A DNA stretch of 64,000 nt from Bacilli bacterium (GTDB lineage Bacteria > Bacillota_I > Bacilli_A > RFN20 > CAG-826): contig JBGURM010000092.1 in NCBI GenBank assembly GCA_045132035.1, positions 7,641 to 71,640 of the forward strand, given 5' to 3'. The notes below the pieces were generated by a model, which worked only from the letters and a program-made list of their open reading frames with translations, was not told the origin of the DNA and did not search any database. How positions within the stretch are numbered: the first letter of the stretch is position 1; every line of letters begins with the position of its first letter. The translations under genes were made by a program, and so were the position numbers. Shown one piece after another: positions 1 through 64,000 of this stretch.

Positions 1-923
1 TTTCCAATAACACCTTTTGTTGAGAAATATCTATTTTTATATGCATTAGAGAATGTTCTCATTAATTCCATATAGTCGTCACTGACACCAGCGAATTTTC
101 CTTGAGCATCAGTTAAAGCAAAATCGATAGATCCTTGTAATGTTTGTTCATTAAGGCTTGTATATGGTAAACCATATTGTTCTGCAAGTGTAATGAATAA
201 GTTATCATCTGAATCATAGCCAACTAACGCCCAGTTGTCTTTATAGTCAGCACCTGGAGTTAAGATTTTCTTGTCTTCAGGTAATTTTGCGTCGTAGGCC
301 ATAATGGCTGGACATAATTTATTGAAGAGTTCATCCCAAGTTAAATGTTGGAGATAATCATCATCAAGTGGCTCGCCATCATTAATCTCATCATCAATAC
401 CAGAAAGGTCTAAGTCGATTAAGATTGTACGATTGTAATACATCGCTTCAGTTGATTTACAAAGTGGAAGTGAATATGTTCCAGGAATAAAGTAATCACT
501 ACCTTCAGCGAGGTATGCTTCTGGAATGTCATCAATATCTTCTTGAGTCCAGCCAATTTCTGGATCGTTCATATATTTAGACATATCAAGTGCTTTACCA
601 GCATAAATGAAGTCAGCAACTGAATCTGGATAAGCAACGATTGCATCTGGATAGTCACCAGCAGCGAATCCTTTAACTGCTAAATCGGCTAAGCCATCGT
701 AGCCCATACCTGTTTGTTTGGTATATTTAACAGTGTATTCAGGATGCAATTCTTTCATTTTGTTGATTGCTTTATCAACGATTGCACCATAGGTGTCATT
801 GAATGTTCCCCATACTTTAATGAGATATCCATTATCAGGGACTCCTTGTTGTCCACATCCAGCAAGAGCGGAAACACTCATGAGTGATGCAGCTGCAATT
901 AATAATTTTCTGAATTTTTTCAT
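1..923 (-). CDS. ABC transporter substrate-binding lipoprotein, sugar/CUT1 family. Only the N-terminal ~307 codons are in the window; the C-terminus lies beyond coordinate 1.
   Basis: Not in the ORF track because it runs off the window. Reverse-strand ATG at 921-923 with an AAGGAGAAT RBS. Translation MKKFRKLLIAAASLMSVSALAGCGQQ... has lipobox L-A-G-C. It is the last gene after the permease/permease/ATPase genes on the same strand. Confidence 0.65.
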   Translation of the reverse strand, partial: MKKFRKLLIAAASLMSVSALAGCGQQGVPDNGYLIKVWGTFNDTYGAIVDKAINKMKELHPEYTVKYTKQTGMGYDGLADLAVKGFAAGDYPDAIVAYPDSVADFIYAGKALDMSKYMNDPEIGWTQEDIDDIPEAYLAEGSDYFIPGTYSLPLCKSTEAMYYNRTILIDLDLSGIDDEINDGEPLDDDYLQHLTWDELFNKLCPAIMAYDAKLPEDKKILTPGADYKDNWALVGYDSDDNLFITLAEQYGLPYTSLNEQTLQGSIDFALTDAQGKFAGVSDDYMELMRTFSNAYKNRYFSTKGVIG

Positions 924-969
924 ATTAATTCTCCTTTTTATTATAAATGCATAAGCATTATAAACTTTT

Positions 970-1956
970 TTAACCCTTAATACCGGCTCTTCCAACACCA
1001 CGCATGATGTATTTACGGAAGAAGACGAATAATAAGAAGAGTGGGACTGTAACAAGAACTGTCGCTGCCATACGATATCCGTATTCAGTAATTCCTGTAT
1101 CAGCGTTTGTGAAGCTTGATCCACGTAAACCGTTTGAGATTAATTGGTAAGCTTCGTTTTTACAAACAAGTTGAGGCCACATATATGAATTCCAAGTTCC
1201 CATAAATTTGAGAATCGAAATTGAAATAAGTGTTGGAGCAGCAAGAGGAACCATGACTTTCCATAAGTAGTTCCAATCGCTCTTACCATCAACTTTGGCC
1301 GCTAAATATAATTCATTAGGGATTTGTTTGAAGTTTTGTCTTAATAAATAGATATAGAAGACACTAACCCAGAAAGGAACAATCATACATGCATAAGCTT
1401 GTAGTAATGTTTGACTGTCACTTTCAATCCATCCAAATGATGCGACGGTGATGTAGTTAGATAAGACCATCATTTCGCCAGGAATCATCATTGTCATAAG
1501 TAAGATTGCAAACACTGTTTCTCTACCTTTGAATTTAAGTCTAGAGAAGGCAAATGCCGCAAAGACTGTAGTAAGAAGTGTACCAATTGTTGAGAAGATA
1601 GCGACAACAACTGTGTTAACCATATAAGTTGAGAAATCAAATTTTTGGAAAACATACACATAGTTACTCCACATAACGATTTCTGGGAAGTAGGTTTGTC
1701 TACCACCAGTAGACATACCAGTGATTTCATCTAATGATTTAAGTGAGGTAATAATCATCCAATAGAATGGGAAGATTACGAGTAACGCTAATGCGACAAT
1801 AAACGCATAGGTAATGATTGTTGAAATAATCTTTGTAACTTTTTCAGCCTTTTTGATTGTTTCAACAGTTTTGCCGGCTTCTTTAATAGAAAGTGTAATA
1901 TTTTGGTTTAAATTTTGACCACGAAAGTTGTTATAAGTTTTTGCCATAAACAACAC
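970..1956 (-). CDS. ABC transporter permease (MalG/UgpE-like inner-membrane subunit)
   Basis: Polytopic membrane protein with the EAA-type loop AAKVDGKSDWNYLWKVMVPLAAP. Adjacent to a second permease and the ATPase. Confidence 0.8.
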   Translation of the reverse strand: MLFMAKTYNNFRGQNLNQNITLSIKEAGKTVETIKKAEKVTKIISTIITYAFIVALALLVIFPFYWMIITSLKSLDEITGMSTGGRQTYFPEIVMWSNYVYVFQKFDFSTYMVNTVVVAIFSTIGTLLTTVFAAFAFSRLKFKGRETVFAILLMTMMIPGEMMVLSNYITVASFGWIESDSQTLLQAYACMIVPFWVSVFYIYLLRQNFKQIPNELYLAAKVDGKSDWNYLWKVMVPLAAPTLISISILKFMGTWNSYMWPQLVCKNEAYQLISNGLRGSSFTNADTGITEYGYRMAATVLVTVPLFLLFVFFRKYIMRGVGRAGIKG

Positions 1957-1959
1957 CTC

Positions 1960-3093
1960 CTAGTAATAAACTCTACTCTTCGACACTTTAGATTGAATAA
2001 GTGTGAAGATAAGAATCGCAGCGAACAATAGGACTGCACCGGCAGCAGCGTATTGAATCATTGTTTGGCTATCATGTTCAAGAATATCGTAAACATAATA
2101 GACAACTGTTAATAAGTTCTTTTCAGTAGAGGCACCACCACTACCTGCGGTACTTGGAGCACCAAAGATAGAAATGATGGAGTTATATTCCTTAAACGCT
2201 CCGATAAATCCAGTAATCATTAAGTATAAGATTTGAGGAGAGAGCAATGGAACGGTGATTCTAAGGAGGACTTTTCCTTTAGAAGCACTATCGATTTGAG
2301 CGGCTTGATAATATTGTTTATCAACGCCTTGAAGACCTGATAATAAGATTAAAATCTTAAATGGAATGGAGTTCCAAACAATGTAGATACAAAGTGGCAC
2401 CATCGCGGTCCAGTGTTCAGCGTTTTGAATCCATGCGATATTTGTATGGAACAAATTGTTAATAATACCTTGTCTATCAAAGATAACTGCGAAGACCATA
2501 CCAATAGCGATACCATTAGTAACATAAGGTAAGAAGAACACTGTTTGTAAGAATTTTTGGAACCATTTAATGGAGTTAAGAGCAACTGCGATAATAAGAG
2601 CTAAGAAGATTGATAATGGAACAGTCACGAATGCGATAAGAACTGTGTTAGGGATCGCAAAGTTCACAAAGTTAGTTTCTGTCGCTCTTTGTCCACTAGC
2701 GTTGATATATTCTTTTAAGCCAAGAACAACGCCAAAGTTATCAAGTGTCAATCCAGTACCATATCCTTTAATATAGCTATACTCTTTCGCGAACGCGATA
2801 TAGATTGTATTAATTAAAGGATAGAGCAAGAAGATTGCCACCAAGATGATAACTGGTGCTAGATATAACCATGCTTTCCAGTTATTTTTGCTAGCAACAT
2901 CATCAATTCCACTGACACGATAGCTCTTTGTTGGTCTTTTTCCAACTAAGCGAACCACCACGTCTTTTTCAGAATCATACCCTTCAGAAATATCTGGGAT
3001 TCCAGTGTCAAATAAGGATTCCGCAGCTCCAGGTTGATCAGTAGAAGCTGATTTTTTGCTATTGAAAAGTTTTTTAATTTTTTCTAATAACAT
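1960..3093 (-). CDS. ABC transporter permease (MalF/UgpA-like) with an N-terminal extension
   Basis: EAA loop AAQIDSASKGKVLLRITVPLLSP and multiple TM helices. Sits 9 nt downstream of the ATPase gene. Confidence 0.8.
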   Translation of the reverse strand: MLLEKIKKLFNSKKSASTDQPGAAESLFDTGIPDISEGYDSEKDVVVRLVGKRPTKSYRVSGIDDVASKNNWKAWLYLAPVIILVAIFLLYPLINTIYIAFAKEYSYIKGYGTGLTLDNFGVVLGLKEYINASGQRATETNFVNFAIPNTVLIAFVTVPLSIFLALIIAVALNSIKWFQKFLQTVFFLPYVTNGIAIGMVFAVIFDRQGIINNLFHTNIAWIQNAEHWTAMVPLCIYIVWNSIPFKILILLSGLQGVDKQYYQAAQIDSASKGKVLLRITVPLLSPQILYLMITGFIGAFKEYNSIISIFGAPSTAGSGGASTEKNLLTVVYYVYDILEHDSQTMIQYAAAGAVLLFAAILIFTLIQSKVSKSRVYY

Positions 3094-3102
3094 ATGGCCT
3101 CC

Positions 3103-5013
3103 TTATTTTGTGTAAATTCTTTCTTCTGTTTCGCCATCAAAGATGAAGATTTTATGAGGTTTAACTTTAAATGCAACTGGTCCTGGAAGAACTGTGTCAT
3201 CAGCAGAAATAATTGCTTTGAAAGTTGGTTTTGTACAATTTTCGTTATTAGCAACAACACTAATATCACGACCCATAACTTGGATCATTTCACAATTAGC
3301 ATGTAAGACATCTTTGTCTTTATCACTTGCAAGAACAAATCCTTCTGGTCTAATAGCGACATAGACATCTTTATTACCAATTTCTTCATTTGCAGTATAA
3401 ACACAATCGTTACCAACAAAGACTTTCTTTCCTTCAACACGTCCATAGAAAACGTTGATTGGTGGAGTTCCTAAGAATTGAGCAACGAATAAGTTAGCTG
3501 GTGAATTGTAAACATCTTGTGGTTTACCCATTTGTTGCATTTCACCGAGTTTCATAACAACGATTTGATCGGAAATGGACATCGCTTCTTCTTGGTCATG
3601 GGTAACGAAGACAGAAGTAATACCTGTTTCTTGTTGAATACGTCTAATTTCTTCACGTGTTTGTAATCTTAAACGAGCGTCTAAGTTAGATAATGGTTCA
3701 TCTAATAACAAGACGCGTGGGTGTTTAACTAAAGCACGAGCAATAGCGACACGTTGTTGTTGACCACCAGAAAGTTGTGATGGTTTACGTTGTAAATATT
3801 CATCAACTTGAACGAGTTTTGCAGTTTCGTAAACGATATCGCGTCTTTCTTCTTTGGTGAGCTTACGGTGGCTGATTGCTTGAGAAACTGCAGTTTCAAC
3901 ATCAACAAGTTGGAATTTTTCCGCTAATTCTTTTAATAATTCAGCAGATTGTTCTTGTGATGTCTTTAATAACTTAAAGTAAATTTTAGTGTGTTCTTTA
4001 TCAAAGTAAATTTTGAAATCAGCAACGCCACATTTATGTTCCGCTAAGAATCTCTTAACGTTTTGAGTAAGTTCTCTATTGTTAACTGAAGATACTGTGA
4101 AATAAGGATTTTCATATGGATAAGAGGCTTTAACGGCTTCAAACCATTCATTAATTCTTAAGTGTTTGACACCTAAAACACGCGCCATGATTTCATAACC
4201 ATGTTGTGTCTTGGTGATAACTACTTCAGCTGGTTTTCCAAATTCACTAGAGGTTGAATTGAAGAGTTTGATTGTTTCATCAATCGAACTTGTTGAGAAG
4301 TTCTTTCCTAAACGGCCACGGAAAGAAGCATCGATTGTTTCATTTTCAGTGATTATTTCCACTGTCGCACGGAATGTTGTATCAAATAAAGCGTCACTTG
4401 ATTGAACTTCATCTTCGCTTTCAAGTTTAACATCAATAATCTTGTTAACATTATCTGCGAATAACGCTTTTGATGTTTTGGAAACATTAACTAATTCAAC
4501 TTTAATTTCTAAGTTGCGTTCTTTTTCTTGAACATCGAGCTTGAATTGTTTTCTTGAATAACCGGTTTTAGCCGCGAGTGATTGGAAAGCTTTTTTAATT
4601 CCATTAACATCATCGTCTTCCTTCATTTGATAGGAATAAGCAAGATGATATGTGAAGAATGTTTCAAGAGGAACTTCGACTTGTAAACTTGTTAATGGGA
4701 ATTCAATATTCTTATAAATTGTCATATGAGGATATAATGCGTAGTTTTGGAAAACTAAACCAATACCTCTTTTTTCTGGAGATAAGTTGGTAACTTCTTG
4801 ATCACCAAACCAAACTTCACCAGATGTTGGAACTTGTAATCCTGAAATCATATAAAGTGTAGTTGATTTACCACATCCTGATGGGCCAAGAAGACCGACA
4901 AGTGTGCCATCATCAACAACAAAATCCAAGTCCTTAACAGCGATGGTATCACGAATATTCTTTTTGGCATCGCCTGGGAAGATTTTTGTTAAACTCTTAA
5001 TCTTAATTTCCAT
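3103..5013 (-). CDS. ABC transporter ATP-binding protein (MalK/UgpC-like), 636 aa, with a ~280-aa insertion between the Q-loop and the ABC signature
   Basis: Walker A GPSGCGKST, Q-loop VFQNYALYPH, signature LSGGQQQRVAIARAL at residue ~414, Walker B LLLDEPLSNLDA, H-loop VTHDQ, and a C-terminal MalK-type regulatory domain. Confidence 0.85.
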   Translation of the reverse strand: MEIKIKSLTKIFPGDAKKNIRDTIAVKDLDFVVDDGTLVGLLGPSGCGKSTTLYMISGLQVPTSGEVWFGDQEVTNLSPEKRGIGLVFQNYALYPHMTIYKNIEFPLTSLQVEVPLETFFTYHLAYSYQMKEDDDVNGIKKAFQSLAAKTGYSRKQFKLDVQEKERNLEIKVELVNVSKTSKALFADNVNKIIDVKLESEDEVQSSDALFDTTFRATVEIITENETIDASFRGRLGKNFSTSSIDETIKLFNSTSSEFGKPAEVVITKTQHGYEIMARVLGVKHLRINEWFEAVKASYPYENPYFTVSSVNNRELTQNVKRFLAEHKCGVADFKIYFDKEHTKIYFKLLKTSQEQSAELLKELAEKFQLVDVETAVSQAISHRKLTKEERRDIVYETAKLVQVDEYLQRKPSQLSGGQQQRVAIARALVKHPRVLLLDEPLSNLDARLRLQTREEIRRIQQETGITSVFVTHDQEEAMSISDQIVVMKLGEMQQMGKPQDVYNSPANLFVAQFLGTPPINVFYGRVEGKKVFVGNDCVYTANEEIGNKDVYVAIRPEGFVLASDKDKDVLHANCEMIQVMGRDISVVANNENCTKPTFKAIISADDTVLPGPVAFKVKPHKIFIFDGETEERIYTK

Positions 5014-5033
5014 ATATTAACTCCTCTATGAAA

Positions 5034-7793
5034 TTATTTAGTGCCATCATCAACGGCATCTTCGTTAAGTTTTAATTTTTTGGCTTGTCTACGTTGTTTA
5101 TTCGATTTGAATTTGCCAACAATAAACTTGATAAAGTAGCCAATAATCACGATTGAAATAACACCAGGAACAACGATAAAGACGTCGATTGGGTTATGAA
5201 CCGCGACTGCATTACTAAATAGTCCTGCTCTAAAGATGATAAAGAGGACAGTAATTGAAATGATTAATAAACCGACATATCCAAGAACAGCGGTCTTGAC
5301 ATAAGCTTTTGGTTTCATTCTTCTAAATTCATCGTTCTTATATTTTTCTCTTAAAACAAAGAATAGGACTGTTGCTCCGATTGCATACGCTGCTAGAGCA
5401 ACTAACTCAAAAATAAGAACAAACATGAAGATATCGTAAACTTTTGCGTTTGCGTTTTCAGGCATGACATCAATCGCACCAAAGTGGATGGATAAATCAG
5501 TACGTCCAACTTTAGTTGATTGAGCAATATTCCATAAGTGAATATTAATAGTAAATCCAACGATTTCTAATTGTTTTAAATTCTCAATTGCGAAATCATT
5601 ATATTTCTTGCCGCCTTCTTCATAAGTAATATCACTATTATTTATTAAATAAGAAAGCTTGTTACCAGAATCTTTTTCAAGAACAACAACAGAGTTAGGT
5701 GTCTTGATTGGCGTGGTAACTGTCACAATCTTATTTAAAGATGGTGAGTAATATGTTAAACGGTAGAATGAGTTATTGATGTTATAGACTGCATAACGGA
5801 CAGAATAAGAACCATCGTTAATCTTGTCTTGAACAGAGTTTTTAACATCTTCACTGATTCCTTCAAACCAGTAGGATGGTAAAACCTTATCAACATTCAT
5901 TGAAATCATTGAATAGCCAAAGAATTTTGTTAAACCAGTGAATTTATATTTAACAACTGAATTGACATTAACTTCGTTCTTATAACGTTTGCTAGCAGAA
6001 GCAGTAAAGCTAACTTTGGTGTCTGGATAACGATAGGTGAGATATTTCTCCACTGCGTGTCCTTCTTCAACTGTTTTGGTTAAAATCTTAGTTGATCTTG
6101 CACGATAAATGTTATAAACATCAACAGAAGTAGCGTCAAACTCTTCGTGGTCCTCTAATAAAATATCAAATGAACGAGAAAGAGGTTGAGTTCTAACTGA
6201 ATCATAATAAGAAGTTGAAGTTGAAGTTGGTTCTTCAGATTGTAATGGGAATTCATACCACACTTTTCTAATAGAGTTGTCTCTTGTGTTTCTAATATCA
6301 TAAGAAACAACAAGTGGTTTTTGGAATTCTGGAGTTACATCTGGAAGAATAGTAACTGTATGTCCTTGTGGACACTTTCCTTCAACTAGGTCAGATAATT
6401 GGTAGATTTCATTACAGTGTTCACAGAAGAATGTATCGTGTTGAGTATATTTATATCCTAATATAAAGGTTGTATCTTCGTTTGCTAATCTGAACATTCT
6501 GTCAGTTGAAGTGACATTTGCGTTTCTCTTACTTTCATCAAAAGCAACGCCCCATTCAACTTTCGCTCCGCTTGAAACCCATGAATCAGACCAAAGAGCA
6601 GGTTTAGAAGTTGCTTCACATTTAAATGTTACTGAAGCAGGAACATCAGTGAACGCTTTTGATTCAATTTCTTCGATTCCTTTTGGAATGTAAATTTCAG
6701 AGATATTGCCAATATATTGTTCGTTATCATCGAATTGGTCGAAATCAAGTGCGTGTGAGGCAATTCTATTATTAGCGATAGTTAAATCACTGCCATATTG
6801 CATTGTTTCTGGAACATAAATTGTTGATGCATTATCAATTAATCTTAAAACATAACCTTCTAAGGCGTGAGGAGCGGATGAACCATCTCTTACTGGATTA
6901 TCAAAATCGCCAGTCCAATTAACATCGTCCACTACTGCGTAAACGTTATTAGTGCTGTTACCAGCAGAGTTAGATAATTTACCAAATGTTTTTTTAGCGG
7001 TACCAATTGATTGGTCGATTTGGTTTGTTTCATTACCTGTACTACGACCGGTTGTTTCTTTTCCGACTAGTTCATAACCCCATTCGATATTTGATGGATC
7101 GATATCACCAAACCAATCGTTAGCCCATCCAGCTGGTTTTGAAGCTTCGCAAATCTTCACTTTGACATTTGCAGGGACATTTTGGAATGCTTTAGACTCA
7201 ATCACTTCGATTCCACTAGGAATGATTAGTCTTTCAAATTTTGCTTCTTCCAGTCCTTTTTCAAAAACAAATGCATCAGAAAGGATTCTATTATTTTTAA
7301 TAGAGAATGTGTTTCCGTAACTTACTGTTTGAGGAATAACGAATTCTGTAATTTTTACTCTAGATTCTCCTGAGCCGTAATCCAAAGTAAATGTTGCAGC
7401 GTTTGTCATTTCAATTGTGTAACCATTGAATTGTGGATTTGTCTTATCACTCAAAGATGGTTGAGATTCAGAACCAGAATAATCTGGGTCATCAATAACA
7501 ATGTAAGCATTCTTCTTTGGAGTGCCCCATCCAGTAACGCTAACACTTGTAAAGGTGATGGTTGCTGATTTACTTGTTGGAGTACTTGTCAAAGATTGAA
7601 TATCTACCGTCAATTCATTCCTGCCTAGTTCAACCGAAGAATTAAAAGATGCTTCAGAATATGGAGCATCATTACCATCGCTTAAAGCGGAGGCTTTCTT
7701 GACAGAGATAGAAGAGAAATTGGCTGCAGAAACGGCCATAACAAAAGAAAAAATAGTCGTAATTGCAGCACCAAAGAATTTTTTATTATTCAT
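5034..7793 (-). CDS. Large surface protein: signal peptide, two duplicated BspA-like LRR (LRR_5-type) modules, a CxxC...CxxxH motif, and a C-terminal multi-TM anchor
   Basis: N-terminus MNNKKFFGAAITTIFSFVMAVSA. Internal duplication (...IIPSGIEVIESKAFQNVPANVKVKICEASKPAGWANDW... and ...IYIPKGIEEIESKAFTDVPASVTFKCEATSKPALWSDSW...). CEHCNEIYQLSDLVEGKCPQGH motif. Hydrophobic C-terminal segments. Confidence 0.5.
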   Translation of the reverse strand: MNNKKFFGAAITTIFSFVMAVSAANFSSISVKKASALSDGNDAPYSEASFNSSVELGRNELTVDIQSLTSTPTSKSATITFTSVSVTGWGTPKKNAYIVIDDPDYSGSESQPSLSDKTNPQFNGYTIEMTNAATFTLDYGSGESRVKITEFVIPQTVSYGNTFSIKNNRILSDAFVFEKGLEEAKFERLIIPSGIEVIESKAFQNVPANVKVKICEASKPAGWANDWFGDIDPSNIEWGYELVGKETTGRSTGNETNQIDQSIGTAKKTFGKLSNSAGNSTNNVYAVVDDVNWTGDFDNPVRDGSSAPHALEGYVLRLIDNASTIYVPETMQYGSDLTIANNRIASHALDFDQFDDNEQYIGNISEIYIPKGIEEIESKAFTDVPASVTFKCEATSKPALWSDSWVSSGAKVEWGVAFDESKRNANVTSTDRMFRLANEDTTFILGYKYTQHDTFFCEHCNEIYQLSDLVEGKCPQGHTVTILPDVTPEFQKPLVVSYDIRNTRDNSIRKVWYEFPLQSEEPTSTSTSYYDSVRTQPLSRSFDILLEDHEEFDATSVDVYNIYRARSTKILTKTVEEGHAVEKYLTYRYPDTKVSFTASASKRYKNEVNVNSVVKYKFTGLTKFFGYSMISMNVDKVLPSYWFEGISEDVKNSVQDKINDGSYSVRYAVYNINNSFYRLTYYSPSLNKIVTVTTPIKTPNSVVVLEKDSGNKLSYLINNSDITYEEGGKKYNDFAIENLKQLEIVGFTINIHLWNIAQSTKVGRTDLSIHFGAIDVMPENANAKVYDIFMFVLIFELVALAAYAIGATVLFFVLREKYKNDEFRRMKPKAYVKTAVLGYVGLLIISITVLFIIFRAGLFSNAVAVHNPIDVFIVVPGVISIVIIGYFIKFIVGKFKSNKQRRQAKKLKLNEDAVDDGTK

Positions 7794-7886
7794 ATGCAGT
7801 TCCTCAGGTAACTTTGTTCACGAATATTATACGTGAGTGTATGTATAGTAGTCAAACAATTAAATGTACGTATGTTAAAACTAACA

Positions 7887-8948
7887 CTACTCTTTATCTA
7901 TCAATTTGAACGGGATTGCTTCCTTGTGATCTAAGGAATATTCAACAGCGATTTCATATTTGCTGAAGTAGACTTTTTGCTTATTTGTGTCAATTTCAGT
8001 TAACCCAAGCATATAGTCTGGAAAACCTTGTTTCCTCTTTGAAAACACCATCATGGAAAATGAAATAATGAATGGTAAACCAAAGGAAAATAGGCTTAAT
8101 ACTAGCTCTCCAAAGAAGAAAATAGCCCATCTAGCCGTATATCTTCCAAATGAAGGATTAAGCACTTTAGAATCAACAAGTCCAATTTGCATAAGCCTCT
8201 TTCCAAAGGTTGATCTTCCTCTTCTAAAAATCAAAACAGGAGGGACAAAATAGATAATCACACCAGAAACAAACACTGCAGTTGGGATTTGAATAAAAAA
8301 CAAAATGTTGGATAAAGTTTTAAGCGCAGTTTGATATTCAGGGAAGAAAGAAATTAAAAAACCACCGCAATTGGTTAATGTGTATTCTCGATAAAAATGG
8401 GTGTAATAATATTCGTCTCCCGCTTTAGCGTTTGGGTTACGAACAATCTTCTCCACCATTACGCCTCCTTCTTCTACAGTTGTCTTAATGAAAAGGTTTC
8501 TACCTTCTGAATCTAAAACTTTAGAAGATAGTCTACTTTCATCATAATTCTTCACCAATTCGTCATATTGTTCGGTTGTGCCATTATTTTGAACATAGGT
8601 AATAAAGTTATCGATCGCTAATTGGCAACGATACACCCTAGTGTGATAAGCGGTATCGTTATTGTTGTCTAAATATGTTGAAATGTTCTCCCATGTTTTT
8701 CTTTTGGAAGAATATTCAAATAACCCAGAATCTTTTCTATAAGTCGCTACGACATTATCAGCAGCGCGATATTGAGGGGTTACTTCCGCTGTTTTTTGAA
8801 CAGCAATAAACATCGCAATAAAAGTTAAGAAAAGGAAAATGATATCAAGGAAATTACCAAAACATCTCTTGATGAATGGTGGTTGCTCATAAACAAGATT
8901 AATCGAATTTTCAGGAGCGTCTATTACTTCAAGGGATTCTTTTTCCAT
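7887..8948 (-). CDS. RDD-family-like integral membrane protein with a large extracytoplasmic insertion
   Basis: N-terminal IKRCFGNFLDIIFLF (R...D) and later FGKRLMQIGLVD resemble RDD-family motifs. Multiple TM segments. Confidence 0.4.
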   Translation of the reverse strand: MEKESLEVIDAPENSINLVYEQPPFIKRCFGNFLDIIFLFLTFIAMFIAVQKTAEVTPQYRAADNVVATYRKDSGLFEYSSKRKTWENISTYLDNNNDTAYHTRVYRCQLAIDNFITYVQNNGTTEQYDELVKNYDESRLSSKVLDSEGRNLFIKTTVEEGGVMVEKIVRNPNAKAGDEYYYTHFYREYTLTNCGGFLISFFPEYQTALKTLSNILFFIQIPTAVFVSGVIIYFVPPVLIFRRGRSTFGKRLMQIGLVDSKVLNPSFGRYTARWAIFFFGELVLSLFSFGLPFIISFSMMVFSKRKQGFPDYMLGLTEIDTNKQKVYFSKYEIAVEYSLDHKEAIPFKLIDKE

Positions 8949-10145
8949 TTACTTAATATCTCCTCTTTTTTTCGCTAATTCAAGTTCTTTCATCTCTTCT
9001 TTTGCTTTAATGATCCCATCTACTTCTTCTGAAGAAATCATAACTGTTTGACTAAGTAAATCAATCGCAGACCTATTAAATGAATGGAATAAGAGAATAA
9101 ATAATCCCGCTAATAGAGCAACAACAGAAATGACGCTTAATATTGGAAGCACAGGTAATCTCAAAGAATAGATAAATGTAGTATAACTTAATGGTATGAA
9201 CATAATAAATGGCAAATCAAACACCAAATAGTATAGCGAAGTTAAAAATGCTTCTGGTTTATTAATTGGTTGAAGATGTTTATAATTAAGCCTATCAATT
9301 TTCATAATTGATTGAGTTGGAGTGTGCAATGATCGATTGATCAAAGGATAAATGACATATACGATTAGCCATCCAATAACGTAAGAAATCGCACAACACA
9401 CCGATAAAGTCGCATAATATTTATTAGCGATACTAGTCATAATTGCCTGATTTTCATTAAATGAATTACCAAGCGAATCCTTTAAATCATTCTTATAAAT
9501 GTCTTGGATTACGCATCCAAATAAAGCAGAGAATAAATCGTTAATTTTTTCATAATACTCTCTTCCTTTTGAGCCTAAATTCTCTCCAGGCATAAAATAA
9601 ATTCTTACTTCCGCAATAACTTCTTCTTTTAAAGAAACGCTTGTAGAAGTAACAATAAATAAATTAGCTTCTTTATTATGATTCAAAAACAAATCATAGT
9701 AGGTTATAGAGTCTGAGCGGATATTATTGTAATAAGTCCAAATGACTTCATTTTCTAATTTATGTGAATATTCAGGGTATTCTGGATTTAAAGATGTTTC
9801 ATCTGGGAATGTATAATACGCAAGAAACCTATTAAATGTATACGCTAAATTACTATCGAAGTCATATTTCTTATAATTACCACTAGCGTTTTCATCGGTT
9901 TTATAAAAGAGCAACTGATGTTCATAAAGAATATTGTCTCTTTTTTTCTCAGCAGCGTAAGATCTTTCAGTTTCAGGTTTAACAAAAATTGAACAAATCG
10001 GCATAACCGCAATATTCATGATGATAATGCTAATAATGAAGTGAATGAAAAAGTCCCCGAGGAAAACGAGGATTCTTCTCCATTTTGAGATTGGATGTAT
10101 ATCTATTTCTATTACTTCTTTTTTCTTGATTTGATCAGAATACAT
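8949..10145 (-). CDS. RDD-family-like integral membrane protein, paralogous architecture to the downstream gene
   Basis: KWRRILVFLGDFFIHFII (R...D) at the N-terminus, a TM-rich C-terminus, and start/stop abutting the neighbouring gene. Confidence 0.35.
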   Translation of the reverse strand: MYSDQIKKKEVIEIDIHPISKWRRILVFLGDFFIHFIISIIIMNIAVMPICSIFVKPETERSYAAEKKRDNILYEHQLLFYKTDENASGNYKKYDFDSNLAYTFNRFLAYYTFPDETSLNPEYPEYSHKLENEVIWTYYNNIRSDSITYYDLFLNHNKEANLFIVTSTSVSLKEEVIAEVRIYFMPGENLGSKGREYYEKINDLFSALFGCVIQDIYKNDLKDSLGNSFNENQAIMTSIANKYYATLSVCCAISYVIGWLIVYVIYPLINRSLHTPTQSIMKIDRLNYKHLQPINKPEAFLTSLYYLVFDLPFIMFIPLSYTTFIYSLRLPVLPILSVISVVALLAGLFILLFHSFNRSAIDLLSQTVMISSEEVDGIIKAKEEMKELELAKKRGDIK

Positions 10146-10154
10146 TCAAACACC

Positions 10155-11378
10155 TTAATTAGTGTATTTTCTTTTTATTAATAACAAACTAACCCCTAAA
10201 ATCGATAATGTTGCTAAAATCGTACTCGTTGTTGCAATATTACCTCCACAGCCTCCAGTAGAAGCCGGGCTTTCTTTACCACTACCAACTGTTATTTCAC
10301 AAGACGCATATAAGCCGTCATTTGAATAAACACTAACAGTGGCTTTTCCGTCTTTTAATCCAGTAACTAAGCCACTACCATTAACAGATGCAACACTATT
10401 ATTGTCACTAATCCATGATAATGATGGGAGAACTGCACCAGTTGGAACTGGACTTGGAGTTAATTGGACTTTTCCACCTACTTCAATAGAGTAGGAACTA
10501 TAGTTAAGAGTAATACTTGTTGCTTTTGTTTCTGGATCAGGAGGAATAACAGAACCTGAGCAAGCAGCTTTTGTGGCCGCGTTATAATTACCCCAAATTC
10601 TACAAGCATATTCTGGGTGATCAATAAATGGATTTCTATTTCCTTGACCTCCACTTGCAGTTTGAATTGCTTCGTTTCTATTGAGTTCTGCTCTTCTAGC
10701 AATATCGTTAGCGCCAGTAAATGAGGTGTTATTTGGTTGATATTGTAAGTTCCACGCTAACATTTCACTTAGTGAACCCATACAGTTAGGGTGAGAACCA
10801 GCTCCATGATAATTAAGTGGATCATCAATAAGACTTAAACTTAAATCTGCCATTGCTGCATAGAAAATAATTCTAGAAGCAGAGCCACGGTAATATTCAA
10901 CATATTTACCTGGATCATATGAAGAAACACCATATCCTTTTGAACCTCTATCACTATTGGTAGAAGTCGCTGATGGTCTTACCATATGAGCGTCATCTTC
11001 TACTGCGTCTCCACCACGGATATTTGGCCAAACATGCTCTCTATTCCAAGTGTTTCCACTGTCCCAATTTGGTCCGACTAAAGCATTATCATAAAAGCTT
11101 AAAATTTTGCCTGAACCATTTGGATCAGCGTCACTAGTTTTAGCGAATGTTCTCATTCCAGCGTAACCAACTAATCTAGTTCTTTTAGTTGTATTTAATT
11201 TATTTAGTGCTTTGAGAAGATCTTCTCCAGTTAATGTATCACTAATAGATGCATAATAATCACCTGCTGCGGCAGTAACTGGTTCAGCTTTCCTTTCTCC
11301 ACTTACCACTCCAGTAGCGACAAGACCCATACTTAAAATCGCTAATCCTGCTAATAAAAAATGTTTGATGTTTTTCAT
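10155..11378 (-). CDS. Secreted endonuclease-I-family (EndA/Vvn-like) nuclease with a Big_2 Ig-like domain and C-terminal membrane anchor
   Basis: Signal peptide MKNIKHFLLAGLAILSMGLVATG. Motifs NREHVWP, DDAHMVRPSATSTNSDRGSKGYG and NRNPFIDHPEYACRIW match Endonuclease_1 family signatures. Big_2-like segment (KVQLTPSPVP...KATVSV). C-terminal hydrophobic tail. Confidence 0.7.
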   Translation of the reverse strand: MKNIKHFLLAGLAILSMGLVATGVVSGERKAEPVTAAAGDYYASISDTLTGEDLLKALNKLNTTKRTRLVGYAGMRTFAKTSDADPNGSGKILSFYDNALVGPNWDSGNTWNREHVWPNIRGGDAVEDDAHMVRPSATSTNSDRGSKGYGVSSYDPGKYVEYYRGSASRIIFYAAMADLSLSLIDDPLNYHGAGSHPNCMGSLSEMLAWNLQYQPNNTSFTGANDIARRAELNRNEAIQTASGGQGNRNPFIDHPEYACRIWGNYNAATKAACSGSVIPPDPETKATSITLNYSSYSIEVGGKVQLTPSPVPTGAVLPSLSWISDNNSVASVNGSGLVTGLKDGKATVSVYSNDGLYASCEITVGSGKESPASTGGCGGNIATTSTILATLSILGVSLLLIKRKYTN

Positions 11379-11433
11379 AATCTTATAAATCCTTTAAAAT
11401 CATTATAATATTTTAAATATAAAATATCGACCA

Positions 11434-12960
11434 TTAAATCTCGATGAGAGAATTTCTATTATGTTGAGGTAAACTAGAGGAAAAGTCATTTGGATTAAGC
11501 GCTAATCCATCTTTATATCCATTTGTCTTTAACCAATTTTTCAAAATAACACGATAATTATCATTTAAAACACCGATAGGAGTTCCACTAAATGAAGAGA
11601 AATAATCATAATATCTTCTAACATTCGTGTGGAACAAAAGGAAATCGATAGTCGCTATTTTATATTTTTTATTTGGGTCGATTCTTTTATCAAACGATGG
11701 ATTAAAGTAGACATTATTATAGTTAGTCACTTCATAATAAATATCTCTACCAGAAACCTCAGCAACAAAAGCGAAATTATCAAATGGGAATGACTCATAT
11801 AAATCAGAATAATCCCATTTTCCATATGGCAAGTAATGTCTAGCGGTGTTGCAATATGAAAGAATAATGTCATCATATCCTTCACTAACTGCTTCATCAT
11901 AGATTGCTTTACACATCAAATTGACTGCAGTTTCACTTTGAGCAAAATAACTTGTTACATTACTTGCAACCACTTCATTAGCAGCTTCTTCACAGTCGCT
12001 AGAGTATTCATTAATCAAAGCTTCAATATTCGTATCAATAGAAGTAATACGGCTATTAATGCTATTAGAATCGATGACTTCCACTGTAGTGTTTGTAACT
12101 TTTTTAGATTGTCTATCATATGTTAATTTAATATTTCCAATTAATTCTCCATATGCGCCAAATTGAACATATGTTAATCTTCCTTCACTTGACTGTTCAT
12201 ACCGATGAGTGTGACCACAAAGAACTAAATCAACATATTCTCCTAAAGAATTATTTTTAACATCATCTTGACCAGTATGAACAGACGCAATAACTAAATC
12301 ACATCCATTTCTTCTTAATTCAGTAGCTTCTTGCTTGATTATATCAATATGGTTTTTAAAACAAATGGTCTCTGTGTAATATGAAGTAATTGAAGTAATT
12401 TGATTCTCTCCAATAACTCCCACTATTCCAACTTTTAAACCGTTCTCTAAAGTATAAATAACGGACTTCCTACCGATATTTGATTGTTGTGTATTGCCAA
12501 CTGTGTGACTAGCAAAGTCATAATCATAGACATTTGCCGCTAAAACTGGAGTGACATAACCATCATATTCTCTAGCGGTGTTAGCCACTATTTTTTCTAT
12601 TCCCCAGTCAAAATCATGATTACCTACTGTTCTAGCGTCAACTCTCGCGTAAGCGTAAACATCATTAATTAATTGCCCATGGTTATAATTTGAATAAATT
12701 GAACCTTGCCAATCATCACCTTGAGAAATAACTAAAGTGTTTTCTTTTTCACCTTGTTCTTTAATATATGTTCCTAATCTTGCTAAACCAATTCTTCCAC
12801 TTTCAGGATAAATCGCTCCATGGAAATCATTAAAAGCGACGATATTGATTGTTTCTTCATCTTTAGTAGTTGTTCCTCCACCTTGTCCTCCAGTTGGACC
12901 ACAAGAAAAGATTGATAACACAGTCATCATAAAGAAAATGGAAACGATTCTTTTTCTCAT
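11434..12960 (-). CDS. 5'-nucleotidase / metallophosphoesterase family lipoprotein (UshA-like)
   Basis: Lipoprotein signal ...LSIFSCG. Calcineurin-like motifs NIVAFNDFHG, GDDWQGS, GNHDFDWG. C-terminal 5'-nucleotidase-like domain. Confidence 0.7.
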   Translation of the reverse strand: MRKRIVSIFFMMTVLSIFSCGPTGGQGGGTTTKDEETINIVAFNDFHGAIYPESGRIGLARLGTYIKEQGEKENTLVISQGDDWQGSIYSNYNHGQLINDVYAYARVDARTVGNHDFDWGIEKIVANTAREYDGYVTPVLAANVYDYDFASHTVGNTQQSNIGRKSVIYTLENGLKVGIVGVIGENQITSITSYYTETICFKNHIDIIKQEATELRRNGCDLVIASVHTGQDDVKNNSLGEYVDLVLCGHTHRYEQSSEGRLTYVQFGAYGELIGNIKLTYDRQSKKVTNTTVEVIDSNSINSRITSIDTNIEALINEYSSDCEEAANEVVASNVTSYFAQSETAVNLMCKAIYDEAVSEGYDDIILSYCNTARHYLPYGKWDYSDLYESFPFDNFAFVAEVSGRDIYYEVTNYNNVYFNPSFDKRIDPNKKYKIATIDFLLFHTNVRRYYDYFSSFSGTPIGVLNDNYRVILKNWLKTNGYKDGLALNPNDFSSSLPQHNRNSLIEI

Positions 12961-12963
12961 GTC

Positions 12964-14028
12964 TTATTTATCCTTAATGTAGTCAAGTATCATTGATGAT
13001 AAAACTTCTTTTAGGACTTTTCTTTCTTCCTTAGGAGTGTTTTTCCATTCAGCAGGGAGCTTTTTTAATGCTTCTTTTAAAGAGGCAAGATTCTTTTCTT
13101 TTGTAGAAAGTCCATCAAAATTAAGTCTTTCAAGTAAATTGAATAATGTCGCTGTAAATTCTTTTTTTGTCGCTAAATCATATTTTACCACTGTTGAGTT
13201 AAGAGTATTAACAATTCGAGTGGATCTTTTTGAAAAGTTTTTAACATATTCAAAGTGATTATCAATTATTAACCAACTAAATGTATCATGTTGCATTATT
13301 AACGAATTATTTGAATTCACAATATGATATTCAACTGGTTCAGTGATTAATCTTCCAATTATCGAATCAACAGGAGCGTAAAATTTAATAATTGGAGAAA
13401 TCTTTTCATATTCATTATCATAGAAACGCTTACTATAATTAGGAGAATCGAAAGCGTATATCCACATTAAGTTATCTTTTTTAGTTAAATATTTAGACGC
13501 CGTTATCGCTAGTCTTCCTCCTTTAGAGTGACCAACAACATATATTTTCTTTTTCTTATATTTATGAGCGATAAAAGATAAATATTCAATCGCTTCTATT
13601 TCACTAGGAGTAATATCTAAAAAAGACATATTAATATCTTCTTTAATACCTTCCACTGTTCCATCCGTTCCACAAAAAGAGACGACAATATAATCTTTAA
13701 ACGCGAAAGAAACGGCCTGGAACTGTTTTTCAAGCTCCGGATTGTTATTTCTTTGATAATTAATTAATTTCATGTTAGAGAAGCGATTTGAACCCGCTAC
13801 TCTAGATAATATACGAAGATATTCTCTTCTTCTTTTCATTAGATGAGAATCATCATAATATTTGAGGGCGTTTAAAATATCTGAATTGGAGTTATCTTTG
13901 TTAATTAAAAGGAAATCACCATAATGAGGATACGCTAAAGATGCGAAAATCATCGCATCAATTTCGTTAAAGGGTGATTCTATTAAACTTATATCTTGAT
14001 ATTTATCTAGATAATCATCCAAATACAT
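12964..14028 (-). CDS. Alpha/beta hydrolase, lipase-like (DUF2974/Mbeg1-like type)
   Basis: Nucleophile elbow VVGHSKGG with upstream VVSFCGTDGT. Confidence 0.5.
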   Translation of the reverse strand: MYLDDYLDKYQDISLIESPFNEIDAMIFASLAYPHYGDFLLINKDNSNSDILNALKYYDDSHLMKRRREYLRILSRVAGSNRFSNMKLINYQRNNNPELEKQFQAVSFAFKDYIVVSFCGTDGTVEGIKEDINMSFLDITPSEIEAIEYLSFIAHKYKKKKIYVVGHSKGGRLAITASKYLTKKDNLMWIYAFDSPNYSKRFYDNEYEKISPIIKFYAPVDSIIGRLITEPVEYHIVNSNNSLIMQHDTFSWLIIDNHFEYVKNFSKRSTRIVNTLNSTVVKYDLATKKEFTATLFNLLERLNFDGLSTKEKNLASLKEALKKLPAEWKNTPKEERKVLKEVLSSMILDYIKDK

Positions 14029-14033
14029 ATTAG

Positions 14034-14285
14034 TTATTCACCAATATATTTCATGAATTCTTCTTGATGAGTATCATCAGAATGTTCTTCGACAATTACT
14101 TTCTTTTTAATATTACGAATTTCAAAAGGAATCTTTCCTTCTCTAACAGATTGAGAAAGGAATAATGAGATTGCAGTTGATAAATCTAAACCAAAAGATT
14201 GGAATAGCTCCACTGCTTGTTTCTTTAATTCTGGATCTAAAGAAATATTTGTGTTAACTTTTTTTGCCATATTCATAAACCTCAT
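14034..14285 (-). CDS. RelB/DinJ-family ribbon-helix-helix protein (antitoxin-like). No cognate toxin gene is adjacent, so it may act as the operon regulator.
   Basis: MAKKVNTNISLDPELKKQAVELFQSFGLDLSTAISLFLSQSVREGKIPFEIR closely resembles DinJ. The likely true start is the 3rd ATG (MAKKV) with a GAGG RBS. A TTGACA-N17-TATATA-like promoter lies upstream at ~14300-14340. Confidence 0.6.
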   Translation of the reverse strand: MRFMNMAKKVNTNISLDPELKKQAVELFQSFGLDLSTAISLFLSQSVREGKIPFEIRNIKKKVIVEEHSDDTHQEEFMKYIGE

Positions 14286-14383
14286 ACTTATTGTATATAA
14301 AAATAATATGATATGTCAAGTTTATGCACATAACATACACATAAATCATATTTGTGACATATATAGCAAAGTTGTTTCAATAT

Positions 14384-14413
14384 CAAAAAAAGAAGACCCC
14401 TAAGGATCTTCTA
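14384..14413 (-). terminator. Rho-independent terminator downstream of tuf
   Basis: AGAAGA-loop-TCTTCT stem followed by a T7 run on the minus strand. Confidence 0.6.
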
Positions 14414-14435
14414 ATTTATCTAGTAAGTAACTAAA

Positions 14436-15620
14436 TTATTTAATGATTTCGTTGACTGTACCAGCACCGACAGTTCTACCACCTTCACGGATGGAGAATT
14501 TTGTACCCTTTTCAAGAGCGATTGGGTGAATTAATTCGACGGTGAGTTCAACGTTATCACCTGGCATAACCATGTCTGTTCCAGCTGGAAGAGTGATGAC
14601 ACCAGTAACGTCTGTTGTACGGAAGTAGAATTGTGGTCTGTAGTTGCTTAAGAAAGCTGTGTGACGGCCACCTTCTTCTTTTGTTAAAACGTAGACAGAA
14701 GCTTTGAATTTGGTGTGTGGAGTAACACTACCTGGTTTTGCTAAGACTTGACCACGTTGGACTTGATCACGGTTGATACCTCTTAAAAGGACACCAACGT
14801 TATCACCAGCTTGGACGAAGTCACAAGTTTTACGGAATGATTCAAGACCTGTAATAACGGATTTTTGTGTTTCTCTAATACCAACGATTTCAACTTCGTC
14901 ACCGAGTTTTGCTTGACCTCTTTCGACACGGCCAGTAACGACTGTACCACGTCCGGAAATGGTCATAACGTCTTCGATAGCGAGTAAGAATGGTTTGTCA
15001 GTTTCACGTGCTGGAGCTGGGATATAATTATCACATGCATCCATTAAATCCATAATGGTTTGTTCAGCTGCTGGATCACCATCAAGAGCGGCTCTTGCGG
15101 AACCACGGATGACTGGGACGTCATCACCTGGGAAACCATATGAATTTAAGAGTTCACGAACTTCCATTTCGACTAAGTCTAATAATTCTGGATCATCGAC
15201 TAAGTCTGTTTTGTTGATGTAGACAACGATGTAAGGAACACCGACTTGACGTGCAAGTAAGATGTGTTCACGTGTTTGTGGCATAACGCCATCAGTACCG
15301 GCAACAACTAAGATTGCACCATCCATTTGAGCAGCACCAGTAATCATGTTTTTGACATAGTCAGCGTGGCCTGGGCAGTCAACGTGGGCATAGTGTCTTT
15401 TTTCTGTTTGATACTCAATGTGGGCAGTATTAATTGTAATACCACGGGCTTTTTCTTCTGGTGCAGCATCGATTTGATCGTATGCTTTCTTTTCAGATAA
15501 GCCTTTCTTTGCTAAGACAGTTGTAATAGCGGCGGTTAATGTGGTCTTACCGTGGTCGACGTGACCAATGGTACCAATGTTAACGTGCTCTTTAGTTCTG
15601 TCAAATTTTTCCTTTGCCAT
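14436..15620 (-). CDS. tuf: Elongation factor Tu
   Basis: [10 protein letters not shown] and the rest of the sequence are canonical EF-Tu. The true start is MAKEKF at 15620 (AGGAGA RBS 10 nt upstream); the track ORF extends to 15674. Confidence 0.95.
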
Positions 15621-15722
15621 TGTTTGAATTTCTCCTTTCAAATAATTGAATCCAACATTTTTAATATATAGCAAGTTTAATTTATAATCAATACCAATTT
15701 AATTGGTTATTAATTATTGTTT

Positions 15723-17798
15723 TTAGCGAGCGCTCATTCCGCTCTTTTTAATGATCTCGTCTTGGACATAACGTGGGCATTCACCATAATGGTCGAATTG
15801 CATCGCGTAGTTTCCACGACCTTGAGTCATTGAACGTAAGTCAGTAACGTAACCAAACATTTCTGAGAGTGGTACTTCAGCTTCAATAGTTTTAGCGTTA
15901 TTTCTTTGAGATTCGCCAGTGACGAGTCCACGTCTACGAGCGATATCACCAAGAACATCACCATAATATTGTTCTGGGACAGTAACTTCAATCTTCATGA
16001 TTGGTTCAAGGATTACTGGATTACATTTCTTAGCCGCTTCTTTAAGAGCCATACTAGCAGCGATCTTATAAGCAGCTTCACTGGAGTCGACATCATGGTA
16101 GCTACCATCGAATAATGTAGCTTTGATATCCATGACTTGGAAGCCAGCAATCATACCTCTTCCTAAAGAATCGATAAGTCCATCTTGAGTTGGTTTAATG
16201 TATTCTCTTGGAACACTACCACCAACGATGGCGTCAACGAATTCAAATCCTTTGCCTGGGTTTGGTTCAAATTTGATCCAAACGTGACCGTATTGACCAC
16301 GACCACCAGATTGTTTGATGTATTTACCTTCACAATCAGCGGTACCTTTGATGGTTTCACGGTATTCAACTTGTGGAGCACCGACGTTGACTTGAACGTT
16401 GAATTCTCTTCTCATACGGTCAACGATGATGTCTAAGTGTAATTCACCAACACCAGCGATAATGGTTTGACCTGTTTCAGCGTTGGTTCTCACTCTGAAG
16501 GTTGGATCTTCTTCAGCAAGTTTTTGTAAAGCAATGGACATCTTTTCTTGGTCAGCTTTTGTCTTTGGTTCAACAGCTTCTTCAATAACTGGATCTGGGA
16601 ATTCCATCTTTTCAAGAACAACCTTGTGTTTCTCGTCACATAAGGTATCACCAGTTGTGGTGTTCTTAAGTCCGACGACCGCACCGATGTCACCAGCGTG
16701 GAGTTCTTCAACTTCTTGACGGTGATTACTGTGCATTAAGACAACACGGGCAATTCTTTCTTTAACACCTTTAGTGGAGTTAATGACATAAGATCCGGAT
16801 TTGAGTGTACCGCTATAAACACGGACATAAGCGAGACGACCAATGAATGGGTCGGTAGCAATTTTGAATGCTAACGCACCTAATGGTTCGTTATCATCTG
16901 GTTTGCATTCGATTTCATTGCCATCTTCATCTGTTCCTTTAGCAGCTGGAATATCAAGTGGGCTTGGAAGATAATCAATGACACCATCAAGGAGTAATTG
17001 AATATTCTTGTTCTTATAAGCACTACCGCAGAATACTGGGTGGAATTCACCTGTTAAAACAGCTTTACGGATAACAGTTTTGATTTCTTCGACAGTTGGT
17101 TCTTCACCATCTAAGACTTTCATCATGAAGTCATCGTCGAAGGAAGCAAGGGTTTCAACGAGGTCTGCTCTATGAGCTTCCATGTCATCAACTAATTCTT
17201 CTGGAACTGGGATTTCATGTGGTTCTTGAGCATCTTTTTCATAAACCCATGCTTTTCTTTCAATGATATCGACAGCGCCTCTTAAAGTGCTTTCAATACC
17301 GATTGGAAGTTGGACAGCTTTGGCGTTAGCGCCAAGTCTTTCCTTTAAGGAACGGACACACATTTCGAAGTCCGCACCGATAGCGTCAAGTTTGTTAACA
17401 AAGACAATTCTTGGAACGCCGTATTTAGATCCTTGTCTCCAGACAGTTTCTGTTTGTGGTTCGACACCATTTTTACCATCTAAGACAGTGACCGCACCAT
17501 CAAGAACACGGAGGGATCTTTCAACTTCAACGGTGAAGTCGACGTGCCCCGGAGTGTCGATGATGTTGATTCTATTACCCTTCCAGAATGCGGTTGTCGC
17601 AGCGGAAGTAATGGTAATACCTCTTTCTTGTTCTTGTTCCATCCAGTCCATGGTGGCCGCACCTTCGTGGACTTCACCAATTTTGTGGATTTTACCTGTG
17701 AAGAAGAGAATACGTTCTGTTGTGGTTGTTTTACCGGCATCGATATGAGCCATGATACCGATATTACGTGTATGGGCTAAATCATATTCACGTGCCAT
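15723..17798 (-). CDS. fusA: Elongation factor G
   Basis: [13 protein letters not shown] motif and a full-length 691-aa EF-G. Confidence 0.95.
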
Positions 17799-17816
17799 AT
17801 TCTAATCTCCTTGAGA

Positions 17817-18287
17817 TTACCAACGATAATGTGCGTAAGCTTTGTTGGCTTCAGCCATTTTGTGGGTATCTTCTCTTTTCTTAACGGAAGCACCGGTGCC
17901 ATTTGCAGCGTCGATGATTTCTCCTGCGAGTCTATCTTCCATTGTTTTTTCATTTCTGAGTCTGCTGTAGTTGACTAACCATCTTAAGCCTAATGTGACT
18001 TTTCTCTCTGGAGAGACTTCAGTTGGGACTTGATAGTTAGCAGCACCGATTCTACGAACCTTTAATTCGACTTCAGGCATGATGTTGTTAATCGCTGTTG
18101 CGAATACATCCATTGCTGGTTTTCCAGTTTTGGCTTCGATTTTGTTGAAGGCGGTATAGAGAATTGTTTGGGCAGTTCCCTTTTTGCCATCAATCATAAT
18201 TTTGTTAATTAAGCGTGTTACGAGTTTTGAATTATAAATTGGATCTGGTAACACATCACGTTTTGCAACGTTTCCTTTACGTGGCAT
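17817..18287 (-). CDS. rpsG: 30S ribosomal protein S7
   Basis: Canonical S7 sequence in the str operon order. Confidence 0.95.
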
Positions 18288-18305
18288 TATTCTATCCTCC
18301 TTCTA

Positions 18306-18725
18306 TTATTTGGCCGCTTTTGGTTTCTTAGAACCATATAAGCTACGTCCTTGACGACGAGCTTCAATTCCGGCGCAGTCAAGTGTTCCTCTAATAATGT
18401 GGTAACGAACACCTGGTAAGTCCTTAACACGTCCACCACGAATCATAACTGTGGAGTGTTCTTGTAAGTTATGGCCTTCACCACCAATATACGCTGTAAC
18501 TTCGTAACCATTGCTTAAGCGAACACGAGCGTATTTTCTTAAAGCAGAGTTTGGTTTTTTAGGAGTCATTGTACCGACACGGGTGCAAACGCCTCTTTTT
18601 TGGCTAGCAGCTTGGTTTGTTTCTTTTTTCTTTAAAGAGTTCCATCTTTTTCCAAGAGCAGGAGCTTTGGATTTAACAGTGGCTGTTCTACGGCCTTCAC
18701 GGACTAATTGATTAATTGTTGGCAT
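18306..18725 (-). CDS. rpsL: 30S ribosomal protein S12
   Basis: Canonical S12 sequence (PTINQLVR...[10 protein letters not shown]). Confidence 0.95.
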
Positions 18726-18954
18726 TTATATATTGCTCCTTTCAATTATTTCCTAATTCACTGTAATTTGTCCACGCAACCGGTCGTGTCCGTTTTTCCC
18801 TTAAAAAATGGACCATTTCGGTCTGCGGTGAACTAAATCACACGCCTATATAATATATACATCTAGTAAAATCCTGACAAGAAAAAAATAAAAAAATATT
18901 TCAAAAAGTTTAAAAACGGTATTTATAGAAGAAAAAAAGCAATCGATTGACTGC

Positions 18955-19311
18955 TTAAATTCCAACAGCGAGAAGAATAATTTTGATAACTGAAGCAACA
19001 AACAATGCGCCTAGTAATGAATCAAAGACGATTGAGGTGATTCTTATTTGTTTAAGCGTGCTTTTTCTATTATTTAAAGAGAAGAAGAATAAGATAAGAC
19101 TCACTACCGCAATCGCGACAAAGATAAATAAAACAAAGACGACTCCTAATCCCGCAAATAAAGCAACAATAGGCGCTGCTGCAGGATCAGTGTCACCAAC
19201 ATTAATTGTTGACCACCACACTGGGTAAAGCATGATAGCTAAAACAATATTAATTAATAGGAATACTCCAATTATAACTGTTGATGTAGTTCTTGGTTTG
19301 TCGTAATTCAT
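18955..19311 (-). CDS. Small integral membrane protein (3-4 TM), hypothetical
   Basis: 118-aa hydrophobic ORF with a hairpin plus T-run after the stop. Confidence 0.4.
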   Translation of the reverse strand: MNYDKPRTTSTVIIGVFLLINIVLAIMLYPVWWSTINVGDTDPAAAPIVALFAGLGVVFVLFIFVAIAVVSLILFFFSLNNRKSTLKQIRITSIVFDSLLGALFVASVIKIILLAVGI

Positions 19312-19461
19312 ATATCAATTATTGTATACCCCTTGTCATAAAATAATAAGATTTTTTTATTAACAAAGTTAATAACTTGATTCACGAGTAAATTTTTATA
19401 AATATTTTTTCAAAAAAATCGCATTTTCCTCCTCTTATTAAAAGTGAAGGAGGTTTTTAAA

Positions 19462-19773
19462 ATGTCGAAGAAAAATAGAAGCTTATTTACAATCAGAAAA
19501 AAGAAAAAAGAAAGGCATCCACAAATTATAGTTGGTGCTGATAGAACGTCTTTTAAATCAATAGGTTTAACACATTCTAAAAGAAGCGGTAAATCAATAA
19601 ATATCCCATTAAAAAACAATCCAAACAAGAACGATGATAGTCAGGCGTATGCAAAAAGAAGAATTGTCAAAGATTTTAAATTTAGATTTAGCAAAGCTTT
19701 TAAGAATTATCACTTATCCAACGAAGACATTGAAGAATTACAGCGCTTTCTAGAATCAAAGAAAAGAAAATGA
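19462..19773 (+). CDS. Lysine/arginine-rich basic protein, hypothetical (possibly nucleic-acid binding)
   Basis: ATG at 19462 preceded by AAGGAGG. Translation MSKKNRSLFTIRKKKKERH... The track ORF starts at an upstream in-frame ATG at 19444. Confidence 0.45.
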   Translation: MSKKNRSLFTIRKKKKERHPQIIVGADRTSFKSIGLTHSKRSGKSINIPLKNNPNKNDDSQAYAKRRIVKDFKFRFSKAFKNYHLSNEDIEELQRFLESKKRK

Positions 19774-19784
19774 TACTTGTAAAA

Positions 19785-20075
19785 TAAAAAAGAAGTAGCT
19801 CTAGGCGAGAGTCATTAGCTCCTGCGTCCTACTTCCTACATTCAATATATCAACGATTTGATCTAAACAAAAGTATTATTTGCCCTAGTAATTAAAAAGG
19901 AAGTAGCTCTAGGCTAGAGTCATTAGCTCCTACGTCCTACTTCCTATATTTAATATAACAATGTTTTGGCTTAAATAAAAGTATTATTTATTGTAGCAAT
20001 CAAAAAGGAAGTAGCGCTAGGCCAGAGTCATTAGCTCCTACGTCCTACTTCCTACATTTACTATAGCAATAATCA
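19785..20075. repeat. Three tandem ~108-117-bp direct repeats (~85% identical). Each contains a conserved 46-nt hairpin, GGAAGTAG...CTACTTCC.
   Basis: Hairpins at 19792-19836, 19909-19944 and 20017-20052. On the minus strand each hairpin is followed by TTTTT and preceded by a TGnTATA(T/G)T extended -10-like box. Confidence 0.8.
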
Positions 20076-20203
20076 AGCCTATCTTAAAGAAGTTTTATAT
20101 GCACAAATGGAACAATAATTACTTTTTTCTTTTATCATATTAAATATTAATATAAATTATCTATATCAATTCCTTTTGAAGATTGGACACTTAAGGAGAA
20201 GTT

Positions 20204-20668
20204 ATGAAAACATTAATCATGCTAAGCGCTGTCCCAGCAGCGGGTAAATCTACTTGGGCAAAAAAATATCAAGAAACTCACCCAAATACTTATATCGTAA
20301 GTAGCGATGACGTGAGAATTGAAGTCTGCGGTAATTATCGTGACCACTCTAGACAAGCTGAAGTATGGGCGCTATTTGAAAAAAGAATCCACGAATATGG
20401 AGCTATTGATAACGCGACTGTTATTCTTGATGCACTTAATGACGTCAACCCTGTGAGACTTAAATATCTCACCACCACTCCAGAATTTGATAAAAAAATC
20501 TTAGTGCTCTTCCCTTCAACTTTAGAAAAAAGTCAAAAATATAACGGGCAAAGAGATGAAGATGTTCAAGTTCCTCCAGACATCTTAATTGGCTTATATA
20601 ATAAGTTTGAAGCACCAAGCCAAGAAGTCTTAGACCTAGTTGATGAAGTCATCGAAGTAAAATGGTAA
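20204..20668 (+). CDS. P-loop kinase, polynucleotide-kinase-like (AAA_33-type)
   Basis: MLSAVPAAGKSTWAKKY Walker A followed by ...SSDDVR..., resembling the T4 Pnk kinase domain pattern. GGAGAAG RBS. Confidence 0.55.
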   Translation: MKTLIMLSAVPAAGKSTWAKKYQETHPNTYIVSSDDVRIEVCGNYRDHSRQAEVWALFEKRIHEYGAIDNATVILDALNDVNPVRLKYLTTTPEFDKKILVLFPSTLEKSQKYNGQRDEDVQVPPDILIGLYNKFEAPSQEVLDLVDEVIEVKW

Positions 20669-20675
20669 TAATTAA

Positions 20676-20708
20676 ATCATCTATTCAAATCGGATAGATG
20701 ATTTTTTA
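20676..20708 (+). terminator. Rho-independent terminator of the kinase gene
   Basis: ATCATCTAT-loop-ATAGATGAT followed by TTTTTT. Confidence 0.6.
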
Positions 20709-20715
20709 TATAATA

Positions 20716-20743
20716 AAAACCTCCACTTAGTAGTAGAGGTTTT
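20716..20743 (-). terminator. Rho-independent terminator after rpoC
   Basis: AAAACCTC-loop-GAGGTTTT with a T-run on the minus strand. Confidence 0.55.
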
Positions 20744-20756
20744 AGTCATAGTTTAA

Positions 20757-23700
20757 TTAATGAGATTCTCCAGATTTTTGTTCAATCTTTTCGTGAATTT
20801 CATTAATGACACGGTCATGGTCTTCGACGTATCTATCTTTAACTTCATGCATTGTCTTTTCAACACTGAAATCCTTGAGGAGTTCGTTGTTTTCTGCTTC
20901 AGAGAGTAATCCTCTACCAGCAGGAATTAAGTGACCTGTGATGACGTTTTCTTTTAAGCCGTGTAAGTAATCGGTCTTACCTTTAATTGCAGCGTCAGTA
21001 AGAACTCTTGTAGTTTCTTGGAATGATGCGGCAGAAAGGAAGCTATCGGTTTCAAGAGCGGCTTTAGTAATACCTAAGATAAGAGGTGAGAAGACAGCAG
21101 GACGTTTACCGTTAATGATTGCTTCATTATTTTTCGCGGTAAATGTATTTAAGCTGACACGTGTACCGGCAATCATGTCGGTGTCACCACCATCGATAAC
21201 GAAGACTTTTCTTAACATTTGTCTAACGATAACTTCGATGTGTTTATCAGAAATACCGATAGATTGAGAAGAATAGACTTTTTGAACTTCTTTAACGATG
21301 TATCTTTCAACAGTCTTGACGTCACTAACTTCGAGTAATTTCTTAGGATCAATAGCACCTTCAGTGATTTTACCACCACTGACAACTTTATCGCCCTTCT
21401 TGACACGGAGTCTAGCGCCAAAGGCGGTTGTGTAAACTTTTGGTTCAGTTTCAATATCGTTTTCAATAGTAACTAAGTAGCAACCATTTCTTTCTTCAAT
21501 CTTAGTGACTTCACCACTAATTTCAGAAATGAGGGCTTCTCCTTTAGGAGTTCTAGCTTCAAAGAGTTCTTGAACACGAGGTAAACCTTGAGTAATATCG
21601 CTACCAGCAACACCACCAGTGTGGAAGGTTCTCATTGTTAATTGAGTACCTGGTTCACCGATGGATTGAGCAGCCATAATACCAACAGCTTCACCAACTT
21701 GAACTGTTCTACCTGTAGCAAGGTTACGTCCATAACAGTGGACACAGACACCATCTTTAGTTTCACAACCAAATAAGCTTCTGATTTCCACTTCAGTAAT
21801 TCCACAGTCAACGATTTCTTTTGCAGATTCTTCGTTAATCATGGTGTTACCTTGAACGATAACTTCACCAGTATTTGGATTAATGATATCGTTAAGGGCA
21901 AATCTACCGACTAAGCGGTCGAATAATTTGACAATAACAGCGTTTTTAGAGGTATCTCTAATTTCTCTAACAACAAAGCCGTGGTCTGTTCCACAATCGA
22001 CTTCTCTAACGATAACGTCTTGAGAAACGTCAACAAGTCTTCTTGTTAAGTAACCAGAGTCAGCGGTCTTCAAAGCAGTATCAGTACCACCTTTACGAGC
22101 ACCGTGGGTCGCAATAAAGAATTCAGAAACGGTCATACCTTCACGGAAACAACGTTTAACTGGTAATTCAATTTCACCACCAGAGGTGTTACCCATAAGA
22201 CCTCTCATACCTGCTAATTGGGTAATATTGGAGATGTTACCACGAGCACCACTATCACTCATCATGAAGATTGGGTTACGTGTATCTCTTTGTACTTGTT
22301 CAGAAAGACGATCTCTAACGAGTCTAGTAACGTTATTCCAAACAGCAACAACGCTATTATGTCTTTCTTTATCAGTTAACATACCAAGTTCGTACATTTC
22401 TTCGATTTCAGCAACTTTCTTGTCACCGTCTTCTAAGATTTGTTCCTTACCTTCAACCATGTGGATGTCATCTAAGGAGATGGTAAATCCAGCAACAGTC
22501 GCGTATTTGAAGCCTTGGTCTTTCATCTTATCAAGAACTGCACTGGTCTTTGGATTACCTTTACGGTCATAACGTTGGAAGATTTCATTAATAATCTTTC
22601 CTAAGTCACTCTTCTTGATAGGAGCTCTAACTGGTTGAGAAGCAATATAACTTCTCACATCTGTTCCAACTGGAACAAAGTATTCCGCTAAGTCACCCGC
22701 AATATTTTGTGAGTTAACAGCGTTTAAATATGGGAAATCACTTGGGAAGATTTGGTTGAAGATCATCTTACCAACAGAGGTAATGAGATAGCTTCTATTC
22801 ATTTCTTCAGTGAATCCCTTCTTCATAAGCGCACGGCCTAAGATGGCAATACGGTTATGTAAGTGGATTTGTTTTGTTTGATAAGCAAGTAAAACATCAT
22901 CAACACTTCTGAAGACTTTACCTTCACTAGCGGCGTAGAGTTCTAACTCTTCAGCGTATTCTGGATTTTCTTTTCTGATTGCATCAGCTTTCTTTAAGAA
23001 ATCTTCTTTAGTGTTTTCAAGTGTTAAGTAGTAGTTACCAATAACCATGTCTTGAGATGGAGTAACGATTGGTTTTCCATCTTTTGGACCTAAGATGTTA
23101 TTACTAGCAAGCATTAAGTGTAAAGCTTCTTCTTGAGCGGCTTTACTTAGTGGCACGTGAACCGCCATTTGGTCACCATCGAAGTCAGCGTTAAATCCGG
23201 TACAGACAAGTGGGTGTAAACGGATGGCACGACCATCAACTAAGCATGGTTGGAAGGCTTGGATACCAAGTCTATGTAATGTTGGAGCACGGTTAAGTAA
23301 CACTGGGTGTTTACCAATGATTTCTTCGACGATATCAAGAACTTCTGGTTCATATCTATCGATAATCTTGTCGGCTTGCTTATGCGCGTTCGCGATACCT
23401 CTTTTTAATAATTCACAGGCGATAAATGGTCTGAGGAGTTGGACTGCCATTTCTCTTGGTAAACCACATTGATACATCTTTAAGAATGGACCAACCGCGA
23501 TAACGGAACGACCAGAATAGTCGACACGTTTACCTAGTAAGTTTTGTCTAAATCTACCTTGTTTACCTTTTAAGCCACTGGATAATGATTTAAGAGGTCT
23601 TCCTCCTGGGCCAGTAACTGGTTTATTTCTTCTACCATTATCAATTAAAGCGTCAACTGCTTCTTGAAGCATACGTTTTTCATTGAAAAGAAGAACAGCA

Positions 23701-24662
23701 GGAGAATTCATATCGATTAATTTCTTTAAACGGTTGTTACGAGAAATAACACGACGATATAAATCATTTAAATCGGAGGTAGCAAATCTACCGCCATCGA
23801 GTTGAAGCATTGGTCTTAAATCTGGTGGAATAACTGGAATAACATCGAGTACCATCCATTCAGGTTTGTTGTCACTATGACGGAAAGCTTCAATAACTTC
23901 AAGTCTCTTAGTGAGTTTAGTTCTATTTAAAGCAGAGGTGCCTTTCATCTTTTTATTGATTTCTTCGGCTTCTTTGTCTAAATCGATGTCAGCGAGTAAT
24001 TTCTTAATCGCTGCTGCACCTTCGGAGAACTCTGCTCCGGTGTGCTTTTTAATGAAATTGTAGTTGGTTTCAAAGTCAAAGACTTCACTACGATTTTCAA
24101 GTCTAGCAATGAGTTCATCCGCTTTTAAATAGTCATCGCTACCTTCTTCTAATCTACCCTTAATCTCATTAAGGACAGGGATGAAAGCTTCACGACCATT
24201 CTTTTCGTTGATGAATTCAGATTTATAAAGAATTTCACTATCACCTGGGTTTAAGCAGATGTGAGCAGCGTAATAAGCAACTTCTTCTAAGTGTTTTGGA
24301 GAAACATCAAGAAGTAAGCCGATTCTTGAAGGAATACCTTTTAAATACCAAATATGTGTACATGGAGAAGCGAGTTCAATATGACCCATTCTTTCTCTAC
24401 GGACTTCTTTGGAGATAACTTCAACGCCACACTTTTCACAGACGACACCAGAATATCTAATTTTCTTGTATCTTCCACAGTGACATTCATAGTCCTTACT
24501 AGGACCAAAGATTTTTTCGCAGTATAAACCTTGCATTTCAGGTTTTTGGCTACGATAGTTAATGGTTTCTGGTTTTAAAACTTCACCATGAGACCATTTT
24601 CTAATTGTTTCTGGGGAGGCTAAGCCAACTTTAATCGCAGATAACTTTTTTACGTCAAACAT
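20757..24662 (-). CDS. rpoC: DNA-directed RNA polymerase subunit beta'
   Basis: 1301 aa with the NADFDGD catalytic motif and zinc-binding Cys clusters. Confidence 0.97.
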
Positions 24663-24675
24663 TGTTTAATCCTCC

Positions 24676-27600
24676 TTATTCTTTACTATCGACAACAGGA
24701 GTCATAGAGACTTCTTCGTCAATACCAGTTTGGACAGTTCCACTTTCTTCACCAACAAGGTTACGTAAAGAAGTATTGATTCTTCTTTCTTCCTTATCAG
24801 CTTCTTTTGCAAGAGCGTCCATATCAATGCTATTACCTTCGTTATCAAGGAGTTGAACATCCATTGATAAGGATTGTAATTCTTTAACTAAAACCTTGAA
24901 GGCTTCTGGAATACCAGCTTTTGGAAGTGGTTGATTCTTAATAATTGCCTCGTAGGTCTTTCTTCTACCGACACGGTCATCAGATTTAACAGTGATAATT
25001 TCTTGTAAGATGTGGGCAGCGCCATAAGCTTCAAGAGCCCAAACTTCCATTTCACCAAATCTTTGACCACCATTTTGGGCCTTACCACCAAGAGGTTGTT
25101 GTGTAACAAGTGAATATGGACCTGTCGCACGGGCGTGTAATTTGTCATCGACCATGTGGACAAGTTTAATCATGTACATAACGCCAACAGTGATTCTTTC
25201 ATCAAATGGATCACCAGTACGGCCATCATATAAGATGGTCTTACCATCTTTAGCCATGCCAGCTTTTTCCATCATCTCGAAGATTTCTTCGTTAGTAATG
25301 CCATCAAATACTGGGGTAGCAATCTTATAGCCAAGTTTCTTTAAAGCCATACCTAAGTGGACTTCAAGAATTTGACCGATGTTCATACGGGAAGGAACAC
25401 CGAGTGGGTTGAGCATGATGTCAACAGGTGTGCCATCTGGTAAGAATGGCATATCGGCTTCTGGTAAGATACGGGAAATAACACCCTTATTACCGTGACG
25501 ACCAGACATCTTGTCACCTTCAGAGATCTTTCTCTTTTGAACAATATAAACGGTAACGATTTCATTAACTCCTGGTGGGAGAATGTTATCTTTAGCCTTT
25601 TCTTCTCTTTTACGAATCTTCACATCGAGAACAATACCTGCTCCACCATGTGGGACACGTAAGGAGGCATCTTTACCTTCGTTGGTCTTTTCTCCGAAGA
25701 TCGCCATTAAGAGTTTTTCTTCAGGAGTTGGTTCTGTTTGTCCTCTTGGAGTGACTTTACCAACTAAGATATCGCCTTCTTTAACTTCAGTACCAACAAC
25801 GACGATACCGCGACTATCTAAGCGAGCCTTAGCTTCAGTTGAAACATTTGGTACATCAGCGGTGATTTCTTCATCACCTAATTTTGGAATGCTTCTACAT
25901 TCGCAATCATATTTTTCAATATGAATAGTTGTATAGACGTCATCTTTCACGAGTCTTTCACTCATGATGACCGCGTCTTCATAGTTATATCCGTTCCAGG
26001 ACATGAAGGCAATGGTCACGTTTTGACCTAAAGCAAGGTCTCCGTTTTCCATAGCAGGACCATCAGCGATGATTTGTCCTTTCTTCACTTTGTCACCAAC
26101 TTTGACGATGGAGACTTGGTTGATACATGTTCCTTGGTTAGAACGTTCAAATTTTTGTAAATGATATGTGACTGGTTCACTCTTACCTTTTTCTAAGATT
26201 TCGATTGTTTTGCAATCAGTGTAAGTGACAACACCATCATTAGCAGCAACAACCGCTAAACCTGAGTCACGAGCAACTTGGTGTTCAAGTCCAGTTCCCA
26301 CTAAAGGAGCGTGTGGTCTAAGTAATGGAAGGGCTTGACGTTGCATGTTGGAACCCATAAGAGCACGCATAGTATCATCGTTTTCAAGGAATGGAATGCT
26401 ACCAGCGGCAATCGAAACAATTTGTTTTGGGCTGACGTCGACAAAGTCGACATCTTCTTTCTTAGCTAAGATGTTTTCGCCATGATGTCTAGCAACAACC
26501 ACTTCATCAAGAATTTCGCCATTCTCTCCTAAGTTGATGTTTGCTTCAGCGATAATATAATCCCATTCTTCATCCGCGGTTAAATAAACACTATCTTCAG
26601 CTTTTGAGAGAACTGTACATGTTTTCTTGTCAACTGGACGATATGGAGTCTCTATAAATCCATATTTATTTACTTTCGCGTATGAGGCTAAGTTGTTAAT
26701 AAGACCGATGTTTTGACCTTCAGGTGTTTCAATTGGACAAATACGTCCATAGTGAGAAACGTGAACGTCACGAACTTCAGTACTCGCGCGGTCTCTAGTT
26801 AATCCACCAGGACCTAAGGCTGATAATCTTCTCTTATTGGTAAGTTCAGAAAGTGGATTGGTTTGATCCATGAATTGAGATAATTGTGAACTTGCGAAGA
26901 ATTCTCTAATTGAGGCAACAAGAGGACGTGGGTTGATTAAGGCTTTTGGTTTGACATTACCTAAATCAGAAATTGACATCTTTTGTTGGACAGTTTTGAG
27001 CATCTTAGCTAAACCAACACGGAATTGGTTTTGGATAAGTTCTCCAACACATCTCACTCTTCTATTACCTAAGTGGTCGATATCATCAGTGTCACCGAAA
27101 CCATCCATGACGTTAAGGAAGTATGAAAATACTGCGATAATATCACAAATGTTTACATAAGTAGATGTATTGTGTAAGTCAGTACCGATAATAACGGAAA
27201 CTTTCTTATCTTTATCGTTGTTATAAACTTTAACAATATTGACTCTGCCATTATCGTTAAGTCTTTCGTTGATTTTAACTTTCTTGAGGTGAGCGCCTTG
27301 TTCGAAGAATTCTTCATTTCTTAAAGCTTCAACATCTTCAACAGATAATTGATGTCCTTTAGGGAATCTCACTTCTCCTTCAGCAGAGATTAAGTTTTCA
27401 GCAAGAGTTCTACCTGGTAAACGATTGTAGATACCAAGTTTCTTGATGAATTTATATCTACCTGCTCTACCAAGGTCATATCTCTTCTCATCAAAGAATC
27501 TTTGGACTAAGAAGTTGATTGTACCTTCTTCTGTAACTGGTTCGCCTGGTTTCATCTTTTTGAAGATATCCACTAAAGCGGCCTTGCAGGATTTGACTTT

Positions 27601-28278
27601 GGCTTCTTCTTTCTCAAGAGTGTTGTGTAAAGCGAAATTGCTACCAAAGAGTTTTTCAATATCTTCACTTGTTTCTAAGCCTAACGCTCTTAAAAGTGTT
27701 GTTGCGTGGATTTTTCTTTGTCTATCAATACGGACAGATAATAAATCTTTTGCATCACTTTCAAATTGTAACCATGTACCTCTTCCTGGAATTAAGTCAG
27801 CTTCATAAATATATTTGCCGGCTTTAAATTCTTTAGAAAGGTAAGCACCTGGAGATCTAACAAGTTGAGAAACGATAACTCTTTCCGCTCCGTTAACGAT
27901 GAATGTTCCACTATTTGTCATAAGTGGGAGATCACCCATGAAAACTTCGCTTTCTTGGATTTCGCCTGTTTCTTTATGAATTAAACGTACGGTGATGTAC
28001 ATTGGTACGTTATATGTTAAGTCTTTTTCTTTGCATTCAAGATAGGAATGCTTTGGTTCACCTAATCTAATTGAAATGTATTCGATAGTTAATGTACCGA
28101 TATAGTTTTCAATAGGGAATGATTCTCTGAAGACTTCATCTAATCCTTTTTCTAAGAATTCAGCGTAACTCTTAGTTTGGATTTCCACTAAATTTGGAAG
28201 AGGAAGATCACCAGAAATCTTGGAGTAATCATAACGGTGATTATTGATTTGTCTAAGATCAGTAATATTTCTTGACAT
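24676..28278 (-). CDS. rpoB: DNA-directed RNA polymerase subunit beta
   Basis: 1200 aa, canonical beta subunit. Confidence 0.97.
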
Positions 28279-28308
28279 TCTAATGGCTCCTTTTTCTATA
28301 AAAATGTT

Positions 28309-28917
28309 CTAGTTCACTTTTGTGGCTTTAATTATCCAATAGCCTTTTTCTTTATGAAGCACGGAAACGTTTTCAAATACTGTTTCGAGATATTTGAAAG
28401 CGCTCTCTGCTCCTTGCTTTTTTCTAATGACCACATATAGCGAACCGCCATCAATTAAGTATTGTCTGCTCCCGGAATACATTGAGTAGGTAACAACTTT
28501 ACCAGCTCGTATTGGAGGATTGACAACAATTGAATCATATGGTCCTTCAATCTTTTCGAAGATGTCACTATGAAGGAAGGTGACTCGATTATTTAAATTC
28601 AGACGTTCCCCGCTCTTTGACGCTAGAGCGAGTGCGCGCGAATTAATATCAGCGAGATCAACTCTCGCTTCTTTCGATTCTTGAGCAATAGTTAGACCAA
28701 TCGGTCCATAACCACACCCTAAATCAAGGATTCTTCCGGATAAACCAAGGGGAAGTAATGCCTTCAAAAAGATAAAACTCCCCTCATCAATCCGTGATTT
28801 TGAAAATACTCCATTGTCGGTGTAATAGGTATACGTTTTACCGAAAAGTGTGAAACTAATTTCCCTAATATGAGAAGTAATTTCTGGATTCTCGTCAAAA
28901 TAATGACTCATTGACAC
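28309..28917 (-). CDS. Class I SAM-dependent methyltransferase (RsmC/RlmG-like, NPPI motif)
   Basis: LDLGCGYGPIG SAM motif and VVNPPI. It occupies the rplL-rpoB position held by ybxB-type methyltransferases in Firmicutes. Confidence 0.7.
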   Translation of the reverse strand: MSMSHYFDENPEITSHIREISFTLFGKTYTYYTDNGVFSKSRIDEGSFIFLKALLPLGLSGRILDLGCGYGPIGLTIAQESKEARVDLADINSRALALASKSGERLNLNNRVTFLHSDIFEKIEGPYDSIVVNPPIRAGKVVTYSMYSGSRQYLIDGGSLYVVIRKKQGAESAFKYLETVFENVSVLHKEKGYWIIKATKVN

Positions 28918-28946
28918 CTCAGAGTATATAAGATAGGAACGCTAAC

Positions 28947-29321
28947 TTATTTAATTTCGCATTCAGCGCCAGCGGCTTCAAGAGCTTTCTTGTGTTCTTC
29001 AGCTTCAACTGGTGAAATGTGTTCTTTAACAGCAACTGGAGCAGCGTCGACTAATTTCTTTGCATCCATTAAGCCTAAGCCAGTAATTGCTTGAACTGCT
29101 TTGATAACTTGGACTTTGGAAGCACCAACAGACTTAATGAATAAGCTGACTTCGCTTGGTCCTTTTGCTTCTTCTTCTTCAGCTGGGGCAGCAGCGACTG
29201 CAACAGGTGCAGCAGCAGTGACACCAAATTCTTCTTCAATAGCTTTGACTAATTCGTTTAATTCGAGAACAGTCATTTCTTTTAAGCTAGCAATGATTTC
29301 TTCATTTGTTAATTTAGCCAT
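28947..29321 (-). CDS. rplL: 50S ribosomal protein L7/L12
   Basis: Canonical sequence with an alanine-rich hinge. Confidence 0.95.
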
Positions 29322-29345
29322 TTTTAATTTCCTCCTTAATTGGCA

Positions 29346-29831
29346 TTATTTATCCGCAACAGCCTTAACTGTACAGGCAAATTGACGGACAGGTGCTTGT
29401 AAGCACGATAGTAACATGGCAAGCATGCCCTCTTTGTTTGGAAGTTTGGAAACTTCTAAGACTGCGTTTTTATCAGCATATTTTCCTTCGAAGACACCAC
29501 CCTTAATTTTCAAAGAGTCACCATATCTTTTTGCGTATTTAGCGAGAACTTTAGCTCCACCACTAACATCTTCAGAGAAGAAGATAGCGTTAGGACCTTC
29601 AAGAATTTGCTTTAAGTCTGTATAACCAAGTTCATCAGCTGCTCTTTCAACTAAAGAATTCTTGTAAACGTTCATAGTAGCGTGTTCGGCTGCTAAAGCA
29701 CGTCTTAATTCTTGAGTCTTAGCAACGGTTAATCCGCGGTATTCTGCAACGATAATTCCAGAACTTGCTTGAGCTTTGCTAACGATCTCTTTAACGACTT
29801 CTTGTTTTGCGCTTAAGACATCTTTGTTCAT
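29346..29831 (-). CDS. rplJ: 50S ribosomal protein L10
   Basis: Canonical L10. Confidence 0.95.
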   Translation of the reverse strand: MNKDVLSAKQEVVKEIVSKAQASSGIIVAEYRGLTVAKTQELRRALAAEHATMNVYKNSLVERAADELGYTDLKQILEGPNAIFFSEDVSGGAKVLAKYAKRYGDSLKIKGGVFEGKYADKNAVLEVSKLPNKEGMLAMLLSCLQAPVRQFACTVKAVADK

Positions 29832-29974
29832 GTTTTCTTGACCTCCTTTTCAATTTGTTTGGTTTTTTGAGGCTCCAATATACAGTGAGAATAAAATGTA
29901 TTTTTCTTCACCTAGGTAACATTATTAAGACTCAAACGTCCGTTACTGTCTTTGGTATATTGAAATCTTTTTAA
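29832..29974 (-). promoter_or_regulatory. Putative L10 (rplJ) leader. A 143-nt structured intergenic region sits in the position of the autoregulatory L10-leader.
   Basis: Position between rplA and rplJ. Called on position only; motifs were not verified. Confidence 0.3.
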
Positions 29975-30655
29975 TTAACGACCATTAAATGTGAAGTGGA
30001 TGGCTGGACCCATGGTCGTATGGATGACAGCGTTTTTAATGTAAGTACCTTTAACTGCAGCTGGTCTTGCCTTGATAATAGCGTCAACTAAGGCGTGTAA
30101 GTTTTCTGCAATCTTGGTTTCATCAAAGCTCACTCTGGCAATAGAAACGTGCATATTTGCTTCTTTGTCAGTACGGTATTCCACTTTACCGGCTTTGATA
30201 TCTTTAATCGCACGAGCGATATCAGGATTGACTGTACCTGTCTTTGGGTTTGGCATTAAGCCTTTAGGACCGAGAAGACGAGCAACTTTACCTAATAAAG
30301 GCATCATGTTTGGAGTAGCAACAACAGCTTCGAAGTCAAACCACCCACCGGCGATTTTTTCGATCATTTCTGCTCCACCAACAAGATCTGCTCCTGCGTT
30401 AGTAGCTTCTTCAACTTTATCAGTAATGGCTAAGACTTTCTTTGTTTTACCATTTCCGTGTGGAAGGACGAGAGTTCCTCTGACTTGTTGATTGGCTTGT
30501 TTTGGGTCGACATTGAGTTTGAATGAGACATCGACTGTCGCATCAAATTTAACTGTAGAAGTTTCTTTGACGAGTTTGACAGCTTCTTCGATGCTATAGA
30601 GTTTGGTTGAGTCTACTTTTTGTAAAGCAGCAACGTATTTCTTACCTTTTTTCAT
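29975..30655 (-). CDS. rplA: 50S ribosomal protein L1
   Basis: Canonical L1. The true start is ATG at 30653-30655 (MKKGKKY) after a GAGGTG RBS; the track start is an upstream GTG. Confidence 0.95.
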
Positions 30656-30666
30656 AAGCACCTCGA

Positions 30667-31080
30667 TTAGTCGTCAACGACGATTCCCATATTACGAGCA
30701 CTACCTTCAACGATTTTCATAGCCGCTTCAATGTCATTAGCGTTTAAATCAGGTAATTTGTACTCAGCAATTTCTTTGAGTTGCGCTCTAGTGATGTGTC
30801 CGACGACACTCTTAGAACCAGTAGCGGAACCCTTTTGAATTCCAGCAGCTTTGAGAAGTAATGGAGCAACTGGAGAAGTTTTGATGACAAAGTCGCAGGA
30901 CTTGTCTTCATAAGCCGTAATGATGACTGGGACGATTTCCCCACGTCTATCCGCTGTCTTAGCGTTGAAGTCTGTACAGAACTTCGCCATGTTAATACCA
31001 GCAGATGCGAGTTTTGGTCCTGGTTTTGCTTCACCACCAGGAAGTTCCATCTTTAGGACTTTCGCGATTTTTTTACTCAC
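30667..31080 (-). CDS. rplK: 50S ribosomal protein L11
   Basis: Canonical L11. Confidence 0.95.
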   Translation of the reverse strand: MSKKIAKVLKMELPGGEAKPGPKLASAGINMAKFCTDFNAKTADRRGEIVPVIITAYEDKSCDFVIKTSPVAPLLLKAAGIQKGSATGSKSVVGHITRAQLKEIAEYKLPDLNANDIEAAMKIVEGSARNMGIVVDD

Positions 31081-31634
31081 GTGACTTTCCTCCTATATTT
31101 AGATTTGTCCGTGCTGTGGTACGGGTGAATCACCACTCTTCCACAGAACATTACATGTGTGCGATACACTCTCTCGTATGCGTAAAGCCACATGCTTGAA
31201 TAGAATATCAAATACGCATACACGATTGCAAGACAATTTTTAAGAAAATTTCATGAGTGTGTATATGTAAAAAAGTTATTAATAATATTAATAATTTAAT
31301 AGTTGGAAAAGATTAAAAAAGATGATTCTGCCAATCGAGTTTCCTCGCATTGTCGGCACAGGAGGACTAGGCTCCAACAAATCATCTACAGTTATTTAAG
31401 CATTATAATAAAGAGATTGCAACTAATAAAATGGTGTTTAACTTACATTTTAATATGATATATGAATAATAGTTGATGGATACATTCAAGTATTGGAACA
31501 CTTCTACTTATGGTCTCAAAGTACAAAATAGGTGGTTTATTGACATAAAACATTAAGTGTTGTATTGATAAGATGTTTTTAATCACAAAAAGGATGAGTA
31601 AAATTTAACTGTATTTTTGATACACTACAAATAA

Positions 31635-31663
31635 TAAAAAAGCGTTGCCGATTTGACAACGCT
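31635..31663 (-). terminator. Rho-independent terminator of the LRR/fibre operon
   Basis: AGCGTTG-loop-CAACGCT followed by TTTTTTATTATTT on the minus strand. Confidence 0.6.
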
Positions 31664-31683
31664 ATTTGATTAGAAAAATATTT

Positions 31684-34600
31684 TTAAATTGGTGCGTGTA
31701 ATCCTGTTGAATCTAACGTATATCCATTAGAGAAAGTAACTAGATTTCCACCAGAATATGACGCAACTGTTCCTAATAATATCGCATTACCACTAGCGTC
31801 TTCATGCCAGAAAAGTAATGTTCCTTTAGCGACTGTATCTGTTCCAGTTACAACGCCTGTAGAGGTAAGATCACTCAACGTTTCAACATAGAAATAAATA
31901 TCATCAATTTGTAATTGAGCTTCGTATTTTCTCCACTCACTTGTCATACTCAAACTTGTACTGTATTTATTGTAAGTAAAGATTTTTAACGCCGAGTCAT
32001 TCTTAACCATGTAGTTATTACTGCTAGTGTTATACGAATTATTTCCTAGATTAAAGCCATTTGCTCCTCCAGGAAGCTGTAATTCCACCAAACTTGGACA
32101 ATTGTTAAATACACCATTATTATAGGCTGTCCATCGGCAACTTGGATTTGTCACTCTAAACGCTTCTAAATCAGAACAAGAAGCAAAAGCTGAGGCACCA
32201 AGACTAATCTGACTTGATGTTATTTTCATCGTCACAATATCAGAGCCGGAGAATGCACTACCACCAATACTCGTTACACTAGAAGGTAAAACAATATTGC
32301 CACTTGAGTCAATCACTCCAGTGTTTGCAAAGGCCGATCCTTTAATTGAAGTTAAAGATGTAAATTTGCTAAATTCAAATTGTTCTAGTTTTCCACATCC
32401 AGAGAACGCACTTGCCTCAATAGAAGTAATACCAATCGACGCTCCGTCAACTGTAACATGTTCTAAGTTGGTGCATCCTTCAAATGTTGATTCTCCTAAT
32501 TTGTCATAAAGAGTGGAAGGAAGACTAACATCTACCAAACTTGTGCAGCCACTAAATGCTCCAGTTTTAACTATATGGACTTGGCATAATGCTGAAGTTG
32601 GCCAAAGAATATTGGTAAGGCCAGTAGAAGCAAACGCTCCATCTTCGATTACAAGAGTTCCGGTGACATTTCTAAAATCTAACGTTGTTAAATTAGAACA
32701 TCCATTGAATGCATTGGAGTTTATTGTTACTGTTCCAGTAACATTACCAAAGCTAACTGTTGCTAAACTATCACAACCAGTAAAAGCACTTGATCCGATT
32801 GTCAAAGATCCTGATAACGAGCCAAAATTCACACTTGCCAAATCTCCACAAGACTCAAATGCACTGGAGCCGATTGTCAAGTCGGTTGATACAGGAGTAA
32901 AACTAATTGATGCTAGATTTTCACAATCCTTAAACGCTGAAGCTCCGACAGTAAAACTAGAATTATTAGCGGCAGTAAATGATTCGATAGATGGGTTGTT
33001 TTTAAAAGCCTCATCACCAATACCAGCATATTGGGAATTAGTTAAATTCAAAGCGTGAGCAACAGGTGTATCGCCTGTCACGTAATATGTTAAATCAGTG
33101 TTTTCAACACTATCGAAGACACCTTTTGGAATTATATCTCCAGGAGAAACAGGGAATTCAACGTTTGCAAGTTCTTCGCACCCTTTCATCGCATATTCAG
33201 GAAGATTAAGAACGTTACCAGCGATGGTGTCTAAGTTGCACTTAAATGCTGTTCTATCGTAACTTAAAACAATCTTACCTAAGTAAACATAACTATCCGT
33301 ATCAAACTCCATCGTTCCACTTCTAGATGATTTAGTGCCGATTGGAGAAAATAATGGTTGAGGAATTGTGTTAACACCAGATTGAGTTGGATTGCCACAA
33401 ATTAATGATCTAATCCATACACCCATCTTGAATGCACCAAACATATATGGGTTTGTTTTATATAATCCATTAAACTTAATGCCATTTTTTGGTGATCCAA
33501 CAGCGGATGTATCAGCAGCACCTTCTGCTGTATAATCAGCAGCATCTCTATTTAAAACCAGCAATAATCTATCTTTATTGAATGAAATACCAGCGTCGTT
33601 TGTTGAATATAACGCACATGTATATAAAGGTGTTCCTGCAGTGGCAGAAGTATAAGTTGTGACAGTGTAATAATTAGAACTTCCACCAGCAAAAGTGATT
33701 TGTCTAAGATTTAATGCGTTAGCGAAGATGGATTGAATTTTATCTTCTGGAGAAGCAACCACCAGCTTGCTTGGATCTTCGATTGATCCGCTTGGAACTG
33801 TAACTGAATTTTCAAAGAATTTACACGTGCTTGGAATATTTAAAATAGCTTTAACACCACAGAACAAGAAAGCACTCTTGCCAATATATTCAAGGGATGA
33901 TGGCATTCCTTCTACAGGCGTATTATTTCCGCTATACGACTTAATAGTCGTAACACCGTACGTTCGAATAAACGCATAATCTCCAATGGATTTAATTGTG
34001 TTAGGCAAGACAATCGTTGTTAAATCATCAAAGCTACCTACCGCCTTAGTAGGACTTGTATCCTGACCATCACAGAAGCAGCAAGAGAAAGCTGCATCTC
34101 CAATTTTATTAACGGTACAAGTTCTATTTGTTCCGTTGATTTTGGCAGTAACAGTTTCTTTAACTGTAGCGGTTGTTAAGCTAGCAGAATTGTCATAAAG
34201 ACTATACATATAGTTCGACATTGTAGCGACATAGTTTTCACCAACTTTGCCACAAACATAAGAGCATTTATCTTCTATAACTAATTCACGACTTGTTTCA
34301 CTAGAAACGCCAACTTCAACATTAATACCATCAATAGTTTCTTTATAATGGACATTATCATATACTGGTGTTTCTTGGTTGATTTCAAAAGTATTTACTG
34401 ATTCATCGCTAGAATAATCAGACGTATAGCTTGAGCCAAAAATAAATCCAAAGTGCTTTGTTGAGGCTTCTTTTGTTGCAAAATATGCTTCATTGCCAAC
34501 TGTTTTCCATTGGGTAGCCAATGATAATGCTTTATTCTCAAAGCTTAAGTTTGTCCAGTGCCCGTCTTTTTTGTCACTATACATATTAGTGCCATATGTG

Positions 34601-36780
34601 CCTGACAAGTATATGGCCGCCCTTCCATTACCATGGAAAGCAAAACGTTGCATTCTAAGATTTGTCGATATATTTGGCAAAATAAGAGTTTGCAAAAATG
34701 GTTCTCCTCTAAAGTCATTACAATCATTACCTGCGCTACCACCACTACCAGCGTTAGATCCAATTGATTCTTGACCATAAAAATTATCACGAGTCACACC
34801 ATCTTGTGTATGGAATGTAATAGTGTGATTCTCTCTTTCTTCGAAAATAATGGTTTGAAGAGATTCGTTAAAAACGAAAGTTTGAACAGGAATAATTAAA
34901 TCAACGGTTTCGCTTTCAGAGCCTCCTCTAAAAATTACCTTCCCTAGTAAGGAGCATCCAGCAAAAGCGTGAGCGGGTCTATCTTTTTTAGTAGCTTGAC
35001 CAGTTCCAAAGTCAAATCCATATGTATTTTTATATCTATTCTTATCATCAGAAAGAGTAGCAAAATATTTAAATTTTCTTGGGAAGATGAAAGTTGATGC
35101 AGTGTGAGCTTTCCAAGTGGCGTTTCCTTTAATTTGAGTGGTTCCACCTGCAGTTCTTCCTAGAGCATAAAAGGCGTCCGTTCCGATTGTCTCGAGTCTA
35201 GAACCTCCGTTTTCTGGGGCTCTATCGTCATATGCCCATGTAAAGACAGTAACTTCAGGAAGCATTCTTTGTTCAAATACGCCAAAAGCTTCGTCACCAA
35301 TAGCTCTGATTCTCGCTGGTAAATGGAGCTCTTTAATTTTAGATTTATTATCATTGCCACCAATGCCAGAAAAGGCACGATAACCAATAAATTCAAGGTC
35401 ATCCATTTGAGATAAATCAATTCTTCCAATAATATCGGCTTCACGACCTGTCGAAGCAAGCGAATAATCACCATCGCAGGCATCAAGAGTGTCAACAACA
35501 TATAAGTTAATGTAATTTTTACCTCTAAACATTTCGTTTTCGATAGCAGTCAATGTTGGTGGCAAATATAGTCTTTTTAAGTTGGTTTTATTAATACTAT
35601 CAAAAGTATTTCTTTCAACACGAACAACCCTATTACCAGCCGGTTCAGGCATATGTTCAGGAACAGCAATAAAGCCTTTAGCGGCTGTAGGCGCTGAACC
35701 TTTATATTTTGTGATGGTTACATCACCATTTGGTTTACATGTATATTCCCATTCGGAAGTATTAAAGAAATCGGCGTTAATAATCGAATCATAATTGTGT
35801 TTATCGGTAGCAGGATTGCCACTATCGTTATACCATCCCCAGTTTGGGTGGGCAGTTATCCAATTATTAATATCAGTAGAATCGCCACAAAAAGTAATTT
35901 TAAGTCGAGTATCTCCTTCGTGATTGCAATAATTAAATGCGTGTGGTTCAATTCCAATTCCAGAAGCGTCACCAACTCCATTAGCGTCAGTAAACATTGA
36001 TCTAGAGATGTAGATGGTCCTCAAAGAAGTACATCCTTGAAATGCTCGAGAGCGAATCGTTTCAATCTTTTGAAAATAAATATTACTAGACAAAGCAGAA
36101 CAACCATTAAACGCTTCCTCGGCAATTTCTTGAATCGAAGTAGGAAGTGACAAGGTTGTTAAAGAATTACATTTAAAAAAGCAGAAAGAAGGGATTCTTG
36201 TTAATGTAGAATATTGAGTACCTTCGCTGTCTGGCAAAACTTCACAGTTACAATCCAATGCTTTAGAGGAACTGTCTTGGTTGCTATTAATAAAATTAAC
36301 AGTTGTTAAGTTAGAACAACTATAAAATGCGGCGTCTCCGATTTCGGAAACAGTATATGGTATAGCAATTGAAGTAATTCTGCTATACATGAACGCTTCA
36401 AAGTCAATGGTAGTAACGTTAGTATCACTTCTAAAAGTAATATTTGAAGCGATATTCCCATGGAATGCATTATGCATGATTCCAGTCACTCTCTTGCCAT
36501 CTGTTGGATTGACGGAAGGGATAACAATGTTAGCGCTATGTGTTTTCTTTACACTATCTTTTAAAGAAATACCATAGGTATCTCCTGGAAGAAGATAATA
36601 ATCAAAAATGCCATCTGTACGAGCGTATGTACCATCTAAAATATAGTTAGGTTTGATGTCCGGACCTTTTGGAAAATCAGGAACATATCTAATGTTTGAA
36701 AAAGTTAAAACAAGAGTAAACAAAAGAAAAGCGGAATCGAATATTAATCGTTTTTTAGTTAATAATTTCTTAAAAATCAT
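31684..36780 (-). CDS. BspA-type leucine-rich-repeat (LRR_5) giant surface protein, 1698 aa
   Basis: N-terminal signal/anchor. Dozens of ~23-aa repeats of the form F..C..L..V.F....LTIG..AF (for example SISFTPVSTDLTIGSSAFESCGDLASVNF). Confidence 0.7.
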   Translation of the reverse strand: MIFKKLLTKKRLIFDSAFLLFTLVLTFSNIRYVPDFPKGPDIKPNYILDGTYARTDGIFDYYLLPGDTYGISLKDSVKKTHSANIVIPSVNPTDGKRVTGIMHNAFHGNIASNITFRSDTNVTTIDFEAFMYSRITSIAIPYTVSEIGDAAFYSCSNLTTVNFINSNQDSSSKALDCNCEVLPDSEGTQYSTLTRIPSFCFFKCNSLTTLSLPTSIQEIAEEAFNGCSALSSNIYFQKIETIRSRAFQGCTSLRTIYISRSMFTDANGVGDASGIGIEPHAFNYCNHEGDTRLKITFCGDSTDINNWITAHPNWGWYNDSGNPATDKHNYDSIINADFFNTSEWEYTCKPNGDVTITKYKGSAPTAAKGFIAVPEHMPEPAGNRVVRVERNTFDSINKTNLKRLYLPPTLTAIENEMFRGKNYINLYVVDTLDACDGDYSLASTGREADIIGRIDLSQMDDLEFIGYRAFSGIGGNDNKSKIKELHLPARIRAIGDEAFGVFEQRMLPEVTVFTWAYDDRAPENGGSRLETIGTDAFYALGRTAGGTTQIKGNATWKAHTASTFIFPRKFKYFATLSDDKNRYKNTYGFDFGTGQATKKDRPAHAFAGCSLLGKVIFRGGSESETVDLIIPVQTFVFNESLQTIIFEERENHTITFHTQDGVTRDNFYGQESIGSNAGSGGSAGNDCNDFRGEPFLQTLILPNISTNLRMQRFAFHGNGRAAIYLSGTYGTNMYSDKKDGHWTNLSFENKALSLATQWKTVGNEAYFATKEASTKHFGFIFGSSYTSDYSSDESVNTFEINQETPVYDNVHYKETIDGINVEVGVSSETSRELVIEDKCSYVCGKVGENYVATMSNYMYSLYDNSASLTTATVKETVTAKINGTNRTCTVNKIGDAAFSCCFCDGQDTSPTKAVGSFDDLTTIVLPNTIKSIGDYAFIRTYGVTTIKSYSGNNTPVEGMPSSLEYIGKSAFLFCGVKAILNIPSTCKFFENSVTVPSGSIEDPSKLVVASPEDKIQSIFANALNLRQITFAGGSSNYYTVTTYTSATAGTPLYTCALYSTNDAGISFNKDRLLLVLNRDAADYTAEGAADTSAVGSPKNGIKFNGLYKTNPYMFGAFKMGVWIRSLICGNPTQSGVNTIPQPLFSPIGTKSSRSGTMEFDTDSYVYLGKIVLSYDRTAFKCNLDTIAGNVLNLPEYAMKGCEELANVEFPVSPGDIIPKGVFDSVENTDLTYYVTGDTPVAHALNLTNSQYAGIGDEAFKNNPSIESFTAANNSSFTVGASAFKDCENLASISFTPVSTDLTIGSSAFESCGDLASVNFGSLSGSLTIGSSAFTGCDSLATVSFGNVTGTVTINSNAFNGCSNLTTLDFRNVTGTLVIEDGAFASTGLTNILWPTSALCQVHIVKTGAFSGCTSLVDVSLPSTLYDKLGESTFEGCTNLEHVTVDGASIGITSIEASAFSGCGKLEQFEFSKFTSLTSIKGSAFANTGVIDSSGNIVLPSSVTSIGGSAFSGSDIVTMKITSSQISLGASAFASCSDLEAFRVTNPSCRWTAYNNGVFNNCPSLVELQLPGGANGFNLGNNSYNTSSNNYMVKNDSALKIFTYNKYSTSLSMTSEWRKYEAQLQIDDIYFYVETLSDLTSTGVVTGTDTVAKGTLLFWHEDASGNAILLGTVASYSGGNLVTFSNGYTLDSTGLHAPI

Positions 36781-36798
36781 ATAGCTTTCCTCTCCTTT

Positions 36799-39700
36799 CT
36801 AAATTTCCGGATAAACAATCTTATCGTCGGTACTATCGCCTTCATTGAATAATGTAACTGTGGCGTTTGATAACCCAGTAACTGGGTGACTATGGGCGTA
36901 ATTTGATACAGCTATGTATGTAACTGCTGAGATATAATCTGTCGATATTACAAACTTATTTGTGGCTTGATTATATACAAAGCTGACATTAGCGGGAGCA
37001 GCATCGAATGTAGATCTATCAGAGTTGACTAATGCAACATAGCATCTTTGATTATCTACTCTACTGTCGCTTGGATTATATACAGTAACAGGGTGTTCTT
37101 TATCTAATGTAATATTAGTAGTTACCACACCTGTGCCTGGATTGTATGAGTAACATTCCTTTTTAACAAAGTCGACATTCTTGACTTCGTCTCTACTAGC
37201 AAACGCATTATCTTCGAAGGTGATTTGTCCATCAGTTTGTCCTTGAGCACAGACATAGAATAATTTTGCAATACCCTCTTTTCCACTATCTCTATTAACA
37301 CCTGAAGCAGAACCTATACAATATCTACCTGGTTCAAGTTTAAATGTGTGGGCATACAATCTTGTTTTTCCAGAAGAATAACCATATTCAGTTGTTCCGT
37401 AAGTGTTCGGGATAGTTGCATTAGTATGAATTGTGGCAGGCGTAAACGTTGAACCATCAGAATTATAGACACCAATTTGACCAACGTTTTGGTTATCAAC
37501 TTTATAATCAAAATAAGCTAGGTGGTCGTCTTTCGGCATAAAAAACGCAAAGTCAGGATCCTCAAATGTGCGGTTGACATATGGTTTTCCAAGATACTCA
37601 TCTCTTTCATCACCAATTTTATAAATACCGACAGCGGCTGGTTTTGTTCGATCGACTAGACCAGCAACAATCGTTACATTAGCTGTGTTTGTTTTGATTT
37701 CAAAATTAATCATATTTGCTACTGGCTTTTCATAATCATCATTATCGATACAATACATTTTCATACCCGTGCCAGATAAATCTGGAGTAGCGAAACTTGA
37801 AGCAAAGTAGCGAATTTCTTGTCCTAAGCTATTTCTTAACATGACACCACTCTTACCACTATTAGCAGAGGCAGGGATAGTGTGTCCGTCCTTATCGACA
37901 AGAACACTTTCAAAATACTTAGACATAAATGAACCACCGACAGTGTTTTTATCTACATCTGAAAAATAGAATCCTTTGCCTGTTCTATAGTTGTAGTCCA
38001 TTTTAAAACGTACAATATAGTTTTGGTGCCAATTACGTTGCTCGAAACTTTCAACGGTTATTTGGTCATAATTAGGGAAGTGATATCCTGGATGGAATGA
38101 AGATGGGGTGTTGGAGTTAAGAGCGTTTCTAAATTTATCAAATGTTGGGCCCTTATCTTTTTGATATTCACCAGTTGCATAATAAATATAATAGTTCGAA
38201 TCAACAGAAACATCTTCATTTCTAATAACTGATTTTTCTAAGTCGTTACTTGCTTCATAGTCCATACCCGAACCAGATTCGTTTGTAGCAATAGTAAAAA
38301 TACCTAAATCAGTATTAGAAATGATTTTCTGAGGTCTAAATGAAACGGAATCTCTTTCTAAAGTTACATGTTGGCCACTACCATTTATTCTTAAGAAATC
38401 ACGATATTTTAGTGACGAAGAAGGTGTATAAGAAACGCCACCACCAGGTAACGAGGTAGAAGTGTCAAATGAATGAGAGTCAATAATTTCATTATAAACA
38501 GATGTAAAGTCAAGAACACCAATGTCTTTACCAGTAGTTGTTGCTGCATCGCTTTCTTCAGCAGCGATGTTGTGAACGGTACCACCAATAAGACCGATTA
38601 ATCCATAATTTGAACCGTTTTCCATCGCATGATATGTAGAAAGTCCAGTAATTGTGTTACCGTTATTCATTTCAAATCTACCATTATAGACATAACAATC
38701 ACTAACCGAACCATCACAGTGACCAATAAGAAGACCTATATTGTTTGTGTGTTCAGAACCTAGGTGAGCGTTCATTGTTAAAATAGATGAATCTTTCGCA
38801 TTCAAAGCAAAATCAAAATCTAAGCTCATAACAACTTTTGAATGGTCTAGACCATAGTTATCAGTTGTACTAGCAATCAAAGAAACCGACGAAGAAGCAC
38901 GAAGTGGGAATGTGGTGGCTTCAGTTTTTTCTTTTTTAAAAAATCTATAAACTTCTTCTATATCGACAGAAACTTCGCTGTTTCCATCTGTATATGTTAG
39001 AAAATCACCAGAAATAAGGAATTTATACTTATAGTTTGTGTTTGTTGAGGTAAAGGAAACAACTGGTACATCGTAATCAATTGATGGCATTGGATCACCA
39101 CTTGATTCATCCCATTCGAAAAAATCTTCAGCGTCGAATTCAAGGAATTTGAATTTTCCAGTGTCTGTATTAATAAAAGTATCTGATTCAGAGCCTTCAA
39201 TATCATACACAAATGACGTTCCTACTGCTACAGGAGCGGATGGTCCATATAGTCCAGCAAATGAATCAGTATATCCAAGAGAGTTAATTGTGACATTACT
39301 CAAAAATAAATCATGAATACTAGAACCATGCGCTGTATAACCAAATAAACCAGCGTCTTGTGGATCAGCATAAACAGTTAAATTCTTAATCTCTAATCCT
39401 TGACCATCAAACTCTCCATAAAAAGGAACTGCTTCAGAGCCAATTGCGTTGATAGGTTCATAATCGTAGTCAGAATCGCTCATATCAAGGAAAGGAACAG
39501 TCGTTGTTGACGTATCATCAAGGTAACACAATGGTTTGCCAGTTAAGTCGCCCGCCAAGCCTTCCAAACCAAGCTGGAAATAAGTGCTTTCTTTAAAAAC
39601 TCCCAATCCTTGCAAACGAGACAAGTTATACATATGGCGTGGTCTAGTGATAACATATGGATCGCCAGGATCGCTTGGGCCATTAGTTCCTTTCGGCCTT

Positions 39701-39861
39701 CCAGTACCACGTTCAAAGTAAGAACGAAGAGAAACCTCGCCATAAAAGCCATCACTTTCAGCATCCTTGATATATGCGGATAAAGTGAAAGGAACGATCA
39801 TACTCACAAAAAGAAGAGTACAAATTCCAATATATGCTATTAAAACTTTTTTCGATTTCAT
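36799..39861 (-). CDS. Large secreted protein (1020 aa) with a TasA/camelysin-like N-terminal region
   Basis: Signal anchor then LSAYIKDAESDGFYGEVSL (compare camelysin AYFSDKEVSNNTFAAGTLDL). Beta-rich D/G/T-rich body. Confidence 0.45.
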   Translation of the reverse strand: MKSKKVLIAYIGICTLLFVSMIVPFTLSAYIKDAESDGFYGEVSLRSYFERGTGRPKGTNGPSDPGDPYVITRPRHMYNLSRLQGLGVFKESTYFQLGLEGLAGDLTGKPLCYLDDTSTTTVPFLDMSDSDYDYEPINAIGSEAVPFYGEFDGQGLEIKNLTVYADPQDAGLFGYTAHGSSIHDLFLSNVTINSLGYTDSFAGLYGPSAPVAVGTSFVYDIEGSESDTFINTDTGKFKFLEFDAEDFFEWDESSGDPMPSIDYDVPVVSFTSTNTNYKYKFLISGDFLTYTDGNSEVSVDIEEVYRFFKKEKTEATTFPLRASSSVSLIASTTDNYGLDHSKVVMSLDFDFALNAKDSSILTMNAHLGSEHTNNIGLLIGHCDGSVSDCYVYNGRFEMNNGNTITGLSTYHAMENGSNYGLIGLIGGTVHNIAAEESDAATTTGKDIGVLDFTSVYNEIIDSHSFDTSTSLPGGGVSYTPSSSLKYRDFLRINGSGQHVTLERDSVSFRPQKIISNTDLGIFTIATNESGSGMDYEASNDLEKSVIRNEDVSVDSNYYIYYATGEYQKDKGPTFDKFRNALNSNTPSSFHPGYHFPNYDQITVESFEQRNWHQNYIVRFKMDYNYRTGKGFYFSDVDKNTVGGSFMSKYFESVLVDKDGHTIPASANSGKSGVMLRNSLGQEIRYFASSFATPDLSGTGMKMYCIDNDDYEKPVANMINFEIKTNTANVTIVAGLVDRTKPAAVGIYKIGDERDEYLGKPYVNRTFEDPDFAFFMPKDDHLAYFDYKVDNQNVGQIGVYNSDGSTFTPATIHTNATIPNTYGTTEYGYSSGKTRLYAHTFKLEPGRYCIGSASGVNRDSGKEGIAKLFYVCAQGQTDGQITFEDNAFASRDEVKNVDFVKKECYSYNPGTGVVTTNITLDKEHPVTVYNPSDSRVDNQRCYVALVNSDRSTFDAAPANVSFVYNQATNKFVISTDYISAVTYIAVSNYAHSHPVTGLSNATVTLFNEGDSTDDKIVYPEI

Positions 39862-41423
39862 CAGAATCTCACCTCCTTTAATGGAGATGGAGCTGGTGCC
39901 AATTCAATATGTTCCTCAGCACTAAAGTAAAAATAGAAATCACGGTCTAGAAGATACGTTTTACCAACACGTTCTTGATTGGTGAAAAATTGCATATATT
40001 CGTAATCGTAGTCAATTGCGATATAACAGTGATAAGTTACTGGAGTATTTGACTCAGGAATCAAAGTTGAATCAGTATTTTCTTTAACATGTATATCACA
40101 TTCCACTGATGTATCTAACTCGGTATCGTTTTGGAATTTGTTATATGGATCAGCACGATCAACAATTCTATTTTTTCCAGCAACTATCTCGTAATCGGTT
40201 TGATATGGATGAGGCATTGCTCTAAAAGCATCCCACGCCGCTGTTGGAGTTGCGTATGGAACGGCAGTAAACATGGTATAGAAAGCATAAAAATCACTTG
40301 CGTTAAGTGGATTACGATGTGAACTGTCGACATAACCACGGTATGTATATGCATTTGTAGTAGCATATTTTCCTGTGTAGTTATAAATATAAGGCACTGA
40401 CGTTAAATCTGGATTTCTTATGATTTTTAATCCAGTTTCAACTTCATTTTTGTTTTGATAACTTAATTCAACATCTAACACAACTTGAGTGTTTTGTTCA
40501 TAAATTGCGTAAGGTAAATAGTCATTGATTGACTCGTAAGTTGCCGCAGCAGTGCCACGGTAATCAATGGTAATCTTAGTTGGATCAATTAAGTTATTAC
40601 CAATAATCGCATTGTCATTTCTTGAAGTGAGAATGATATCTAAGTAATGAGTTCCACCAGCGTCAACGCGATATTGGAATGTGTAAATACCAGCTTTTAA
40701 ACATTTAATACTCTTACCATCTTCAGAAGTAAATCTAGCATTACCACTTGGTGAAGTTGATGGTGAATTATATGTATAGTAATCACATGTTGGGCCAGAA
40801 ATTGTTCCAGCGTTAAAAAGAATAAACTCTGCTCCAATAGAAACAACAACATTATCAACAGTTACTGGTTCACCCACTACTGGAGCATCTTTTCTAGCAA
40901 ACGCTGTTGCGGTTAAAGTTGACCATTCATTTGTAGAAACTCCAGTAAATGTCGAATCACCCATCAAATAATAATGGAAATCCTGAGAGTCTTCATAATA
41001 AATGTTTGTGGCACTATTTGAAGAGCTGGTTGTTGTATATGAATGTGCACTTCCATTTATGCCTAAAGTAAATGTCACTGTGTTCGCTAAATTACTTGGG
41101 GTATTAACCGAAGCATCTTCAACAACATAACTCTTAACTTGGCCAACACCATCATAATCAACGAATTCTGTAGAGTTGTTATGATATGGGTAAATGTATT
41201 TATATGCAGAGACTTTTTCAATTGTGACACCTAAGTCACCAGAGAAAGTCGCCATTTGAGCGCCACCATTGTTAGAAAGATAGAACCATGCAAAAGTTGC
41301 ACTAGACAAAGCAAAAGCACTTCCAATCGTAAGAGCCACCATCGCAATAATGGTTTTCTTACTCTTGAGGCCATTTCCTTTGACCTTATTAGCTAAATTT
41401 GTGAATACCTTTCCTATTTTCAT
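39861..41423 (-). CDS. Secreted protein with a SipW-cognate-type signal peptide, TasA/camelysin (M73)-like, 520 aa
   Basis: ...ALSSATFAWFYLSNNGGAQMATFSGDLGVTI parallels TasA GGGTWAAFNDIKSKDATFASGTLDL. Shares a 1-nt overlap with the downstream gene. Confidence 0.5.
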   Translation of the reverse strand: MKIGKVFTNLANKVKGNGLKSKKTIIAMVALTIGSAFALSSATFAWFYLSNNGGAQMATFSGDLGVTIEKVSAYKYIYPYHNNSTEFVDYDGVGQVKSYVVEDASVNTPSNLANTVTFTLGINGSAHSYTTTSSSNSATNIYYEDSQDFHYYLMGDSTFTGVSTNEWSTLTATAFARKDAPVVGEPVTVDNVVVSIGAEFILFNAGTISGPTCDYYTYNSPSTSPSGNARFTSEDGKSIKCLKAGIYTFQYRVDAGGTHYLDIILTSRNDNAIIGNNLIDPTKITIDYRGTAAATYESINDYLPYAIYEQNTQVVLDVELSYQNKNEVETGLKIIRNPDLTSVPYIYNYTGKYATTNAYTYRGYVDSSHRNPLNASDFYAFYTMFTAVPYATPTAAWDAFRAMPHPYQTDYEIVAGKNRIVDRADPYNKFQNDTELDTSVECDIHVKENTDSTLIPESNTPVTYHCYIAIDYDYEYMQFFTNQERVGKTYLLDRDFYFYFSAEEHIELAPAPSPLKEVRF

Positions 41424-41425
41424 AA

Positions 41426-42295
41426 CTATGCAATCGAGAGTGTTAAGCTTGAAAGAGTTAATCCTTCATAGCAATTACTATTAAAACCAGTTAAATCACC
41501 ACTTGTGTAGTGTTCATAATAACCAGTAGTTTTATTGAGTTTATAGAATGTTCCTTCATCATTAGAGAATTCAATTGTGAAGAAAACGATTGTACGATAT
41601 CCATCTAAATTATCATCAACATCACTAACGACGACAACTTCTTCAACTGGGTTAGAAGCAGGATCGTCCTCTGAATAATCAAAAACATCAGTAATTGGAG
41701 ATGGATTAGCTCTTAAATCAGCGTAGTAACTTTGATATCCAGTTGCGATATCGGCTTCATCGTCACCAGAATCAAGCACACTATAAGATGCTCCATAAAT
41801 ATCAATTGCCCAAGAAAGATGAACTGGGGCGTCTTCTCCCACTGAAGCAGAACCTGTAACTTCACTCCAATCAGTGATTGATAATTTGCTCATTGCTTTA
41901 GAGCCTTTGATGATAAATGCATATGTCAATTTATGAGCTGGCCATAAATGTTCAATATTTGTTGGATCTGGATCATCAGTGACTACTCCATCTTCGTAAT
42001 TGATTTTGGTAAACGAAGCATCTTCATATTCAACTTGGTAGCCAGAAAAAATATCGGTAATTGAATTTTGGTTTCCATCATGAGATTCTGACTCATCGTC
42101 AGTGAAAGAATCTAAGTAATACATCTCATATTCAATTTGTTCTGGGGTCATAACTTTGAAAGAGCCACCGCCAACAGAAACAGATTGATTTGTAGAGAAC
42201 CAAGCATATGTTCCAGATATAGCGGCAAACAAAGAAAAGACCGCCGTCAACGTGGCAGCAACTATTTTTATTCTTGTTAATGTCTTTCTTTTCAT
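41426..42295 (-). CDS. Secreted protein with a SipW-cognate-type signal peptide, TasA/camelysin-like, 289 aa. First gene of the operon.
   Basis: MKRKTLTRIKIVAATLTAVFSLFAAISGTYAWFSTNQSVSVGGGSFKV. GAGGGG RBS. Confidence 0.5.
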   Translation of the reverse strand: MKRKTLTRIKIVAATLTAVFSLFAAISGTYAWFSTNQSVSVGGGSFKVMTPEQIEYEMYYLDSFTDDESESHDGNQNSITDIFSGYQVEYEDASFTKINYEDGVVTDDPDPTNIEHLWPAHKLTYAFIIKGSKAMSKLSITDWSEVTGSASVGEDAPVHLSWAIDIYGASYSVLDSGDDEADIATGYQSYYADLRANPSPITDVFDYSEDDPASNPVEEVVVVSDVDDNLDGYRTIVFFTIEFSNDEGTFYKLNKTTGYYEHYTSGDLTGFNSNCYEGLTLSSLTLSIA

Positions 42296-42313
42296 TTTGC
42301 CCCTCTACTATTT

Positions 42314-42352
42314 AAAAAGCCAGTCGCCTTATTAGTAGTTAGGCAGCTGGCT
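42314..42352 (-). promoter_or_regulatory. Terminator-like hairpin plus U-run inside the 5' leader of the fibre operon, immediately upstream of the RBS. Possible attenuator.
   Basis: Minus strand AGCCAGCUGCC-loop-GGCGACUGGCU (10/11 bp) then UUUUUAAAUAGUAGAGGGGCAAAAUG. Confidence 0.45.
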
Positions 42353-42611
42353 ATCTTAATTAATATCAAGACCCTTTAGTTTTGCGTCGCCGAATCACTC
42401 CGGTTTTGCTTTTATCATAACTTTTTTGTGCACTTATTATATAATACGAAATTTTTTGTTGTAAACATTTTTTTGCGAGCACGCATTATGTGCATAAGAA
42501 ACGACAAGAAAAAAATGTAGAACCAATCAATAAAAGTGCAACATTTATGTTGCCAGTTTTCCTATAAGTTGATTTTTTTAGTGTGGAGTGTATAATACAA
42601 ACAGTTTCATT

Positions 42612-43994
42612 ATGAAAACCAAAAAGAAAGCTAATAGAGGCACTTCCCCATATCTACTCGTTATCTTGTCATTCATTGTAGTGATATTTTTAGGTGCTTC
42701 TCTTTTAACCTTACCAGGAGCACATAAAGACGCTCAGTGGGGAAATTTCCTTGATTCTCTTTTCATTGCTACTTCCGCGACATGTGTGACAGGTTTATCA
42801 ACTTACGCTAACGGAATCGGTGGAGAATTAACTCTTTTTGGCCAAATCGTTGTCTTAGTGATGATTCAAATTGGTGGACTTGGATTTATTACCATCTTCA
42901 CATTCTTTATCTCACTATTCATGAAAAAGTTACAATTTAGAGATCGTTTATTCCTCTCTCAAGCAGTTAACAGTAACACTATTTCTGGTGTTTCTCGTTT
43001 TGTTAAGAGAGTGATTACTATCGTTCTTATTTCCGAACTACTCGGATTCGCATTAGGTTTACCAGTATTTTTGAACGTTAAGGAATACTCAGTTCCAGAG
43101 GCGCTTTGGGCATCATTATTTACATCAATCTCAGCATTTAATAATGCTGGATTTGATATTTTTGGCCCATATTCTTTACTAAGAATTGCAGAAAATCCTA
43201 TCATGTATAATTTACCTACATGGGCGTATTATTACTTATGTTCTTATATAATGATTCTTATTGTATTAGGTGGCATTTCTTTTATCACAATTATTGAAAT
43301 TGTTATCTTAAGAAAGAAGCCAAGACAATGGAATGCATTTGTAAGAATTGTCTTAATCGCGACTGGTTCTTTACTCGTTGGTGGATTCGTTTTATTCTGC
43401 TTAACTGATGTTCTTAATGGCACTATGACTCCTTTTGAAGCCTTATTCCAAAGTGTCACCTTAAGAACTGCAGGATTCGCTAGTTTTGATCAAAATAACT
43501 TATCAGTTGCAGGTAAAACAATTAGCTGCTTATTTATGTTTATTGGTGGCTCACCAATTTCCACTGCCGGTGGTATTAAAACCACTACTATCTTCATTAT
43601 TGTTTTATGCTTAGTTAGATTCTTACAAGGAAAGAGTATTGTTGCTTTTAAAAGAGAATTCACAAGAACTAGTATTCTTAAAGCAATGACCTTAGTCTTC
43701 CTTTCACTTTTAAATGTTGTTGTCGCCTTTGTTGTTGTTTCTTCTTTTGAACAAGGTAAACCACTTGCGACAACTCAAAACGTCTTCTTTGAAGTGTTCT
43801 CTGCCTTTGGCACTGTTGGATTATCAACAGGTTTAACACCTTCTTTAGAAGTTGGTAGTAAAATCATCCTCATCCTATTGATGTTCTTTGGTCGACTTGG
43901 TCCAATCACCTTGTTCCAACTCTTCCAAGCAAATATGGATGGAGAAGAAAATATTCATTATAAACGCGTAAGCGCAGATGTTATTATTGGTTAA
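42612..43994 (+). CDS. TrkH/KtrB-family K+ uptake membrane subunit
   Basis: Repeated pore-loop GxG motifs (TGLST, GGLGF, TAGF, TAGGIKT). TTGATT-N16-TGTATAAT promoter at 42569-42597. The track ORF starts at GTG 42588. Confidence 0.8.
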   Translation: MKTKKKANRGTSPYLLVILSFIVVIFLGASLLTLPGAHKDAQWGNFLDSLFIATSATCVTGLSTYANGIGGELTLFGQIVVLVMIQIGGLGFITIFTFFISLFMKKLQFRDRLFLSQAVNSNTISGVSRFVKRVITIVLISELLGFALGLPVFLNVKEYSVPEALWASLFTSISAFNNAGFDIFGPYSLLRIAENPIMYNLPTWAYYYLCSYIMILIVLGGISFITIIEIVILRKKPRQWNAFVRIVLIATGSLLVGGFVLFCLTDVLNGTMTPFEALFQSVTLRTAGFASFDQNNLSVAGKTISCLFMFIGGSPISTAGGIKTTTIFIIVLCLVRFLQGKSIVAFKREFTRTSILKAMTLVFLSLLNVVVAFVVVSSFEQGKPLATTQNVFFEVFSAFGTVGLSTGLTPSLEVGSKIILILLMFFGRLGPITLFQLFQANMDGEENIHYKRVSADVIIG

Positions 43995-44011
43995 TAGGAG
44001 GAATATCTAAT

Positions 44012-44683
44012 ATGGCCCACAAATCATTTGCAGTAATCGGACTCGGACAATTTGGTCGATCAATCGTTAAAGAATTAGTGGATAACGGAATGGACGTTAT
44101 CGCGATTGATAACAACGAAGAAACAGCTAGAGAAGTCGCTAACGACTTACCTACTACATTCATCGCTGATTCCACTGATGAAAAAGCATTAAAAGAATTA
44201 GGCATTAGTGATGTTGACGCGGCGATTGTCGCCTTTGGCGATAACCAAGAAGCCAGTGTTTTAACCACTGTTATTTTAAGAGAATTAGGCGTTAAAAATA
44301 TCATTGTTCGTGTTGATGATGATTACTATGTCCCAATCATGAAGAAATTAGGCGCTACTGAAGTTATCACTCCTCAAAAAGCTGCTGGTACTGCTTTAGC
44401 GAACCGTATCGGTAATGAAGACTTCCAAGACTACTATAAGCTTGACGCAAAATATTCAGTTGTTTCTATCATCATTAATCCAGGATTCTTCCCACAAACA
44501 TTAAAAGATATGAATCCTAAAAATGTTTATGGTGTTAACGTTGTCTTAATTAAAAGAGGCGCTAAATCATTTGTCCCAGGTGGTACTGATTCACTCCTCC
44601 CAGATGACACTGTATATGTTGTTGGTACATCTAAAGAAATCAACGCCTTTAGAGAAGCAATTAACGGAAAGAAAAAGAAATAG
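44012..44683 (+). CDS. KtrA/TrkA-N-type K+ uptake regulatory subunit (RCK, NAD-binding)
   Basis: FAVIGLGQFGRSIVKEL Rossmann motif. 223 aa. Immediately downstream of the membrane subunit. Confidence 0.8.
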   Translation: MAHKSFAVIGLGQFGRSIVKELVDNGMDVIAIDNNEETAREVANDLPTTFIADSTDEKALKELGISDVDAAIVAFGDNQEASVLTTVILRELGVKNIIVRVDDDYYVPIMKKLGATEVITPQKAAGTALANRIGNEDFQDYYKLDAKYSVVSIIINPGFFPQTLKDMNPKNVYGVNVVLIKRGAKSFVPGGTDSLLPDDTVYVVGTSKEINAFREAINGKKKK

Positions 44684-44755
44684 TAAAAATAAAATGCACG
44701 TAGTGATTGAAACACAATGTGCATTTTTTATAATCAAAAATGGAGAATAGATTCC

Positions 44756-45001
44756 ATGAAGTGCGTAAAATATGAAGAATTTGTAAAAAATGCCGAATAT
44801 TATCTCGGTCTTTTAGAAGTTGAAGAAAAGATTTACGTCATTAAAGATGGTGGAACTTTTGCTATATTAGAAAATCCAAGAAAAATCGCATATGAAGAAT
44901 TCATAAAATTAAGAGGCTGCTTAAAAGATTTGGACGACGGTAGAGATTATAAAGAAATCATTGGCGACGCCATCTTAGAGGCAAACGGAATCAAAGCATA
45001 A
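44756..45001 (+). CDS. Small hypothetical protein with a weak Phd/YefM-like antitoxin pattern
   Basis: GGAGA RBS before ATG 44756 (the track starts at 44717). ...IYVIKDGGTFAIL... No partner toxin. Confidence 0.3.
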   Translation: MKCVKYEEFVKNAEYYLGLLEVEEKIYVIKDGGTFAILENPRKIAYEEFIKLRGCLKDLDDGRDYKEIIGDAILEANGIKA

Positions 45002-45004
45002 GAA

Positions 45005-45041
45005 TCAAAAAAGCAACGTTTTTGTGAAGCGTTGCTTTTTG
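45005..45041. terminator. Bidirectional rho-independent terminator between the convergent 44756 gene and nusG
   Basis: AAAAAAGCAACG-loop-CGTTGCTTTTT. Confidence 0.65.
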
Positions 45042-45056
45042 TTTGCTTTAACAAAG

Positions 45057-45695
45057 TTAAATCTTCTCAATTTCAGAGAAATCAACTTCAACTTTAGTTG
45101 TTCTACCAAAGAAGATGGTTTCGATTTCCACTGCACCAGTATCTTTATTAATAGAAAGGATTCTTCCTTCTGTTCCTTCAAGAGTACCGTGAATGACTTT
45201 GACATAGTCACCAACTGCGTATCTGTCATACATGCTTTCGTCGACCATGCCCATTCTCTTAAGGACTGGTTCGATTTGTTCTCTTGGAACTGGGAATGGT
45301 TTTGTACCTTTACCAGCAGATCCAACGAATCCGGTAACACCTGGAGTGTTTCTAACAATATACCAAGCATAGTCAGTCATAATCATTTCCACAAAGACAT
45401 AACCTGGATATAAGTTCTTCATTCTGGTTTTACCTGTTGGTAAACCATCTTTCATAACTTGAACTTCTTGTTCGACAACAACAATACGGAAGATGAGATC
45501 ATCTAATCCCATTGATTCAACACGTTTTTGTAAGTTGTATGCGGCTTTTCTTTCGTGAGTGGAATATGTTGAAACAACATACCACGCTTTTTCACCTAAT
45601 TTTTGTTCAGCTTTATTTTGTTCTTCTTCAGTAATATCAGTATTAGTGTCTGAGAACGCTGTTTTTAAATTATTATTATCAACCATTTTGTTCAC
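45057..45695 (-). CDS. nusG: Transcription termination/antitermination factor NusG, with a ~35-aa N-terminal extension
   Basis: NGN domain (KAWYVVSTYSTHE...) and KOW motif (VGDYVKVIHGTLEGTEGRI). Confidence 0.9.
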   Translation of the reverse strand: MNKMVDNNNLKTAFSDTNTDITEEEQNKAEQKLGEKAWYVVSTYSTHERKAAYNLQKRVESMGLDDLIFRIVVVEQEVQVMKDGLPTGKTRMKNLYPGYVFVEMIMTDYAWYIVRNTPGVTGFVGSAGKGTKPFPVPREQIEPVLKRMGMVDESMYDRYAVGDYVKVIHGTLEGTEGRILSINKDTGAVEIETIFFGRTTKVEVDFSEIEKI

Positions 45696-45700
45696 TCTCC

Positions 45701-45898
45701 TTATTTCATGCCTTTGAATGCGTCTGAAAGAATTTCAATTAATCTTCTACCAGCAACATCTTCTCCGAAAAGTAGTAATCCTGTGATTCCCGCAATAATG
45801 ATAACGACGATGATTGAAGGAATGAGAACTTCTCTTTTTGGCCAACGTACACGTTTGCCTTCTTTAATAACACCTTTTGCGAATTTTCCTAATCCCAT
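45701..45898 (-). CDS. secE: Preprotein translocase subunit SecE
   Basis: 65 aa with a single TM. Sits between rpmG and nusG. Confidence 0.85.
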   Translation of the reverse strand: MGLGKFAKGVIKEGKRVRWPKREVLIPSIIVVIIIAGITGLLLFGEDVAGRRLIEILSDAFKGMK

Positions 45899-45907
45899 AT
45901 GTGCCTC

Positions 45908-46054
45908 CTATTTACTTGCCTTATGAAGTGTTTGTTTATTGCAGTGTTTGCAATATTTCATAAGTTCTAATTTTTTATTACTTTCTTTATTTACTGATGT
46001 AACGTAGTTTCGAGATAGACACTCGGAGCAAATCAAAAGAACTTTAACTCTCAT
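45908..46054 (-). CDS. rpmG: 50S ribosomal protein L33. Not in the ORF track.
   Basis: Reverse translation [48 protein letters not shown] with a C4 zinc ribbon. GGGAGG RBS. Confidence 0.8.
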
Positions 46055-46219
46055 CTTGACCTCCCTATGTAATTCTCAGTGTAAACAATCTACCACTATC
46101 GCTAGACTTTATCAATCATTAATTTCATATTTTTGAAAAATAATGAAAGAGATTGAATTTGGAAAATAATATCTGCTAAAATGAGATTGACCAAGTAGAC
46201 CAGACCAAGGAGGTTAGAT

Positions 46220-46462
46220 ATGGAAATTAATATCTATGAAGCAAAAACAAACTTATCAAAATTAGCACAATTATTGGTTGATGAAAAAGAAGATGAAATC
46301 ATTATTTGCAAAAATGGAAATCCAATTGTAAAAATGACAAAAATTCAAAAAGACAAAAAAACGAAAAGAATCGGTGCCGCCAAAGAAGAAATGAAAGGTT
46401 ACAACATTTCTCTTGAAGAATTCAATTCAATATCAGTAATTGATGATTTTTACGGTGATTGA
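46220..46462 (+). CDS. Type II antitoxin (Phd/prevent-host-death family) paired with VapC
   Basis: MEINIYEAKTNLSKLAQLLVDEKEDEIIICKNGNPIVKM... ends in ...DDFYGD. Its stop overlaps the toxin start (TGATATG). Confidence 0.7.
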   Translation: MEINIYEAKTNLSKLAQLLVDEKEDEIIICKNGNPIVKMTKIQKDKKTKRIGAAKEEMKGYNISLEEFNSISVIDDFYGD

Positions 46463-46463
46463 T

Positions 46464-46856
46464 ATGAGATATTTATTAGACACTCACACACTTATTTGGG
46501 CTCTAGAAGATAACCCAAATTTACCTGAATCTGTAAGGGACATCATTACTAATGAGAACAATGATATCTTTGTATCTGGTGTTTCAATTTGGGAAATATC
46601 AATTAAACACAAGAAAAATCCAAATTCGTTACCATATTCAGGAAAAGAAATAGTTCACTTTTCGCAAAGAGCAGGATATAGATTTTTATCCGTATCAATT
46701 GAAGATGTTCTAACTGTGGAAGATTTTGATCATAAAGACCATAAAGATCCGTTTGACATTATGTTAATTTCTCAATGTATAAACGCAAAAATGAGAATAA
46801 TTACACATGATTCTATGCTGAAAGAAATTAACGAAAAAGCTGTATTATACTTTTAA
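46464..46856 (+). CDS. vapC: VapC-family PIN-domain toxin
   Basis: MRYLLDTHTLIWALED...SGVSIWEISIK... is a PIN signature. ATG overlaps the antitoxin stop. Confidence 0.75.
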   Translation: MRYLLDTHTLIWALEDNPNLPESVRDIITNENNDIFVSGVSIWEISIKHKKNPNSLPYSGKEIVHFSQRAGYRFLSVSIEDVLTVEDFDHKDHKDPFDIMLISQCINAKMRIITHDSMLKEINEKAVLYF

Positions 46857-46869
46857 TTTAGAAGGTTAA

Positions 46870-47346
46870 TTATTCAATATATTTGTTATTTTTTAAGATA
46901 AAGAGAACGCTGATTGCTGACATTCCCACTATTGAAACAACAGATGCAATAATGATGGTTGTCGTTTGATCAAGCTTCTTTTTATTATTAATCGCACTAT
47001 TAGGAGAAATATAAAACATTCTCACTAATTCTTTCATCGCATCTTCGATTTTAAACTTATCACCATTAGGTGACTGTCTTTCAATTTGATTGACTACCGC
47101 TCGATCTTCATTAGAAAGATTAGAGTAAATAGTAATGATTTCGTTATATTCTTCTCTAGTTGCGTCGCAAATTGATTTAGTAGAAAATAATTCATCAAAT
47201 TTATTTAAGAATTCTTCAGTAGTCGCATTTAATGCGTAAGTAGCAACATAGTTATTACTATTAGAGTTAATAAAAGTAACACTTAAAGGAGCGGCCACTA
47301 CCGCTAATAAGAGGAATAAAGATTTAAGAATTAATTTCATTTTCAT
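46870..47346 (-). CDS. Secreted protein with signal peptide and C-terminal TM anchor, hypothetical
   Basis: MKMKLILKSLFLLLAVVAAPLSVT... with a hydrophobic C-terminus. Confidence 0.4.
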   Translation of the reverse strand: MKMKLILKSLFLLLAVVAAPLSVTFINSNSNNYVATYALNATTEEFLNKFDELFSTKSICDATREEYNEIITIYSNLSNEDRAVVNQIERQSPNGDKFKIEDAMKELVRMFYISPNSAINNKKKLDQTTTIIIASVVSIVGMSAISVLFILKNNKYIE

Positions 47347-47363
47347 AAGAATTTGTAGTTTAA

Positions 47364-48578
47364 CTATTTGTGATATTCATCACTTACTAAACAAGCGAAG
47401 ATATTTGAACCAGCAATAACAATCGCTGATTCTGGATGTTCGTTTTTAATTTGATTAATTAAAGCTTTATAGTCACTATTATATTCATATTCATTTAAGA
47501 ATAGGAAATAATCGAATTCATCTCTTGCTCTACTATGATTAAAAGTTGTGATATATGTTTTTCCAAGTAACCCAATCTCAGGAAGCATTGAGGTAATATT
47601 CTTATCTTTGAATGTTGCAAAAATCACAAAGATCTCTTTTCCTAAGCCTAATAAATCAACATCGTTTCTAAGTTTCTTAATTGCCTCAGGATTATGCGCT
47701 CCATCGATAATAAGAAGTGGTTCTCCTTGAATAACTTCAAATTTACCTTTAGGTAAAGGAAGTTTTAATCCTTCTTTTAAAGCACTTTCTTCAACTTTAA
47801 ATTTATTCATCAATAAATCAACCGCATCAATCACTAAACAAGCGTTTTTAACGTTGATATTTGCGAAGTTAGATATTTCTAAACCAACATATGTTTTATA
47901 GTCAAAAGAGATACCTTCTTTAGTAAAAGAAACATTATGGGTTTCACCGATTCTTGTAATCTTAGAATCTTTTCTTTTTGCGTAGTCCACGATGACATCT
48001 AAAGCATCACCATCAATCTCTCCAATTAAAGTAGGAACATTATCTTTAATGATTCCAGCTTTATGTAAAGCAATCTCTGATAAAGACACTCCTAAATATT
48101 CAGTGTGTTCAATCGACACATTAGTGATGATTGATAAGATTGGGGTAAATATATTAGTGGAATCAAATTCTCCACCCATCCCACATTCAATTACTGCGAT
48201 ATCAACTTTCTCTTTTTGAAAATAAGAAAAAGCGATAAAAGTAATGATATCAAATGGAGATAATTCATATTTTTTAAAGAGCTTTTGATTTGAATTATAT
48301 AAAGCTTCTAATTCACTATTAGAGATAGGAAGTCCATTAATTTGAATCATTTGAGTAACATCTTTTTTGTAATTAGAAGAGATAAATAAACCAACTTTAT
48401 ATCCACTACTACGGTAGATATTGCTTAACATTGTAGCGACCACACTTTTTCCGTTAGTCCCCGCTATATGGATAGAAGGAATAGAATAAGAAAAAGACAC
48501 TTTCCTAAGAAAATCATCAAGATTGTCTTTATTCATCTCAACAAATTCATGAGAATAAATAGTCTCACTAATGCTCAT
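47364..48578 (-). CDS. folC: Folylpolyglutamate synthase / dihydrofolate synthase (Mur ligase family)
   Basis: HIAGTNGKSVV P-loop of the FolC type. Confidence 0.8.
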   Translation of the reverse strand: MSISETIYSHEFVEMNKDNLDDFLRKVSFSYSIPSIHIAGTNGKSVVATMLSNIYRSSGYKVGLFISSNYKKDVTQMIQINGLPISNSELEALYNSNQKLFKKYELSPFDIITFIAFSYFQKEKVDIAVIECGMGGEFDSTNIFTPILSIITNVSIEHTEYLGVSLSEIALHKAGIIKDNVPTLIGEIDGDALDVIVDYAKRKDSKITRIGETHNVSFTKEGISFDYKTYVGLEISNFANINVKNACLVIDAVDLLMNKFKVEESALKEGLKLPLPKGKFEVIQGEPLLIIDGAHNPEAIKKLRNDVDLLGLGKEIFVIFATFKDKNITSMLPEIGLLGKTYITTFNHSRARDEFDYFLFLNEYEYNSDYKALINQIKNEHPESAIVIAGSNIFACLVSDEYHK

Positions 48579-49033
48579 TATTCATCTCCTCCTTCTTTAA
48601 TACTTCTTTTTAAATCTCTTTGTTTAATTGTTTCTCTTTTATCGTAGAGTTTCTTACCTTTTGCTAAAGCAATCTCCACTTTAGCCTTTCCTCTTACTAA
48701 ATATATTTTAGTAGGGACAACAGTAAATCCACCTTGTTTGATTTTGATTTCAAACCATTCGATTTCTTTTTTGTGCAAAAGAAGTTTTCTATTTCTTAAT
48801 GGATCATGATTAAAAATGTTTCCTTGTTCATAAGGCTTAATATACATATTAATGATTTCAGCCTCACCATTTCTAATTACAATATAAGAATCGCCAATTG
48901 TCGCTCCATTACGACGCATTGATTTGATTTCTGTTCCTTTTAATTCGATTCCACATTCTGTAAAGTCACTTAAAAAATAATTGAAGTGAGCCTTTTTATT
49001 TTGCGCAATAATCTTGTTACCACTAGATTTCAT
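48578..49033 (-). CDS. smpB: SsrA-binding protein
   Basis: Canonical SmpB (AQNKKAHFNYF...LLLHKKEI). Confidence 0.9.
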   Translation of the reverse strand: MKSSGNKIIAQNKKAHFNYFLSDFTECGIELKGTEIKSMRRNGATIGDSYIVIRNGEAEIINMYIKPYEQGNIFNHDPLRNRKLLLHKKEIEWFEIKIKQGGFTVVPTKIYLVRGKAKVEIALAKGKKLYDKRETIKQRDLKRSIKEGGDE

Positions 49034-51107
49034 AACTCTCCTCCAATCGATCTCTAATCACATCAATCTTCATTAAACTTGCGTCAAATTCATCAATATA
49101 ATGAGCAATGCTCATCGTATCTTTAAATGGAGCAATAAATGAAGAAGCATAATAGACAATTATGGCTGTGATGCCAGTTAAAAGATAAGTTAATAAAGAA
49201 TCTGGAATCATGTATGATTTAGCAAACCATAATCCAGTAAATAATAGTCCAGACCCAATTAATGAACCTAAAGAAGTTTTAAAAGCAACAAAAGTATTTA
49301 AATATAATTTAAAGCTTCCACCCTTCATAACTGAATAAATGATTAATTCACCTAGGATAATAAAGGAAATCGCTATTGGAGTAGCCCAAGCAAATCCTTC
49401 AATTGGTTTTCCATACCATATCACCATAGATAAACCAATAGAGGCTCCTGCTATAAGTAAAACAAAAATCATAAAATGAACAATATACTTGTAGATATCG
49501 CCATCTTTTGCCCATAAAGCATTTAAATATGGGAAAGTTAAAAGTAATATTCCAAGTATCGCTTCAGCGTTAATTAAAGTCCATAAAATAGTTGGATTAT
49601 TTCTACATTCATCAAAAGCAAAAAACATCGTAGTAATCGCCATAATCGAAAGAATAAATCTTCCTGCTCCTCTCACCATTAATTTACTATTAAGTAAAGC
49701 AGGATAGGAATGTTCTTCCACTACTGAATCACCAATAGTCTTATTTCTTAAGTGAGAATATTTGTTAATTACTGGTAGATAGAATAACGCTCCAATTAAT
49801 ATTCCTTGAGCGCTACTATTAAAGGCAATCAAAGATTCAGTACAGCTTAAAGCAAAATAGGCTAAGCCAACTACTAAGAATATCAAAGAGAATCTCTTAT
49901 GTTCTTTAAATAGTCTAATTAGTGAATAGAAATAAATAACAACAAATGTTGCAAAGCACGCTAAACCGATAACACCAAAGTTAAGTAAGATTTGTAAATA
50001 TCCGTTATGGCAGCTAATACGATGATCTTCAACATTCATCATTCCACCAGTAATATATTCAGAATTTCTAAAGCCATACCCAAATAGTAATGAGAAGATA
50101 TCTCTATTACTCGCTTGAATTGTATATTCCCAAATCATCGTGCGGTTAGAGAAGTTCGCATAGTTTGAATTTGATAATTCTTTATATAAGAAACGACAGA
50201 AACTTGATAAATGAGGAACATCAAATGTCTGACATAAAGCAAACATTAAAGTGATTGAAACATATATTGCAATCATTAAGCCAAGCTTAAACATTGCAAG
50301 AACAAAGTTCTTTTTAAATGTAATGATAATTTCAAATAGGAAATAAACGAAGATAATCGCTAAAGTAATTAAGATACAAGTTAAAGAACAAACGAAGATT
50401 TGAACAATTCCAAATCCAATGATTGTGATATAAGAAAGCGGATTCTTTTTAAAATAGTTAAGTCCAATTGCTGCGCATATTCCCATTAAAATGAATCCCG
50501 CAAACATGTTGGAATTTAAGAACAAAGACTTAATTGATTGGCTGGTAACCGTTTCACTATCCGCGTTAGCGATAATCTCATATTTAACGTATTCAGTAAC
50601 GATTGAATAAATAACAAAGAAATATGTCACCGCTATAACAATTAAGAATAGATATCTAAGTCTTCTAATAGAAGGATGGTTCTTAGTGAAATAAAACATT
50701 GTGGAATAGATTGTTAAAACAAACAAAATAAAAGATAAAGTATGTTTAATCTTGTTCCAATCATCAATTACAATTGGTTCGGCGCCATTAGAAAATTCCA
50801 TTCCATTAAATAGCCATATTCCAACTATTCCGCTTGCTAGTAAAATAAGACACACTACTAAAGCAATAACATTAACTTTTGCCTTGTTAAATATCGTTTC
50901 ATAAACAATGAGTAAAACAAAACATAAAGCAGAAATAGCAAAAAACATAAAGAAATATGGGTCTTGCATTCCTGGCACCATAAAATCAGGTGAGTCAACC
51001 TTTTCAAAAAATGTGATATTTTCAAAAACAAGGACTGCTGCTATTACAGCGACCCAAAATAGAATATTAGTGAATGTAAATTTAAATTTACCCATTTGAA
51101 TACTCAT
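49023..51107 (-). CDS. O-antigen-ligase (Wzy_C)-like polytopic membrane protein, 694 aa
   Basis: Many TM helices. HNGYLQILLNFGVIGL matches the Wzy_C conserved H-N-x-y-L...G-x-x-G motif. Confidence 0.5.
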   Translation of the reverse strand: MSIQMGKFKFTFTNILFWVAVIAAVLVFENITFFEKVDSPDFMVPGMQDPYFFMFFAISALCFVLLIVYETIFNKAKVNVIALVVCLILLASGIVGIWLFNGMEFSNGAEPIVIDDWNKIKHTLSFILFVLTIYSTMFYFTKNHPSIRRLRYLFLIVIAVTYFFVIYSIVTEYVKYEIIANADSETVTSQSIKSLFLNSNMFAGFILMGICAAIGLNYFKKNPLSYITIIGFGIVQIFVCSLTCILITLAIIFVYFLFEIIITFKKNFVLAMFKLGLMIAIYVSITLMFALCQTFDVPHLSSFCRFLYKELSNSNYANFSNRTMIWEYTIQASNRDIFSLLFGYGFRNSEYITGGMMNVEDHRISCHNGYLQILLNFGVIGLACFATFVVIYFYSLIRLFKEHKRFSLIFLVVGLAYFALSCTESLIAFNSSAQGILIGALFYLPVINKYSHLRNKTIGDSVVEEHSYPALLNSKLMVRGAGRFILSIMAITTMFFAFDECRNNPTILWTLINAEAILGILLLTFPYLNALWAKDGDIYKYIVHFMIFVLLIAGASIGLSMVIWYGKPIEGFAWATPIAISFIILGELIIYSVMKGGSFKLYLNTFVAFKTSLGSLIGSGLLFTGLWFAKSYMIPDSLLTYLLTGITAIIVYYASSFIAPFKDTMSIAHYIDEFDASLMKIDVIRDRLEESYEI

Positions 51108-51218
51108 TATAAGTGAGTGAGTGCTATTTGTCTAACTATAAAAAATTGCAAAAAATAAATTTTGCAATCGAACTATAGGATAAAGGATATATTTAGCCGG
51201 TTTCTTATATTGTTTTAC

Positions 51219-51246
51219 CAAAAACAAAAAAGGCTAACTTTAGCCT
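51219..51246 (-). terminator. Rho-independent terminator after the orphan yefM-like gene
   Basis: AGGCT-loop-AGCCT followed by TTTTTTGTTTTT on the minus strand. Confidence 0.5.
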
Positions 51247-51303
51247 TAATTGTTGCCAAAGTGAGACCACATTGATGCAACCAACACGATTTTCTCTTTG
51301 TTA

Positions 51304-51555
51304 TTAATTTTGTAAATCGTCTATGTTAGTTGCGTTCTTATATGGGGTTTTGCCTTCTCTAATAATAGAATCAGCTAACCCATCAATAGAATTTAAGTAT
51401 AATGTTTCCAATATGGCATTGAAGTCTTCTTCACCAATCAAATAGCAATTTTTGCCATTTTTATTAGTGATAAGCAAAGGAGACGACGTTTTGTTAACTT
51501 CCTCTATCAATTTGTATAGATTGGCTCTTGCTTCTGTAACATTTATTGTATGCAT
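51304..51555 (-). CDS. Phd/YefM-family antitoxin, orphan
   Basis: MHTINVTEARANLYKLIEEVNKTSSPLLITNKNGKNCYLIGEEDFNAILETLYL is a textbook YefM. Palindrome ATACAttttaTGTAT 28 nt upstream. No yoeB downstream. Confidence 0.75.
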   Translation of the reverse strand: MHTINVTEARANLYKLIEEVNKTSSPLLITNKNGKNCYLIGEEDFNAILETLYLNSIDGLADSIIREGKTPYKNATNIDDLQN

Positions 51556-51655
51556 GACAATATCTCCTTCGAATAAAATATATCATACATTTTATGTATC
51601 TCAACATTTATCAATTATATTTTTATTTTCTTCCTAAATATAAGATAATTGTTAT

Positions 51656-52309
51656 ATGCAAAAGAAAAGACTCATCATTTTTGATTTAGACGGAACATTA
51701 ATTAACACTGTTAAAGATTTAAATATCGCTGTTAATTACGCTTTAAGTCAATATAACTATCCTAATAGAACAATTGAACAAACTACCGCTGATATAGGTA
51801 ATGGAGTGGCTAAATTAATTGAAAGAAGTATTCCAGGTGGACTTAATAATCCAAACTATACCGATTGTTTAGCGACTTTTAAAACCTACTACAAAGCCCA
51901 CTATTTTGAGAATTCTTTTCCATATCAAAACGTGAAAGAAACGCTCAATAACCTTAAAGAAACCGGCTATTTGCTTGCTGTTGTCTCTAATAAATTTGAC
52001 GAAGGAGCGAAGAAATTAATTAACTTCTATCTACCAAATATTTTTGATCGTATCCAAGGAAGTATTCCTGAACTTAATTACAAACCATCAAGTGATTTAG
52101 TAAATAAAGTCTTAAAAGAATTAGATGTAAATACTAATGAAGCTCTTTATGTTGGAGACACTAATGTTGATTATGAAACAGCAGTTAATTCTAATTTAGA
52201 CTGTGTTTTAGTAAGCTATGGTTATCGTGATGAAGAATATTTAAAAGAGCATACAAAAAACTCGCCAATCATTTCTGATTTAAGCGAGCTCTTGATTCTT
52301 CTCAAATAA
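51656..52309 (+). CDS. HAD-IA family hydrolase (phosphatase)
   Basis: Motif I IIFDLDGTL, motif II VVSNK, motif III/IV VGDTNVDYETAVNSN. Confidence 0.75.
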   Translation: MQKKRLIIFDLDGTLINTVKDLNIAVNYALSQYNYPNRTIEQTTADIGNGVAKLIERSIPGGLNNPNYTDCLATFKTYYKAHYFENSFPYQNVKETLNNLKETGYLLAVVSNKFDEGAKKLINFYLPNIFDRIQGSIPELNYKPSSDLVNKVLKELDVNTNEALYVGDTNVDYETAVNSNLDCVLVSYGYRDEEYLKEHTKNSPIISDLSELLILLK

Positions 52310-52783
52310 TTCTTTAATTTTATCTTCTACTTTATCTCGATCAACGTTAAACGATATAGCAAATTCATCAAATAATATCGCTTCAGCGTCTTTTAACATT
52401 TGTAAGTCTGTTGGACCAAGCTTCACTACTTGTCCATTCGCATTATAGTAATTAAAGAAATATAGTTGACGTGAGAGATACGCTAAGTCGAAGACATTAC
52501 CTGAAAGTAGTCTTTTTCTATATTTATCTCTTCTTTGTTTGGTGTTATTAATGAACTCAGCCTCTACTGTTTTCATATATTTAACAACTTCACAAGATTC
52601 TTCATATGTCATGATTGGACGAATGATGTTTTCAGTTCTAGAAACCATGACGTAGATATTTTCTTTTGCCCCTTTATCTGAAACAACGACAAAATAGTCA
52701 TTACCTCCGATATTGGTAATATCTTTAATGGTGGATAATCCTTCTCTAGAATGAACTACTCTCTCTCCAACACTATACTTCAT
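52280..52783 (-). CDS. CarD/CdnL-family RNAP-interacting regulator-like protein
   Basis: N-terminal YSVGERVVHSREGLSTIKDI matches the CarD_CdnL_TRCF N-domain pattern. Start likely MKYSV at 52783; the track starts at 52810. Confidence 0.45.
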   Translation of the reverse strand: MKYSVGERVVHSREGLSTIKDITNIGGNDYFVVVSDKGAKENIYVMVSRTENIIRPIMTYEESCEVVKYMKTVEAEFINNTKQRRDKYRKRLLSGNVFDLAYLSRQLYFFNYYNANGQVVKLGPTDLQMLKDAEAILFDEFAISFNVDRDKVEDKIKELFEKNQELA

Positions 52784-52797
52784 ACTATAATTATCGC

Positions 52798-52838
52798 AAA
52801 AAAAAGGCAATTCGACAAACGCAAATTGCCATTTTTAT
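52798..52838 (-). terminator. Rho-independent terminator after the dUTPase-like gene
   Basis: GGCAATT-loop-AATTGCC flanked by an A-run and a T-run. Confidence 0.6.
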
Positions 52839-52877
52839 ATTACTTTTTGGTAAACAAGAACGACTTTATTAACAAAG

Positions 52878-53369
52878 TTAATAATTAGTTTCTTGTCTTA
52901 CATGATTTTCTTTTAATTTGAGGTAATAAGCCTCTTTAGCCTCTAACCAGCTATATCCGAGTTTGAAAAGGGCACGTAAGTAGCTTTTAAAGGCTAATAT
53001 ATAGTTAGATTCAGTCTGACTTTGATAGAAAATAGAGGTTAATTCATAAGTCTTTAAGAGGTTATCTGTTAGACTCATTTCATCGTCAAATACTTCTATC
53101 TCATCTACGATGTAATTTTGATCAATACCAAGTGAGAGAAGGAAATGTAACCCATCAGCGAATTCATCAAGAACTCTTTCTTTAGATTCTGGACCTTTAT
53201 TAGACCAGTATTTAAATGTCCTTGTCGCGTTAGCGAATTCTCCTAACTCAACAAGTAGAGAAAGTGTTCTCTTATTTCTTGTTGATTCATAAGTGACATT
53301 ATGATTTTTAGCGATTTCTTCGTCGAGCTCTCTTTGCTTGATATATAAATCTTTTAAATCACAAATCAT
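52878..53369 (-). CDS. All-alpha NTP pyrophosphohydrolase, dimeric-dUTPase (dUTPase_2)-like
   Basis: LVELGEFANATRTFKYWSNK...VLDEFADGLHFLLSLGI and C-terminal AYYLKLKENHVRQ. ATG overlaps the glgP stop (TAATG). Confidence 0.5.
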   Translation of the reverse strand: MICDLKDLYIKQRELDEEIAKNHNVTYESTRNKRTLSLLVELGEFANATRTFKYWSNKGPESKERVLDEFADGLHFLLSLGIDQNYIVDEIEVFDDEMSLTDNLLKTYELTSIFYQSQTESNYILAFKSYLRALFKLGYSWLEAKEAYYLKLKENHVRQETNY

Positions 53370-55771
53370 TAACTGATTTTCTCCAACTTCCAAATATCTC
53401 TAACGTATTCTTCGATTGTTCTATCACTTGAGAAGTAACCACTATTAGCGATATTCATTAAGCACATTTGAGCCCATTTCTTCTTATCTTGATATAAGGT
53501 AGAAGCTTTCTCTTGTGCTTCGATATAACTTGGTAAATCTTTTAAGATGAAATATTGGTCATTTCCATTAAAGATTTCATCGAAAATCATTCTGAATTTG
53601 TCTTTACGATAATTTGTCCACTCTCCATCAAATAAGGACTCCATAATCGCGTGTATACGCGCATCATTGTTATACATATCCCATGGAGAATATGTTCCAT
53701 TACGGACCATTTCTTCAACTTCATTATCTCTTAAACCAAAGATGATGGCGTTTTCTTCTCCAGCGTTAGCGACGATTTCAATATTCGCACCATCCATTGT
53801 GCCTAAAGTAATCGCTCCATTCATCATGAACTTCATATTTGAAGTACCACTAGCTTCTTTACCAGCAGTAGAGATTTGTTCAGAGATATCCGCAGCAGGA
53901 ATGATTAATTCCGCTAAAGAGACCCCATAGTTTTCAATAAAGACAACTTTTAAGAATGGAGAGATCTCTGGGTCATTATTCACTACTTCAGCAACCGCTA
54001 AGATTAATTCAATAATCTTCTTTGCATAGACATAACTTGGAGCGGCTTTCGCACCAAAGATATATGTATGAGGATAGATTCTAAAGTTAGGATCACTCTT
54101 CATTCTTTGATATAAGTAGATGATGTGGAAGACATTCATTAATTGACGTTTATAAGCGTGTAAACGTTTAATTTGAACATCAAAGATTGAATTAACATCA
54201 ACATCAATTCCATTATGTTCTTTAATATATGCAGCAAGTTTCTTTTTGTTTTCAAGTTTGATTGCTTGAAGTTCATCTAAGACTTTGTCATCATTCTTAT
54301 ATTTTTCAAAAGCCTTAATCTTGCTCATGTCAGTAATCCAAGATGTGCCAATTTTGCTACTGATGAGTTTAGTTAATTCTGGATTACAGTTCACTAACCA
54401 TCTTCTATGAGTAACACCATTCGTCTTGTTATTGAATTTTTCAGGCATATATTTATAGAATTCTTTGAAAGTAATATTCTTTAAGATTTCTGTATGTAAT
54501 GCCGCAACACCATTAACTGAGAAAGCTGTATAAATAGCTAAGTTAGTCATATGAATTTGACCATCTTTAATGATGTTCATTTGATGTCTTTCCCATTCAG
54601 GAATGTTATTAGCGGTCATTTCTAAATTAAATCTACGATTAATTTCTTCAATGATCATATAACAACGTGGAATGAGGTGTTGGACATAATTGATTGGCCA
54701 TTTTTCAAGAGCTTCCACCATAACAGTGTGATTGGTGTAGGCCATACATTTAGTAACTTCATTCCATGCGTCTTCCCATTCCATGTCATATTCATCAAGC
54801 ATGATTCTCATCATTTCAGGAATAGCTAAAATTGGGTGAGTGTCATTGAGTTGGAAGACATAATCATCGTGAATTCCAATTAAAGTATTATGGTGACGAT
54901 AGAAACTATTTAAAGCACTTTGCAAACCAGCAGAAACTAAGAAATATTGTTGTCTTAATCTTAAGATTCTTCCGGCTTCAGTAGAATCATCAGGATATAA
55001 GCCATGGCATAATTCCTCTAAAGCAATACAGTAATCATTAAATGAAACTGATTTTGGAAGAGGTTTACTACTTGGTTCAGCGTTCCAAAGTCTTAAAGTA
55101 TTGGTAACGTGGTTTTGATAGCCGATAACAGGCATATCATAAGGAACCGCTCTAACAATTAAAGCGTCAGCGGTTTTAATTCCATATGTGCCGTCTTTCT
55201 TTTGATAGCTTTCTGGATGTCCGTAGAATTTAACTTCAACCGCATATTTCGCTCTTCTAACTTCCCAAACGTTACCGTTAGTTAACCATTGGTCTGGTAA
55301 TTCTTTTTGCTTTCCATCAGCAATCTTTTGACGGAAGAAACCATATTCATAACGGATACAGTTACCGTGACCGATATAACCTAAAGACGCGATAGAATCT
55401 AAGAAACAGGCTGCTAGTCTTCCTAAACCACCATTACCAAGTCCAGCGTCACTCTCTTCATTTTCAAGAGTGTTTAAGTCGATTCCTAAATCATCTAAGC
55501 CTTCTTTGATAATTTGGTATAAACCAAGGTTTTGGATATTGTTTGATAGCAAACGTCCGATTAAGAACTCCATTGAGAAGTAGATTAAGCTTCTTTTTCC
55601 TTGTGTAGATTCAAGGTGGGTTTTACTCCAGTCCACGTTTGCGTAGTCTCTAATCATTTCTCCTAAGATTGTGTATTGTTCGTTCGCACAGCTATTAGCA
55701 ACATCGACACCATATCTTTGGAGTAAACGAGATTGAAATTCGTTTTTAAAATCTTTTTTCGATGCAAACAT
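53369..55771 (-). CDS. glgP: Glycogen/maltodextrin phosphorylase (GT35)
   Basis: PLP site EASGTSNMKFMMNGA. 800 aa. Confidence 0.92.
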   Translation of the reverse strand: MFASKKDFKNEFQSRLLQRYGVDVANSCANEQYTILGEMIRDYANVDWSKTHLESTQGKRSLIYFSMEFLIGRLLSNNIQNLGLYQIIKEGLDDLGIDLNTLENEESDAGLGNGGLGRLAACFLDSIASLGYIGHGNCIRYEYGFFRQKIADGKQKELPDQWLTNGNVWEVRRAKYAVEVKFYGHPESYQKKDGTYGIKTADALIVRAVPYDMPVIGYQNHVTNTLRLWNAEPSSKPLPKSVSFNDYCIALEELCHGLYPDDSTEAGRILRLRQQYFLVSAGLQSALNSFYRHHNTLIGIHDDYVFQLNDTHPILAIPEMMRIMLDEYDMEWEDAWNEVTKCMAYTNHTVMVEALEKWPINYVQHLIPRCYMIIEEINRRFNLEMTANNIPEWERHQMNIIKDGQIHMTNLAIYTAFSVNGVAALHTEILKNITFKEFYKYMPEKFNNKTNGVTHRRWLVNCNPELTKLISSKIGTSWITDMSKIKAFEKYKNDDKVLDELQAIKLENKKKLAAYIKEHNGIDVDVNSIFDVQIKRLHAYKRQLMNVFHIIYLYQRMKSDPNFRIYPHTYIFGAKAAPSYVYAKKIIELILAVAEVVNNDPEISPFLKVVFIENYGVSLAELIIPAADISEQISTAGKEASGTSNMKFMMNGAITLGTMDGANIEIVANAGEENAIIFGLRDNEVEEMVRNGTYSPWDMYNNDARIHAIMESLFDGEWTNYRKDKFRMIFDEIFNGNDQYFILKDLPSYIEAQEKASTLYQDKKKWAQMCLMNIANSGYFSSDRTIEEYVRDIWKLEKIS

Positions 55772-55820
55772 AAAATTCCCCCTATGTATGTAAAAGATTT
55801 ATTAATTAAATATAAAAGAT

Positions 55821-57665
55821 TTATTTCTTTTTAGTTGTTTTTTTTGGCTCTTCTTTTGGTGGTTCTTCAAGTTTGAAGATCATCGCTCCTAAGGAGGCTA
55901 ATTTGATGGTGATATATCCACCATAACTTCCTAAAGGTGCCCCGTTATATTGGTTTGCGCCACCATAGATATCTTTATCACTATTAAAGATTTCAACATA
56001 TCTTCCTTCTTTTTCCACTGGAATACCAAAGTTCTCGTAGAAGTTAGGAGTCATGTTATAAACAAAGATTAATGTTTCACCATCAACTCTTCTAGTGAAA
56101 GCGAAAACACTATCATTACTATTATCAACGATTAACCATTTAAATCTTTCAGGATTATGTTCCTCAAAATACATCGCTGGATGCGCTCTATAGATGAGGT
56201 TTAAATCATGGTAGAGTCTAGAAATGGAATCATGAGCAGGGAATTGTTTTAATTCCCATGGTAATGATTTAGCTTCATTCCATTCGTCAAATGAACCGAA
56301 TTCGTTACCCATGAAGTTGAGTTTCTTTCCTGGGTGACCGTATTGGTAAGTGATTAAGTTTCTGAGTAAAGCGAATTTTTGATAATAATCGCCCCACATC
56401 TTATTTAATAATGTTCCTTTACCGTGTACGACTTCGTCGTGAGAGAATGGTAATAAGAAATTATCACTATAGAAATATGCCATTGAGAAAGTTAATTTAT
56501 TATGGTCATATTTCTTATAAACTGGATCTAATGCGTAATATTTAAGAGTGTCATTCATCCAGCCTAAATCCCACTTGTAATCGAATCCAAGACCGATATC
56601 AGTTGGTTTAGTAACTCCTGGATAATCACTACTATCTTCCGCAATCATCATCACTGAATCATGAGCTATATGAATCTTACCGTTAAGACGTTTAACGAAT
56701 TCAATAGCGCCATCATTAGTGCCATTTCTCTTATCTCCGTTATAGAAGATGATATTGCTAACCGCGTCGATTCTAATACCGTCCGCGTGATATTTATCAA
56801 TATAGAAATTAATCGCGCTCATTAAGAAGCTTCTAATTGGATCTTTTCCTAAGTCAAATTGATAACTTCCCCAAGGAGACACTCTCCATTTGTTGTTATA
56901 TTCAAATAAGCGTGTTCCATCATATTCCACTAAAGCCCATGGGTCGTTAGCGAAGTGAACAGGAGCAAAGTCAATGATAACTCCAATACCTGCTTGGTGT
57001 AATCTATCAATTAATGACATGAGTTGGAAAGGATTGCCATATCTTGGGTCACAACTATAGAATCCAGTTGCTTGATATCCCCAGCTTCCTAAAAATGGGT
57101 GCATCATGATTGGCATAAATTCCACGTGAGTGTAGCCCATGCCTGTCACATAAGGAATTAATTCATCCGCTAATTCTTCATAAGAAGAGAATCTTCCTTC
57201 GTGCTTTTTAAGCCAGCTACCAGCGTGCATCTCATAAATTGACATTGGTTTGTCAAAGTTACGAGTTCTTTCTTTTAAGAATTTTTCATCATGCCAAATA
57301 AAGTCTCTAATGTCGAAAAGTCTCGAACAAGTGCCAGGTGCAACTTCACTAAAGAACGCATATGGGTCAATTTTATCTACATATACTCCTTTCGCATTCT
57401 TGAAGTGATATTTGTAGGCTTGATAACTTTGAAGTCCAGGAATGAATGTTTCCCAAACACCACAGTCATCGATCTTGTTCATTTTGTGGGCGTACATACT
57501 CCAATTATTGAAATCACCAATAACTGAAACATCACTTGCCATTGGAGCGTATAATCTAAAAACTACTCCGTTTTGGTCTCCTCTTTTCTCAAAGTGAGCT
57601 CCGAAGTAATTATAGGCTTCAATGGTTTGGCCCATTAAATAATCATAAAGTAATCCGAATGCCAT
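55821..57665 (-). CDS. glgB: 1,4-alpha-glucan branching enzyme (GH13)
   Basis: GH13 catalytic regions (GVIIDFAPVHF, ADGIRIDAV, FMGNEFG). Confidence 0.85.
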   Translation of the reverse strand: MAFGLLYDYLMGQTIEAYNYFGAHFEKRGDQNGVVFRLYAPMASDVSVIGDFNNWSMYAHKMNKIDDCGVWETFIPGLQSYQAYKYHFKNAKGVYVDKIDPYAFFSEVAPGTCSRLFDIRDFIWHDEKFLKERTRNFDKPMSIYEMHAGSWLKKHEGRFSSYEELADELIPYVTGMGYTHVEFMPIMMHPFLGSWGYQATGFYSCDPRYGNPFQLMSLIDRLHQAGIGVIIDFAPVHFANDPWALVEYDGTRLFEYNNKWRVSPWGSYQFDLGKDPIRSFLMSAINFYIDKYHADGIRIDAVSNIIFYNGDKRNGTNDGAIEFVKRLNGKIHIAHDSVMMIAEDSSDYPGVTKPTDIGLGFDYKWDLGWMNDTLKYYALDPVYKKYDHNKLTFSMAYFYSDNFLLPFSHDEVVHGKGTLLNKMWGDYYQKFALLRNLITYQYGHPGKKLNFMGNEFGSFDEWNEAKSLPWELKQFPAHDSISRLYHDLNLIYRAHPAMYFEEHNPERFKWLIVDNSNDSVFAFTRRVDGETLIFVYNMTPNFYENFGIPVEKEGRYVEIFNSDKDIYGGANQYNGAPLGSYGGYITIKLASLGAMIFKLEEPPKEEPKKTTKKK

Positions 57666-57772
57666 ACAACATTATTATAAATAATGATTAAAACTATGTG
57701 AATAACAAACAAAAAAATATTCTATATTTCTTTGTTAATTTATATAGTTATATCTCCCAATAATTTTTACCT

Positions 57773-57808
57773 ATTTTAAAATAGGCTATTTCTAAATAGG
57801 CTAATTAT
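57773..57808 (-). promoter_or_regulatory. 36-bp promoter/operator module upstream of glgB: two adjacent 14-bp palindromes overlapping a TTTAGA -35 box
   Basis: CTATTTTAAAATAG-G-CTATTTCTAAATAG-GCTAATT. It is 35/36 identical to the copy at 59192-59227. Confidence 0.6.
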
Positions 57809-59168
57809 ACAAATCTGTTAATGTTATTAAAATAGAATCAGTATTTGATTTTAAATCATCTTTAAAACCACTTTTTGATGCAAAAGCGTATTTGGCAACA
57901 GTAAAAGGCAAATCCTTCCACTGTGTTTTTTCTTCGTTATAATCACTAATACCAACTTTGGAGTCAGTGTATTTACATTCAATAGGAATTAATCCTTCTT
58001 TAGTGGATAAGACAACATCAAATTCGCGATTAATGTTTCCACTATTATAGTAAAGTCGACCAATTGAATCGAAAAGTGGGAGTTTAATAGAATTAACTCT
58101 TATCGCATATTCTTTAACCACTTCTTCAAATTTGGTTGGTAAATAACTTTCATATAATTCTTTTTTTACATAATTTTGGAAAAAGACCTCAGTCGGCATG
58201 CTTGATCTCACTCTTTGATATTTGAAAATAAAAGAATAATAAAACGACATAAGATTATCTTTAATTTGATATAGAGCTTTTCTTTCAGATTTAGCGTTAA
58301 CTTGATAAGATTTATCAATTAAATCCATCTCTTCTAATTTTCTTAAATATCGAGTAATGTTGTCTTTAGAAGGATCACCCATTCTTTCATTCAAATCGGT
58401 ATATTTTCTTATACCTCTAGCGATTAATTCAAATATAGAATTAATATTTGCTTCTTTTTCAAGCTCTCCAACAATTGTCGCTACTGCTTCTTTTTCAAAG
58501 AAAGAATCAGCTTTAATAAACTCATTTAATAAATTCTCTTCAAAAGGAATTGAATAATCAATATGTTTTAAATTAAAGGCAGTTCCACCAAAGACAGCAT
58601 AATATTTAAATTTTTCATCTTCACTAATATTTCCCATGAATTTAGAAGCTTCATAATAATTAAATGTTCTTAACATTATCTCTTCATTAAATCTTCCATA
58701 TAATGGAGATTTTTTATCGATAATTCTTTTCATGGTTTCAATATAAGAACCGCATAAAATAATCGTTATCTTCGCGTTATTTTTATGTAGCTCAATTGCT
58801 TTTTGTAAATAAGAATCAATTGAGTCGTTAGACTTCTTTAAAAATGAATATTCATCAATAAATAATACAAAGGGATTAGTTTTACTATATTCAAATAAAG
58901 ACGCATAGAATTCATAGAAATCTCTTGGATGGAAAGATACATTATTCATAAATCTTCCGGCTTCAAAAGAAAACTCTTCTAAGTTAATACTTTCATTTAC
59001 TTCTCTCGCTAATAACGGTAACACTCTAACGTTTTCTAACTCTATTGCTTTATTAATTAATTCTGTTTTTCCAATTCTTCTTCTTCCATATACAAGCACA
59101 GCTTGAAATGAATCTAGTTTTAATCTTCTTCTAATTTTATTTAATTCATTTTCGCGTCCAATAAACAT
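57801..59168 (-). CDS. AAA+ ATPase of the PF01637/DUF234 type ('ATP-binding protein'), function unknown
   Basis: Walker A GRRRIGKTEL, Walker B LFIDEYSFL, C-terminal DUF234-like region. GAGG RBS. Confidence 0.6.
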   Translation of the reverse strand: MFIGRENELNKIRRRLKLDSFQAVLVYGRRRIGKTELINKAIELENVRVLPLLAREVNESINLEEFSFEAGRFMNNVSFHPRDFYEFYASLFEYSKTNPFVLFIDEYSFLKKSNDSIDSYLQKAIELHKNNAKITIILCGSYIETMKRIIDKKSPLYGRFNEEIMLRTFNYYEASKFMGNISEDEKFKYYAVFGGTAFNLKHIDYSIPFEENLLNEFIKADSFFEKEAVATIVGELEKEANINSIFELIARGIRKYTDLNERMGDPSKDNITRYLRKLEEMDLIDKSYQVNAKSERKALYQIKDNLMSFYYSFIFKYQRVRSSMPTEVFFQNYVKKELYESYLPTKFEEVVKEYAIRVNSIKLPLFDSIGRLYYNSGNINREFDVVLSTKEGLIPIECKYTDSKVGISDYNEEKTQWKDLPFTVAKYAFASKSGFKDDLKSNTDSILITLTDLYN

Positions 59169-59191
59169 AAAATATATCCTCGTATATTAGT

Positions 59192-59227
59192 CTATTTTAA
59201 AATAGGCTATTTGTAAATAGGCTAATT
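59192..59227 (-). promoter_or_regulatory. Second copy of the 36-bp palindromic promoter/operator module, upstream of the AAA ATPase gene
   Basis: CTATTTTAAAATAGGCTATTTGTAAATAGGCTAATT with -35 TTTACA, a 17-nt spacer, -10 TAGACT, GAGG RBS, then ATG. Confidence 0.6.
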
Positions 59228-59249
59228 TTTTTAAAATATTTTTATATAC

Positions 59250-59277
59250 AAAAAGACCCTTTCAATTAAGAAAGAGT
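59250..59277 (-). terminator. Rho-independent terminator after malQ
   Basis: GACCCTTTC-loop-GAAAGAGTC with a T-run on the minus strand. Confidence 0.55.
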
Positions 59278-59290
59278 CATATTGTTAATT

Positions 59291-60721
59291 TTAATTAAAC
59301 CATTTAGGATCTGGGTATTTGACTTCGTTAATAAATGAGAAGTCTTTTAATTTCCAAGTCCAGTTTGGTTCTCCTACTGTTCCAGGCCAATTCATTCTTC
59401 CGGAGTTATCAAGTTTAATAACATCTTGAAGTTGGAAGATAGTCATCATTGAAGGCATTGTGAAGATATATTTAACAATTGCATCATATAATCCTTCATC
59501 ATAATTAACACCTAATCTATTAGCGATAAATCTTCTTTGATCATCATTAAGATTTAAATACCAACCATATAATGTTTCATTATCATGAGTTCCTGGATAG
59601 ACAATTTGTCTATTAGTGGATTCTTGCTTCAAATCAAAGATTGTGAATTCACAAATGAACATACCAGGAAGATTATAATGGTCTCTTAATTCAAGAACTT
59701 CAGGTCTAAGATCACCTAAATCTTCCGCAATTAAATTGATCTTTGGATATTTCTCGTAGAGTTTATCAAAGAAGTCTTCTCTAGGACCAATCTTCCACAC
59801 TCCATTTTTAGCGGTTTCTTCTCCAGCTGGAATGACATAATATGTATCGAACGCTCTAAAGTGGTCAATACGTAAATAGTCACACATACTAGCGAGATAT
59901 CCAATACGATCAATGAATAACTTATATCCATTTTTCTTCATTCTTTCAAAGTTATATATTGGAGATCCCCATAATTGACCAACATCACTAAAAGCATCTG
60001 GCCCTACTCCGCCAACTTCAAAAAGTTTGTTGTCTGGTCCAATTTGGAATTGATTTCTATTTAGCCAGCATTCCACTCCATCAAAGCCAACATAGAAAGG
60101 CATATCACAAATGATTTTAATACCTTTTTTAGCAGCGTATCTTCTAACTTTATTCCACTGTTTAAACGCTAAATATTGTAAGAAGATAATGAAGTTAACT
60201 TGGTCTTTATATCTTCTTGGTGGCTTATTATGGTATTCATAATAATCAAGATATTCTTCATCCCATTCATTCCACTGCTTGTTATCATTCATTTCTTTGA
60301 ATACTTCAAATGTCGCGTATTCTTTAACCCAAGGGTTAAGGGTTTTAAATTTATGAAGAACCTCACTATGGTTTTTCATAAACTTGCGAAACGCTAAACC
60401 TAGCTCTCTTTTTTTGAATTCTCCAACATCATAATAATCAACTTTAATGCAGTCTGGATTATGAGCAGGTACCTTTGGTAATAAACCCATCTTACTCACA
60501 TAATCTAGTGAGATATATCTATATTCCAAAGCCTTGGAACAAGTAGACATATATGGTGAATATCCAGGTCCAAGAGGATTAAGAGGAAGGGTCTGCCAAT
60601 ATTCATAATGATTGTCGCTTAGCCAATCAATAAATTTGTAGCATGGATCACCAAAATCTCCGATTCCATGGTTTCCTGGTAAGGAAGAAACGGCAAGTAA
60701 AATACCTAAATGTTTTTTCAT
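59291..60721 (-). CDS. malQ: 4-alpha-glucanotransferase (amylomaltase, GH77)
   Basis: N-terminal GILLAVSSLPGNHGIGDFG typical of GH77. Confidence 0.85.
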   Translation of the reverse strand: MKKHLGILLAVSSLPGNHGIGDFGDPCYKFIDWLSDNHYEYWQTLPLNPLGPGYSPYMSTCSKALEYRYISLDYVSKMGLLPKVPAHNPDCIKVDYYDVGEFKKRELGLAFRKFMKNHSEVLHKFKTLNPWVKEYATFEVFKEMNDNKQWNEWDEEYLDYYEYHNKPPRRYKDQVNFIIFLQYLAFKQWNKVRRYAAKKGIKIICDMPFYVGFDGVECWLNRNQFQIGPDNKLFEVGGVGPDAFSDVGQLWGSPIYNFERMKKNGYKLFIDRIGYLASMCDYLRIDHFRAFDTYYVIPAGEETAKNGVWKIGPREDFFDKLYEKYPKINLIAEDLGDLRPEVLELRDHYNLPGMFICEFTIFDLKQESTNRQIVYPGTHDNETLYGWYLNLNDDQRRFIANRLGVNYDEGLYDAIVKYIFTMPSMMTIFQLQDVIKLDNSGRMNWPGTVGEPNWTWKLKDFSFINEVKYPDPKWFN

Positions 60722-60814
60722 ATTATTTTATGTCCTTTAAAAGTACAACTTAATGATAGAACACCATTATTTTATTTTCAATAATTCCTTTATTTATTTG
60801 GGAAACTTCCCATA

Positions 60815-60839
60815 AGAAAAGAGGAGAATGAACTCCTCT
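60815..60839 (-). terminator. Rho-independent terminator after the 60858-62012 gene
   Basis: GAGGAG-loop-CTCCTC then TTTTCTTAT on the minus strand. Confidence 0.5.
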
Positions 60840-60857
60840 ATATCTTATTTAATATTA

Positions 60858-62012
60858 TTATTTAGAAATCTTTTTCTTTTTGAAGAAGAAGAATCCACCG
60901 ATAGCAGTAGCCGCAACAAGTGAGACAAGAACAATTGTCATTGTGTTGTTGTTGCTATTGTTATTTTCAGCAACGAACCCAATATTTGCTCTACCATTTG
61001 GAGTAAATGTTCCTGCTGAAGGATTAAATGTTTCTCCATTAGCAAGAGCCCATTTGCCTAATCTTTCAATTGCATCTGGGAAGCTTTCGTTTAGTTGTGC
61101 TAGCGCATAAGAGTTTGCATAAATTGCAGTATAGCCTTGTTTGGCTGCGTTATACAACGATTTACAACCATCAGAATCTCTTCCTTCGCCAGCGGCTTTA
61201 GAGGTGGTTCTGAAGTCCATAAGATTTTGACTGAAATTATGAGCCCAAACATAGTTAATGTTACTCCACCAAGTATTTTTCCCATCTAAAACTGTTTCAT
61301 TGTTAGCGAGAACATAACAGTTATTATTTCCACCATTTGTTGGTCTTGAAATTGTATCTGTCTTATTTGCATCCCCACCAACATTAAAAATGAACCTATT
61401 ATAAGCGTTTAGTAAATCAGCATAATAAACTCTTCCATTTCCGGCGCTTTCTGCTGTAACACCCATATTAACGCCAGACCACTGAGTGCTATATGCTGTG
61501 TCCCCTTGCTCGTTCCACGCATGTACTTTGACCTCACCATTGCCAAACTTATTGTCATAATCATACAAATATATTCTTAATGTCTCAGGTTCCATTGTTT
61601 TCCATCCATTATTATAAAAATAATGTGTAGAAGATGTAGGCGCGGATAAATTGTCAGATTGCATTCCATGATTATCATTATGGAATTGAATATTAGAATA
61701 AAGTGGCTGATCATTAGTTGGATGCCAAGCAAAAACAGCTTGTCCAAATTCATTATCATATGCCCACTTCATTTGCCATGCGGAAGCCCAAGTAGTTCCT
61801 GGCGTTCCATTGCCATCCCATGTATGAATTCTAACTACATTGTCACCCCAATCAGATGGTCTGGTGAAATAAATATAAAGGCTTGTGTCAGTACTAGCTG
61901 CTTCTGCTTCTTCAACTTTTGCTTCTTTAACAGCGCTAGCACCAGTAAAAGCACCGACACCTAAAAGAGTTACAAAAGCAGCAGTTAAAAACAATTTGCT
62001 TATCTTTTTCAT
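60858..62012 (-). CDS. Cell-surface protein with signal peptide, two CBM25/26-like starch-binding-type repeats and a C-terminal TM/K-rich anchor
   Basis: LYIYFTRPSDWGDNVVRIHTWDG...TTW and LRIYLYDYDNKFGNGEVKVHAWN repeats. C-terminal AIGGFFFFKKKKISK. Confidence 0.5.
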   Translation of the reverse strand: MKKISKLFLTAAFVTLLGVGAFTGASAVKEAKVEEAEAASTDTSLYIYFTRPSDWGDNVVRIHTWDGNGTPGTTWASAWQMKWAYDNEFGQAVFAWHPTNDQPLYSNIQFHNDNHGMQSDNLSAPTSSTHYFYNNGWKTMEPETLRIYLYDYDNKFGNGEVKVHAWNEQGDTAYSTQWSGVNMGVTAESAGNGRVYYADLLNAYNRFIFNVGGDANKTDTISRPTNGGNNNCYVLANNETVLDGKNTWWSNINYVWAHNFSQNLMDFRTTSKAAGEGRDSDGCKSLYNAAKQGYTAIYANSYALAQLNESFPDAIERLGKWALANGETFNPSAGTFTPNGRANIGFVAENNNSNNNTMTIVLVSLVAATAIGGFFFFKKKKISK

Positions 62013-62125
62013 AAATTTTACCTCCCGAAAGTGAAATATATGAAATTATATTTAGGATACAATATTACCAAGATTCAATCAATATTTTTTAATTAATTAA
62101 AATACTTATAAAGTAAACAATATAA

Positions 62126-62145
62126 TAAAAAGCGCCATAGGCGCT
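62126..62145 (-). terminator. Rho-independent terminator after the 62211-63293 gene
   Basis: AGCGCC-ata-GGCGCT followed by TTTTTATTATAT on the minus strand. Confidence 0.55.
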
Positions 62146-62210
62146 TTCTGTATACAAATTTCTACAAATAATTATAACTTTCGGGAGTTAGTAGAAATAT
62201 GTAACCTTAA

Positions 62211-63293
62211 TTATTTTGTTAGTCTTTTCTTTTTAAAGAAGAAGAATCCACCAACAGCTAATGCTGATACTGTAGCAATTATTGCAATTGAAGAATAGCT
62301 ACTTGTTTCAACTTCGAACGGAACAACAACTGCAGCTCCATCAACAACTTCTGGATTTGGATTGCGTCCTAATGCGGCTGCCCAATCACAATACCTCTTG
62401 TATGCCGCAGCAAACATATCATTCGTGCTTAATTCAGCATAAACTTCTTGAGTAAGATTCTCTTTCGCTGGTCCAAAATAAGTGTTGCATTGTCCTGGCA
62501 CATTTGAATCCATATGCATATATGTGTCAATCCAAGATTGAACTTTAACATCAAGAAGCGATTCCCAACTATAACCATATGAGTTCCATGCTTGACCATT
62601 ATATCCGCAAACATCGTTTGCTTGTTGTTGATGCGAATCACTATAATCGTTTGATGTAAATTTTAGTCTATTATACTTGCATGGAATAGCAGGAGTTTTG
62701 TAAACTTTTCCTCCAGTATTTTCAACAACTGTCATTTCATATCCAGGCCATGCAATTGGATAAGAGCTGTCATTATTGTTGTCTGCAAAAACATGAAGAT
62801 TTGTAGAAGAAATAACTTCGGTTTTATTTAAATAAATATAATATTCTCTTGTTAAATCTTCAAATGTCCAATTACCGGAAATGCCGCTTGAATTAACAAC
62901 ATAGGCTGTATGCTCCGTTAGAGAATTATAGTCAAAATCAATAGCTGATGTTTGTGAAGCACCTTCTTTAATATTGTTGTTAAATATAACTTTATTTGGA
63001 ATAAAGTCTAATGAAAATTCAAAATGATAAACTCCTTGAGAATGTTCGTTAGTATATTCAAAAACTCCAGCCTTTCCTGGCCAAGTTGTAGTTTTGTTGC
63101 TACTGTCATTAACATCCCAGAGATGAACAGCTAGTTGATTCCAACCAGTAGCATTTGTAACGTGAAACTTGAAATTATAGGTTGCTGCTTCTGCCTTCTC
63201 AACTTTTGCATCTCTACCAGCGTTAACACCAGCAAACACACCGACGCCAAGAAGAGCGGCCATGCAGGTTGTTAATAATAATCCTTTTTTCAT
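62211..63293 (-). CDS. Paralogous cell-surface protein: signal peptide, CBM-like N-domain, C-terminal GGFFFFKKKRLTK anchor
   Basis: The N-terminus MKKGLLLTTCMAALLGVGVFAGVNAGRDAKVEKAEAAT parallels the neighbouring gene's MKKISKLFLTAAFVTLLGVGAFTGASAVKEAKVEEAEAAS. YNFKFHVTNATGWNQLAVHLWDV CBM-like segment. AAGGAG RBS. Confidence 0.5.
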   Translation of the reverse strand: MKKGLLLTTCMAALLGVGVFAGVNAGRDAKVEKAEAATYNFKFHVTNATGWNQLAVHLWDVNDSSNKTTTWPGKAGVFEYTNEHSQGVYHFEFSLDFIPNKVIFNNNIKEGASQTSAIDFDYNSLTEHTAYVVNSSGISGNWTFEDLTREYYIYLNKTEVISSTNLHVFADNNNDSSYPIAWPGYEMTVVENTGGKVYKTPAIPCKYNRLKFTSNDYSDSHQQQANDVCGYNGQAWNSYGYSWESLLDVKVQSWIDTYMHMDSNVPGQCNTYFGPAKENLTQEVYAELSTNDMFAAAYKRYCDWAAALGRNPNPEVVDGAAVVVPFEVETSSYSSIAIIATVSALAVGGFFFFKKKRLTK

Positions 63294-63383
63294 AATTTTT
63301 GTCTCCTTCCAATTTTTAGGAGATACAAACGATACTCCTTAAAATTTTTAGATATCTTCAGGGAATTCATTCCCTAAGTGTAT

Positions 63384-63421
63384 TGAATTTAATATACCCC
63401 CCCCCCGTACCCTTTTGTAAA
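63384..63421 (-). promoter_or_regulatory. Promoter of the 62211-63293 gene with a G10 (plus-strand C10, 63397-63406) homopolymer in the -35/-10 spacer. Candidate phase-variation switch.
   Basis: Minus strand TTTACA-aaagggtacGGGGGGGGGG-TATATT, spacer 19 nt at the current tract length. Palindrome GGGAATGAATTCCC just downstream (63361-63374). Confidence 0.55.
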
Positions 63422-63532
63422 GATAAAAATTTCTAATTTTATCCTTACATTTTTTTAACCTAACAAAAAAGAGCAATCTACTTGACCACTCATAACTGTA
63501 AGTTTTAATCAAAAACAATATAAGAAACCCAC

Positions 63533-63985
63533 TCAATTTGCTTTTGAGGAGGTTTTGTCATACACGAAAGGATAGATAATGAACGAGACAAAAATAAATG
63601 TTAAAAGATACATCGCATTCATTAAGTCATGCCATATGACATATCCAAATTCAACATATAAAGGTAGATTTAATCCCGCTACTTGAAGAGTGGAATACAC
63701 TGCTATAAATAGGAATATAGTCGATAAAACAATAAAACCAATTCTCTTTCCTTTATATGGATTCTTATCTTCATCTAAAACAACATTCTCAATAAAGAAA
63801 GAACCAAATCTAGTCGCTCTAAAGAACAAATAGAAAAGAATTCCACAGGCAATTAAATGAAGGAATAAATAACCAAGCTCTAAGAAATGAGAACCAGTAC
63901 TTCCTTCATCAACAGGGCCATAAACAAAGCACACGATAAGAGAATATCCCGCTAAAAGGAAAGATACTACTGTAGCGGCACACAA
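63533..63985 (-). CDS. Integral membrane protein, hypothetical
   Basis: 150-aa hydrophobic ORF with 4-5 predicted TM segments. Confidence 0.35.
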   Translation of the reverse strand: MCAATVVSFLLAGYSLIVCFVYGPVDEGSTGSHFLELGYLFLHLIACGILFYLFFRATRFGSFFIENVVLDEDKNPYKGKRIGFIVLSTIFLFIAVYSTLQVAGLNLPLYVEFGYVIWHDLMNAMYLLTFIFVSFIIYPFVYDKTSSKAN

Positions 63986-64000
63986 CCCTATAAATAACGC

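Follow-up and report, generated by a model that had tools for sequence, protein, structure and literature searches.

The ATPase subunit of an ABC importer encoded in the 64,000-nucleotide window, the whole stretch of DNA analyzed here, carries a single insertion of 271 amino acids in its helical subdomain. The insertion is predicted with high confidence to consist of three ferredoxin-like beta-alpha-beta-beta-alpha-beta units borne on a conserved two-strand stalk, and sequence comparison reveals no detectable relative of it outside its own ATPase family. Within that family it is strictly co-inherited with an accessory membrane protein encoded immediately upstream. It is tentatively regarded here, with slightly less than even confidence, as a cytoplasmic docking or regulatory platform on an importer of nucleic-acid breakdown products.

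The gene and the parts of its product are arranged as follows, with nucleotide positions given in the window.

3103..5013, reverse strand: ATPase gene of an ABC importer of the MalK/MsmX/UgpC type with the insertion, 636 aa (open reading frame, Pfam ABC_tran, and PDB matches).
4681..5013, reverse strand: N-terminal part of the NBD, residues 1-111, with Walker A, the Q-loop, and the first helix of the helical subdomain (aligns with 2yyz 10-104 and SugC 3-110).
3868..4680, reverse strand: the insertion, residues 112-382, 271 aa (outside all PDB chain, Pfam, and NCBIfam matches).
3454..3867, reverse strand: C-terminal part of the NBD, residues 383-520, with the exit stalk HRKL, helix 2 of the helical subdomain, LSGGQ, Walker B, the D-loop, and the H-switch (aligns with 2yyz from 103 and MalK 111-247).
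3106..3453, reverse strand: C-terminal MalK-type regulatory domain, residues 521-636 (aligns with 2yyz up to 358).

The product is the ATPase subunit of an ABC importer that depends on a binding protein and whose gene set is of the CUT1 type. Assignment to the MalK/UgpC-like ATPases, as made in the initial annotation, is upheld by the Pfam model ABC_tran (PF00005), which matches in two stretches (E 2.3e-34), and by PDB matches to 2yyz, SugC, and MalK. The catalytic motifs are all intact and in canonical order, comprising Walker A (GPSGCGKST, residues 43-51), the Q-loop (Q89), LSGGQ (414-418), Walker B (434-440), the D-loop (442-445), and the H-switch (470-474); Walker A, the Q-loop, and the signature had been placed at about residues 43, 88, and 414, in agreement with these positions. 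The best NCBIfam match is the UgpC subfamily at 341.2 bits, below the cut-off of 432, and none of the named NCBIfam models (UgpC, MalK, PotA, and others) was reached, all 25 of those listed falling below their cut-offs and each match being split in two. The C-terminal regulatory domain is modeled by AF2 at a pLDDT of about 75-93, and the precomputed assignment of PF17912 to several homologues supports its identity. The only public name for the protein is "ABC-type sugar transport system ATPase subunit."

In a phmmer search of the PDB, the alignments of the ATPase fall into exactly two blocks, which lie end to end in the target chains. For 2yyz, query residues 17-111 correspond to chain residues 10-104 and 383-633 to 103-358; for SugC (7cad), 2-112 correspond to 3-110 and 385-523 to 110-248; and for Escherichia coli MalK (1q12), 391-527 correspond to 111-247. 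Because the blocks abut, the additional residues form one 271-aa insertion rather than the many small indels that had been considered as the alternative. The insertion point is the loop joining helices 1 and 2 of the helical subdomain, equivalent to approximately residues 102-104 of E. coli MalK. An insertion of about 280 residues at 3830-4690 had originally been noted, which was essentially right in extent (271 aa, nucleotides 3868-4680, as measured), and its location between the Q-loop and the signature, in the helical subdomain, is confirmed by the Pfam, PDB, and NCBIfam alignments. Residues 112-382 are covered by none of the best 60 of 576 PDB matches (E up to 0.001).

The known ATPases MalK, MsmX, SugC, and UgpC (2yyz, 1q12, 7cad, 6yir) share with this protein the same RecA-like core, helical subdomain, and C-terminal domain (E 1e-62 to 1e-83), and their importers have the same partner set of two BPD_transp_1 permeases and an SBP_bac_1 lipoprotein; they are, however, only 355-406 aa in length, compared with 636 aa here. 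In SugC, Walker A (41-48) and LSGGQ (139-143) are about 98 residues apart (PMC7608808), a spacing of known ATPases that the 271-aa insert extends to 371 residues in the present protein.

The insert was modeled with AF2 both alone (pLDDT 91.7, pTM 0.72) and in a full-length run, in which the insert region reached a pLDDT of 86-94. DSSP assigns six helices and about 15 strands to the model. In the predicted order, unit D1 is followed by D3, whose beta1-alpha1 loop accommodates the whole of D2, and the stalk is formed by two nearly invariant strands, VEVPL and A..HR.

4666..4680, reverse strand: entry stalk strand VEVPL, residues 112-116 (beta strand in the model; at least 90% conserved in 52 sequences).
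4402..4656, reverse strand: unit D1, residues 120-204, ferredoxin-like (DSSP: strand 120-129, helix 136-149, strands 157-164 and 167-177, helix 179-192, strand 196-204).
4360..4386, reverse strand: strand beta1 of D3, residues 210-218, LFDTTFRAT, with conserved D211 and R215 (model and conservation).
4081..4338, reverse strand: unit D2, residues 226-311, ferredoxin-like, nested in D3 (DSSP: strand 226-236, helix 241-255, strands 260-269 and 272-283, helix 284-297, strand 301-311).
3880..4077, reverse strand: remainder of D3, residues 313-378, with conserved D332, K334, and Y336 (DSSP: helix 313-325, strands 329-337 and 342-351, helix 353-366, strand 369-378).

The insert had initially been described as charged and helical-looking. 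This is only partly right: the peptide quoted at the time comprises the last helix of the insert together with helix 2, which is native to the helical subdomain, and the insert as a whole is predicted to be alpha/beta and not mainly helical. Foldseek searches of the PDB match it to tandem ferredoxin-fold and ACT proteins with probability 1.00, including 4hhu, 4ney, 1u8s, 2nyi, the ACT domains of aspartokinase and SerB2, and the AHAS regulatory subunit; the TM-scores of 0.2-0.39 are low, so that the match holds at the level of fold class only. Ferredoxin-like folds are widespread and have many different functions, the sensing of small molecules among them. No significant sequence repeat among D1, D2, and D3 was detected by hhalign, the only match being a deliberately overlapping segment, and the repetition within the modeled insert is thus structural only. 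NBD residues 1-108 and 430-517 have a pLDDT below 50 in the full-length model, and the placement of the insert with respect to the NBD and the membrane is therefore derived from the insertion site alone.

Sequence searches with the insert matched no Pfam family of any kind up to E 10, no PDB sequence below E 0.38, and no NCBIfam model. An exhaustive HMMER search of 1.84 billion (1.84e9) representatives with an insert profile gave 14 matches, all of them members of this ATPase family or its chimeric fragments. A word-index search with the insert alone understates the family, yielding just eight homologues, truncated or frameshifted, whereas a search with the full-length protein recovered more than 120 homologue clusters. 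The hosts are uncultured Bacilli- or Erysipelotrichaceae-labeled MAGs from the rumen and gut, and some of the related contigs are 0.49-0.80 Mb in length. In the literature on MG187/MPN134, on helical-subdomain insertions, and on links between RDD proteins and ABC transporters, such an insert was not found.

All 53 distinct full-length homologues examined carry the insertion, so that chance is of no concern. The aligned insert spans 265-271 residues in 52 of them; the exception, a 550-aa homologue from locus L057, has a shortened two-unit form that lacks exactly the D2 block and retains D3 beta1 directly before the D3 helix. The absence of D2 from a natural variant supports modularity of the insert. 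Three database entries (P0137, P0138, and P0139) were considered as short-insert intermediates and proved on reading to be chimeric assemblies; chimeric or frameshifted assemblies among the family entries comprise P0005 and P0137-P0139. Across the 53 sequences the NBD core (residues 1-111 and 383-520) is 81-100% identical, with residues 1-111 at 90-100% in seven genome-locus comparisons, whereas identity within the insert drops to 30%. The insert nevertheless has a dN/dS of 0.03-0.14 in unsaturated pairs, similar to that of the C-terminal regulatory domain, and is under purifying selection as protein. Its conserved polar sheet residues (D211, R215, E274, D332, K334, and Y336) are concentrated on the D3 sheet.

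The ATPase gene is always found in the same cluster, which also encodes two RDD proteins, a 3-TM surface protein, two permeases, surface nucleases, and either one or two binding proteins. In the window, the neighboring genes are the following.

1..923, reverse strand: N-terminal 307 aa of a solute-binding lipoprotein, the gene crossing the window start (LAGC lipobox; SBP_bac_1, E 1.5e-9).
970..1956, reverse strand: permease 2, 328 aa, lengthened at the N-terminus by about 40-45 conserved residues (BPD_transp_1).
1960..3093, reverse strand: permease 1, 377 aa, lengthened at its cytoplasmic N-terminus by roughly 70-85 conserved residues (BPD_transp_1).
5034..7793, reverse strand: accessory surface protein, 919 aa, with a signal peptide and a variable ectodomain (hydropathy blocks; alignment of 21 orthologues).
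7887..8948, reverse strand: RDD-family membrane protein, 353 aa (PF06271, E 1.6e-12).
8949..10145, reverse strand: second RDD-like membrane protein, 398 aa (PF06271, weak, E 3e-4).
10155..11378, reverse strand: surface-anchored nuclease with Endonuclease I and Big_2 domains, 407 aa (PF04231, PF02368; N- and C-terminal hydrophobic segments).
11434..12960, reverse strand: 5'-nucleotidase-like metallophosphoesterase, probably a lipoprotein, 508 aa (Metallophos; weak 5_nucleotid_C match).

The first TM segment of permease 1 begins at about residue 71 in a hydropathy scan, and its extension contains the conserved motifs EGYD..VVRLV and GIDDVASKNNWKAW; that of permease 2 contains the conserved motif LSIKESGKTVDxIK. 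In the accessory protein, for which PDB and Pfam searches returned nothing significant, the hydrophobic blocks at residues 782-816 and 830-896 are read as three TM helices. Near-invariance is confined to two cytoplasmic motifs, KYKNDEFRR and LKLNEDxVDDGTK in the alignment of 21 orthologues (the second also represented by the peptide LKLNEDAVDDGTK), which take the forms K[YF]KNDEF[RK]R and LKLNEDVxDDGT among orthologues whose ectodomains fall to 25-30% identity. The accessory gene always lies 11-68 nt upstream of the insert-bearing ATPase gene and is directly upstream in 20 of 20 genome loci; in the other search direction, loci found by means of the accessory motifs have an insert-bearing ATPase 15-68 nt downstream in every informative metagenome case (38/38). 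Co-inheritance of the insert with the 3-TM protein is therefore strict in both directions, and the two RDD proteins, the permeases with their conserved extensions, and the surface nucleases belong to the same co-inherited set. Homologues of the 353-aa and 398-aa RDD proteins were detected by tblastn at 47 and 41 of 63 loci, respectively. The Endonuclease I/Big_2 nuclease, co-directional with the importer in the window, is found in seven related loci, and 18 loci have an SNase lipoprotein gene downstream of the gene(s) for the binding protein(s).

In mycoplasmas, a surface nuclease and a lipoprotein adjoin an ABC transporter thought to import nucleotide precursors, as in the nuclease-linked ABC operons MBOVPG45_0307-0311 of Mycoplasma bovis and the mslA locus of M. 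gallisepticum (PMC4045577, PMC12115388). The proximity of a surface nuclease to an ABC importer is common to both systems, and SNase-type nucleases occur here too, but the present cluster has in addition two RDD proteins, a 3-TM anchored surface protein, and recognizable binding proteins. MG185-189 and MPN133-136 are presumably operons of the same mycoplasma type. By analogy with the mycoplasma operon, the transporter most likely imports products of extracellular nucleic-acid breakdown; this substrate assignment is drawn solely from the gene neighborhood, and both the membership of the binding protein in a sugar-type family and the public name of the ATPase count against it.

In a close homologue, the permease coupling helices fit into a cleft lined by the helical subdomain, which rotates relative to the RecA-like subdomain upon ATP binding (PMC7608808). 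A module rigidly attached to this subdomain would sit under the membrane beside the permeases, where it is proposed to serve as a docking site for the accessory membrane protein(s), through their conserved cytoplasmic segments, for the permease extensions, or for both, and such binding would couple these partners to the ATPase cycle, or gate the cycle. Counting against docking is the near-invariance of the accessory motifs while the insert falls to 30% identity, such that the motifs could instead bind the more conserved NBD core or the permeases. The candidate roles originally proposed for the insert, a regulatory domain or a partner-binding platform, remain the two leading hypotheses.

In other ABC proteins, the region between the Q-loop and the signature hosts the coiled coils of Rad50/SMC, the insertion domains of UvrA, the arm of ABC-F proteins (EttA), and the chromodomain of eEF3, all partner-binding modules in the same part of the ABC fold, the helical subdomain, also known as the "structurally diverse region"; these are soluble, non-transporter proteins with other inserted folds, in contrast to the importer ATPase described here. 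The methionine importer MetNI carries the ACT-like C2 (NIL) domain of MetN, a single C-terminal domain that dimerizes beneath the NBDs. It is likewise a ferredoxin- or ACT-like alpha/beta module on a type I importer ATPase, plausibly with a regulatory role, but it is C-terminal and single, whereas the present insert has three units inside the helical subdomain and no sequence similarity to it. We know of no type I importer ATPase of solved structure in which a folded multi-domain insert occupies this position, and there is none among the best 60 PDB matches.

It is possible, though rather unlikely, that the insert is an allosteric sensor, with tandem ACT-like units that bind a cytoplasmic metabolite (the transported product or a nucleotide, for example) and restrain rotation of the helical subdomain to bring about trans-inhibition. 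Such a role would be compatible with docking rather than exclusive of it, and analogous to those of MetN C2 and the C-terminal domains of ModC and MalK. The best Foldseek matches are indeed ACT-type regulatory domains (the GcvR-like 1u8s, aspartokinase, SerB2, and the AHAS regulatory subunit), albeit with TM-scores of only 0.2-0.39 and without an ACT or NIL family sequence match up to E 10. Conserved polar residues are gathered on the D3 sheet, the insertion point lies in the mobile helical subdomain, and D2 occupies the beta1-alpha1 loop of D3, the loop that forms the ligand site in ACT domains. A sensor would, however, leave unexplained the strict co-inheritance with an accessory membrane protein that has invariant cytoplasmic motifs, and the ATPase already possesses a MalK-type C-terminal regulatory domain.

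The remaining alternatives concern the origin of the insert. Mollicutes, from which comparable homologues were mentioned in the initial annotation, presumably possess oversized MalK/UgpC-like ATPases (MG187 P47433/MPN134 P75264 type), and the insert would not be new if it were their extra ~220 aa diverged beyond recognition. This is improbable: although nucleases lie beside an ABC transporter in both operons (PMC4045577, PMC12115388) and some related contigs are of the small size given above, the HMMER profile search returned this ATPase family only, none of 20 genome records bears a Mollicutes label, and TGA is a stop codon in the window, which reads through with table 11. A neutral, lineage-specific expansion tolerated in a surface-exposed loop would account for the much faster evolution of the insert than of the NBD core (30% versus 81-100% identity), yet it is very unlikely given the low dN/dS, the near-constant length in 52 of 53 sequences, the conserved stalk and polar residues, and the confidently predicted fold. 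An artefact or selfish element, such as an assembly chimera, an intein, or a nested mobile gene, is effectively refuted. Defective assemblies do occur among the family entries, but a continuous insert-bearing reading frame recurs in 53 distinct sequences from independent assemblies, the absence of any Pfam match up to E 10 means that no splicing or endonuclease domain was recognized, the opposite strand has no open reading frame of at least 80 aa, and the distribution is not sporadic, the insert being present in all 53 members and under purifying selection.

Few membrane machines are as well understood as the type I ABC importers, whose known regulatory add-ons, to our knowledge, lie at the C-terminus of the ATPase. 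With a three-domain module in the mobile helical subdomain, by the coupling-helix cleft, an importer would be regulated or extended in a different manner, and the additional membrane proteins strictly linked to the module suggest a complex larger than the canonical four or five subunits. A more far-reaching version of the docking proposal, which must be considered a long shot, makes the insert the hub, on the cytoplasmic side, of a new kind of multi-component ABC import machine, with the accessory protein and the two RDD proteins plugged into the ATPase. If this were true, nucleic-acid capture and nuclease digestion would be mechanically or allosterically coupled to ATP-driven uptake, the variable accessory ectodomain would be the substrate-capturing part, and small-genome Bacilli would have a functional analogue of the surface "utilisome" complexes of other bacteria. 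The insert domain could itself become a newly defined protein family. The nuclease neighborhood ties the importer to the scavenging of nucleic acids by uncultured Bacilli of the rumen and gut and thus bears on how these bacteria feed, and the cluster also bears on the function of the mycoplasma nuclease-linked ABC transporter.

The 636-aa ATPase, encoded on the minus strand at 3103-5013 of the window, belongs to the ABC ATPase superfamily and, by architecture, to the MalK/MsmX/UgpC-type importer ATPases; it falls short of every curated NCBIfam equivalog score. Pfam splits its ABC_tran domain in two, and a phmmer search of all PDB chains matches it strongly to importer ATPases of MalK type (2yyz, E 9.5e-84; SugC, 1.4e-74; MsmX, 1.3e-67; E. 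coli MalK, 3.1e-62), each match coming as two blocks with no gap between them in the target. Residues 10-104 and 103-358 of the 2yyz chain align with ATPase residues 17-111 and 383-633, residues 3-110 and 110-248 of SugC with 2-112 and 385-523, and residues 111-247 of E. coli MalK with 391-527. Because the blocks abut, the extra length is one 271-aa insertion at a single point (residues 112-382, nt 3868-4680). The initial annotation had placed one insertion between the Q-loop and the signature of a MalK-type ATPase, which these alignments bear out, and the alternative that it had named, many small indels, is ruled out. All catalytic motifs are canonical (Walker A 43-51, Q89, LSGGQ 414-418, Walker B 434-440, D-loop 442-445, H-switch 470-474), and the protein is an intact importer ATPase. 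Alignment with MalK places the insertion point in the loop between helices 1 and 2 of the helical subdomain, at approximately MalK residues 102-104; in work on MalFGK2, K106, V114, and V117 on the helix that follows this point are reportedly in contact with the EAA loops.

No Pfam, NCBIfam, or PDB sequence covers residues 112-382. When the insert is modeled alone by AlphaFold2 from a 24-sequence alignment (mean pLDDT 91.7, pTM 0.72), it is predicted to comprise three beta-alpha-beta-beta-alpha-beta (ferredoxin-like) units, termed D1 to D3, so that its earlier description as helical-looking is only partly right, the model being alpha/beta throughout the three units.

Secondary structure of the insert in the AlphaFold model
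Entry strand: residues 111-115
D1: strand 120-129, helix 136-149, strand 157-164, strand 167-177, helix 179-192, strand 196-204
Strand between D1 and D2: 210-218
D2: strand 226-236, helix 241-255, strand 260-269, strand 272-283, helix 284-297, strand 301-311
After D2: helix 313-325, strand 329-337, strand 342-351, helix 353-366, strand 369-378
Exit strand: residues 380-384

The boundaries of the units are settled by a naturally occurring insert with two units, in a 550-aa homologue at the metagenome locus L057 (contig Ga0183101_1001827; ATPase start 36 nt past position 4330) that has its LSGGQ at residue 327. This homologue lacks exactly the equivalent of window residues ~226-311 (D2), such that strand 210-218 runs straight into the 313-325 helix; D3 thus comprises strand 210-218 together with residues 313-378, and its beta1-alpha1 loop houses D2. 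No sequence similarity was found when the three units were compared with one another. Foldseek matches the insert to tandem ferredoxin-fold and ACT proteins in the PDB with probability 1.00, including the designed proteins 4hhu and 4ney (E 3.5e-7), GcvR-like 1u8s, 2nyi, aspartokinase and SerB2 ACT domains, domains of EF-G/LepA, and the AHAS regulatory subunit; with TM-scores of no more than 0.2-0.39, the likeness is one of fold class, with no specific relative. A full-length AlphaFold run on a 34-sequence alignment, in which the nucleotide-binding domain (NBD) is nearly invariant, gave pLDDT 86-94 for the insert and below 50 for the ordinary NBD; since the NBD is badly modeled, this model provides no insert-NBD orientation. 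Confidence here tracks alignment variation, not novelty.

Among 53 distinct full-length sequences, identity is 81-100% in the NBD core and ranges from 93% down to 30% in the insert, with an aligned insert span of 265-271 residues in all except the L057 variant. In unsaturated pairs (Nei-Gojobori), dN/dS is 0.03-0.14 for the insert and 0-0.09 for the C-terminal regulatory domain. Conservation in 90% or more of the sequences is seen, among others, at the stalk (VEVPL at the entry and A379/H382 at the exit) and at polar positions in strands of D3 and D2 (D211, R215, E274, D332, K334, and Y336). Conservation of the stalk argues for a rigid rather than floppy link to the helical subdomain. On this stalk, at the helical-subdomain loop, the insert forms a folded module of three units that is under selection.

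An exhaustive search of 1.84 billion representative proteins with the insert profile returned 14 proteins, all of them the insert-bearing ATPase family or its chimeric fragments, and detected no insert sequence homology in the oversized Mollicutes homologues that the initial annotation had mentioned; that the insert and the Mollicutes feature are one and the same is a minor possibility. The full-length ATPase retrieves more than 120 clusters (635-645 aa, 69-96% identity) without informative names, the only public name found for the family being 'ABC-type sugar transport system ATPase subunit'. With each GTDB species represented by a single genome, a pattern scan located the insert-bearing ATPase in at least 20 species, a lower bound, as the scan needs exact peptide patterns. 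These are uncultured MAGs or isolate bins labeled Bacilli, Bacillales, Erysipelotrichaceae, Faecalibacillus, or 'bacterium', from rumen, buffalo gut, and horse gut according to isolate or contig names, the nearest being Bacilli MAG282 (insert 92% identical); some metagenome contigs with the locus span 0.49-0.80 Mb. Several public predicted proteins of the family (P0005, P0006, P0137, P0138, and P0139) are frameshifted or chimeric assemblies in which unrelated N- or C-terminal sequence is joined to a partial ATPase, and they might wrongly be taken for evolutionary intermediates. TGA is a stop codon in the window organism, because translation table 11 serves to read the window.

The ATPase gene sits in a tightly packed co-directional cluster on the minus strand.

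Gene cluster, in order of transcription
11434-12960, minus strand: 5'-nucleotidase-like lipoprotein
10155-11378, minus strand: surface nuclease, Endonuclease I + Big_2
8949-10145, minus strand: RDD-like membrane protein, 398 aa
7887-8948, minus strand: RDD membrane protein, 353 aa
5034-7793, minus strand: accessory surface protein, 919 aa
3103-5013, minus strand: ATPase
1960-3093, minus strand: permease 1
970-1956, minus strand: permease 2
from 923, extending beyond the window, minus strand: SBP_bac_1 lipoprotein

All 20 genome loci have the accessory protein, the ATPase, and the permeases in this order, with 11-23 nt separating the accessory gene from the ATPase gene and a binding-protein gene next after the permeases wherever the flank extends that far; the RDD pair lies upstream in most loci, and some have two tandem SBP genes. 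At 18 related loci, among them L001 (14833-16335), the nearest relative of the window, and L063 (17068-18543), one or two binding-protein genes are followed by that of an SNase-family nuclease lipoprotein of ~490 aa, a position that the window stops short of. The cluster is associated with nucleases of two unrelated families. It is headed by a Mbeg1-like/class 3 lipase-like protein (12964-14028, minus strand, E 6.9e-50), in place of which L063 has a Y_phosphatase3 protein, and follows closely on the rpoB/rpoC and str-operon region, its position downstream of which is judged from window ORF sizes and the Pfam-annotated S12, S7, EF-G, and EF-Tu of the syntenic L063.

Other features of the window
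29882-29973, minus strand: ribosomal protein L10 leader (Rfam RF00557, 50.5 bits)
42339-42420, minus strand: c-di-GMP-I riboswitch (55.8 bits, E 3e-8); downstream, in the same direction, an operon of three proteins without Pfam match (41426-42295, 39861-41423, 36799-39861) and a 1698-aa BspA-type LRR protein (31684-36780)
42588-44683, plus strand: TrkH/TrkA
53369-63293, minus strand: glycogen/starch gene set (glycogen phosphorylase, branching-enzyme-like protein with CBM48 + alpha-amylase, 4-alpha-glucanotransferase, CBM26 starch-binding protein)

The accessory protein, which has orthologues in L001-L062 and no Pfam or PDB match, carries a signal peptide and hydrophobic C-terminal blocks (782-816 and 830-896) that are read from the alignment as three putative transmembrane helices. 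Its ectodomain is fast-evolving (identity down to 25-30%), and an N-terminal BspA-type LRR part is confined to the closest relatives, most orthologues being 676-727 aa. In all species examined, near-invariance is limited to two segments that are predicted to be cytoplasmic: one between TM1 and TM2, K[YF]KNDEF[RK]R, and one at the C-terminus, LKLNEDVxDDGT[KN]. In the reverse test, metagenomes were scanned for both motifs, yielding 42 loci; an ABC ATPase starts 15-68 nt downstream in 41 of these, and the insertion is present in all 38 that are informative, as judged by LSGGQ at residue 411-418 (327 in L057) or, on contigs ending after 305-418 ATPase residues, by the lack of a signature motif by then. 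Co-occurrence of accessory protein and insert is complete both ways in the available data, and the membrane partners to which the insert-bearing ATPase is strictly linked have cytoplasmic segments that are conserved. Conserved cytoplasmic N-terminal extensions are also present on permease 1 (roughly 70-85 aa, with motifs EGYD..VVRLV and GIDDVASKNNWKAW) and permease 2 (40-45 aa, LSIKESGKTVDxIK); canonical CUT1 permeases are not known to have such extensions, which add to the candidate partners of the insert.

In SugC, a close homologue, the coupling helix enters a cleft on the NBD surface, and ATP binding causes the helical subdomain to rotate against the RecA-like subdomain (PMC7608808). By its position, the insert would lie beneath the membrane beside this cleft, where it could offer the cytoplasmic motifs of the accessory protein and/or the permease extensions a platform for docking or regulation, tying these partners to helical-subdomain rotation in the ATPase cycle. 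The gene neighborhood suggests that the importer may take up extracellular nucleic-acid degradation products, as has been proposed for a nuclease-linked ABC operon of mycoplasmas (PMC4045577, PMC12115388). Such a platform on an importer of this kind is our preferred reading, held tentatively at somewhat under even odds. The motifs are near-invariant whereas the insert is variable, and they may therefore bind the conserved NBD core or the permeases instead. The main rival, that the insert is an ACT-like small-molecule sensor giving trans-inhibition, is compatible with docking and is in itself rather unlikely.

The insert would work like ACT/NIL regulatory domains but is not a member of them by sequence; among importers, the nearest concept is MetN C2. 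Partner-binding helical-subdomain insertions of similar topology occur in the non-transporter ABC proteins Rad50/SMC, UvrA, ABC-F (the arm), and eEF3. No importer ATPase of solved structure among the PDB matches listed carries a domain here, and the literature search turned up no description of one. Apart from the insert, the ATPase is an ordinary importer ATPase; its gene cluster is unusually elaborate and is strictly conserved. The insert, whose function we infer, is a lineage-restricted, previously undescribed accessory module that would surprise specialists.

Follow-up and report, generated by a model that had tools for sequence, protein, structure and literature searches.

The question raised by this locus is whether the six minus-strand genes at 7887-14285 form a self-contained operon for scavenging extracellular nucleic acids, as an earlier note had proposed, or belong to something larger. 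In the window (the whole stretch of 64,000 nucleotides that was analysed), all six open reading frames are found within that interval, each preceded by a Shine-Dalgarno-like sequence. The intergenic gaps are, in order, 5, 3, 55, 9 and 0 nt, in keeping with the claimed one-strand arrangement with gaps of 0-55 nt, and the family assignments made for the six genes are all borne out by domain searches. The shared strand is in itself unremarkable, as the minus strand carries most genes in the window. No convincing terminator was found between any of the six genes and none at 7887, where the same-strand string continues into a gene for a 919-aa membrane protein (P919), an ABC importer and a binding-protein gene (Table 1). 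Thus, the six genes do not stand as a self-contained unit. Nor do they stand as one evolutionary or regulatory module, because the RDD genes go with the downstream importer rather than with the nuclease cassette.

The finding is instead rather likely to be the leading portion of a composite locus that comprises 13 genes or more and is built in two layers. The first layer would be an old, conserved core, usually placed directly after tuf and consisting of RDD1, RDD2, a large membrane protein (919 aa in this genome), the ABC importer, two binding lipoproteins and a surface nuclease with an SNase domain. The second would be a variable head cassette between the tuf terminator and RDD1, which here comprises an orphan DinJ-like ribbon-helix-helix (RHH) protein, a cytoplasmic Mbeg1-like hydrolase, a lipoprotein of the 5'-nucleotidase family and a membrane-anchored endonuclease I.

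Table 1. Features of the locus (window positions; all on the minus strand).
Feature	Position	Strand	Remarks
Intrinsic terminator of tuf	14391..14412	-	9-bp stem, then T run
Direct repeat TATGTGTAT-G-TTATGTGCAT	14324..14343	-	abuts -35 box; candidate RHH operator
Sigma-70-type promoter-like site	14290..14319	-	TTGACA-18-TACAAT; 11/12 matches
Orphan DinJ/RelB-family RHH protein	14034..14270	-	78 aa from ATG 14270; longest ORF from 14285
Mbeg1-like (DUF2974) alpha/beta hydrolase	12964..14028	-	accessory gene; GHSKG motif
UshA/5'-nucleotidase-family metallophosphoesterase	11434..12960	-	predicted lipoprotein
Endonuclease-I-family nuclease	10155..11378	-	N-terminal signal/anchor segment, Big_2 domain, C-terminal GCGG-hydrophobic-KRK anchor
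RDD1, divergent RDD paralogue	8949..10145	-	four-helix membrane protein; ~190-aa loop, helix 1 to helix 2
RDD2, RDD-family membrane protein	7887..8948	-	three helices; ~160-aa insert, helix 1 to helix 2
Internal promoter-like site	7826..7855	-	TTGACT-18-TATAAT; ahead of 919-aa gene
919-aa membrane protein	5034..7793	-	N-terminal helix, large ectodomain, C-terminal multi-helix module and acidic tail
ABC-importer ATPase (UgpC/MalK type)	3103..5013	-	~240-aa lineage-specific insert in nucleotide-binding domain
ABC permease (BPD_transp_1, UgpA/MalF-like)	1960..3093	-	
ABC permease (BPD_transp_1, UgpE/MalG-like)	970..1947	-	likely start ATG 1947; relatives 325 aa
Solute-binding lipoprotein (SBP_bac_8)	1..923	-	first 307 codons; cut by window start

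Among the enzymes of the head cassette, the nuclease is the best defined. It matches the Endonuclease_1 model (PF04231) with 53 bits against a cut-off of 25, and its Big_2 domain scores 54.6 bits, confirming the proposed fusion to Big_2 and a C-terminal anchor. Hydrophobic segments at residues 4-22 (N-terminal) and 383-401 (C-terminal helix or anchor) in a hydropathy scan predict that the protein is exported from the cytoplasm. A direct PDB search with the nuclease gave no match unless the profile was broadened; a profile of its homologues aligns to Vvn (1OUP) with E = 3e-14, with the catalytic motifs conserved. The arrangement sought, on which the earlier note had staked its reading, was a catalytic His (the general base) in EH-x-x-P and a metal-binding Asn in D-x-H-x-x-x-P-x(5)-N-x-x-R. 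Both are present, and the solved structures of Vibrio endonuclease I (1OUP, 1OUO, 2PU3) have EHVVP and DLHNLTPAIGEVNGDRSN at the aligned positions. R113-E114-H115-W117-P118, D129, N141 and a near-invariant R144 hold across 20-24 diverse homologues; E114, H115, P118, D129 and N141 are invariant in both alignments, and H131 is invariant among close homologues. Outside a narrow clade, endonuclease I homologues are unlinked to a nucleotidase, RDD protein or importer of this type.

For the UshA-like 5'-nucleotidase lipoprotein, both the family and the lipoprotein signal are upheld. Its Metallophos domain reaches 32.1 bits (cut-off 21.5), all five metallophosphoesterase motifs are present (DFHG45, GDDWQG81, GNHDF113, HTG228 and GHTH249), and the lipobox-like Cys20 is kept in orthologues. 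The 5_nucleotid_C domain (PF02872) is borderline, at 23.5 bits for a cut-off of 23.6, with 31 bits in the L084 orthologue. The protein falls far below every NCBIfam equivalog cut-off (UshA, CpdB, NadN, Nt5e, SoxB), for example with 52 against 600 for UshA. The third enzyme, the Mbeg1-like hydrolase, matches the PF11187 model with 170 bits (cut-off 21.1; E = 7e-50) and has its GxSxG nucleophile elbow, GHSKG, at residue 166; as it has no signal peptide, it is predicted to be cytoplasmic.

The claim of a DinJ/RelB-like RHH protein without a toxin partner agrees with the match to the RelB/DinJ model TIGR02384 (53.7 bits, cut-off 45.65) and with the ORF list, in which no RelE/YafQ-like toxin ORF (about 85-95 aa) adjoins it on either strand. 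Among solved structures it is closest to E. coli DinJ, 4Q2U (E = 1.7e-4) and 4ML0. The most likely start is ATG 14270 rather than 14285, since only 4 nt separate the latter from the -10 box and gene calls in relatives give 77-78 aa. The downstream neighbour is the 354-aa Mbeg1-like hydrolase here and the nucleotidase in the related contig L086. The RHH protein would act as regulator of the cassette.

The tuf terminator separates the head cassette from the str operon, and in all the relatives that were examined tuf is followed by an equivalent hairpin. The promoter postulated upstream of the six genes is found after this terminator, and both of its hexamers are kept in four related contigs. The direct repeat beside its -35 box occurs once in the window (0.01 expected by chance). 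It is kept in L082, L083, L086 and L002, all of which have the RHH gene, and was not found in L084, a contig that lacks it; this makes it a candidate operator for the RHH protein. Further down, the -10 box of the internal site, CGTATAAT, is almost fully conserved in nine lineages, with six positions invariant, down to 37% RDD2 identity. This suggests at least two transcription start points, and expression of the importer may be separate from that of the six genes.

The two RDD-like membrane proteins with large inserts are likewise corroborated, RDD1 through profile comparison. RDD2 matches the RDD model (PF06271; cut-off 24.1) with 48.4 bits; RDD1 stays below the cut-off with 21.4 bits and is assigned as an RDD paralogue by aligning to the RDD2 profile at 93% probability. 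The predicted structure of RDD2 (pLDDT 87) has no match among solved folds, and its 272 homologues all come from uncultured Bacilli or Erysipelotrichaceae-labelled MAGs. RDD1 adjoins RDD2 in all relatives, where the place between RDD2 and the ABC ATPase is always taken by a homologue of the 919-aa protein, whose ectodomain has traces of BspA-type LRRs and whose C-terminal multi-helix module is highly conserved. The ATPase insert yields just 11 representative clusters among 1.84 billion proteins, with no detectable relative outside the lineage in that search. The ATPase and permeases score best against the UgpC, UgpA and UgpE models, yet far below the equivalog cut-offs. The partial binding protein at the window start shares 97% identity with the first of two binding proteins in L090, a near-identical contig in which the second is followed by an SNase-domain protein of 824 aa. 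For the binding proteins, the only matches are to those for sugars and to UgpB, with E values near 1e-5, and the best solved relatives of the second are UgpB. The importer is of the sugar/glycerol-3-phosphate class, and with matches of this kind a nucleoside or nucleotide is at most a candidate substrate.

Gene order among the relatives, which originate from rumen and hindgut metagenomes, separates the two layers. The order tuf-(RHH)-(Mbeg1)-nucleotidase-nuclease-RDD1-RDD2-P919-ABC-binding protein is found in L082-L086 and L002, and RDD1-RDD2-large protein-ABC-two binding proteins-SNase in L087, L088, L089, L090 and L091; the full core, from RDD1 to the SNase protein, is seen in six related lineages. 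In L087, L089, L091 and L092, tuf is immediately upstream. The RHH, Mbeg1-like, nucleotidase and endonuclease I genes occupy a variable slot between tuf and RDD1, which is empty in L089, L091 and L092 and holds a Y_phosphatase3 gene (tyrosine-phosphatase family) in L087. The Mbeg1-like gene is confined to the window, L001, L082 and L083; it is absent from L002 and L086, and both it and the RHH gene are absent from L084 and L085. Judging from this distribution, both genes are dispensable to the locus. A same-strand surface nuclease beside a sugar-type importer and binding lipoprotein is common to ten related contigs.

Gene content, motifs, synteny and promoter conservation were computed directly; we infer the enzyme activities, the transported substrate, regulation by the RHH protein and any role of the RDD proteins. 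Extracellular DNA and RNA would be cut at the cell surface by the downstream SNase and by the anchored endonuclease I, with His115 as its catalytic residue and Asn141 as its metal ligand; the nucleotidase lipoprotein would strip phosphate from the released nucleotides, and the binding proteins and ABC importer would import one or more of the products. The cassette would be expressed from its own promoter, with the RHH protein probably repressing through the TATGTG repeats beside the -35 box, and the second conserved promoter would drive the 919-aa gene and importer. Extracellular nucleic-acid scavenging is a plausible reading of these sequences, made more credible by the ABC importer on the same strand and by the SNase gene in the near-identical contig. 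Of the scavenging module first proposed, the breakdown function is reasonable, and an importer and SNase do follow; the limitation to six genes as one module does not hold.

That the six genes are nevertheless one self-contained scavenging operon, which the RHH protein would serve as dedicated regulator and to which the RDD proteins would contribute the membrane components, is quite improbable. The tight spacing, the single strong upstream promoter and the lack of a convincing internal terminator fit such an operon, and the RHH gene heads the cassette in three of four close lineages, including those without Mbeg1. However, the RDD pair stays with the ABC-SNase genes in lineages that lack endonuclease I, nucleotidase and RHH, L084 and L085 retain nucleotidase and nuclease without RHH, and the string runs past 7887 without a terminator. 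It is highly improbable that the RHH protein and the Mbeg1-like hydrolase are a toxin-antitoxin-like or mobile two-gene module beside unrelated surface-enzyme genes. The RHH protein is a genuine DinJ/RelB homologue, encoded 5 nt upstream of a gene whose presence varies among close relatives, and a 45%-identical homologue in L003 is paired with a YafQ-like partner in a classic DinJ-YafQ pair; but RHH is retained without Mbeg1 in L002 and L086, and three distant DUF2974 homologues lack an RHH neighbour. A PADLOC defence search returned nothing for Mbeg1 and only marginal matches for RHH, and no relatives were found in viral contigs.

Two further readings accept the enzymes and differ on their purpose. 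The locus might scavenge phosphate rather than nucleosides, with the enzymes freeing phosphate or organophosphates and a Ugp-like importer taking up phosphoesters (for example glycerol-3-phosphate, glycerophosphodiesters or nucleotides). The Ugp-type best matches of the ATPase, permeases and second binding protein point this way, as does a variable slot that houses phosphohydrolases of different folds, and V. cholerae uses extracellular DNA mainly as a phosphate source via Dns/Xds and UshA/CpdB/PhoX (PMC4714964). We consider this unlikely: the transporter matches all lie far below equivalog cut-offs, the binding-protein matches are weak, and no Pho-box or phosphate regulator was seen. Very unlikely is a role of nuclease and nucleotidase mainly towards the host or community, with a coincidental transporter next door; degradation of extracellular traps or biofilm DNA and adenosine production are examples. 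Mycoplasma surface nucleases also dismantle neutrophil traps (PMC9740415), and nucleotidase, nuclease and P919 diverge much faster than the proteins encoded around them (61-77% identity, compared with 90-99%), which is what diversifying pressure on exposed proteins would produce. In the rumen and hindgut, however, immune pressure of this sort is less evident, and nucleases are found at both ends of the importer across deep divergence.

Within the composite locus, the conserved, unexplained RDD pair is the most interesting part. Na+/H+ antiporter function has been reported for one RDD member (PMC5996927), and elsewhere the role of the domain is called unknown (PMC12419801). RDD1, RDD2 and the 919-aa protein could serve as membrane subunits dedicated to an ABC uptake machine that is coupled to nucleases and that read-through of the tuf terminator would tie to the str operon. 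This is a doubtful proposition at present; if true, it would provide the first functional context for RDD-domain proteins and a new multi-component uptake system for nucleic-acid breakdown products in an uncultured gut Bacilli lineage.

Several known systems share parts of this locus. Coupling of a nuclease with a 5'-nucleotidase-family domain or enzyme on a Gram-positive surface is also seen in Bacillus subtilis YhcR, a single fused, sortase-anchored SNase-nucleotidase protein, and in Staphylococcus aureus Nuc and AdsA, which are unlinked virulence factors. With periplasmic endonuclease I (Vvn, E. coli EndA; 1OUP, 1OUO, 2PU3), the nuclease has the Pfam family and beta-beta-alpha-metal motif in common; the sequence similarity is distant, and the protein here additionally carries Big_2 and, at its C terminus, a membrane anchor in which a GCGG motif is conserved. 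The RHH protein shares a model match and a solved DinJ structure match with the type II toxin-antitoxin pairs DinJ-YafQ and RelB-RelE, but lacks a toxin gene and heads an operon of secreted enzymes; such an orphan antitoxin-like protein may act purely as a repressor. To our knowledge, the genes for the enzymes of the V. cholerae route for extracellular DNA are not clustered. Those enzymes are periplasmic or secreted, whereas here both are membrane-tethered and adjacent, and the uptake system differs. What is shared is the same two enzyme families in series, the endonuclease-I-family Dns and the 5'-nucleotidase UshA (PMC4714964, PMC3212620), within a route of Dns/Xds nucleases and UshA/CpdB/PhoX phosphatases (PMC4714964).

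The closest likeness is to mycoplasmas. The earlier note had regarded the arrangement as undescribed, which is true only in part, because nuclease-ABC operons are well documented there. In M. agalactiae, an SNase, a sugar-type ABC transporter and a binding lipoprotein are co-transcribed, and the arrangement is syntenic in many mycoplasmas (M. agalactiae MAG_5030-5070, M. hyopneumoniae mhp379, M. pneumoniae MPN133, M. hominis MHO_0730); as here, surface nuclease, importer (ATPase and two permeases) and binding lipoprotein lie on the same strand, and the proposed role is to supply the transporter with what nucleic-acid breakdown yields (PMC3585158, PMC9740415, PMC12115388). An SNase-domain protein also belongs to the wider locus, beyond the window end and seen in L090; the nuclease within the six genes is endonuclease I and not SNase (TNASE_3). 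In further contrast to the mycoplasma operons, this locus includes a 5'-nucleotidase-family lipoprotein, has two RDD proteins and a membrane protein of 700-1000 aa among its conserved parts, and is joined to the str operon. The likeness is one of gene content and importer class, the ATPase insert finding nothing outside the lineage. By that analogy, the locus closely parallels the described mycoplasma SNase-ABC operons, and is of a known kind that differs in its components.

Six open reading frames lie on the minus strand at 7887-14285, with products of 83, 354, 508, 407, 398 and 353 aa (an RHH protein, an Mbeg1-like hydrolase, a nucleotidase, a nuclease and two RDD-like proteins, RDD1 and RDD2). 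A Shine-Dalgarno-like sequence precedes each, and the gaps between them are 5, 3, 55, 9 and 0 nt, in line with the earlier note's description. It is this tight spacing that is informative; the shared strand is not, because the minus strand carries most genes of the window. fusA and tuf lie upstream. The promoter-like site in this region has a TTGACA −35 box, an 18-nt spacer and a TACAAT −10 box, close to the TTGACA-N17-TATATA-like promoter of the note. The first ATG of the RHH frame (14285) is only 4 nt past the −10 box. The likely start is the ATG at 14270: a GAGG stands 9 nt before it, and the resulting 78-aa protein matches the length annotated in relatives.

The six genes do not form the closed operon that had been suggested, as the same-strand string runs on past 7887. 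After a 93-nt spacer come P919, the gene for a 919-aa membrane protein, a 636-aa UgpC/MalK-type ABC ATPase and two BPD_transp_1 permeases. At the left edge, the window start truncates a binding-lipoprotein gene, of which the first 307 codons remain. Contig L090 is nearly identical here: its first binding protein shares 97% identity with this fragment, and its ATPase 96% with that of the window. Further along in L090 lie a second binding protein, an SNase-domain protein of 824 aa and additional genes. The ATPase carries an unusual insert of about 240 aa. Full-length copies are very common in metagenomes (>120 clusters at ≥69% identity, all 635-645 aa), and the insert alone returned only 11 representative clusters among 1.84 billion proteins. 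This search lent no support to homology of the insert with mycoplasma proteins, all 11 clusters apparently belonging to this lineage.

Positions, family calls and scores for features of the locus and of the rest of the window
Feature	Position (strand)	Call or sequence	Score or detail
RHH protein		RelB/DinJ, TIGR02384	53.7 bits (cut-off 45.65)
Hydrolase		Mbeg1-like/DUF2974	E = 7e-50
Nucleotidase		Metallophos	32 bits
Nucleotidase		5_nucleotid_C	borderline, 23.5 (cut-off 23.6)
Nuclease		Endonuclease_1; Big_2	53 bits; 54.6 bits
RDD1		RDD	21 bits, under cut-off
RDD2		RDD	48 bits
tuf terminator	14412..14391		strong hairpin, then T run
Promoter-like site	14319..14290	TTGACA-18-TACAAT	after tuf terminator; best such site in scanned region
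Nuclease C-terminus	10155-10290 (-)	GCGG-N-[IV]-x-TTS	first part of a conserved three-part tail; a hydrophobic helix and KRK follow
RDD2-P919 spacer	7794-7886 (-)		93 nt
P919 gene	5034..7793 (-)		
P919 C-terminal part	5034-5500 (-)	KLKLNEDVxDDGTK	conserved tail beside membrane module
ATPase insert	3874-4641 (-)		~240 aa, splits nucleotide-binding domain
Riboswitch	42339-42420 (-)	c-di-GMP-I	55.8 bits
Four ORFs after riboswitch	31684-42295 (-)		
rplJ leader	29882-29973 (-)	ribosomal protein L10 leader	50.5 bits

Comparison with related loci gives the decisive evidence on the make-up of the locus. In the close relatives (L082/L083, L002/L086 and L084/L085), the order nucleotidase-nuclease-RDD1-RDD2-P919-ABC-binding protein is found throughout; RHH is present in three of four close lineages and Mbeg1 in two of four. 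Where tuf can be seen (L082-L085) it is 95-98% identical; the L002 and L086 contigs begin downstream of it. More distant lineages, retrieved by their ATPase (69-78% identity) or their RDD2 (37-48% identity), carry RDD1, RDD2, a large membrane protein (681-1017 aa), the ABC ATPase, two permeases, two binding proteins and an SNase protein, although the L092 contig stops after the ATPase gene and so shows none of the genes beyond it. Four of these loci have tuf immediately upstream, and between it and RDD1 there is a Y_phosphatase3 gene in L087 and no gene in L089, L091 and L092. Around endonuclease I homologues outside this clade, at ≤56% identity (about 75 loci), the other genes of the locus are absent, save for a distant nucleotidase homologue within 10 kb in two; a general pairing of endonuclease I with a nucleotidase was rejected on this count. 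Synteny in near and distant lineages, taken with the unlinked nuclease loci, thus places the RDD pair with the importer-SNase core and marks the four leading genes as a lineage-specific cassette at its head. Confidence in this composite architecture is high. Across 5034-12960, the exposed proteins diverge much faster than their neighbours when compared with L002, L082 and L084 (nucleotidase 61-64% identity, nuclease 59-75%, P919 45-91%, ABC genes 73-99%, tuf 95-98%). Endonuclease I genes often occur as 2-4 tandem paralogues in gut Bacilli and in Acholeplasma-like and Izemoplasma-like MAGs (L006, L010-L013, L022, L023, L026 and others).

Family models support the families predicted for the RHH protein, the hydrolase, the nucleotidase, the nuclease and RDD2. 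The description of two RDD-like proteins holds directly for RDD2; RDD1 scores under the cut-off and emerges as a divergent paralogue across the RDD core when its profile is compared with that of RDD2 (93% probability). In a hydropathy scan, the RHH and Mbeg1-like proteins lack a hydrophobic segment and are hence predicted to be cytoplasmic. The same scan showed a signal segment that closes with a cysteine in the nucleotidase, an N-terminal hydrophobic segment and a C-terminal helix in the nuclease, and three helices in RDD2 against four in RDD1, both of which have a 160-190-aa insert between helices 1 and 2.

The nuclease was aligned with 24 homologues at 49-76% identity and with 20 more distant ones at 34-56%. 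R113, E114, H115, W117, P118, D129 and N141 are invariant in both alignments, H131 does not vary among the closer homologues, and R144 is invariant or nearly so. The single sequence gave only Big_2 matches, or none, against solved structures; it took a profile widened by distant homologues to reach Vvn and the other Vibrio endonuclease I structures (1OUP, 1OUO, 2PU3, 2G7E and 2VND; E = 3e-14 to 1e-11). The conserved residues align onto EHVVP and DLHNLTPAIGEVNGDRSN of these structures, segments that in Vvn contain His80, the catalytic residue, and Asn127, a metal ligand. The His/Asn arrangement of endonuclease I, whose absence would have counted against the proposed nuclease, is therefore present in the 407-aa protein as invariant H115 and N141. 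The C-terminal tail has a cysteine kept in most orthologues and so looks like a sorting or lipidation signal; it matches no NCBIfam sorting-signal model, and within the sampled loci it is confined to the nuclease family. The nucleotidase has five metallophosphoesterase motifs (DFHG45, GDDWQG81, GNHDF113, HTG228 and GHTH249) and a lipobox-like [IL]-x-S-C kept in three orthologues. Its closest solved relatives are eukaryotic and bacterial 5'-nucleotidases; as it falls below every NCBIfam equivalog cut-off, no substrate is assignable from sequence.

The RHH protein is, by its family match, a true DinJ/RelB homologue, and as previously noted there is no toxin-sized ORF beside it in the window. In L003, where the nuclease is unlinked to the importer, a protein 45% identical to it overlaps a YafQ-like toxin gene. 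This complete DinJ-YafQ pair sits just upstream of a gene (6790-8184 of L003) for a membrane-anchored protein, read by eye from its HAHQDH motif as a metallo-beta-lactamase fold and located 1.8 kb upstream of the nuclease. A toxin-antitoxin pairing of RHH with Mbeg1 was considered and rejected: RHH is retained where Mbeg1 is missing, and no RHH gene stands beside the distant DUF2974 genes of Aerococcus, Lactobacillus and Monoglobus, which together with the lack of a toxin makes such a pair unlikely. Anti-phage defence or a mobile element was also discarded; PADLOC returned only two marginal matches, both to RHH, viral contigs held no Mbeg1 relatives, and a metagenome scan for such relatives found none. 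Mbeg1 owes its name to the induction of NF-kB by a Gemella sanguinis clone in a functional screen (PMC6867899). The most economical reading is that RHH acts as an autoregulating repressor.

The head-cassette promoter is conserved in relatives with RHH. Abutting its −35 box is a direct repeat, TATGTGTAT-G-TTATGTGCAT, which occurs once in the window, is kept in RHH-bearing relatives and is missing from L084, which has no RHH; it is a reasonable candidate operator, no more. The spacer between RDD2 and P919 is of similar length across lineages (about 90-120 nt), and it contains a −10 box, CGTATAAT, that hardly changes in nine lineages down to 37% RDD2 identity, six of its positions being invariant. 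The importer part thus very probably has its own start point; as the spacer has no terminator, read-through is also possible. In L091 (8724-8800) and L092 (8669-8740), the RDD1 start codon directly follows the terminator T run of tuf, so that a promoter would not fit; this suggests that the ancestral RDD pair relies on read-through of the str-operon terminator. Elsewhere in the window, the riboswitch precedes four same-strand ORFs, three without a Pfam match (289, 520 and 1020 aa) and the fourth a 1698-aa BspA-type LRR surface protein; the L10 leader stands ahead of rplJ as expected and is ordinary.

The predicted structure of RDD2 is confident (pLDDT 87), and the model has no relative among solved folds. 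One RDD protein has been reported to act as a Na+/H+ antiporter (PMC5996927); the role of the domain is otherwise called unknown (PMC12419801). Domain searches with P919 gave only sub-threshold BspA-LRR traces and spurious matches. Conservation is far stronger in its C-terminal multi-helix module and acidic tail than in the ectodomain, which suggests a conserved interaction partner. The locus gives RDD proteins a conserved set of genomic partners, and it is mainly for this reason of moderate interest.

The composite locus would break down nucleic acids at the cell surface and couple this to ABC uptake, a function proposed with moderate confidence. The earlier reading of the six genes as a scavenging module is thus supported in part: surface breakdown of nucleic acids is a reasonable function, and the RDD proteins go with the importer and SNase genes. 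A serious variant is phosphate scavenging, for which the Ugp-like importer and the assorted phosphohydrolases speak. If nucleic-acid breakdown coupled to uptake is correct, the nuclease-importer adjacency of pathogenic mycoplasmas extends to widespread uncultured gut and rumen Bacilli, and the same locus accepts more than one nuclease fold (endonuclease I and SNase) as well as different phosphohydrolases. The two binding proteins and the ATPase with its unusual insert are targets for biochemistry. For annotation, RHH should not be called an antitoxin, nor the six genes a closed operon.

The arrangement had been regarded as undescribed, which holds in part. The closest described arrangement is an operon of mycoplasmas that joins a surface nuclease of the SNase type to a binding lipoprotein and a sugar-type ABC transporter; it is co-transcribed in M. 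agalactiae, syntenic in many species and long proposed to import nucleic-acid precursors (PMC3585158, PMC9740415, PMC12115388). In Vibrio cholerae, the established eDNA route pairs an endonuclease-I-family nuclease with UshA-type phosphatases (PMC4714964). The present locus differs from these systems in that endonuclease I stands in for SNase or is added to it, the nuclease has a linked nucleotidase lipoprotein, the RDD proteins and the large membrane protein are conserved members, and the whole is attached to tuf.

Follow-up and report, generated by a model that had tools for sequence, protein, structure and literature searches.

Tandem predicted small RNA genes facing a gene of MazF-like predicted fold in uncultured gut Bacilli: a candidate RNA antitoxin array

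Three tandem repeat units in the genome of a member of the Bacilli are predicted to be small RNA genes, each read from the minus strand and all convergent with a gene (ORF103) for a small basic protein whose modelled fold resembles that of MazF toxins. The locus is most likely an RNA-controlled toxin-like module of a kind not described so far. As regards its mode of action, the RNAs may well be antisense, type I-like antitoxins or repressors of ORF103, a reading to which we give a little less than an even chance.

Results

The array lies in a 64-kb stretch of DNA, analysed as a whole and referred to here as the window. TRF reports a 108-bp period with 2.6 copies, 87% matches and no indels at 19785-20070, which bears out the three tandem units of ~110 bp with a 46-nt hairpin described in the initial annotation, and a repeat search finds three in-register 108-nt copies starting at 19782, 19890 and 19998. 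When the three units are aligned with MAFFT the mean column identity is 88%, the hairpin being near-perfect and the spacer of unit 3 decayed. Each copy follows the 46-nt pattern (A/G)GAAGTAG-30 nt-CTACTTCC, and the 29-nt core of the hairpin, AGAGTCATTAGCTCCTACGTCCTACTTCC, has three matches in the 64 kb when up to one mismatch is allowed, as opposed to zero occurrences expected from shuffled sequences. The features of the locus are collected in Table 1.

Table 1. Features of the array and its surroundings (positions in the window)
Feature	Position	Strand	Basis or remarks
Insert: ORF118, ORF103 and three sRNA units	~18936..20125 (~1.2 kb)	.	Alignment with L002
ORF118, membrane protein	18955-19311	-	
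8-3-8 palindrome	19357..19375	.	TTATTAAC-AAA-GTTAATAA, upstream of ORF103
ORF103 leader hairpin (predicted)	19428..19458	+	RNAfold of -75..+9
ORF103	19462..19773	+	103-aa lysine-rich basic protein, proposed toxin-like partner of the sRNAs
sRNA unit 1 (predicted)	19785..19852	-	Sequence, CM R2, promoter scan
Unit 1 U-run	19790-19785	-	
Unit 1 hairpin	19836-19791	-	GGAAGUAG...CUACUUCU, closing pair G·U
Unit 1 extended -10	19852-19844	-	TGaTATATT
sRNA unit 2 (predicted)	19893..19960	-	Sequence, CM R2 (76.9 bits), promoter scan
Unit 2 U-run	19898-19894	-	
Unit 2 hairpin	19944-19899	-	
Unit 2 extended -10	19960-19952	-	TGtTATATT
sRNA unit 3 (predicted)	20001..20087	-	Promoter scan, CM R2 (78.9 bits)
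Unit 3 U-run	20006-20002	-	
Unit 3 hairpin	20052-20007	-	
Unit 3 promoter	20087; 20068-20060	-	-35-like TTAAGA from 20087, 16-nt spacer, TGcTATAGT at 20068-20060
ORF154, AAA_33/KTI12/PSTK-like kinase, 154 aa	20204-20668	+	

The extended -10 boxes and the U-run after each minus-strand hairpin are present as originally claimed, and the ~7-nt gap between box and hairpin also holds, for the boxes end 8 nt before GAAGTAG, that is, 7 nt before the G-extended stem. A consensus promoter scan of the region picks 20087..20060, with its TG, in unit 3. Of the hairpin positions first given, 19792-19836 stands (with the start at 19791/2), whereas the starts at 19909 and 20017 have to be moved to 19899 and 20007. 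The plus strand of unit 1 reads AGAAGTAG and not GGAAGTAG, as had been reported, a difference that makes a G·U pair when read on the minus strand. The covariance model CM R2 matches this unit at 19785-19835 with 77.4 bits (E 4.6e-15). Folding of single units yields modest z-scores on both strands (-1.0 to -3.6 against shuffles), and hence the case for structure is made by the comparative data presented below rather than by thermodynamics within the window.

The comparison with Rfam suggested at the outset produced no relevant family: a release 15 cmscan of 18700-20800, with E values up to 10, shows nothing relevant over 19785-20075, and the sole matches in the scanned interval, snoR135 (E 2.9) and sno_ncR3 (E 5.3), are put down to chance. 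ARAGORN detects no tRNA or tmRNA. A CRISPR-like or integron attC-like array was considered and ruled out, because the spacers are mutually homologous and every unit has its own promoter.

The exact core of RNA type A, one of two inner-sequence types, was found at five loci, in metagenome-assembled genomes (MAGs) from rabbit and rumen, among 185,579 species genomes (one genome per species), and further loci were found through contigs bearing ORF103 homologues. The resulting comparative set consists of 29 distinct units from about 15 loci (the window and L010-L036), taken from MAGs of uncultured gut Bacilli/Erysipelotrichaceae. A hairpin directly follows the ORF103 homologue in L012, L013/L026-28, L016-23, L024/25 and L031-L036, and the ORF103-linked hairpins span at least six different genomic contexts. 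The gene lies beside rpsL in the window, after infC-rpmI-rplT in the case of many homologues, after an EF-G paralogue in L013 (with udk and a TIR gene as neighbours), after DUF1846 at another locus (with a Fic/RhuM gene two genes upstream) and on a contig bearing a tyrosine integrase in L012; in L016-L023 and L031 the hairpin sits between convergent ORF99 and thiI. Usually the two genes overlap, with the TAG stop codon inside the 5' arm GAAGTAG and the A-run made up of the terminal Lys codons. In L015, L029 and the window, where unit 1 begins 13-18 nt past the ORF103 stop codon, the first RNA gene is outside the coding region and antisense to the presumed 3' UTR alone.

Arrays of 2-4 units, spaced 75-196 bp apart, are present at no fewer than 8 of the ~15 loci, and all units of any array share one orientation. 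There are three units in the window and in L013/L026-28, two in L033, L034 and L036, one degenerate unit plus another in L029, and one at the other ORF-linked loci. Orphan arrays of 2-4 units, with no ORF103 remnant at the locus, are found between ackA and glgB in L010, L011 and L014; their RNA genes, hairpin and promoter included, are identical to that of the integrase-bearing L012 and come from the same rabbit-gut samples. RNA type (A or B) tracks the clades of the ORF103 protein. Outside cellular genomes, IMG/VR contains no match to the hairpin DNA pattern or to the ORF103 protein profile, tblastn with ORF103 gives 0 matches in 50,697 phage and 72,556 plasmid records, and the L012 integrase is the sole match in the PHROGs search. 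Covariance models of both RNA types detect no extra copy, be it in the 64-kb window or in related loci without ORF103, and dispersed units beside transposase remnants, a sign of mobile-element relics according to the initial annotation, are not seen as far as these same data reach.

On the strand antisense to ORF103, a TAnnnT -10 hexamer precedes the hairpin by 6-9 nt in all 29 units. This hexamer is accompanied by a TG extension or by a -35 element (at least 4/6 matches at 16-18 nt spacing) in 27/29 units on the antisense strand as opposed to 1/29 on the ORF strand, and the promoter of the L032 unit is a perfect TTGACA-17-TATAAT. On the antisense strand, each hairpin has a run rich in U after it (5 or more of 7 nt, described as U5-7).

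Types A and B share an architecture composed of a 7-bp basal stem, a 5' bulge, 1-2 bp, a 4-5-nt 3' bulge, 3-4 bp and an apical stem-loop. Only the basal stem is common to both; a single structure for the two types was therefore dropped and they were analysed apart. The basal stem occurs as GAAGUAG/CUACUUC, GAAACAG/CUGUUUC, GAAGCAC/GUGCUUC and GAGGUAG/CUGCCUC. The type B alignment (9 sequences) comprises 17 pairs, 7 of them with compensatory double changes, and 98.7% of its cells are paired, compared with 31-47% in slid controls and with none as good among 500 shuffles; the stems thus covary across copies and relatives, which was one of the checks proposed for the array. In the type A alignment (12 sequences) the 14 pairs vary among U·G, C-G and U-A.

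The pairs are also distributed unevenly between strands. Counted as Watson-Crick pairs, GU wobbles and mismatches, the antisense strand has 135/12/2 in type B and 145/16/4 in type A, and the ORF strand 135/0/14 and 145/1/19; pooled, this makes 28 wobbles and 6 mismatches versus 1 and 33, counts in which the choice of the antisense alignment for deriving the structures may favour that strand. The wobbles of the basal stem (GAAGCAG on the ORF strand; L011, L013, L034) are independent of this choice. Consensus energies computed with alifold are -18.2 kcal/mol for the antisense and -9.0 kcal/mol for the ORF strand in type B, and -9.6 and -1.6 kcal/mol, respectively, in type A. The asymmetry in GU pairs hence points to selection on the antisense strand, so that the hairpin is not the terminator of ORF103 itself, and to selection acting on RNA, given that a DNA hairpin would not tolerate wobbles. 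Conserved nucleotides concentrate in bulges and internal loops, while apical stems and loops are variable and include, in type B, GNRA tetraloops (GAAA, GUAA); a 29-nt stretch is identical across species though the ORF103 proteins are just 60-72% identical. Since promoter and U-run are kept, stems covary and wobbles are strand-specific, we conclude that each unit is, by prediction, an autonomous gene for a minus-strand RNA of ~50 nt, and the comparative sequence evidence thereby supports the tandem minus-strand small RNA genes put forward in the initial annotation.

The convergent gene belongs to a family whose members are 99-116 aa long and are predicted to form a beta-barrel with a C-terminal helix. 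The motifs HPQ(I/V)IV and (L/I)THS and the KKKK C-terminus are conserved, and His19-Pro20, His38 (L/I-T-H-S), Asn47, Asn53 and Asp58 are invariant in the family alignment. Homologues fall into 62 clusters at 90% identity, all of them unannotated, and a profile search gathers 295 clusters at 50% identity; no family for ORF103 was found in Pfam, NCBIfam, PHROG or PADLOC. An AlphaFold2 model (pLDDT 76, pTM 0.62) presents a beta-sheet core and a C-terminal helix, and the best 50 Foldseek matches in the PDB are all MazF toxins (prob 0.89-1.00, TMq 0.47-0.60, E 0.03-0.4), among them proteins of S. aureus, B. subtilis, E. coli and M. tuberculosis, with no ToxN, CptN or AbiQ chain among these 50. The top BFVD matches to the model include 'PemK-like protein' and 'Endoribonuclease'. 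At the sequence level, neither ORF103 nor any of 29 close homologues matches PemK_toxin (PF02452) with E values up to 10, 1 of 134 remote relatives does match this Pfam family (E 7.7e-4), hhalign of the family against B. subtilis MazF returns a probability of 0.2% and no profile similarity, and the family profiles match no PDB sequence. As sequence-level links are absent or marginal, the fold assignment provides moderate evidence that ORF103 is a MazF/PemK-like protein. No MazE-like gene is present upstream of ORF103 and no ORF lies between it and the divergent ORF118; its leader is non-coding, and the upstream neighbours of its homologues differ at every locus. The initial annotation had overlooked both the coupling of the RNA to the 3' end of ORF103 and the predicted fold of the protein, and on account of these two features we describe the locus as a candidate RNA antitoxin array rather than as a multi-copy small RNA locus.

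In the ORF103 leader, an anti-SD sequence, CCUCCUC (19428-19434), is predicted to pair with the SD-containing GAAGGAGG (19446-19453), followed by UUUUU (19454-19458), in a terminator-like structure that would hide the Shine-Dalgarno sequence immediately ahead of the start codon (ATG at 19462). In 9 out of 12 homologous leaders the MFE fold pairs the SD, usually with a U-run after it. The palindrome further upstream is kept before the ORF103 homologues of L013, L015, L026-28 and L036, in the last case as a compensated variant, and probably serves the module as operator or promoter element. Pairing of the small RNA with the 5' UTR of ORF103 was also considered and rejected: in RNAduplex computations with cognate pairs from nine loci, the region from -70 to +30 gives z-scores of -1.0 to +1.4 against shuffles, and a par-like translational block is not supported because complementarity to the initiation region does not go beyond that of shuffles.

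The gene order around the array is fusA-rpsG-rpsL (-), ORF118 (-), ORF103 (+), the three units, ORF154 (+) and rpoC (-). The array had been assigned to a 2.2-kb accessory insert between rpsL and rpoC, a size that has to be revised to ~1.2 kb, for the kinase (ORF154) is resident in relatives without repeats. In these relatives, with a kinase 82-83% identical, rpsL is followed by ~400 bp, the kinase and rpoC, and there is no ORF118, ORF103 or repeat; ORF103 is missing in this manner from L002, L005 and L008, which are close relatives with the same neighbourhood. The kinase, kept between rpsL and rpoC in repeat-less relatives, is thus regarded as unrelated to the repeats. The idea that the hairpins are tRNA-like substrates of ORF154 was rejected, as relatives have the kinase but no repeats, and other loci have the hairpins but no kinase. 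Assembly breaks fall within the repeat, in unit 3 for a Logan contig identical to the window, and also in the metagenome assemblies of L001 and L015.

Discussion

The antisense reading of the module can be laid out as follows. A sigma-70-type extended -10 promoter would start minus-strand transcription at the foot of the hairpin, and the irregular hairpin of 44-46 nt with its U5-6 would serve as both RNA body and intrinsic terminator. The RNA would be the cognate partner of the convergent ORF103, whose translation would already be throttled by its own SD-hiding, terminator-like leader. The small RNAs would pair with the perfectly complementary hairpin or hairpins at the 3' end or 3' UTR of the ORF103 mRNA, the duplex would lead to duplex-dependent decay or silencing, and triplication of the unit would raise the dosage of antitoxin. 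Such type I-like action is favoured because the layout matches that of par(pAD1) Fst/RNA II. Weighing against it are the sequence homology to MazF, which is not demonstrable, the position of many homologues after infC-rpmI-rplT, which would also fit a housekeeping role, the placement of the first small RNA outside the coding region in the window, L015 and L029, the lack of complementarity to the initiation region beyond that of shuffles, and the GNRA tetraloops of type B, which make poor kissing loops.

In par(pAD1), an RNA II of ~40 nt and its target are transcribed from convergent promoters towards a shared bidirectional terminator, and a 5' stem-loop sequesters the SD (PMC7472228); the complementary stem-loops of the shared terminator are the contact site of the two RNAs (PMC7472228). 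A very small RNA, convergent promoters, a shared terminator and an SD-hiding stem-loop are all predicted in the present locus, and as in type I systems the RNA gene, with its promoter, hairpin and U-run, is on the strand opposite ORF103, and in most loci it is placed at the ORF103 stop codon or across it. The differences are nonetheless substantial. Fst is a hydrophobic peptide of ~33 aa, whereas ORF103 is a basic, soluble protein of ~100 aa with a MazF-like prediction, unlike the small (typically <60 aa) hydrophobic membrane toxins that define type I. A second complementarity to the initiation region, of the DRa/DRb type, was not found here, the RNA gene has been multiplied in tandem and is found in orphan arrays as well, and the RNA's primary sequence is conserved in bulges and loops.

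Other small antisense RNAs offer partial parallels. Counter-transcript RNAs of rolling-circle plasmids, such as the pMV158 RNA II, and RatA, SR4, SR5 and SR6 are small antisense RNAs with a strong promoter and, mostly, a terminator hairpin. The B. subtilis members of this group (RatA, SR4, SR5, SR6) overlap the 3' end of the target mRNA, are 100-220 nt long and are single-copy. SR6 is one such 3'-overlapping type I antitoxin (PMC5848175). The targets of all these RNAs differ from ORF103 and, in contrast to pMV158-type counter-transcripts, the present units have no replicon context and no homologue in the phage and plasmid collections. With regard to MazEF/PemIK, ORF103 resembles MazF in predicted fold but has no PemK_toxin match, no MazE-like neighbour and a non-coding leader. 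In a literature search on MazF-like toxins paired with RNA or antisense antitoxins, and on tandem genes for small RNA antitoxins, nothing came up beyond type I and type III systems already known.

Ranked second after antisense action is neutralisation of type III kind, in which the hairpin RNAs bind the MazF-fold protein directly, their antisense position is a by-product of the shared terminator, and tandem or orphan arrays supply a stoichiometric excess or cross-immunity. We regard it as a genuine possibility, albeit not a likely one. ToxN-type toxins are endoribonucleases and are larger than ORF103 (~100 aa). ToxN, CptN and AbiQ have a core fold in common with Kid/MazF and are countered by antitoxins made of tandem RNA repeats (PMC5086642), much as tandem small structured RNAs stand here beside a gene of predicted Kid/MazF-like fold; in both, repeat number varies by locus (here 2-4 units at 8 or more of the ~15 loci, orphan arrays included), and RNA type and protein clade diverge together. 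The conserved bulges and internal loops, the variable apical parts with their GNRA tetraloops and the 29-nt stretch identical across species also argue for a sequence-specific trans partner and not for mere cis complementarity, and the RNAs have no complementarity to the translation initiation region of ORF103. Nevertheless, in the type III systems described, repeats of 34-45 nt come first and the toxin gene second in an operon read from one strand and one promoter, with a terminator between the two, and the layout found here is unlike that of any of them, for the units are downstream, on the opposite strand, 75-196 bp apart and individually equipped with promoter and terminator. ORF103 has a terminator-like hairpin ahead of it (19428-19458), yet there are no repeats upstream of that hairpin. 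Type III toxins cut the repeat RNA into monomers, whose binding inhibits them; such toxin-dependent processing would not be needed here because units are individually promoted and terminated, and the best 50 fold matches contain no chain of ToxN, CptN or AbiQ.

The remaining explanations either deny a toxin or deny the RNA. That the small RNAs are genuine but tune, in cis, a non-toxic, basic, nucleic-acid-binding housekeeping protein is unlikely, even if the gene is syntenic after infC-rpmI-rplT in many genomes, lies by rpsL here and after an EF-G paralogue in L013, and combines a modest fold match (TM 0.5-0.6) with undetectable sequence homology to MazF. Its patchy distribution, with L002, L005 and L008 lacking it, is at odds with such a role, as are its presence on an integrase element (L012) and beside TIR and Fic/RhuM genes, and the putative double repression by leader and antisense arrays, which is typical of toxic genes. 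More doubtful still is the view of the hairpins as plain bidirectional terminators or insulators that close off ORF103 and were copied by slippage, with promoter boxes that are A/T-rich noise. A G+C-containing hairpin with an A-run and a T-rich tail at the 3' end of a gene, and its location between convergent ORF99 and thiI in L016-L023 and L031, would suit this view; the region also has more terminator-like sites than expected in a consensus scan, but these hairpins are not among them, their large loops causing the scan to miss them. The -10 element at its fixed distance of 6-9 nt in 29/29 units, its TG or -35 companion (27/29 versus 1/29), loops and bulges conserved in sequence across species, a GU asymmetry that reveals selection on the strand antisense to ORF103 and orphan arrays in the ackA-glgB region, where no convergent gene end exists, all speak against terminators. 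Least probable of all, and by our estimate very improbable, is an element acting at the DNA level, be it a MITE/REP-like repeat, the attachment site of the L012 integrase or a hairpin of a ssDNA origin or oriT. The module does reside in a ~1.2-kb insert missing from close relatives, an identical hairpin and promoter occur on the integrase-bearing L012, and metagenome assemblies break within the repeat (L001, L015). However, repeats of REP/MITE type come as numerous dispersed copies, often with mixed orientations and tied to a transposase, whereas here copies are few, with three in 64 kb, all in the array, and the exact type A core at five loci; no transposase is nearby, all array units have one orientation and a complete promoter, the GU asymmetry indicates selection on RNA, and the searched phage, plasmid and viral collections contain no homologue of hairpin or ORF103.

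Returning to the RNA antitoxin-like module, it is conceivable, though rather doubtful, that it represents a distinct hybrid class between types I and III, in which a MazF-fold family without protein antitoxin (about 300 clusters at 50% identity) would be restrained by convergent hairpin RNAs of ~50 nt, each transcribed on its own and multiplied into tandem arrays. The toxin-less arrays of L010, L011 and L014 could in turn be anti-addiction or immunity loci directed against toxin copies borne by mobile elements.

Conclusions

If the proposed reading is correct, a family of MazF/Kid fold would be controlled by RNA instead of a MazE-type protein, with a gene layout unlike every type III system described and with a type I architecture linked to the toxin structure and repeat amplification of type III. 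The hairpins would constitute a new RNA family supported by covariance and with no counterpart in Rfam, and ORF103 a new protein family with none in Pfam, NCBIfam, PHROGs or PADLOC. Orphan arrays identical to mobile-element copies would provide a concrete test of the idea that RNA antitoxins counteract addiction, and the little-studied, uncultured gut Bacilli/Erysipelotrichia would gain a compact and easily testable module of small RNA and protein.

Genes flanking the tandem sRNA units

The ~1.2-kb insert carries, besides the sRNA units and ORF103 (the basic protein proposed as their partner), the gene of a predicted 118-aa membrane protein, which diverges from ORF103 and runs in the same direction as the units; no such gene was found beside ORF103 homologues at the other loci. 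Relatives conserve the gene for the 154-aa P-loop kinase at its place between rpsL and rpoC; in another lineage (L008) it adjoins thrS, and it has no link to the repeats. Two back-to-back terminator-like hairpins separate the kinase gene from the convergent rpoC; their weak, sub-threshold Rfam sRNA matches probably reflect mere resemblance to terminators.

Features of the window and of related loci (single numbers are site positions)
Feature	Locus	Position	Strand	Remarks
Terminator-like hairpin at 118-aa gene	window	18937-18956
Membrane protein, 118 aa	window	18955-19311	-	predicted; no family match
P-loop kinase, 154 aa	window	20204-20668	+	Pfam AAA_33/KTI12 matches; weak PSTK, Pnkp similarity
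Hairpin pair	window	20674-20743
176-aa gene	window	52280-52810	-
Palindrome	window	19357-19375, 52866-52884
Palindrome	L008; L013; L015; L026; L036	3104; 1703; 830; 2510; 2653
Orphan sRNA arrays	L010; L011; L014	229-645; 1205-1844; 3727-3953		2-4 units each
Integrase contig	L012	1-7479
TIR_2-domain protein	L013	3076-4110	-
Structured-looking region	L013	4200-4460	-
112-aa paralogue	L013	4464-4802
RhuM/Fic protein	L029	1394-2323

A palindrome upstream of ORF103

A perfect 8-3-8 palindrome, TTATTAAC-NNN-GTTAATAA, lies ~90-130 nt 5' of ORF103 and of its type A-clade homologues, and probably serves as the operator for some regulator. The L036 site is a compensated variant (TTATCAAC/GTTGATAA). The same palindrome stands upstream of infC in L008, and its second copy in the window lies upstream of the 176-aa gene, whose product is taken, from its sequence, to be a putative CarD/CdnL-like protein.

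Arrays and modules in other genomes

In three MAGs from rabbit gut, orphan arrays that mix both inner-sequence types of the hairpin RNA (A and B) sit between ackA and glgB and are in every case transcribed towards ackA; no ORF103 remnant was found within the 8 kb examined per locus. The 7.5-kb contig L012 carries a tyrosine integrase at its centre and two inverted copies of an ORF384-ORF77-ORF105-sRNA module, ORF105 being the ORF103 homologue; the pair is either a true inverted duplication or an assembly artefact, and none of the proteins other than the integrase had a PHROG match. L013 also encodes a distant ORF103 paralogue, downstream of which lies a non-coding, comparatively G+C-rich and structured-looking region lacking a hairpin of the sRNA-unit type. 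In L013 and L026-28 a TIR_2-domain protein is encoded two genes away from the ORF103 homologue, and in L029 a RhuM/Fic protein upstream of the module; these are defence- or toxin-type neighbours.

Follow-up and report, generated by a model that had tools for sequence, protein, structure and literature searches.

In the model organism studied in PMC6735719, secE-nusG and rplKAJL-rpoBC are adjoining yet already separate operons, and in some Gammaproteobacteria cargo genes sit at an operon boundary with neither operon broken. Both traits are found again at the locus described here, the nusG-rplK interval of a 64-kb window (the whole stretch of 64,000 nucleotides that was analysed). However, our organisms are uncultured Bacilli, belonging to another phylum, and their interval has layers, a K+ transporter pair being fixed there and two slots variable; a terminator-promoter overlap of the two operons is impossible here.

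The Bc2 riboswitch of Bacillus thuringiensis can be read as a terminator-based ON switch. This c-di-GMP-I riboswitch controls the collagen adhesion protein Cap/CbpA (PMC4933901, PMC7423583), and the first of these reports attributes cap repression to the riboswitch region. The genome of Clostridioides difficile has several c-di-GMP riboswitches, which control factors of the cell surface and of colonisation, CD2831 among them (PMC6200980, PMC6447587). The operon inserted at our locus (hereafter the module) resembles the Bc2 system in that, again in a member of the Bacillota, a surface-adhesin unit has a c-di-GMP riboswitch of class I in its 5' UTR, but the riboswitch is here a predicted one and heads four genes (three Pfam-less families and a BspA-type leucine-rich-repeat (LRR) protein), whereas Bc2 serves a single collagen-binding protein. 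As in the C. difficile regulon, such units can be multiple, relatives of the window carrying up to three consecutive riboswitch-led surface operons. However, every riboswitch is here of class I, and CD2831 is a sortase substrate with a C-terminal sorting signal, whereas no LPXTG-type signal, and no hydrophobic or charged tail either, was found at the C-termini of the four module proteins.

The tasA gene is controlled by protein regulators, whereas the module lies under a predicted riboswitch. Nevertheless, p289 and its paralogue-like partners recall the TasA/TapA/SipW and CalY fibres (PMC9674648, PMC4292775) in that they open with a hydrophobic helix ending in A-W-F, the TasA signal-peptide cleavage region having a phenylalanine at P2' (PMC10269814). 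In p289 this helix is followed by a beta-sandwich body, and the best PDB match of its AF2 model is the TasA fibre 8aur_A, though a weak one (TM 0.26-0.31). At the sequence level p289 has no relationship to TasA (Pfam, NCBIfam and PDB profile searches all negative), and no sipW-type peptidase gene lies in or beside the module, no peptidase domain being found there or elsewhere in the 64-kb window. The architecture and the regulation seen at this locus are both of known kinds.

As in Ktr/Trk K+ uptake systems, a TrkH-family subunit and an RCK regulator are encoded together in the interval (Pfam). The TrkH-family membrane gene is followed, after 17 bp, by a gene for a 223-aa product with one TrkA_N and one TrkA_C domain, i.e. 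the KtrA-type architecture of KtrAB/TrkAH systems. Two differences stand out: the window TrkH scores under the NCBIfam TrkH subfamily cut-off (267 versus 331), and the fixed placement between nusG and rplK is distinctive of the pair described here.

Material and methods

We retrieved 53 related loci using the NusG protein of the window; the nusG-rplK distance was measurable in the 28 relatives whose sequence shows both genes. The closest species representative is L001, the contig of which stops 137 nt past nusG. The features of the window are collected in table 1.

Table 1. Features of the nusG-rplK interval and of the core genes on either side, in window coordinates.
Feature	Position	Strand	Basis
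rpmG (ribosomal protein L33)	45908..46054	-	Pfam Ribosomal_L33, 62.6 bits
secE	45701..45898	-	Pfam SecE
nusG	45057..45695	-	Pfam NusG + KOW
Bidirectional intrinsic terminator, hairpin with A5/T5 flanks	45008..45040		terminator scan, 15-bp stem
p94, small ORF (94 aa)	44717..45001	+	Phd/YefM-like antitoxin relative, via L003 homologue
trkA/ktrA-type K+ transport regulator gene	44012..44683	+	Pfam TrkA_N 106 bits + TrkA_C 45.9 bits
trkH/ktrB-type K+ transporter gene	42588..43994	+	Pfam TrkH, 154.5 bits; NCBIfam TIGR00933, 267 bits
trkH promoter-like site, TTGATT-16-TATAAT	42569-42596		promoter scan
Promoter-like site of inserted operon, TTTACA-18-TATAAT	42436..42465	-	11/12 matches; 16 nt upstream of aptamer
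c-di-GMP-I riboswitch aptamer	42339..42420	-	Rfam RF01051 (GEMM-I), 55.8 bits versus gathering score 35
Expression platform, terminator hairpin + U5	42313..42352	-	MFE fold versus Rfam alignment
p289, secreted or anchored beta-sandwich protein	41426..42295	-	AF2 pLDDT 89; 95 homologues
p520, second secreted protein	39861..41423	-	N-terminal '..ATFAWF..' segment as in p289
p1020, large multidomain, mostly beta surface protein	36799..39861	-	AF2 pLDDT 87; >218 homologues
BspA-type LRR surface protein, 1698 aa	31684..36780	-	Pfam LRR_5 274 bits + LRR_8
Operon intrinsic terminator	31641..31663	-	9-bp stem, 5 GC pairs, TTTTTATTAT tail
Orphan spacer, ~320 bp, part of insertion	31320..31640		no homologue in any locus (BLAST breakpoints)
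rplK promoter + structured leader (~115 nt)	31081..31231	-	22-sequence alignment
rplK (L11)	30667..31080	-	Pfam
rplA (L1)	29975..30661	-	Pfam
L10 leader RNA	29882..29973	-	Rfam RF00557, 50.5 bits versus gathering score 44
rplJ (L10)	29346..29831	-	Pfam
rplL (L7/L12)	28947..29321	-	Pfam
Class-I (MTS) methyltransferase gene	28309..28917	-	Pfam MTS, 143.8 bits
rpoB	24676..28278	-	Pfam
rpoC	20757..24662	-	Pfam

Results

A layered interval between nusG and rplK

The core genes, without exception on the minus strand, follow the supercluster order rpmG-secE-nusG ... rplK-rplA-rplJ-rplL-(methyltransferase)-rpoB-rpoC ... rpsL-rpsG-fusA-tuf, the last four genes being the str operon, which lies downstream in the same 64-kb window. 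An earlier note on this DNA had described the first two groups as minus-strand genes in conserved order, and Pfam identities and strands agree; its passage from rplL directly to rpoB has the order right but leaves out the methyltransferase gene between them, the position of which is kept in relatives.

The interval that splits nusG from rplK (31081-45056) is 13,976 bp long. Its content is as previously described, namely a minus-strand four-gene operon (p289, p520, p1020 and the 1698-aa LRR_5 protein) and, on the plus strand, TrkH, TrkA and a 94-aa ORF. Comparison with relatives, which the earlier note had proposed as a check, shows that the two core genes are adjacent in none of the 28 loci showing both, so that, in a further departure from the organism of PMC6735719, the separation extends across all relatives retrieved. 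The gap there measures 2,333-8,991 bp and, in other lineages, holds ArsR and a P-type ATPase or other genes. Only 189-859 bp separate trkH from rplK in 25 relatives, versus 11,507 bp in the window. Accordingly, the interpretation of the interval as a single accessory insertion of approximately 14 kb is right only in part, the interval being layered; it holds for the approximately 11.2-kb four-gene operon with its riboswitch, but not for trkH/trkA, which are present in 30 related loci. A sharing of the arrangement by relatives together with core-like composition, which would point to an ancient lineage feature, is likewise found for one part and not the other: relatives share the pair, not the four-gene operon. 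Very probably, then, the nusG-rplK interval is not a single island but a layered plasticity zone at the boundary of two separate operons, comprising an old trkH-trkA pair, a variable slot and a recent riboswitch-led unit.

The potassium transporter pair and the slot beside nusG

In 30 related loci, trkA comes directly after nusG, over a range of NusG identities from 94% down to 71%, and the TrkA and TrkH identities follow that of NusG across related loci (r=0.91). Such constancy of position, with divergence in step with core genes, indicates an ancient lineage feature; judged by this comparison, the trkH-trkA pair is a long-standing, vertically inherited resident of the gap. The oldest layer would thus be a divergent K+ uptake pair in place since the common ancestor of an uncultured rumen and gut Bacilli clade. 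The probable start of trkH is the ATG at 42612.

A second layer would be the short slot between nusG and trkA, with small cargo differing by species. It contains HipBA, NfeD and SPFH, or an uncharacterised gene in other relatives, and in the window the Phd/YefM-like p94. The latter has no Pfam match, relaxed thresholds included; its homologue in L003, 41% identical, reaches the Pfam PhdYeFM_antitox cut-off. The hairpin between the convergent p94 and nusG is symmetric, with a U-tract on either strand, and could thereby stop transcription both ways.

The junctions of the inserted unit

The true insertion spans approximately 11.2 kb (approx. 31320-42565), between the divergent trkH and rplK promoters. 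Two terminators had been proposed as the edges of the island, a bidirectional one at 45005-45041 and that of the operon at 31635-31663. Both terminators exist (a 15-bp stem, and a 9-bp stem with a T-run, respectively), but neither is an edge: in BLAST comparisons with relatives, homology breaks at approximately 31297-31320 and approximately 42565, inside the trkH/rplK promoter region. In 25 relatives no four-gene module lies between trkH and rplK; the window has it there, and L065 and L066 show it at their trkH junction.

On the rplK side, homology between the window and its relatives extends from rplK up to the left breakpoint, and includes a promoter (-35 TTGCAA, 31231-31226; TG, 31210-31209; -10 TATTCT, 31207-31202) and a leader with the invariant motif GUGG.AG.G...C.C..CA, both conserved in the 22 aligned sequences. 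The expectation that rplK has its own promoter in the gap 31081-31634 is thus borne out; the reasoning that the insertion made it necessary says too much, because the two operons are already separate (PMC6735719), and promoter and leader are kept whatever lies upstream. The insertion would have spared both promoters and the rplK leader; with its conserved promoter and leader, rplKAJL would remain independently expressed, and the operon terminator would insulate it. The orphan spacer contains a hairpin with U6 (approx. 31387-31315), which other loci do not share and the stability of which does not exceed that of shuffled sequence (z=-1.1); when this spacer and the region upstream of rplK were searched against Rfam by E-value, only noise came back. 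In two contigs (L060 and L062), 97.7% identical to the window over rplK-rplA, the rplK promoter is preceded by another small gene, indicating that the left junction is polymorphic or has been further rearranged within the species. We considered this gene as an occupant of the trkH-rplK spacer of other relatives, where it is absent.

The proteins of the inserted operon

The inserted transcription unit consists of a sigma-70-type promoter, the c-di-GMP-I riboswitch, three secreted proteins, the BspA-type LRR protein and a terminator; its promoter-like site has the top score in a 19-kb scan. The A-W-F closing the N-terminal hydrophobic helix of p289 is invariant. The hhalign match between p520 and p289 is confined to the N-terminal segment, and p520 is kept as gene two of every module examined. 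The AF2 model of p1020 has one PDB match at E<0.001, which is local and falls on a putative pectate lyase (8wc1), in its carbohydrate-binding domain; matches to haemagglutinins had low probability and were set aside. Exact-sequence look-ups with the TrkA and p1020 proteins of the window gave no entry. None of p289, p520 and p1020 belongs to a Pfam or NCBIfam family, even at relaxed thresholds (E up to 0.1-1), or matches the TasA/camelysin models (Pfam Peptidase_M73; NCBIfam SipW-type signal peptide), and the p289 alignment profile retrieved nothing relevant, and no TasA chain, from the PDB. In contrast to these three, the fourth protein has BspA-type repeats, with seven LRR_5 stretches scoring far above the cut-off of 27.7 bits; the NCBIfam HupY/LrrG adhesin model gives a local match only.

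We infer that the operon specifies an attachment apparatus, either a surface adhesin or a fibre. The inference is based on the LRR_5 domain, on the hydrophobic helices at the N-termini, on the richness of the AF2 models in beta structure, on the carbohydrate-binding-like domain and on the parallel with adhesins under riboswitch control (PMC4933901, PMC6200980).

The riboswitch and the module family

The aptamer at the operon head, which the earlier note omitted, matches the full RF01051 model (positions 1-87 of 87) and lies on the same strand as p289, in the 5' UTR, 43 nt from its ATG. The 3' strand of helix P2 of the aptamer doubles as the 5' arm of the terminator hairpin, from which an ON switch is predicted: high c-di-GMP would stabilise the aptamer and block the terminator, turning the operon on, and the resulting adhesin or fibre apparatus would promote attachment. 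The same terminator-aptamer overlap is seen in L055, L057 and the first leader of L056.

This organization is that of a family. All 20 modules examined keep the four-gene order and are preceded, at a distance of 60-190 nt, by a c-di-GMP-I riboswitch. In five loci (L056, L067, L070, L072 and L078), a desulfoferrodoxin gene is found upstream of the module.

Discussion

The locus provides an example from the Bacillota of a pattern documented in Gammaproteobacteria, in which the transcription-translation supercluster admits cargo at operon boundaries only. It further suggests that, at one and the same boundary, some genes (the K+ transporter) can settle permanently while others come and go. As regards annotation, recent horizontal transfer does not follow from the mere disruption of a conserved gene order; it was synteny across relatives that told the ancient resident from the recent arrival within one apparent island. 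For rumen microbiology, the module represents a widespread operon family without protein-family annotation, p1020 alone having more than 218 homologues, and the riboswitch ahead of every module examined offers a testable handle on the control of attachment in uncultured, small-genome Bacilli.

Origin of the insertion

The third layer, and the only real insertion, would be the self-contained 11.2-kb unit, placed between the divergent trkH and rplK promoters on the terminal branch leading to this species. Its GC content (0.36-0.37), GC3 (0.24-0.25) and codon-usage distance (0.56-0.95) fall within the range of the other genes of the window. Indeed, the comparison of composition that the earlier note had suggested as a check gives core-like values throughout the interval, and so no sign of foreign origin. 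As the module is endemic to the lineage, found elsewhere downstream of desulfoferrodoxin, and native in composition, the most likely source is the genome itself, through relocation or duplication, or else a close relative, through recombination; carriage by a mobile element is less likely.

A bolder extension, which we regard as speculative and rather unlikely, is that, throughout this order of uncultured rumen and gut Bacilli, the nusG-rplK boundary is a long-lived recombination hotspot, repeatedly capturing c-di-GMP-riboswitch operons (in this species, L049 and L043-L047), and that the module encodes an undescribed c-di-GMP-induced surface fibre, with subunits sharing an 'AWF' N-terminal processing or donor-strand segment, TasA-like assembly and the BspA-type LRR adhesin as cargo or tip.

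Delivery by a mobile element whose hallmarks have since decayed seems improbable. The orphan spacer at the left end of the insertion, the polymorphism of the site among near-identical strains and the frequency of toxin-antitoxin genes in the neighbouring slot could be its traces. However, no integrase, transposase or recombinase domain was found in the ORFs of 31081-45056 (Pfam, NCBIfam), no tRNA in the whole 64-kb window, and no target-site duplication or flanking direct, inverted or terminal repeat, such repeats as occur being short, at chance level and away from the boundaries. Moreover, composition is typical of the genome, and the module family is confined to the same lineage, in which it has a conserved chromosomal home.

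It is very unlikely that the order nusG-trkAH-module-rplK is ancestral to the clade and that the module was lost at this site in all other species. Admittedly, a riboswitch and proteins of 271 and 1172 aa directly follow nusG in L049, and p1020-like and LRR genes lie near nusG in L043-L047, so that modules of this type may long have been associated with the surroundings of nusG. However, these distant relatives differ in orientation and neighbours, and lack trkAH. A neighbour-joining tree built from six core proteins, concatenated, pairs the window with L003 (94% amino-acid identity) as its sister and nests it among species without a module at the trkH-rplK site, which would demand many independent clean losses instead of one gain; BLAST detected no module remnants in the trkH-rplK spacers of sister species. 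Where the upstream region is visible, homologous modules occupy a different conserved locus, beside desulfoferrodoxin.

A further alternative is that the whole 13.9-kb interval is one recent, horizontally acquired island bounded by two terminators. A widely conserved gene order is indeed broken, by accessory-looking genes with terminators on both flanks, but this reading is extremely unlikely: for the trkH-trkA part it is refuted by the synteny table, since the pair holds the same place in 30 loci and diverges with the core genes; homology with relatives is back at approximately 42565 and not at 45056; and the native composition goes with a lack of detected mobility genes, tRNA or repeats.

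Finally, it is scarcely credible that metagenome assembly produced chimeric junctions and that the true place of the operon is not between trkH and rplK, for although the source is a metagenome-assembled genome and the closest reference contig breaks just past nusG, independent Logan contigs (L054, window 40311-42679; L059, 30242-34577) are 100% identical across both junctions, and L065 and L066, which come from two further samples and were assembled by other programs, are approximately 94% identical to the window and colinear with it over trkH, the riboswitch, p289 and p520.

Architecture of the nusG–rplK interval

The split of the supercluster proposed in an earlier note is real, as all the assigned cluster genes lie on the minus strand and 13,976 bp separate nusG from rplK in the window; both hairpins named there were also found. 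Its reading of the whole interval as a single accessory insertion of about 14 kb stands only in part. The four-gene operon (p289, p520, p1020 and the 1698-aa LRR protein; hereafter the module) is an 11-kb recent arrival at this site, whereas the K+ transport pair trkA–trkH is found in 30 loci and tracks NusG. The architecture exemplifies a described phenomenon, the insertion of cargo at operon boundaries of this ancient supercluster (PMC6735719). What is new is the layering of the interval: beside the ancient K+ transporter pair, it has two slots of variable content and a single recent arrival of 11 kb.

Features of the supercluster and of the nusG–rplK interval in the window
Feature	Position	Strand	Basis or remark
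L33	45908-46054	minus	Pfam
SecE	45701-45898	minus	Pfam
NusG	45057-45695	minus	Pfam
Hairpin, 15-bp, A5/T5-flanked	45008-45040		between convergent p94 and nusG
p94, 94-aa ORF	44717-45001	plus	inside nusG-rplK interval
TrkA_N+TrkA_C gene, 223 aa	44012-44683	plus	inside nusG-rplK interval
TrkH-family gene	42588-43994	plus	inside nusG-rplK interval
Promoter-like TTTACA-18-TATAAT	42465-42436		best in region; 16 nt upstream of riboswitch
c-di-GMP-I riboswitch	42339-42420	minus	Rfam, full-length, 55.8 bits (gathering score 35)
Four long ORFs (289, 520, 1020, 1698 aa), one operon		minus	inside nusG-rplK interval
Hairpin, 9-bp stem + T-run	31663-31641	minus	terminator ending the inserted unit
rplK -35, TTGCAA	31231-31226	minus	conserved in 22-genome alignment
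rplK extended -10	TG 31210-31209; TATTCT 31207-31202	minus	22-genome alignment
rplK leader, ~115 nt	31081-31195	minus	invariant GUGG.AG.G...C.C..CA core + GGAGG Shine-Dalgarno
L11	30667-31080	minus	Pfam
L1	29975-30661	minus	Pfam
L10 leader (RF00557)	29882-29973
L10	29346-29831	minus	Pfam
L7/L12	28947-29321	minus	Pfam
MTS-type methyltransferase	28309-28917	minus	Pfam
RpoB	24676-28278	minus	Pfam
RpoC	20757-24662	minus	Pfam
str operon (rpsL, rpsG, fusA, tuf)	18725-14436		downstream of rpoC

The rpoC–rpsL junction is also broken, by approximately 2 kb (18726–20756) holding a 118-aa ORF without family (18955–19311, minus) and an AAA_33/KTI12-like kinase (20204–20668, plus). Directly upstream of rpmG lies a VapBC-like toxin–antitoxin pair (46220–46856, plus), whose 80-aa member, weakly matching a Phd/YefM antitoxin, overlaps a 138-aa PIN-domain protein.

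A recent insertion next to an old gene pair

A NusG scan with one genome per species yielded 53 loci, onto which the window proteins were then mapped. All 53 come from uncultured Bacilli of the rumen or gut, labelled by NCBI as, for example, Erysipelotrichaceae, Bacillales, Bacilli or ‘Candidatus Enteromonas’. Nowhere is nusG adjacent to rplK, the gap measuring 2,333–8,991 bp in the 28 loci that show both genes. In 30 loci (NusG identity 94% to 71%), trkA and trkH directly follow nusG on the opposite strand, as in the window, and their identities track that of NusG (r = 0.91 each). The trkH–rplK spacing is 189–859 bp in the 25 of these that reach rplK, none of which has the four-gene operon there, versus 11,507 bp in the window.

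In a neighbour-joining tree built on a concatenation of six core proteins, the window is sister to locus L003 (94% amino acid identity) and is nested within (L005, L006), (L010, L012) and deeper lineages, all lacking the module at the trkH–rplK site. Thus, a single gain on the terminal branch to the window species is far more parsimonious than many losses. A chimeric contig at this interval is ruled out by L054 and L059, which come from an independent assembly (run SRR25030089) and are 100% identical to the window over both junctions, and by L065 and L066, which stem from two further samples and are colinear across trkH, leader, p289 and p520 at approximately 94% identity.

On the rplK side, homology to the upstream region of L003 stops at ~31297, and that to L060 and L062, both 97.7% identical to the window over rplK–rplA, at 31319/31320. 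On the other side, homology upstream of trkH stops at ~42565, just outside a promoter-like TTGATT-16-TATAAT (42569–42596). These stops place the recent insertion at ~31320–42565 (~11.2 kb), in the spacer between divergent promoters, where it takes the place of the AT-rich, non-conserved ~90–100 bp found in L003 and L004. Neither tRNA, integrase or transposase nor flanking direct or inverted repeats were found with it. In composition, which the earlier note proposed to compare between the island and the core genes, the four module genes do not stand out: their GC, GC3 and codon usage stay within the values spanned by the rest of the window's genes.

Beyond the breakpoint at 31319/31320, L060 (1–166) and L062 (1–271) carry another small gene without match (MKKRSKKQIAKRKKEFRFHK...), divergent from rplK. 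Given this different gene, the rplK-side site is polymorphic, or further rearranged, within the species. Inside the insertion, the operon terminator is followed by ~320 bp of orphan spacer, for which neither a homologue in the loci compared nor an Rfam match was found. A hairpin with U6 in this spacer (31315–31387, minus), between the terminator and the rplK promoter, has neither an Rfam match nor significant stability (z = −1.1) and recurs, among the loci, only in L059, as identical sequence.

Elsewhere, the gap holds ArsR and a P-type ATPase in the more distant L037 and L050, and a rearrangement in L014 brings in cysK-like and AddAB-like genes. The nusG–trkA slot (44684–45056 in the window) is a second variable site: a Phd/YefM-like small ORF occupies it in the window and in L003 (11056–11292), HipB and HipA in L011 (10761–12277), L013, L015 and L016, an NfeD and an SPFH/Band-7 gene in L019 (10760–12504), and a 184-aa gene without assigned identity in L009 (11350–11904). 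L009 and L052 are two contigs of one MAG (CAMOEI01), each with a nusG–trkAH–rplK region but at differing identity to the window, which points to mixed strains or to contamination of this bin.

An inherited rplK promoter

Aligned across 22 genomes, the 223 nt that precede rplK show conserved −35 and −10 elements and a conserved leader, in support of the earlier note's point that a promoter inside the gap serves rplK. The leader core and Shine–Dalgarno sequence are kept even in lineages with wholly different gap content. No Rfam family matched the leader at gathering or E-value thresholds. In Escherichia coli, an L1-binding autoregulatory leader is known, and by analogy the rplK leader may be a candidate site of this kind.

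The earlier note held that the split made this promoter necessary. Yet secE–nusG and rplKAJL–rpoBC are separate operons in the system studied, and multigene insertions separating them are documented (PMC6735719). The promoter is an inherited feature, kept in relatives, rather than something that the insertion brought about.

The usual home of the module

The order p289–p520–p1020–LRR is kept wherever a contig is long enough to reveal it, at 39–67% identity to the window for the first three proteins and 33–55% for the LRR protein, and each of the 20 modules whose upstream sequence is available has a c-di-GMP-I riboswitch 60–190 nt before the p289 homologue. The contigs that extend further upstream (L056, L067, L070, L072 and L078) show a desulfoferrodoxin gene ahead of the module, and one or two more riboswitch-led operons often flank the module; trkH is found upstream only in the window and in L065 and L066, its near-identical relatives. 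The module is thus an old operon, endemic to the lineage and with a canonical home, which in the window species has most likely been relocated or copied into the trkH/rplK spacer.

In L056 (2739–22965), L057 (1–20389), L067 (7398–23039) and L070 (1987–19447), two or three operons, each led by a c-di-GMP-I riboswitch, stand in a row downstream of the desulfoferrodoxin gene. In these relatives, the operons, whose proteins lack a Pfam family, form a dense c-di-GMP ‘surface regulon’ island. Their contents are 251–338 aa + 1246–1408 aa, the four-gene module, and 277–316 + 312–333 + 371–402 aa. In the distant L049, a riboswitch-led operon (271 aa + 1172 aa) directly follows nusG, and in L043–L047 p1020-like and LRR genes lie a few kilobases downstream of it; this small sample hints that the nusG neighbourhood is a recurrent landing place.

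Module proteins and their riboswitch

The cargo is new in being an operon family annotated by no protein-family library. For p289, with 95 homologues, neither Pfam nor NCBIfam gave a family; its AlphaFold model (pLDDT 89) consists of an N-terminal helix, ending in A31-W32-F33 (invariant in 70 sequences), then a β-sandwich. Similarity between p520 and p289 is confined to the N-terminal segment, which also occurs in the first genes (251 aa, 271 aa) of neighbouring riboswitch-led operons in relatives. For p1020 (more than 218 homologues), no family was found, and its multidomain, mostly β model (pLDDT 87) gave a single PDB match with E < 0.001, local, to a carbohydrate-binding domain (8wc1). The 1698-aa protein carries BspA-type LRR_5 repeats (274 bits). 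C-termini, read directly, are not of LPXTG type in any of the four. In the PDB, the p289 model is matched best by the TasA fibre 8aur_A, at a probability of 0.87 but a TM of only 0.26–0.31, and sequence models of TasA/camelysin and SipW-type signal peptides did not match; a TasA-like fibre is thus a lead, not a membership.

The riboswitch ends 43 nt before the start codon of p289. Where the aptamer would have its second helix, the minimum-free-energy fold has a terminator hairpin (AGCCAGCUGCCU...AGGCGACUGGCU) with U5 (42352–42313), and the 3′ strand of aptamer helix P2 serves as the terminator 5′ arm. Aptamer and terminator would thereby be mutually exclusive, and an ON switch is predicted. 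The same kind of regulation is known from Bacillus thuringiensis, where the c-di-GMP-I riboswitch Bc2 lies upstream of the gene for the collagen adhesin Cap/CbpA (PMC4933901, PMC7423583), and from the Clostridioides difficile c-di-GMP riboswitch regulon of surface and colonization factors (PMC6200980, PMC6447587). The P2–terminator overlap is also present in homologous leaders. Those of contigs L055 (1603–1790), L056 (7443–7570) and L057 (4717–4900) have two copies of the aptamer 3′ strand (GAUAGCCAG...) with a terminator-like hairpin (AACCUCAA...UUGAGGUUUU) between them, a platform more complex than the single-terminator form of the window.
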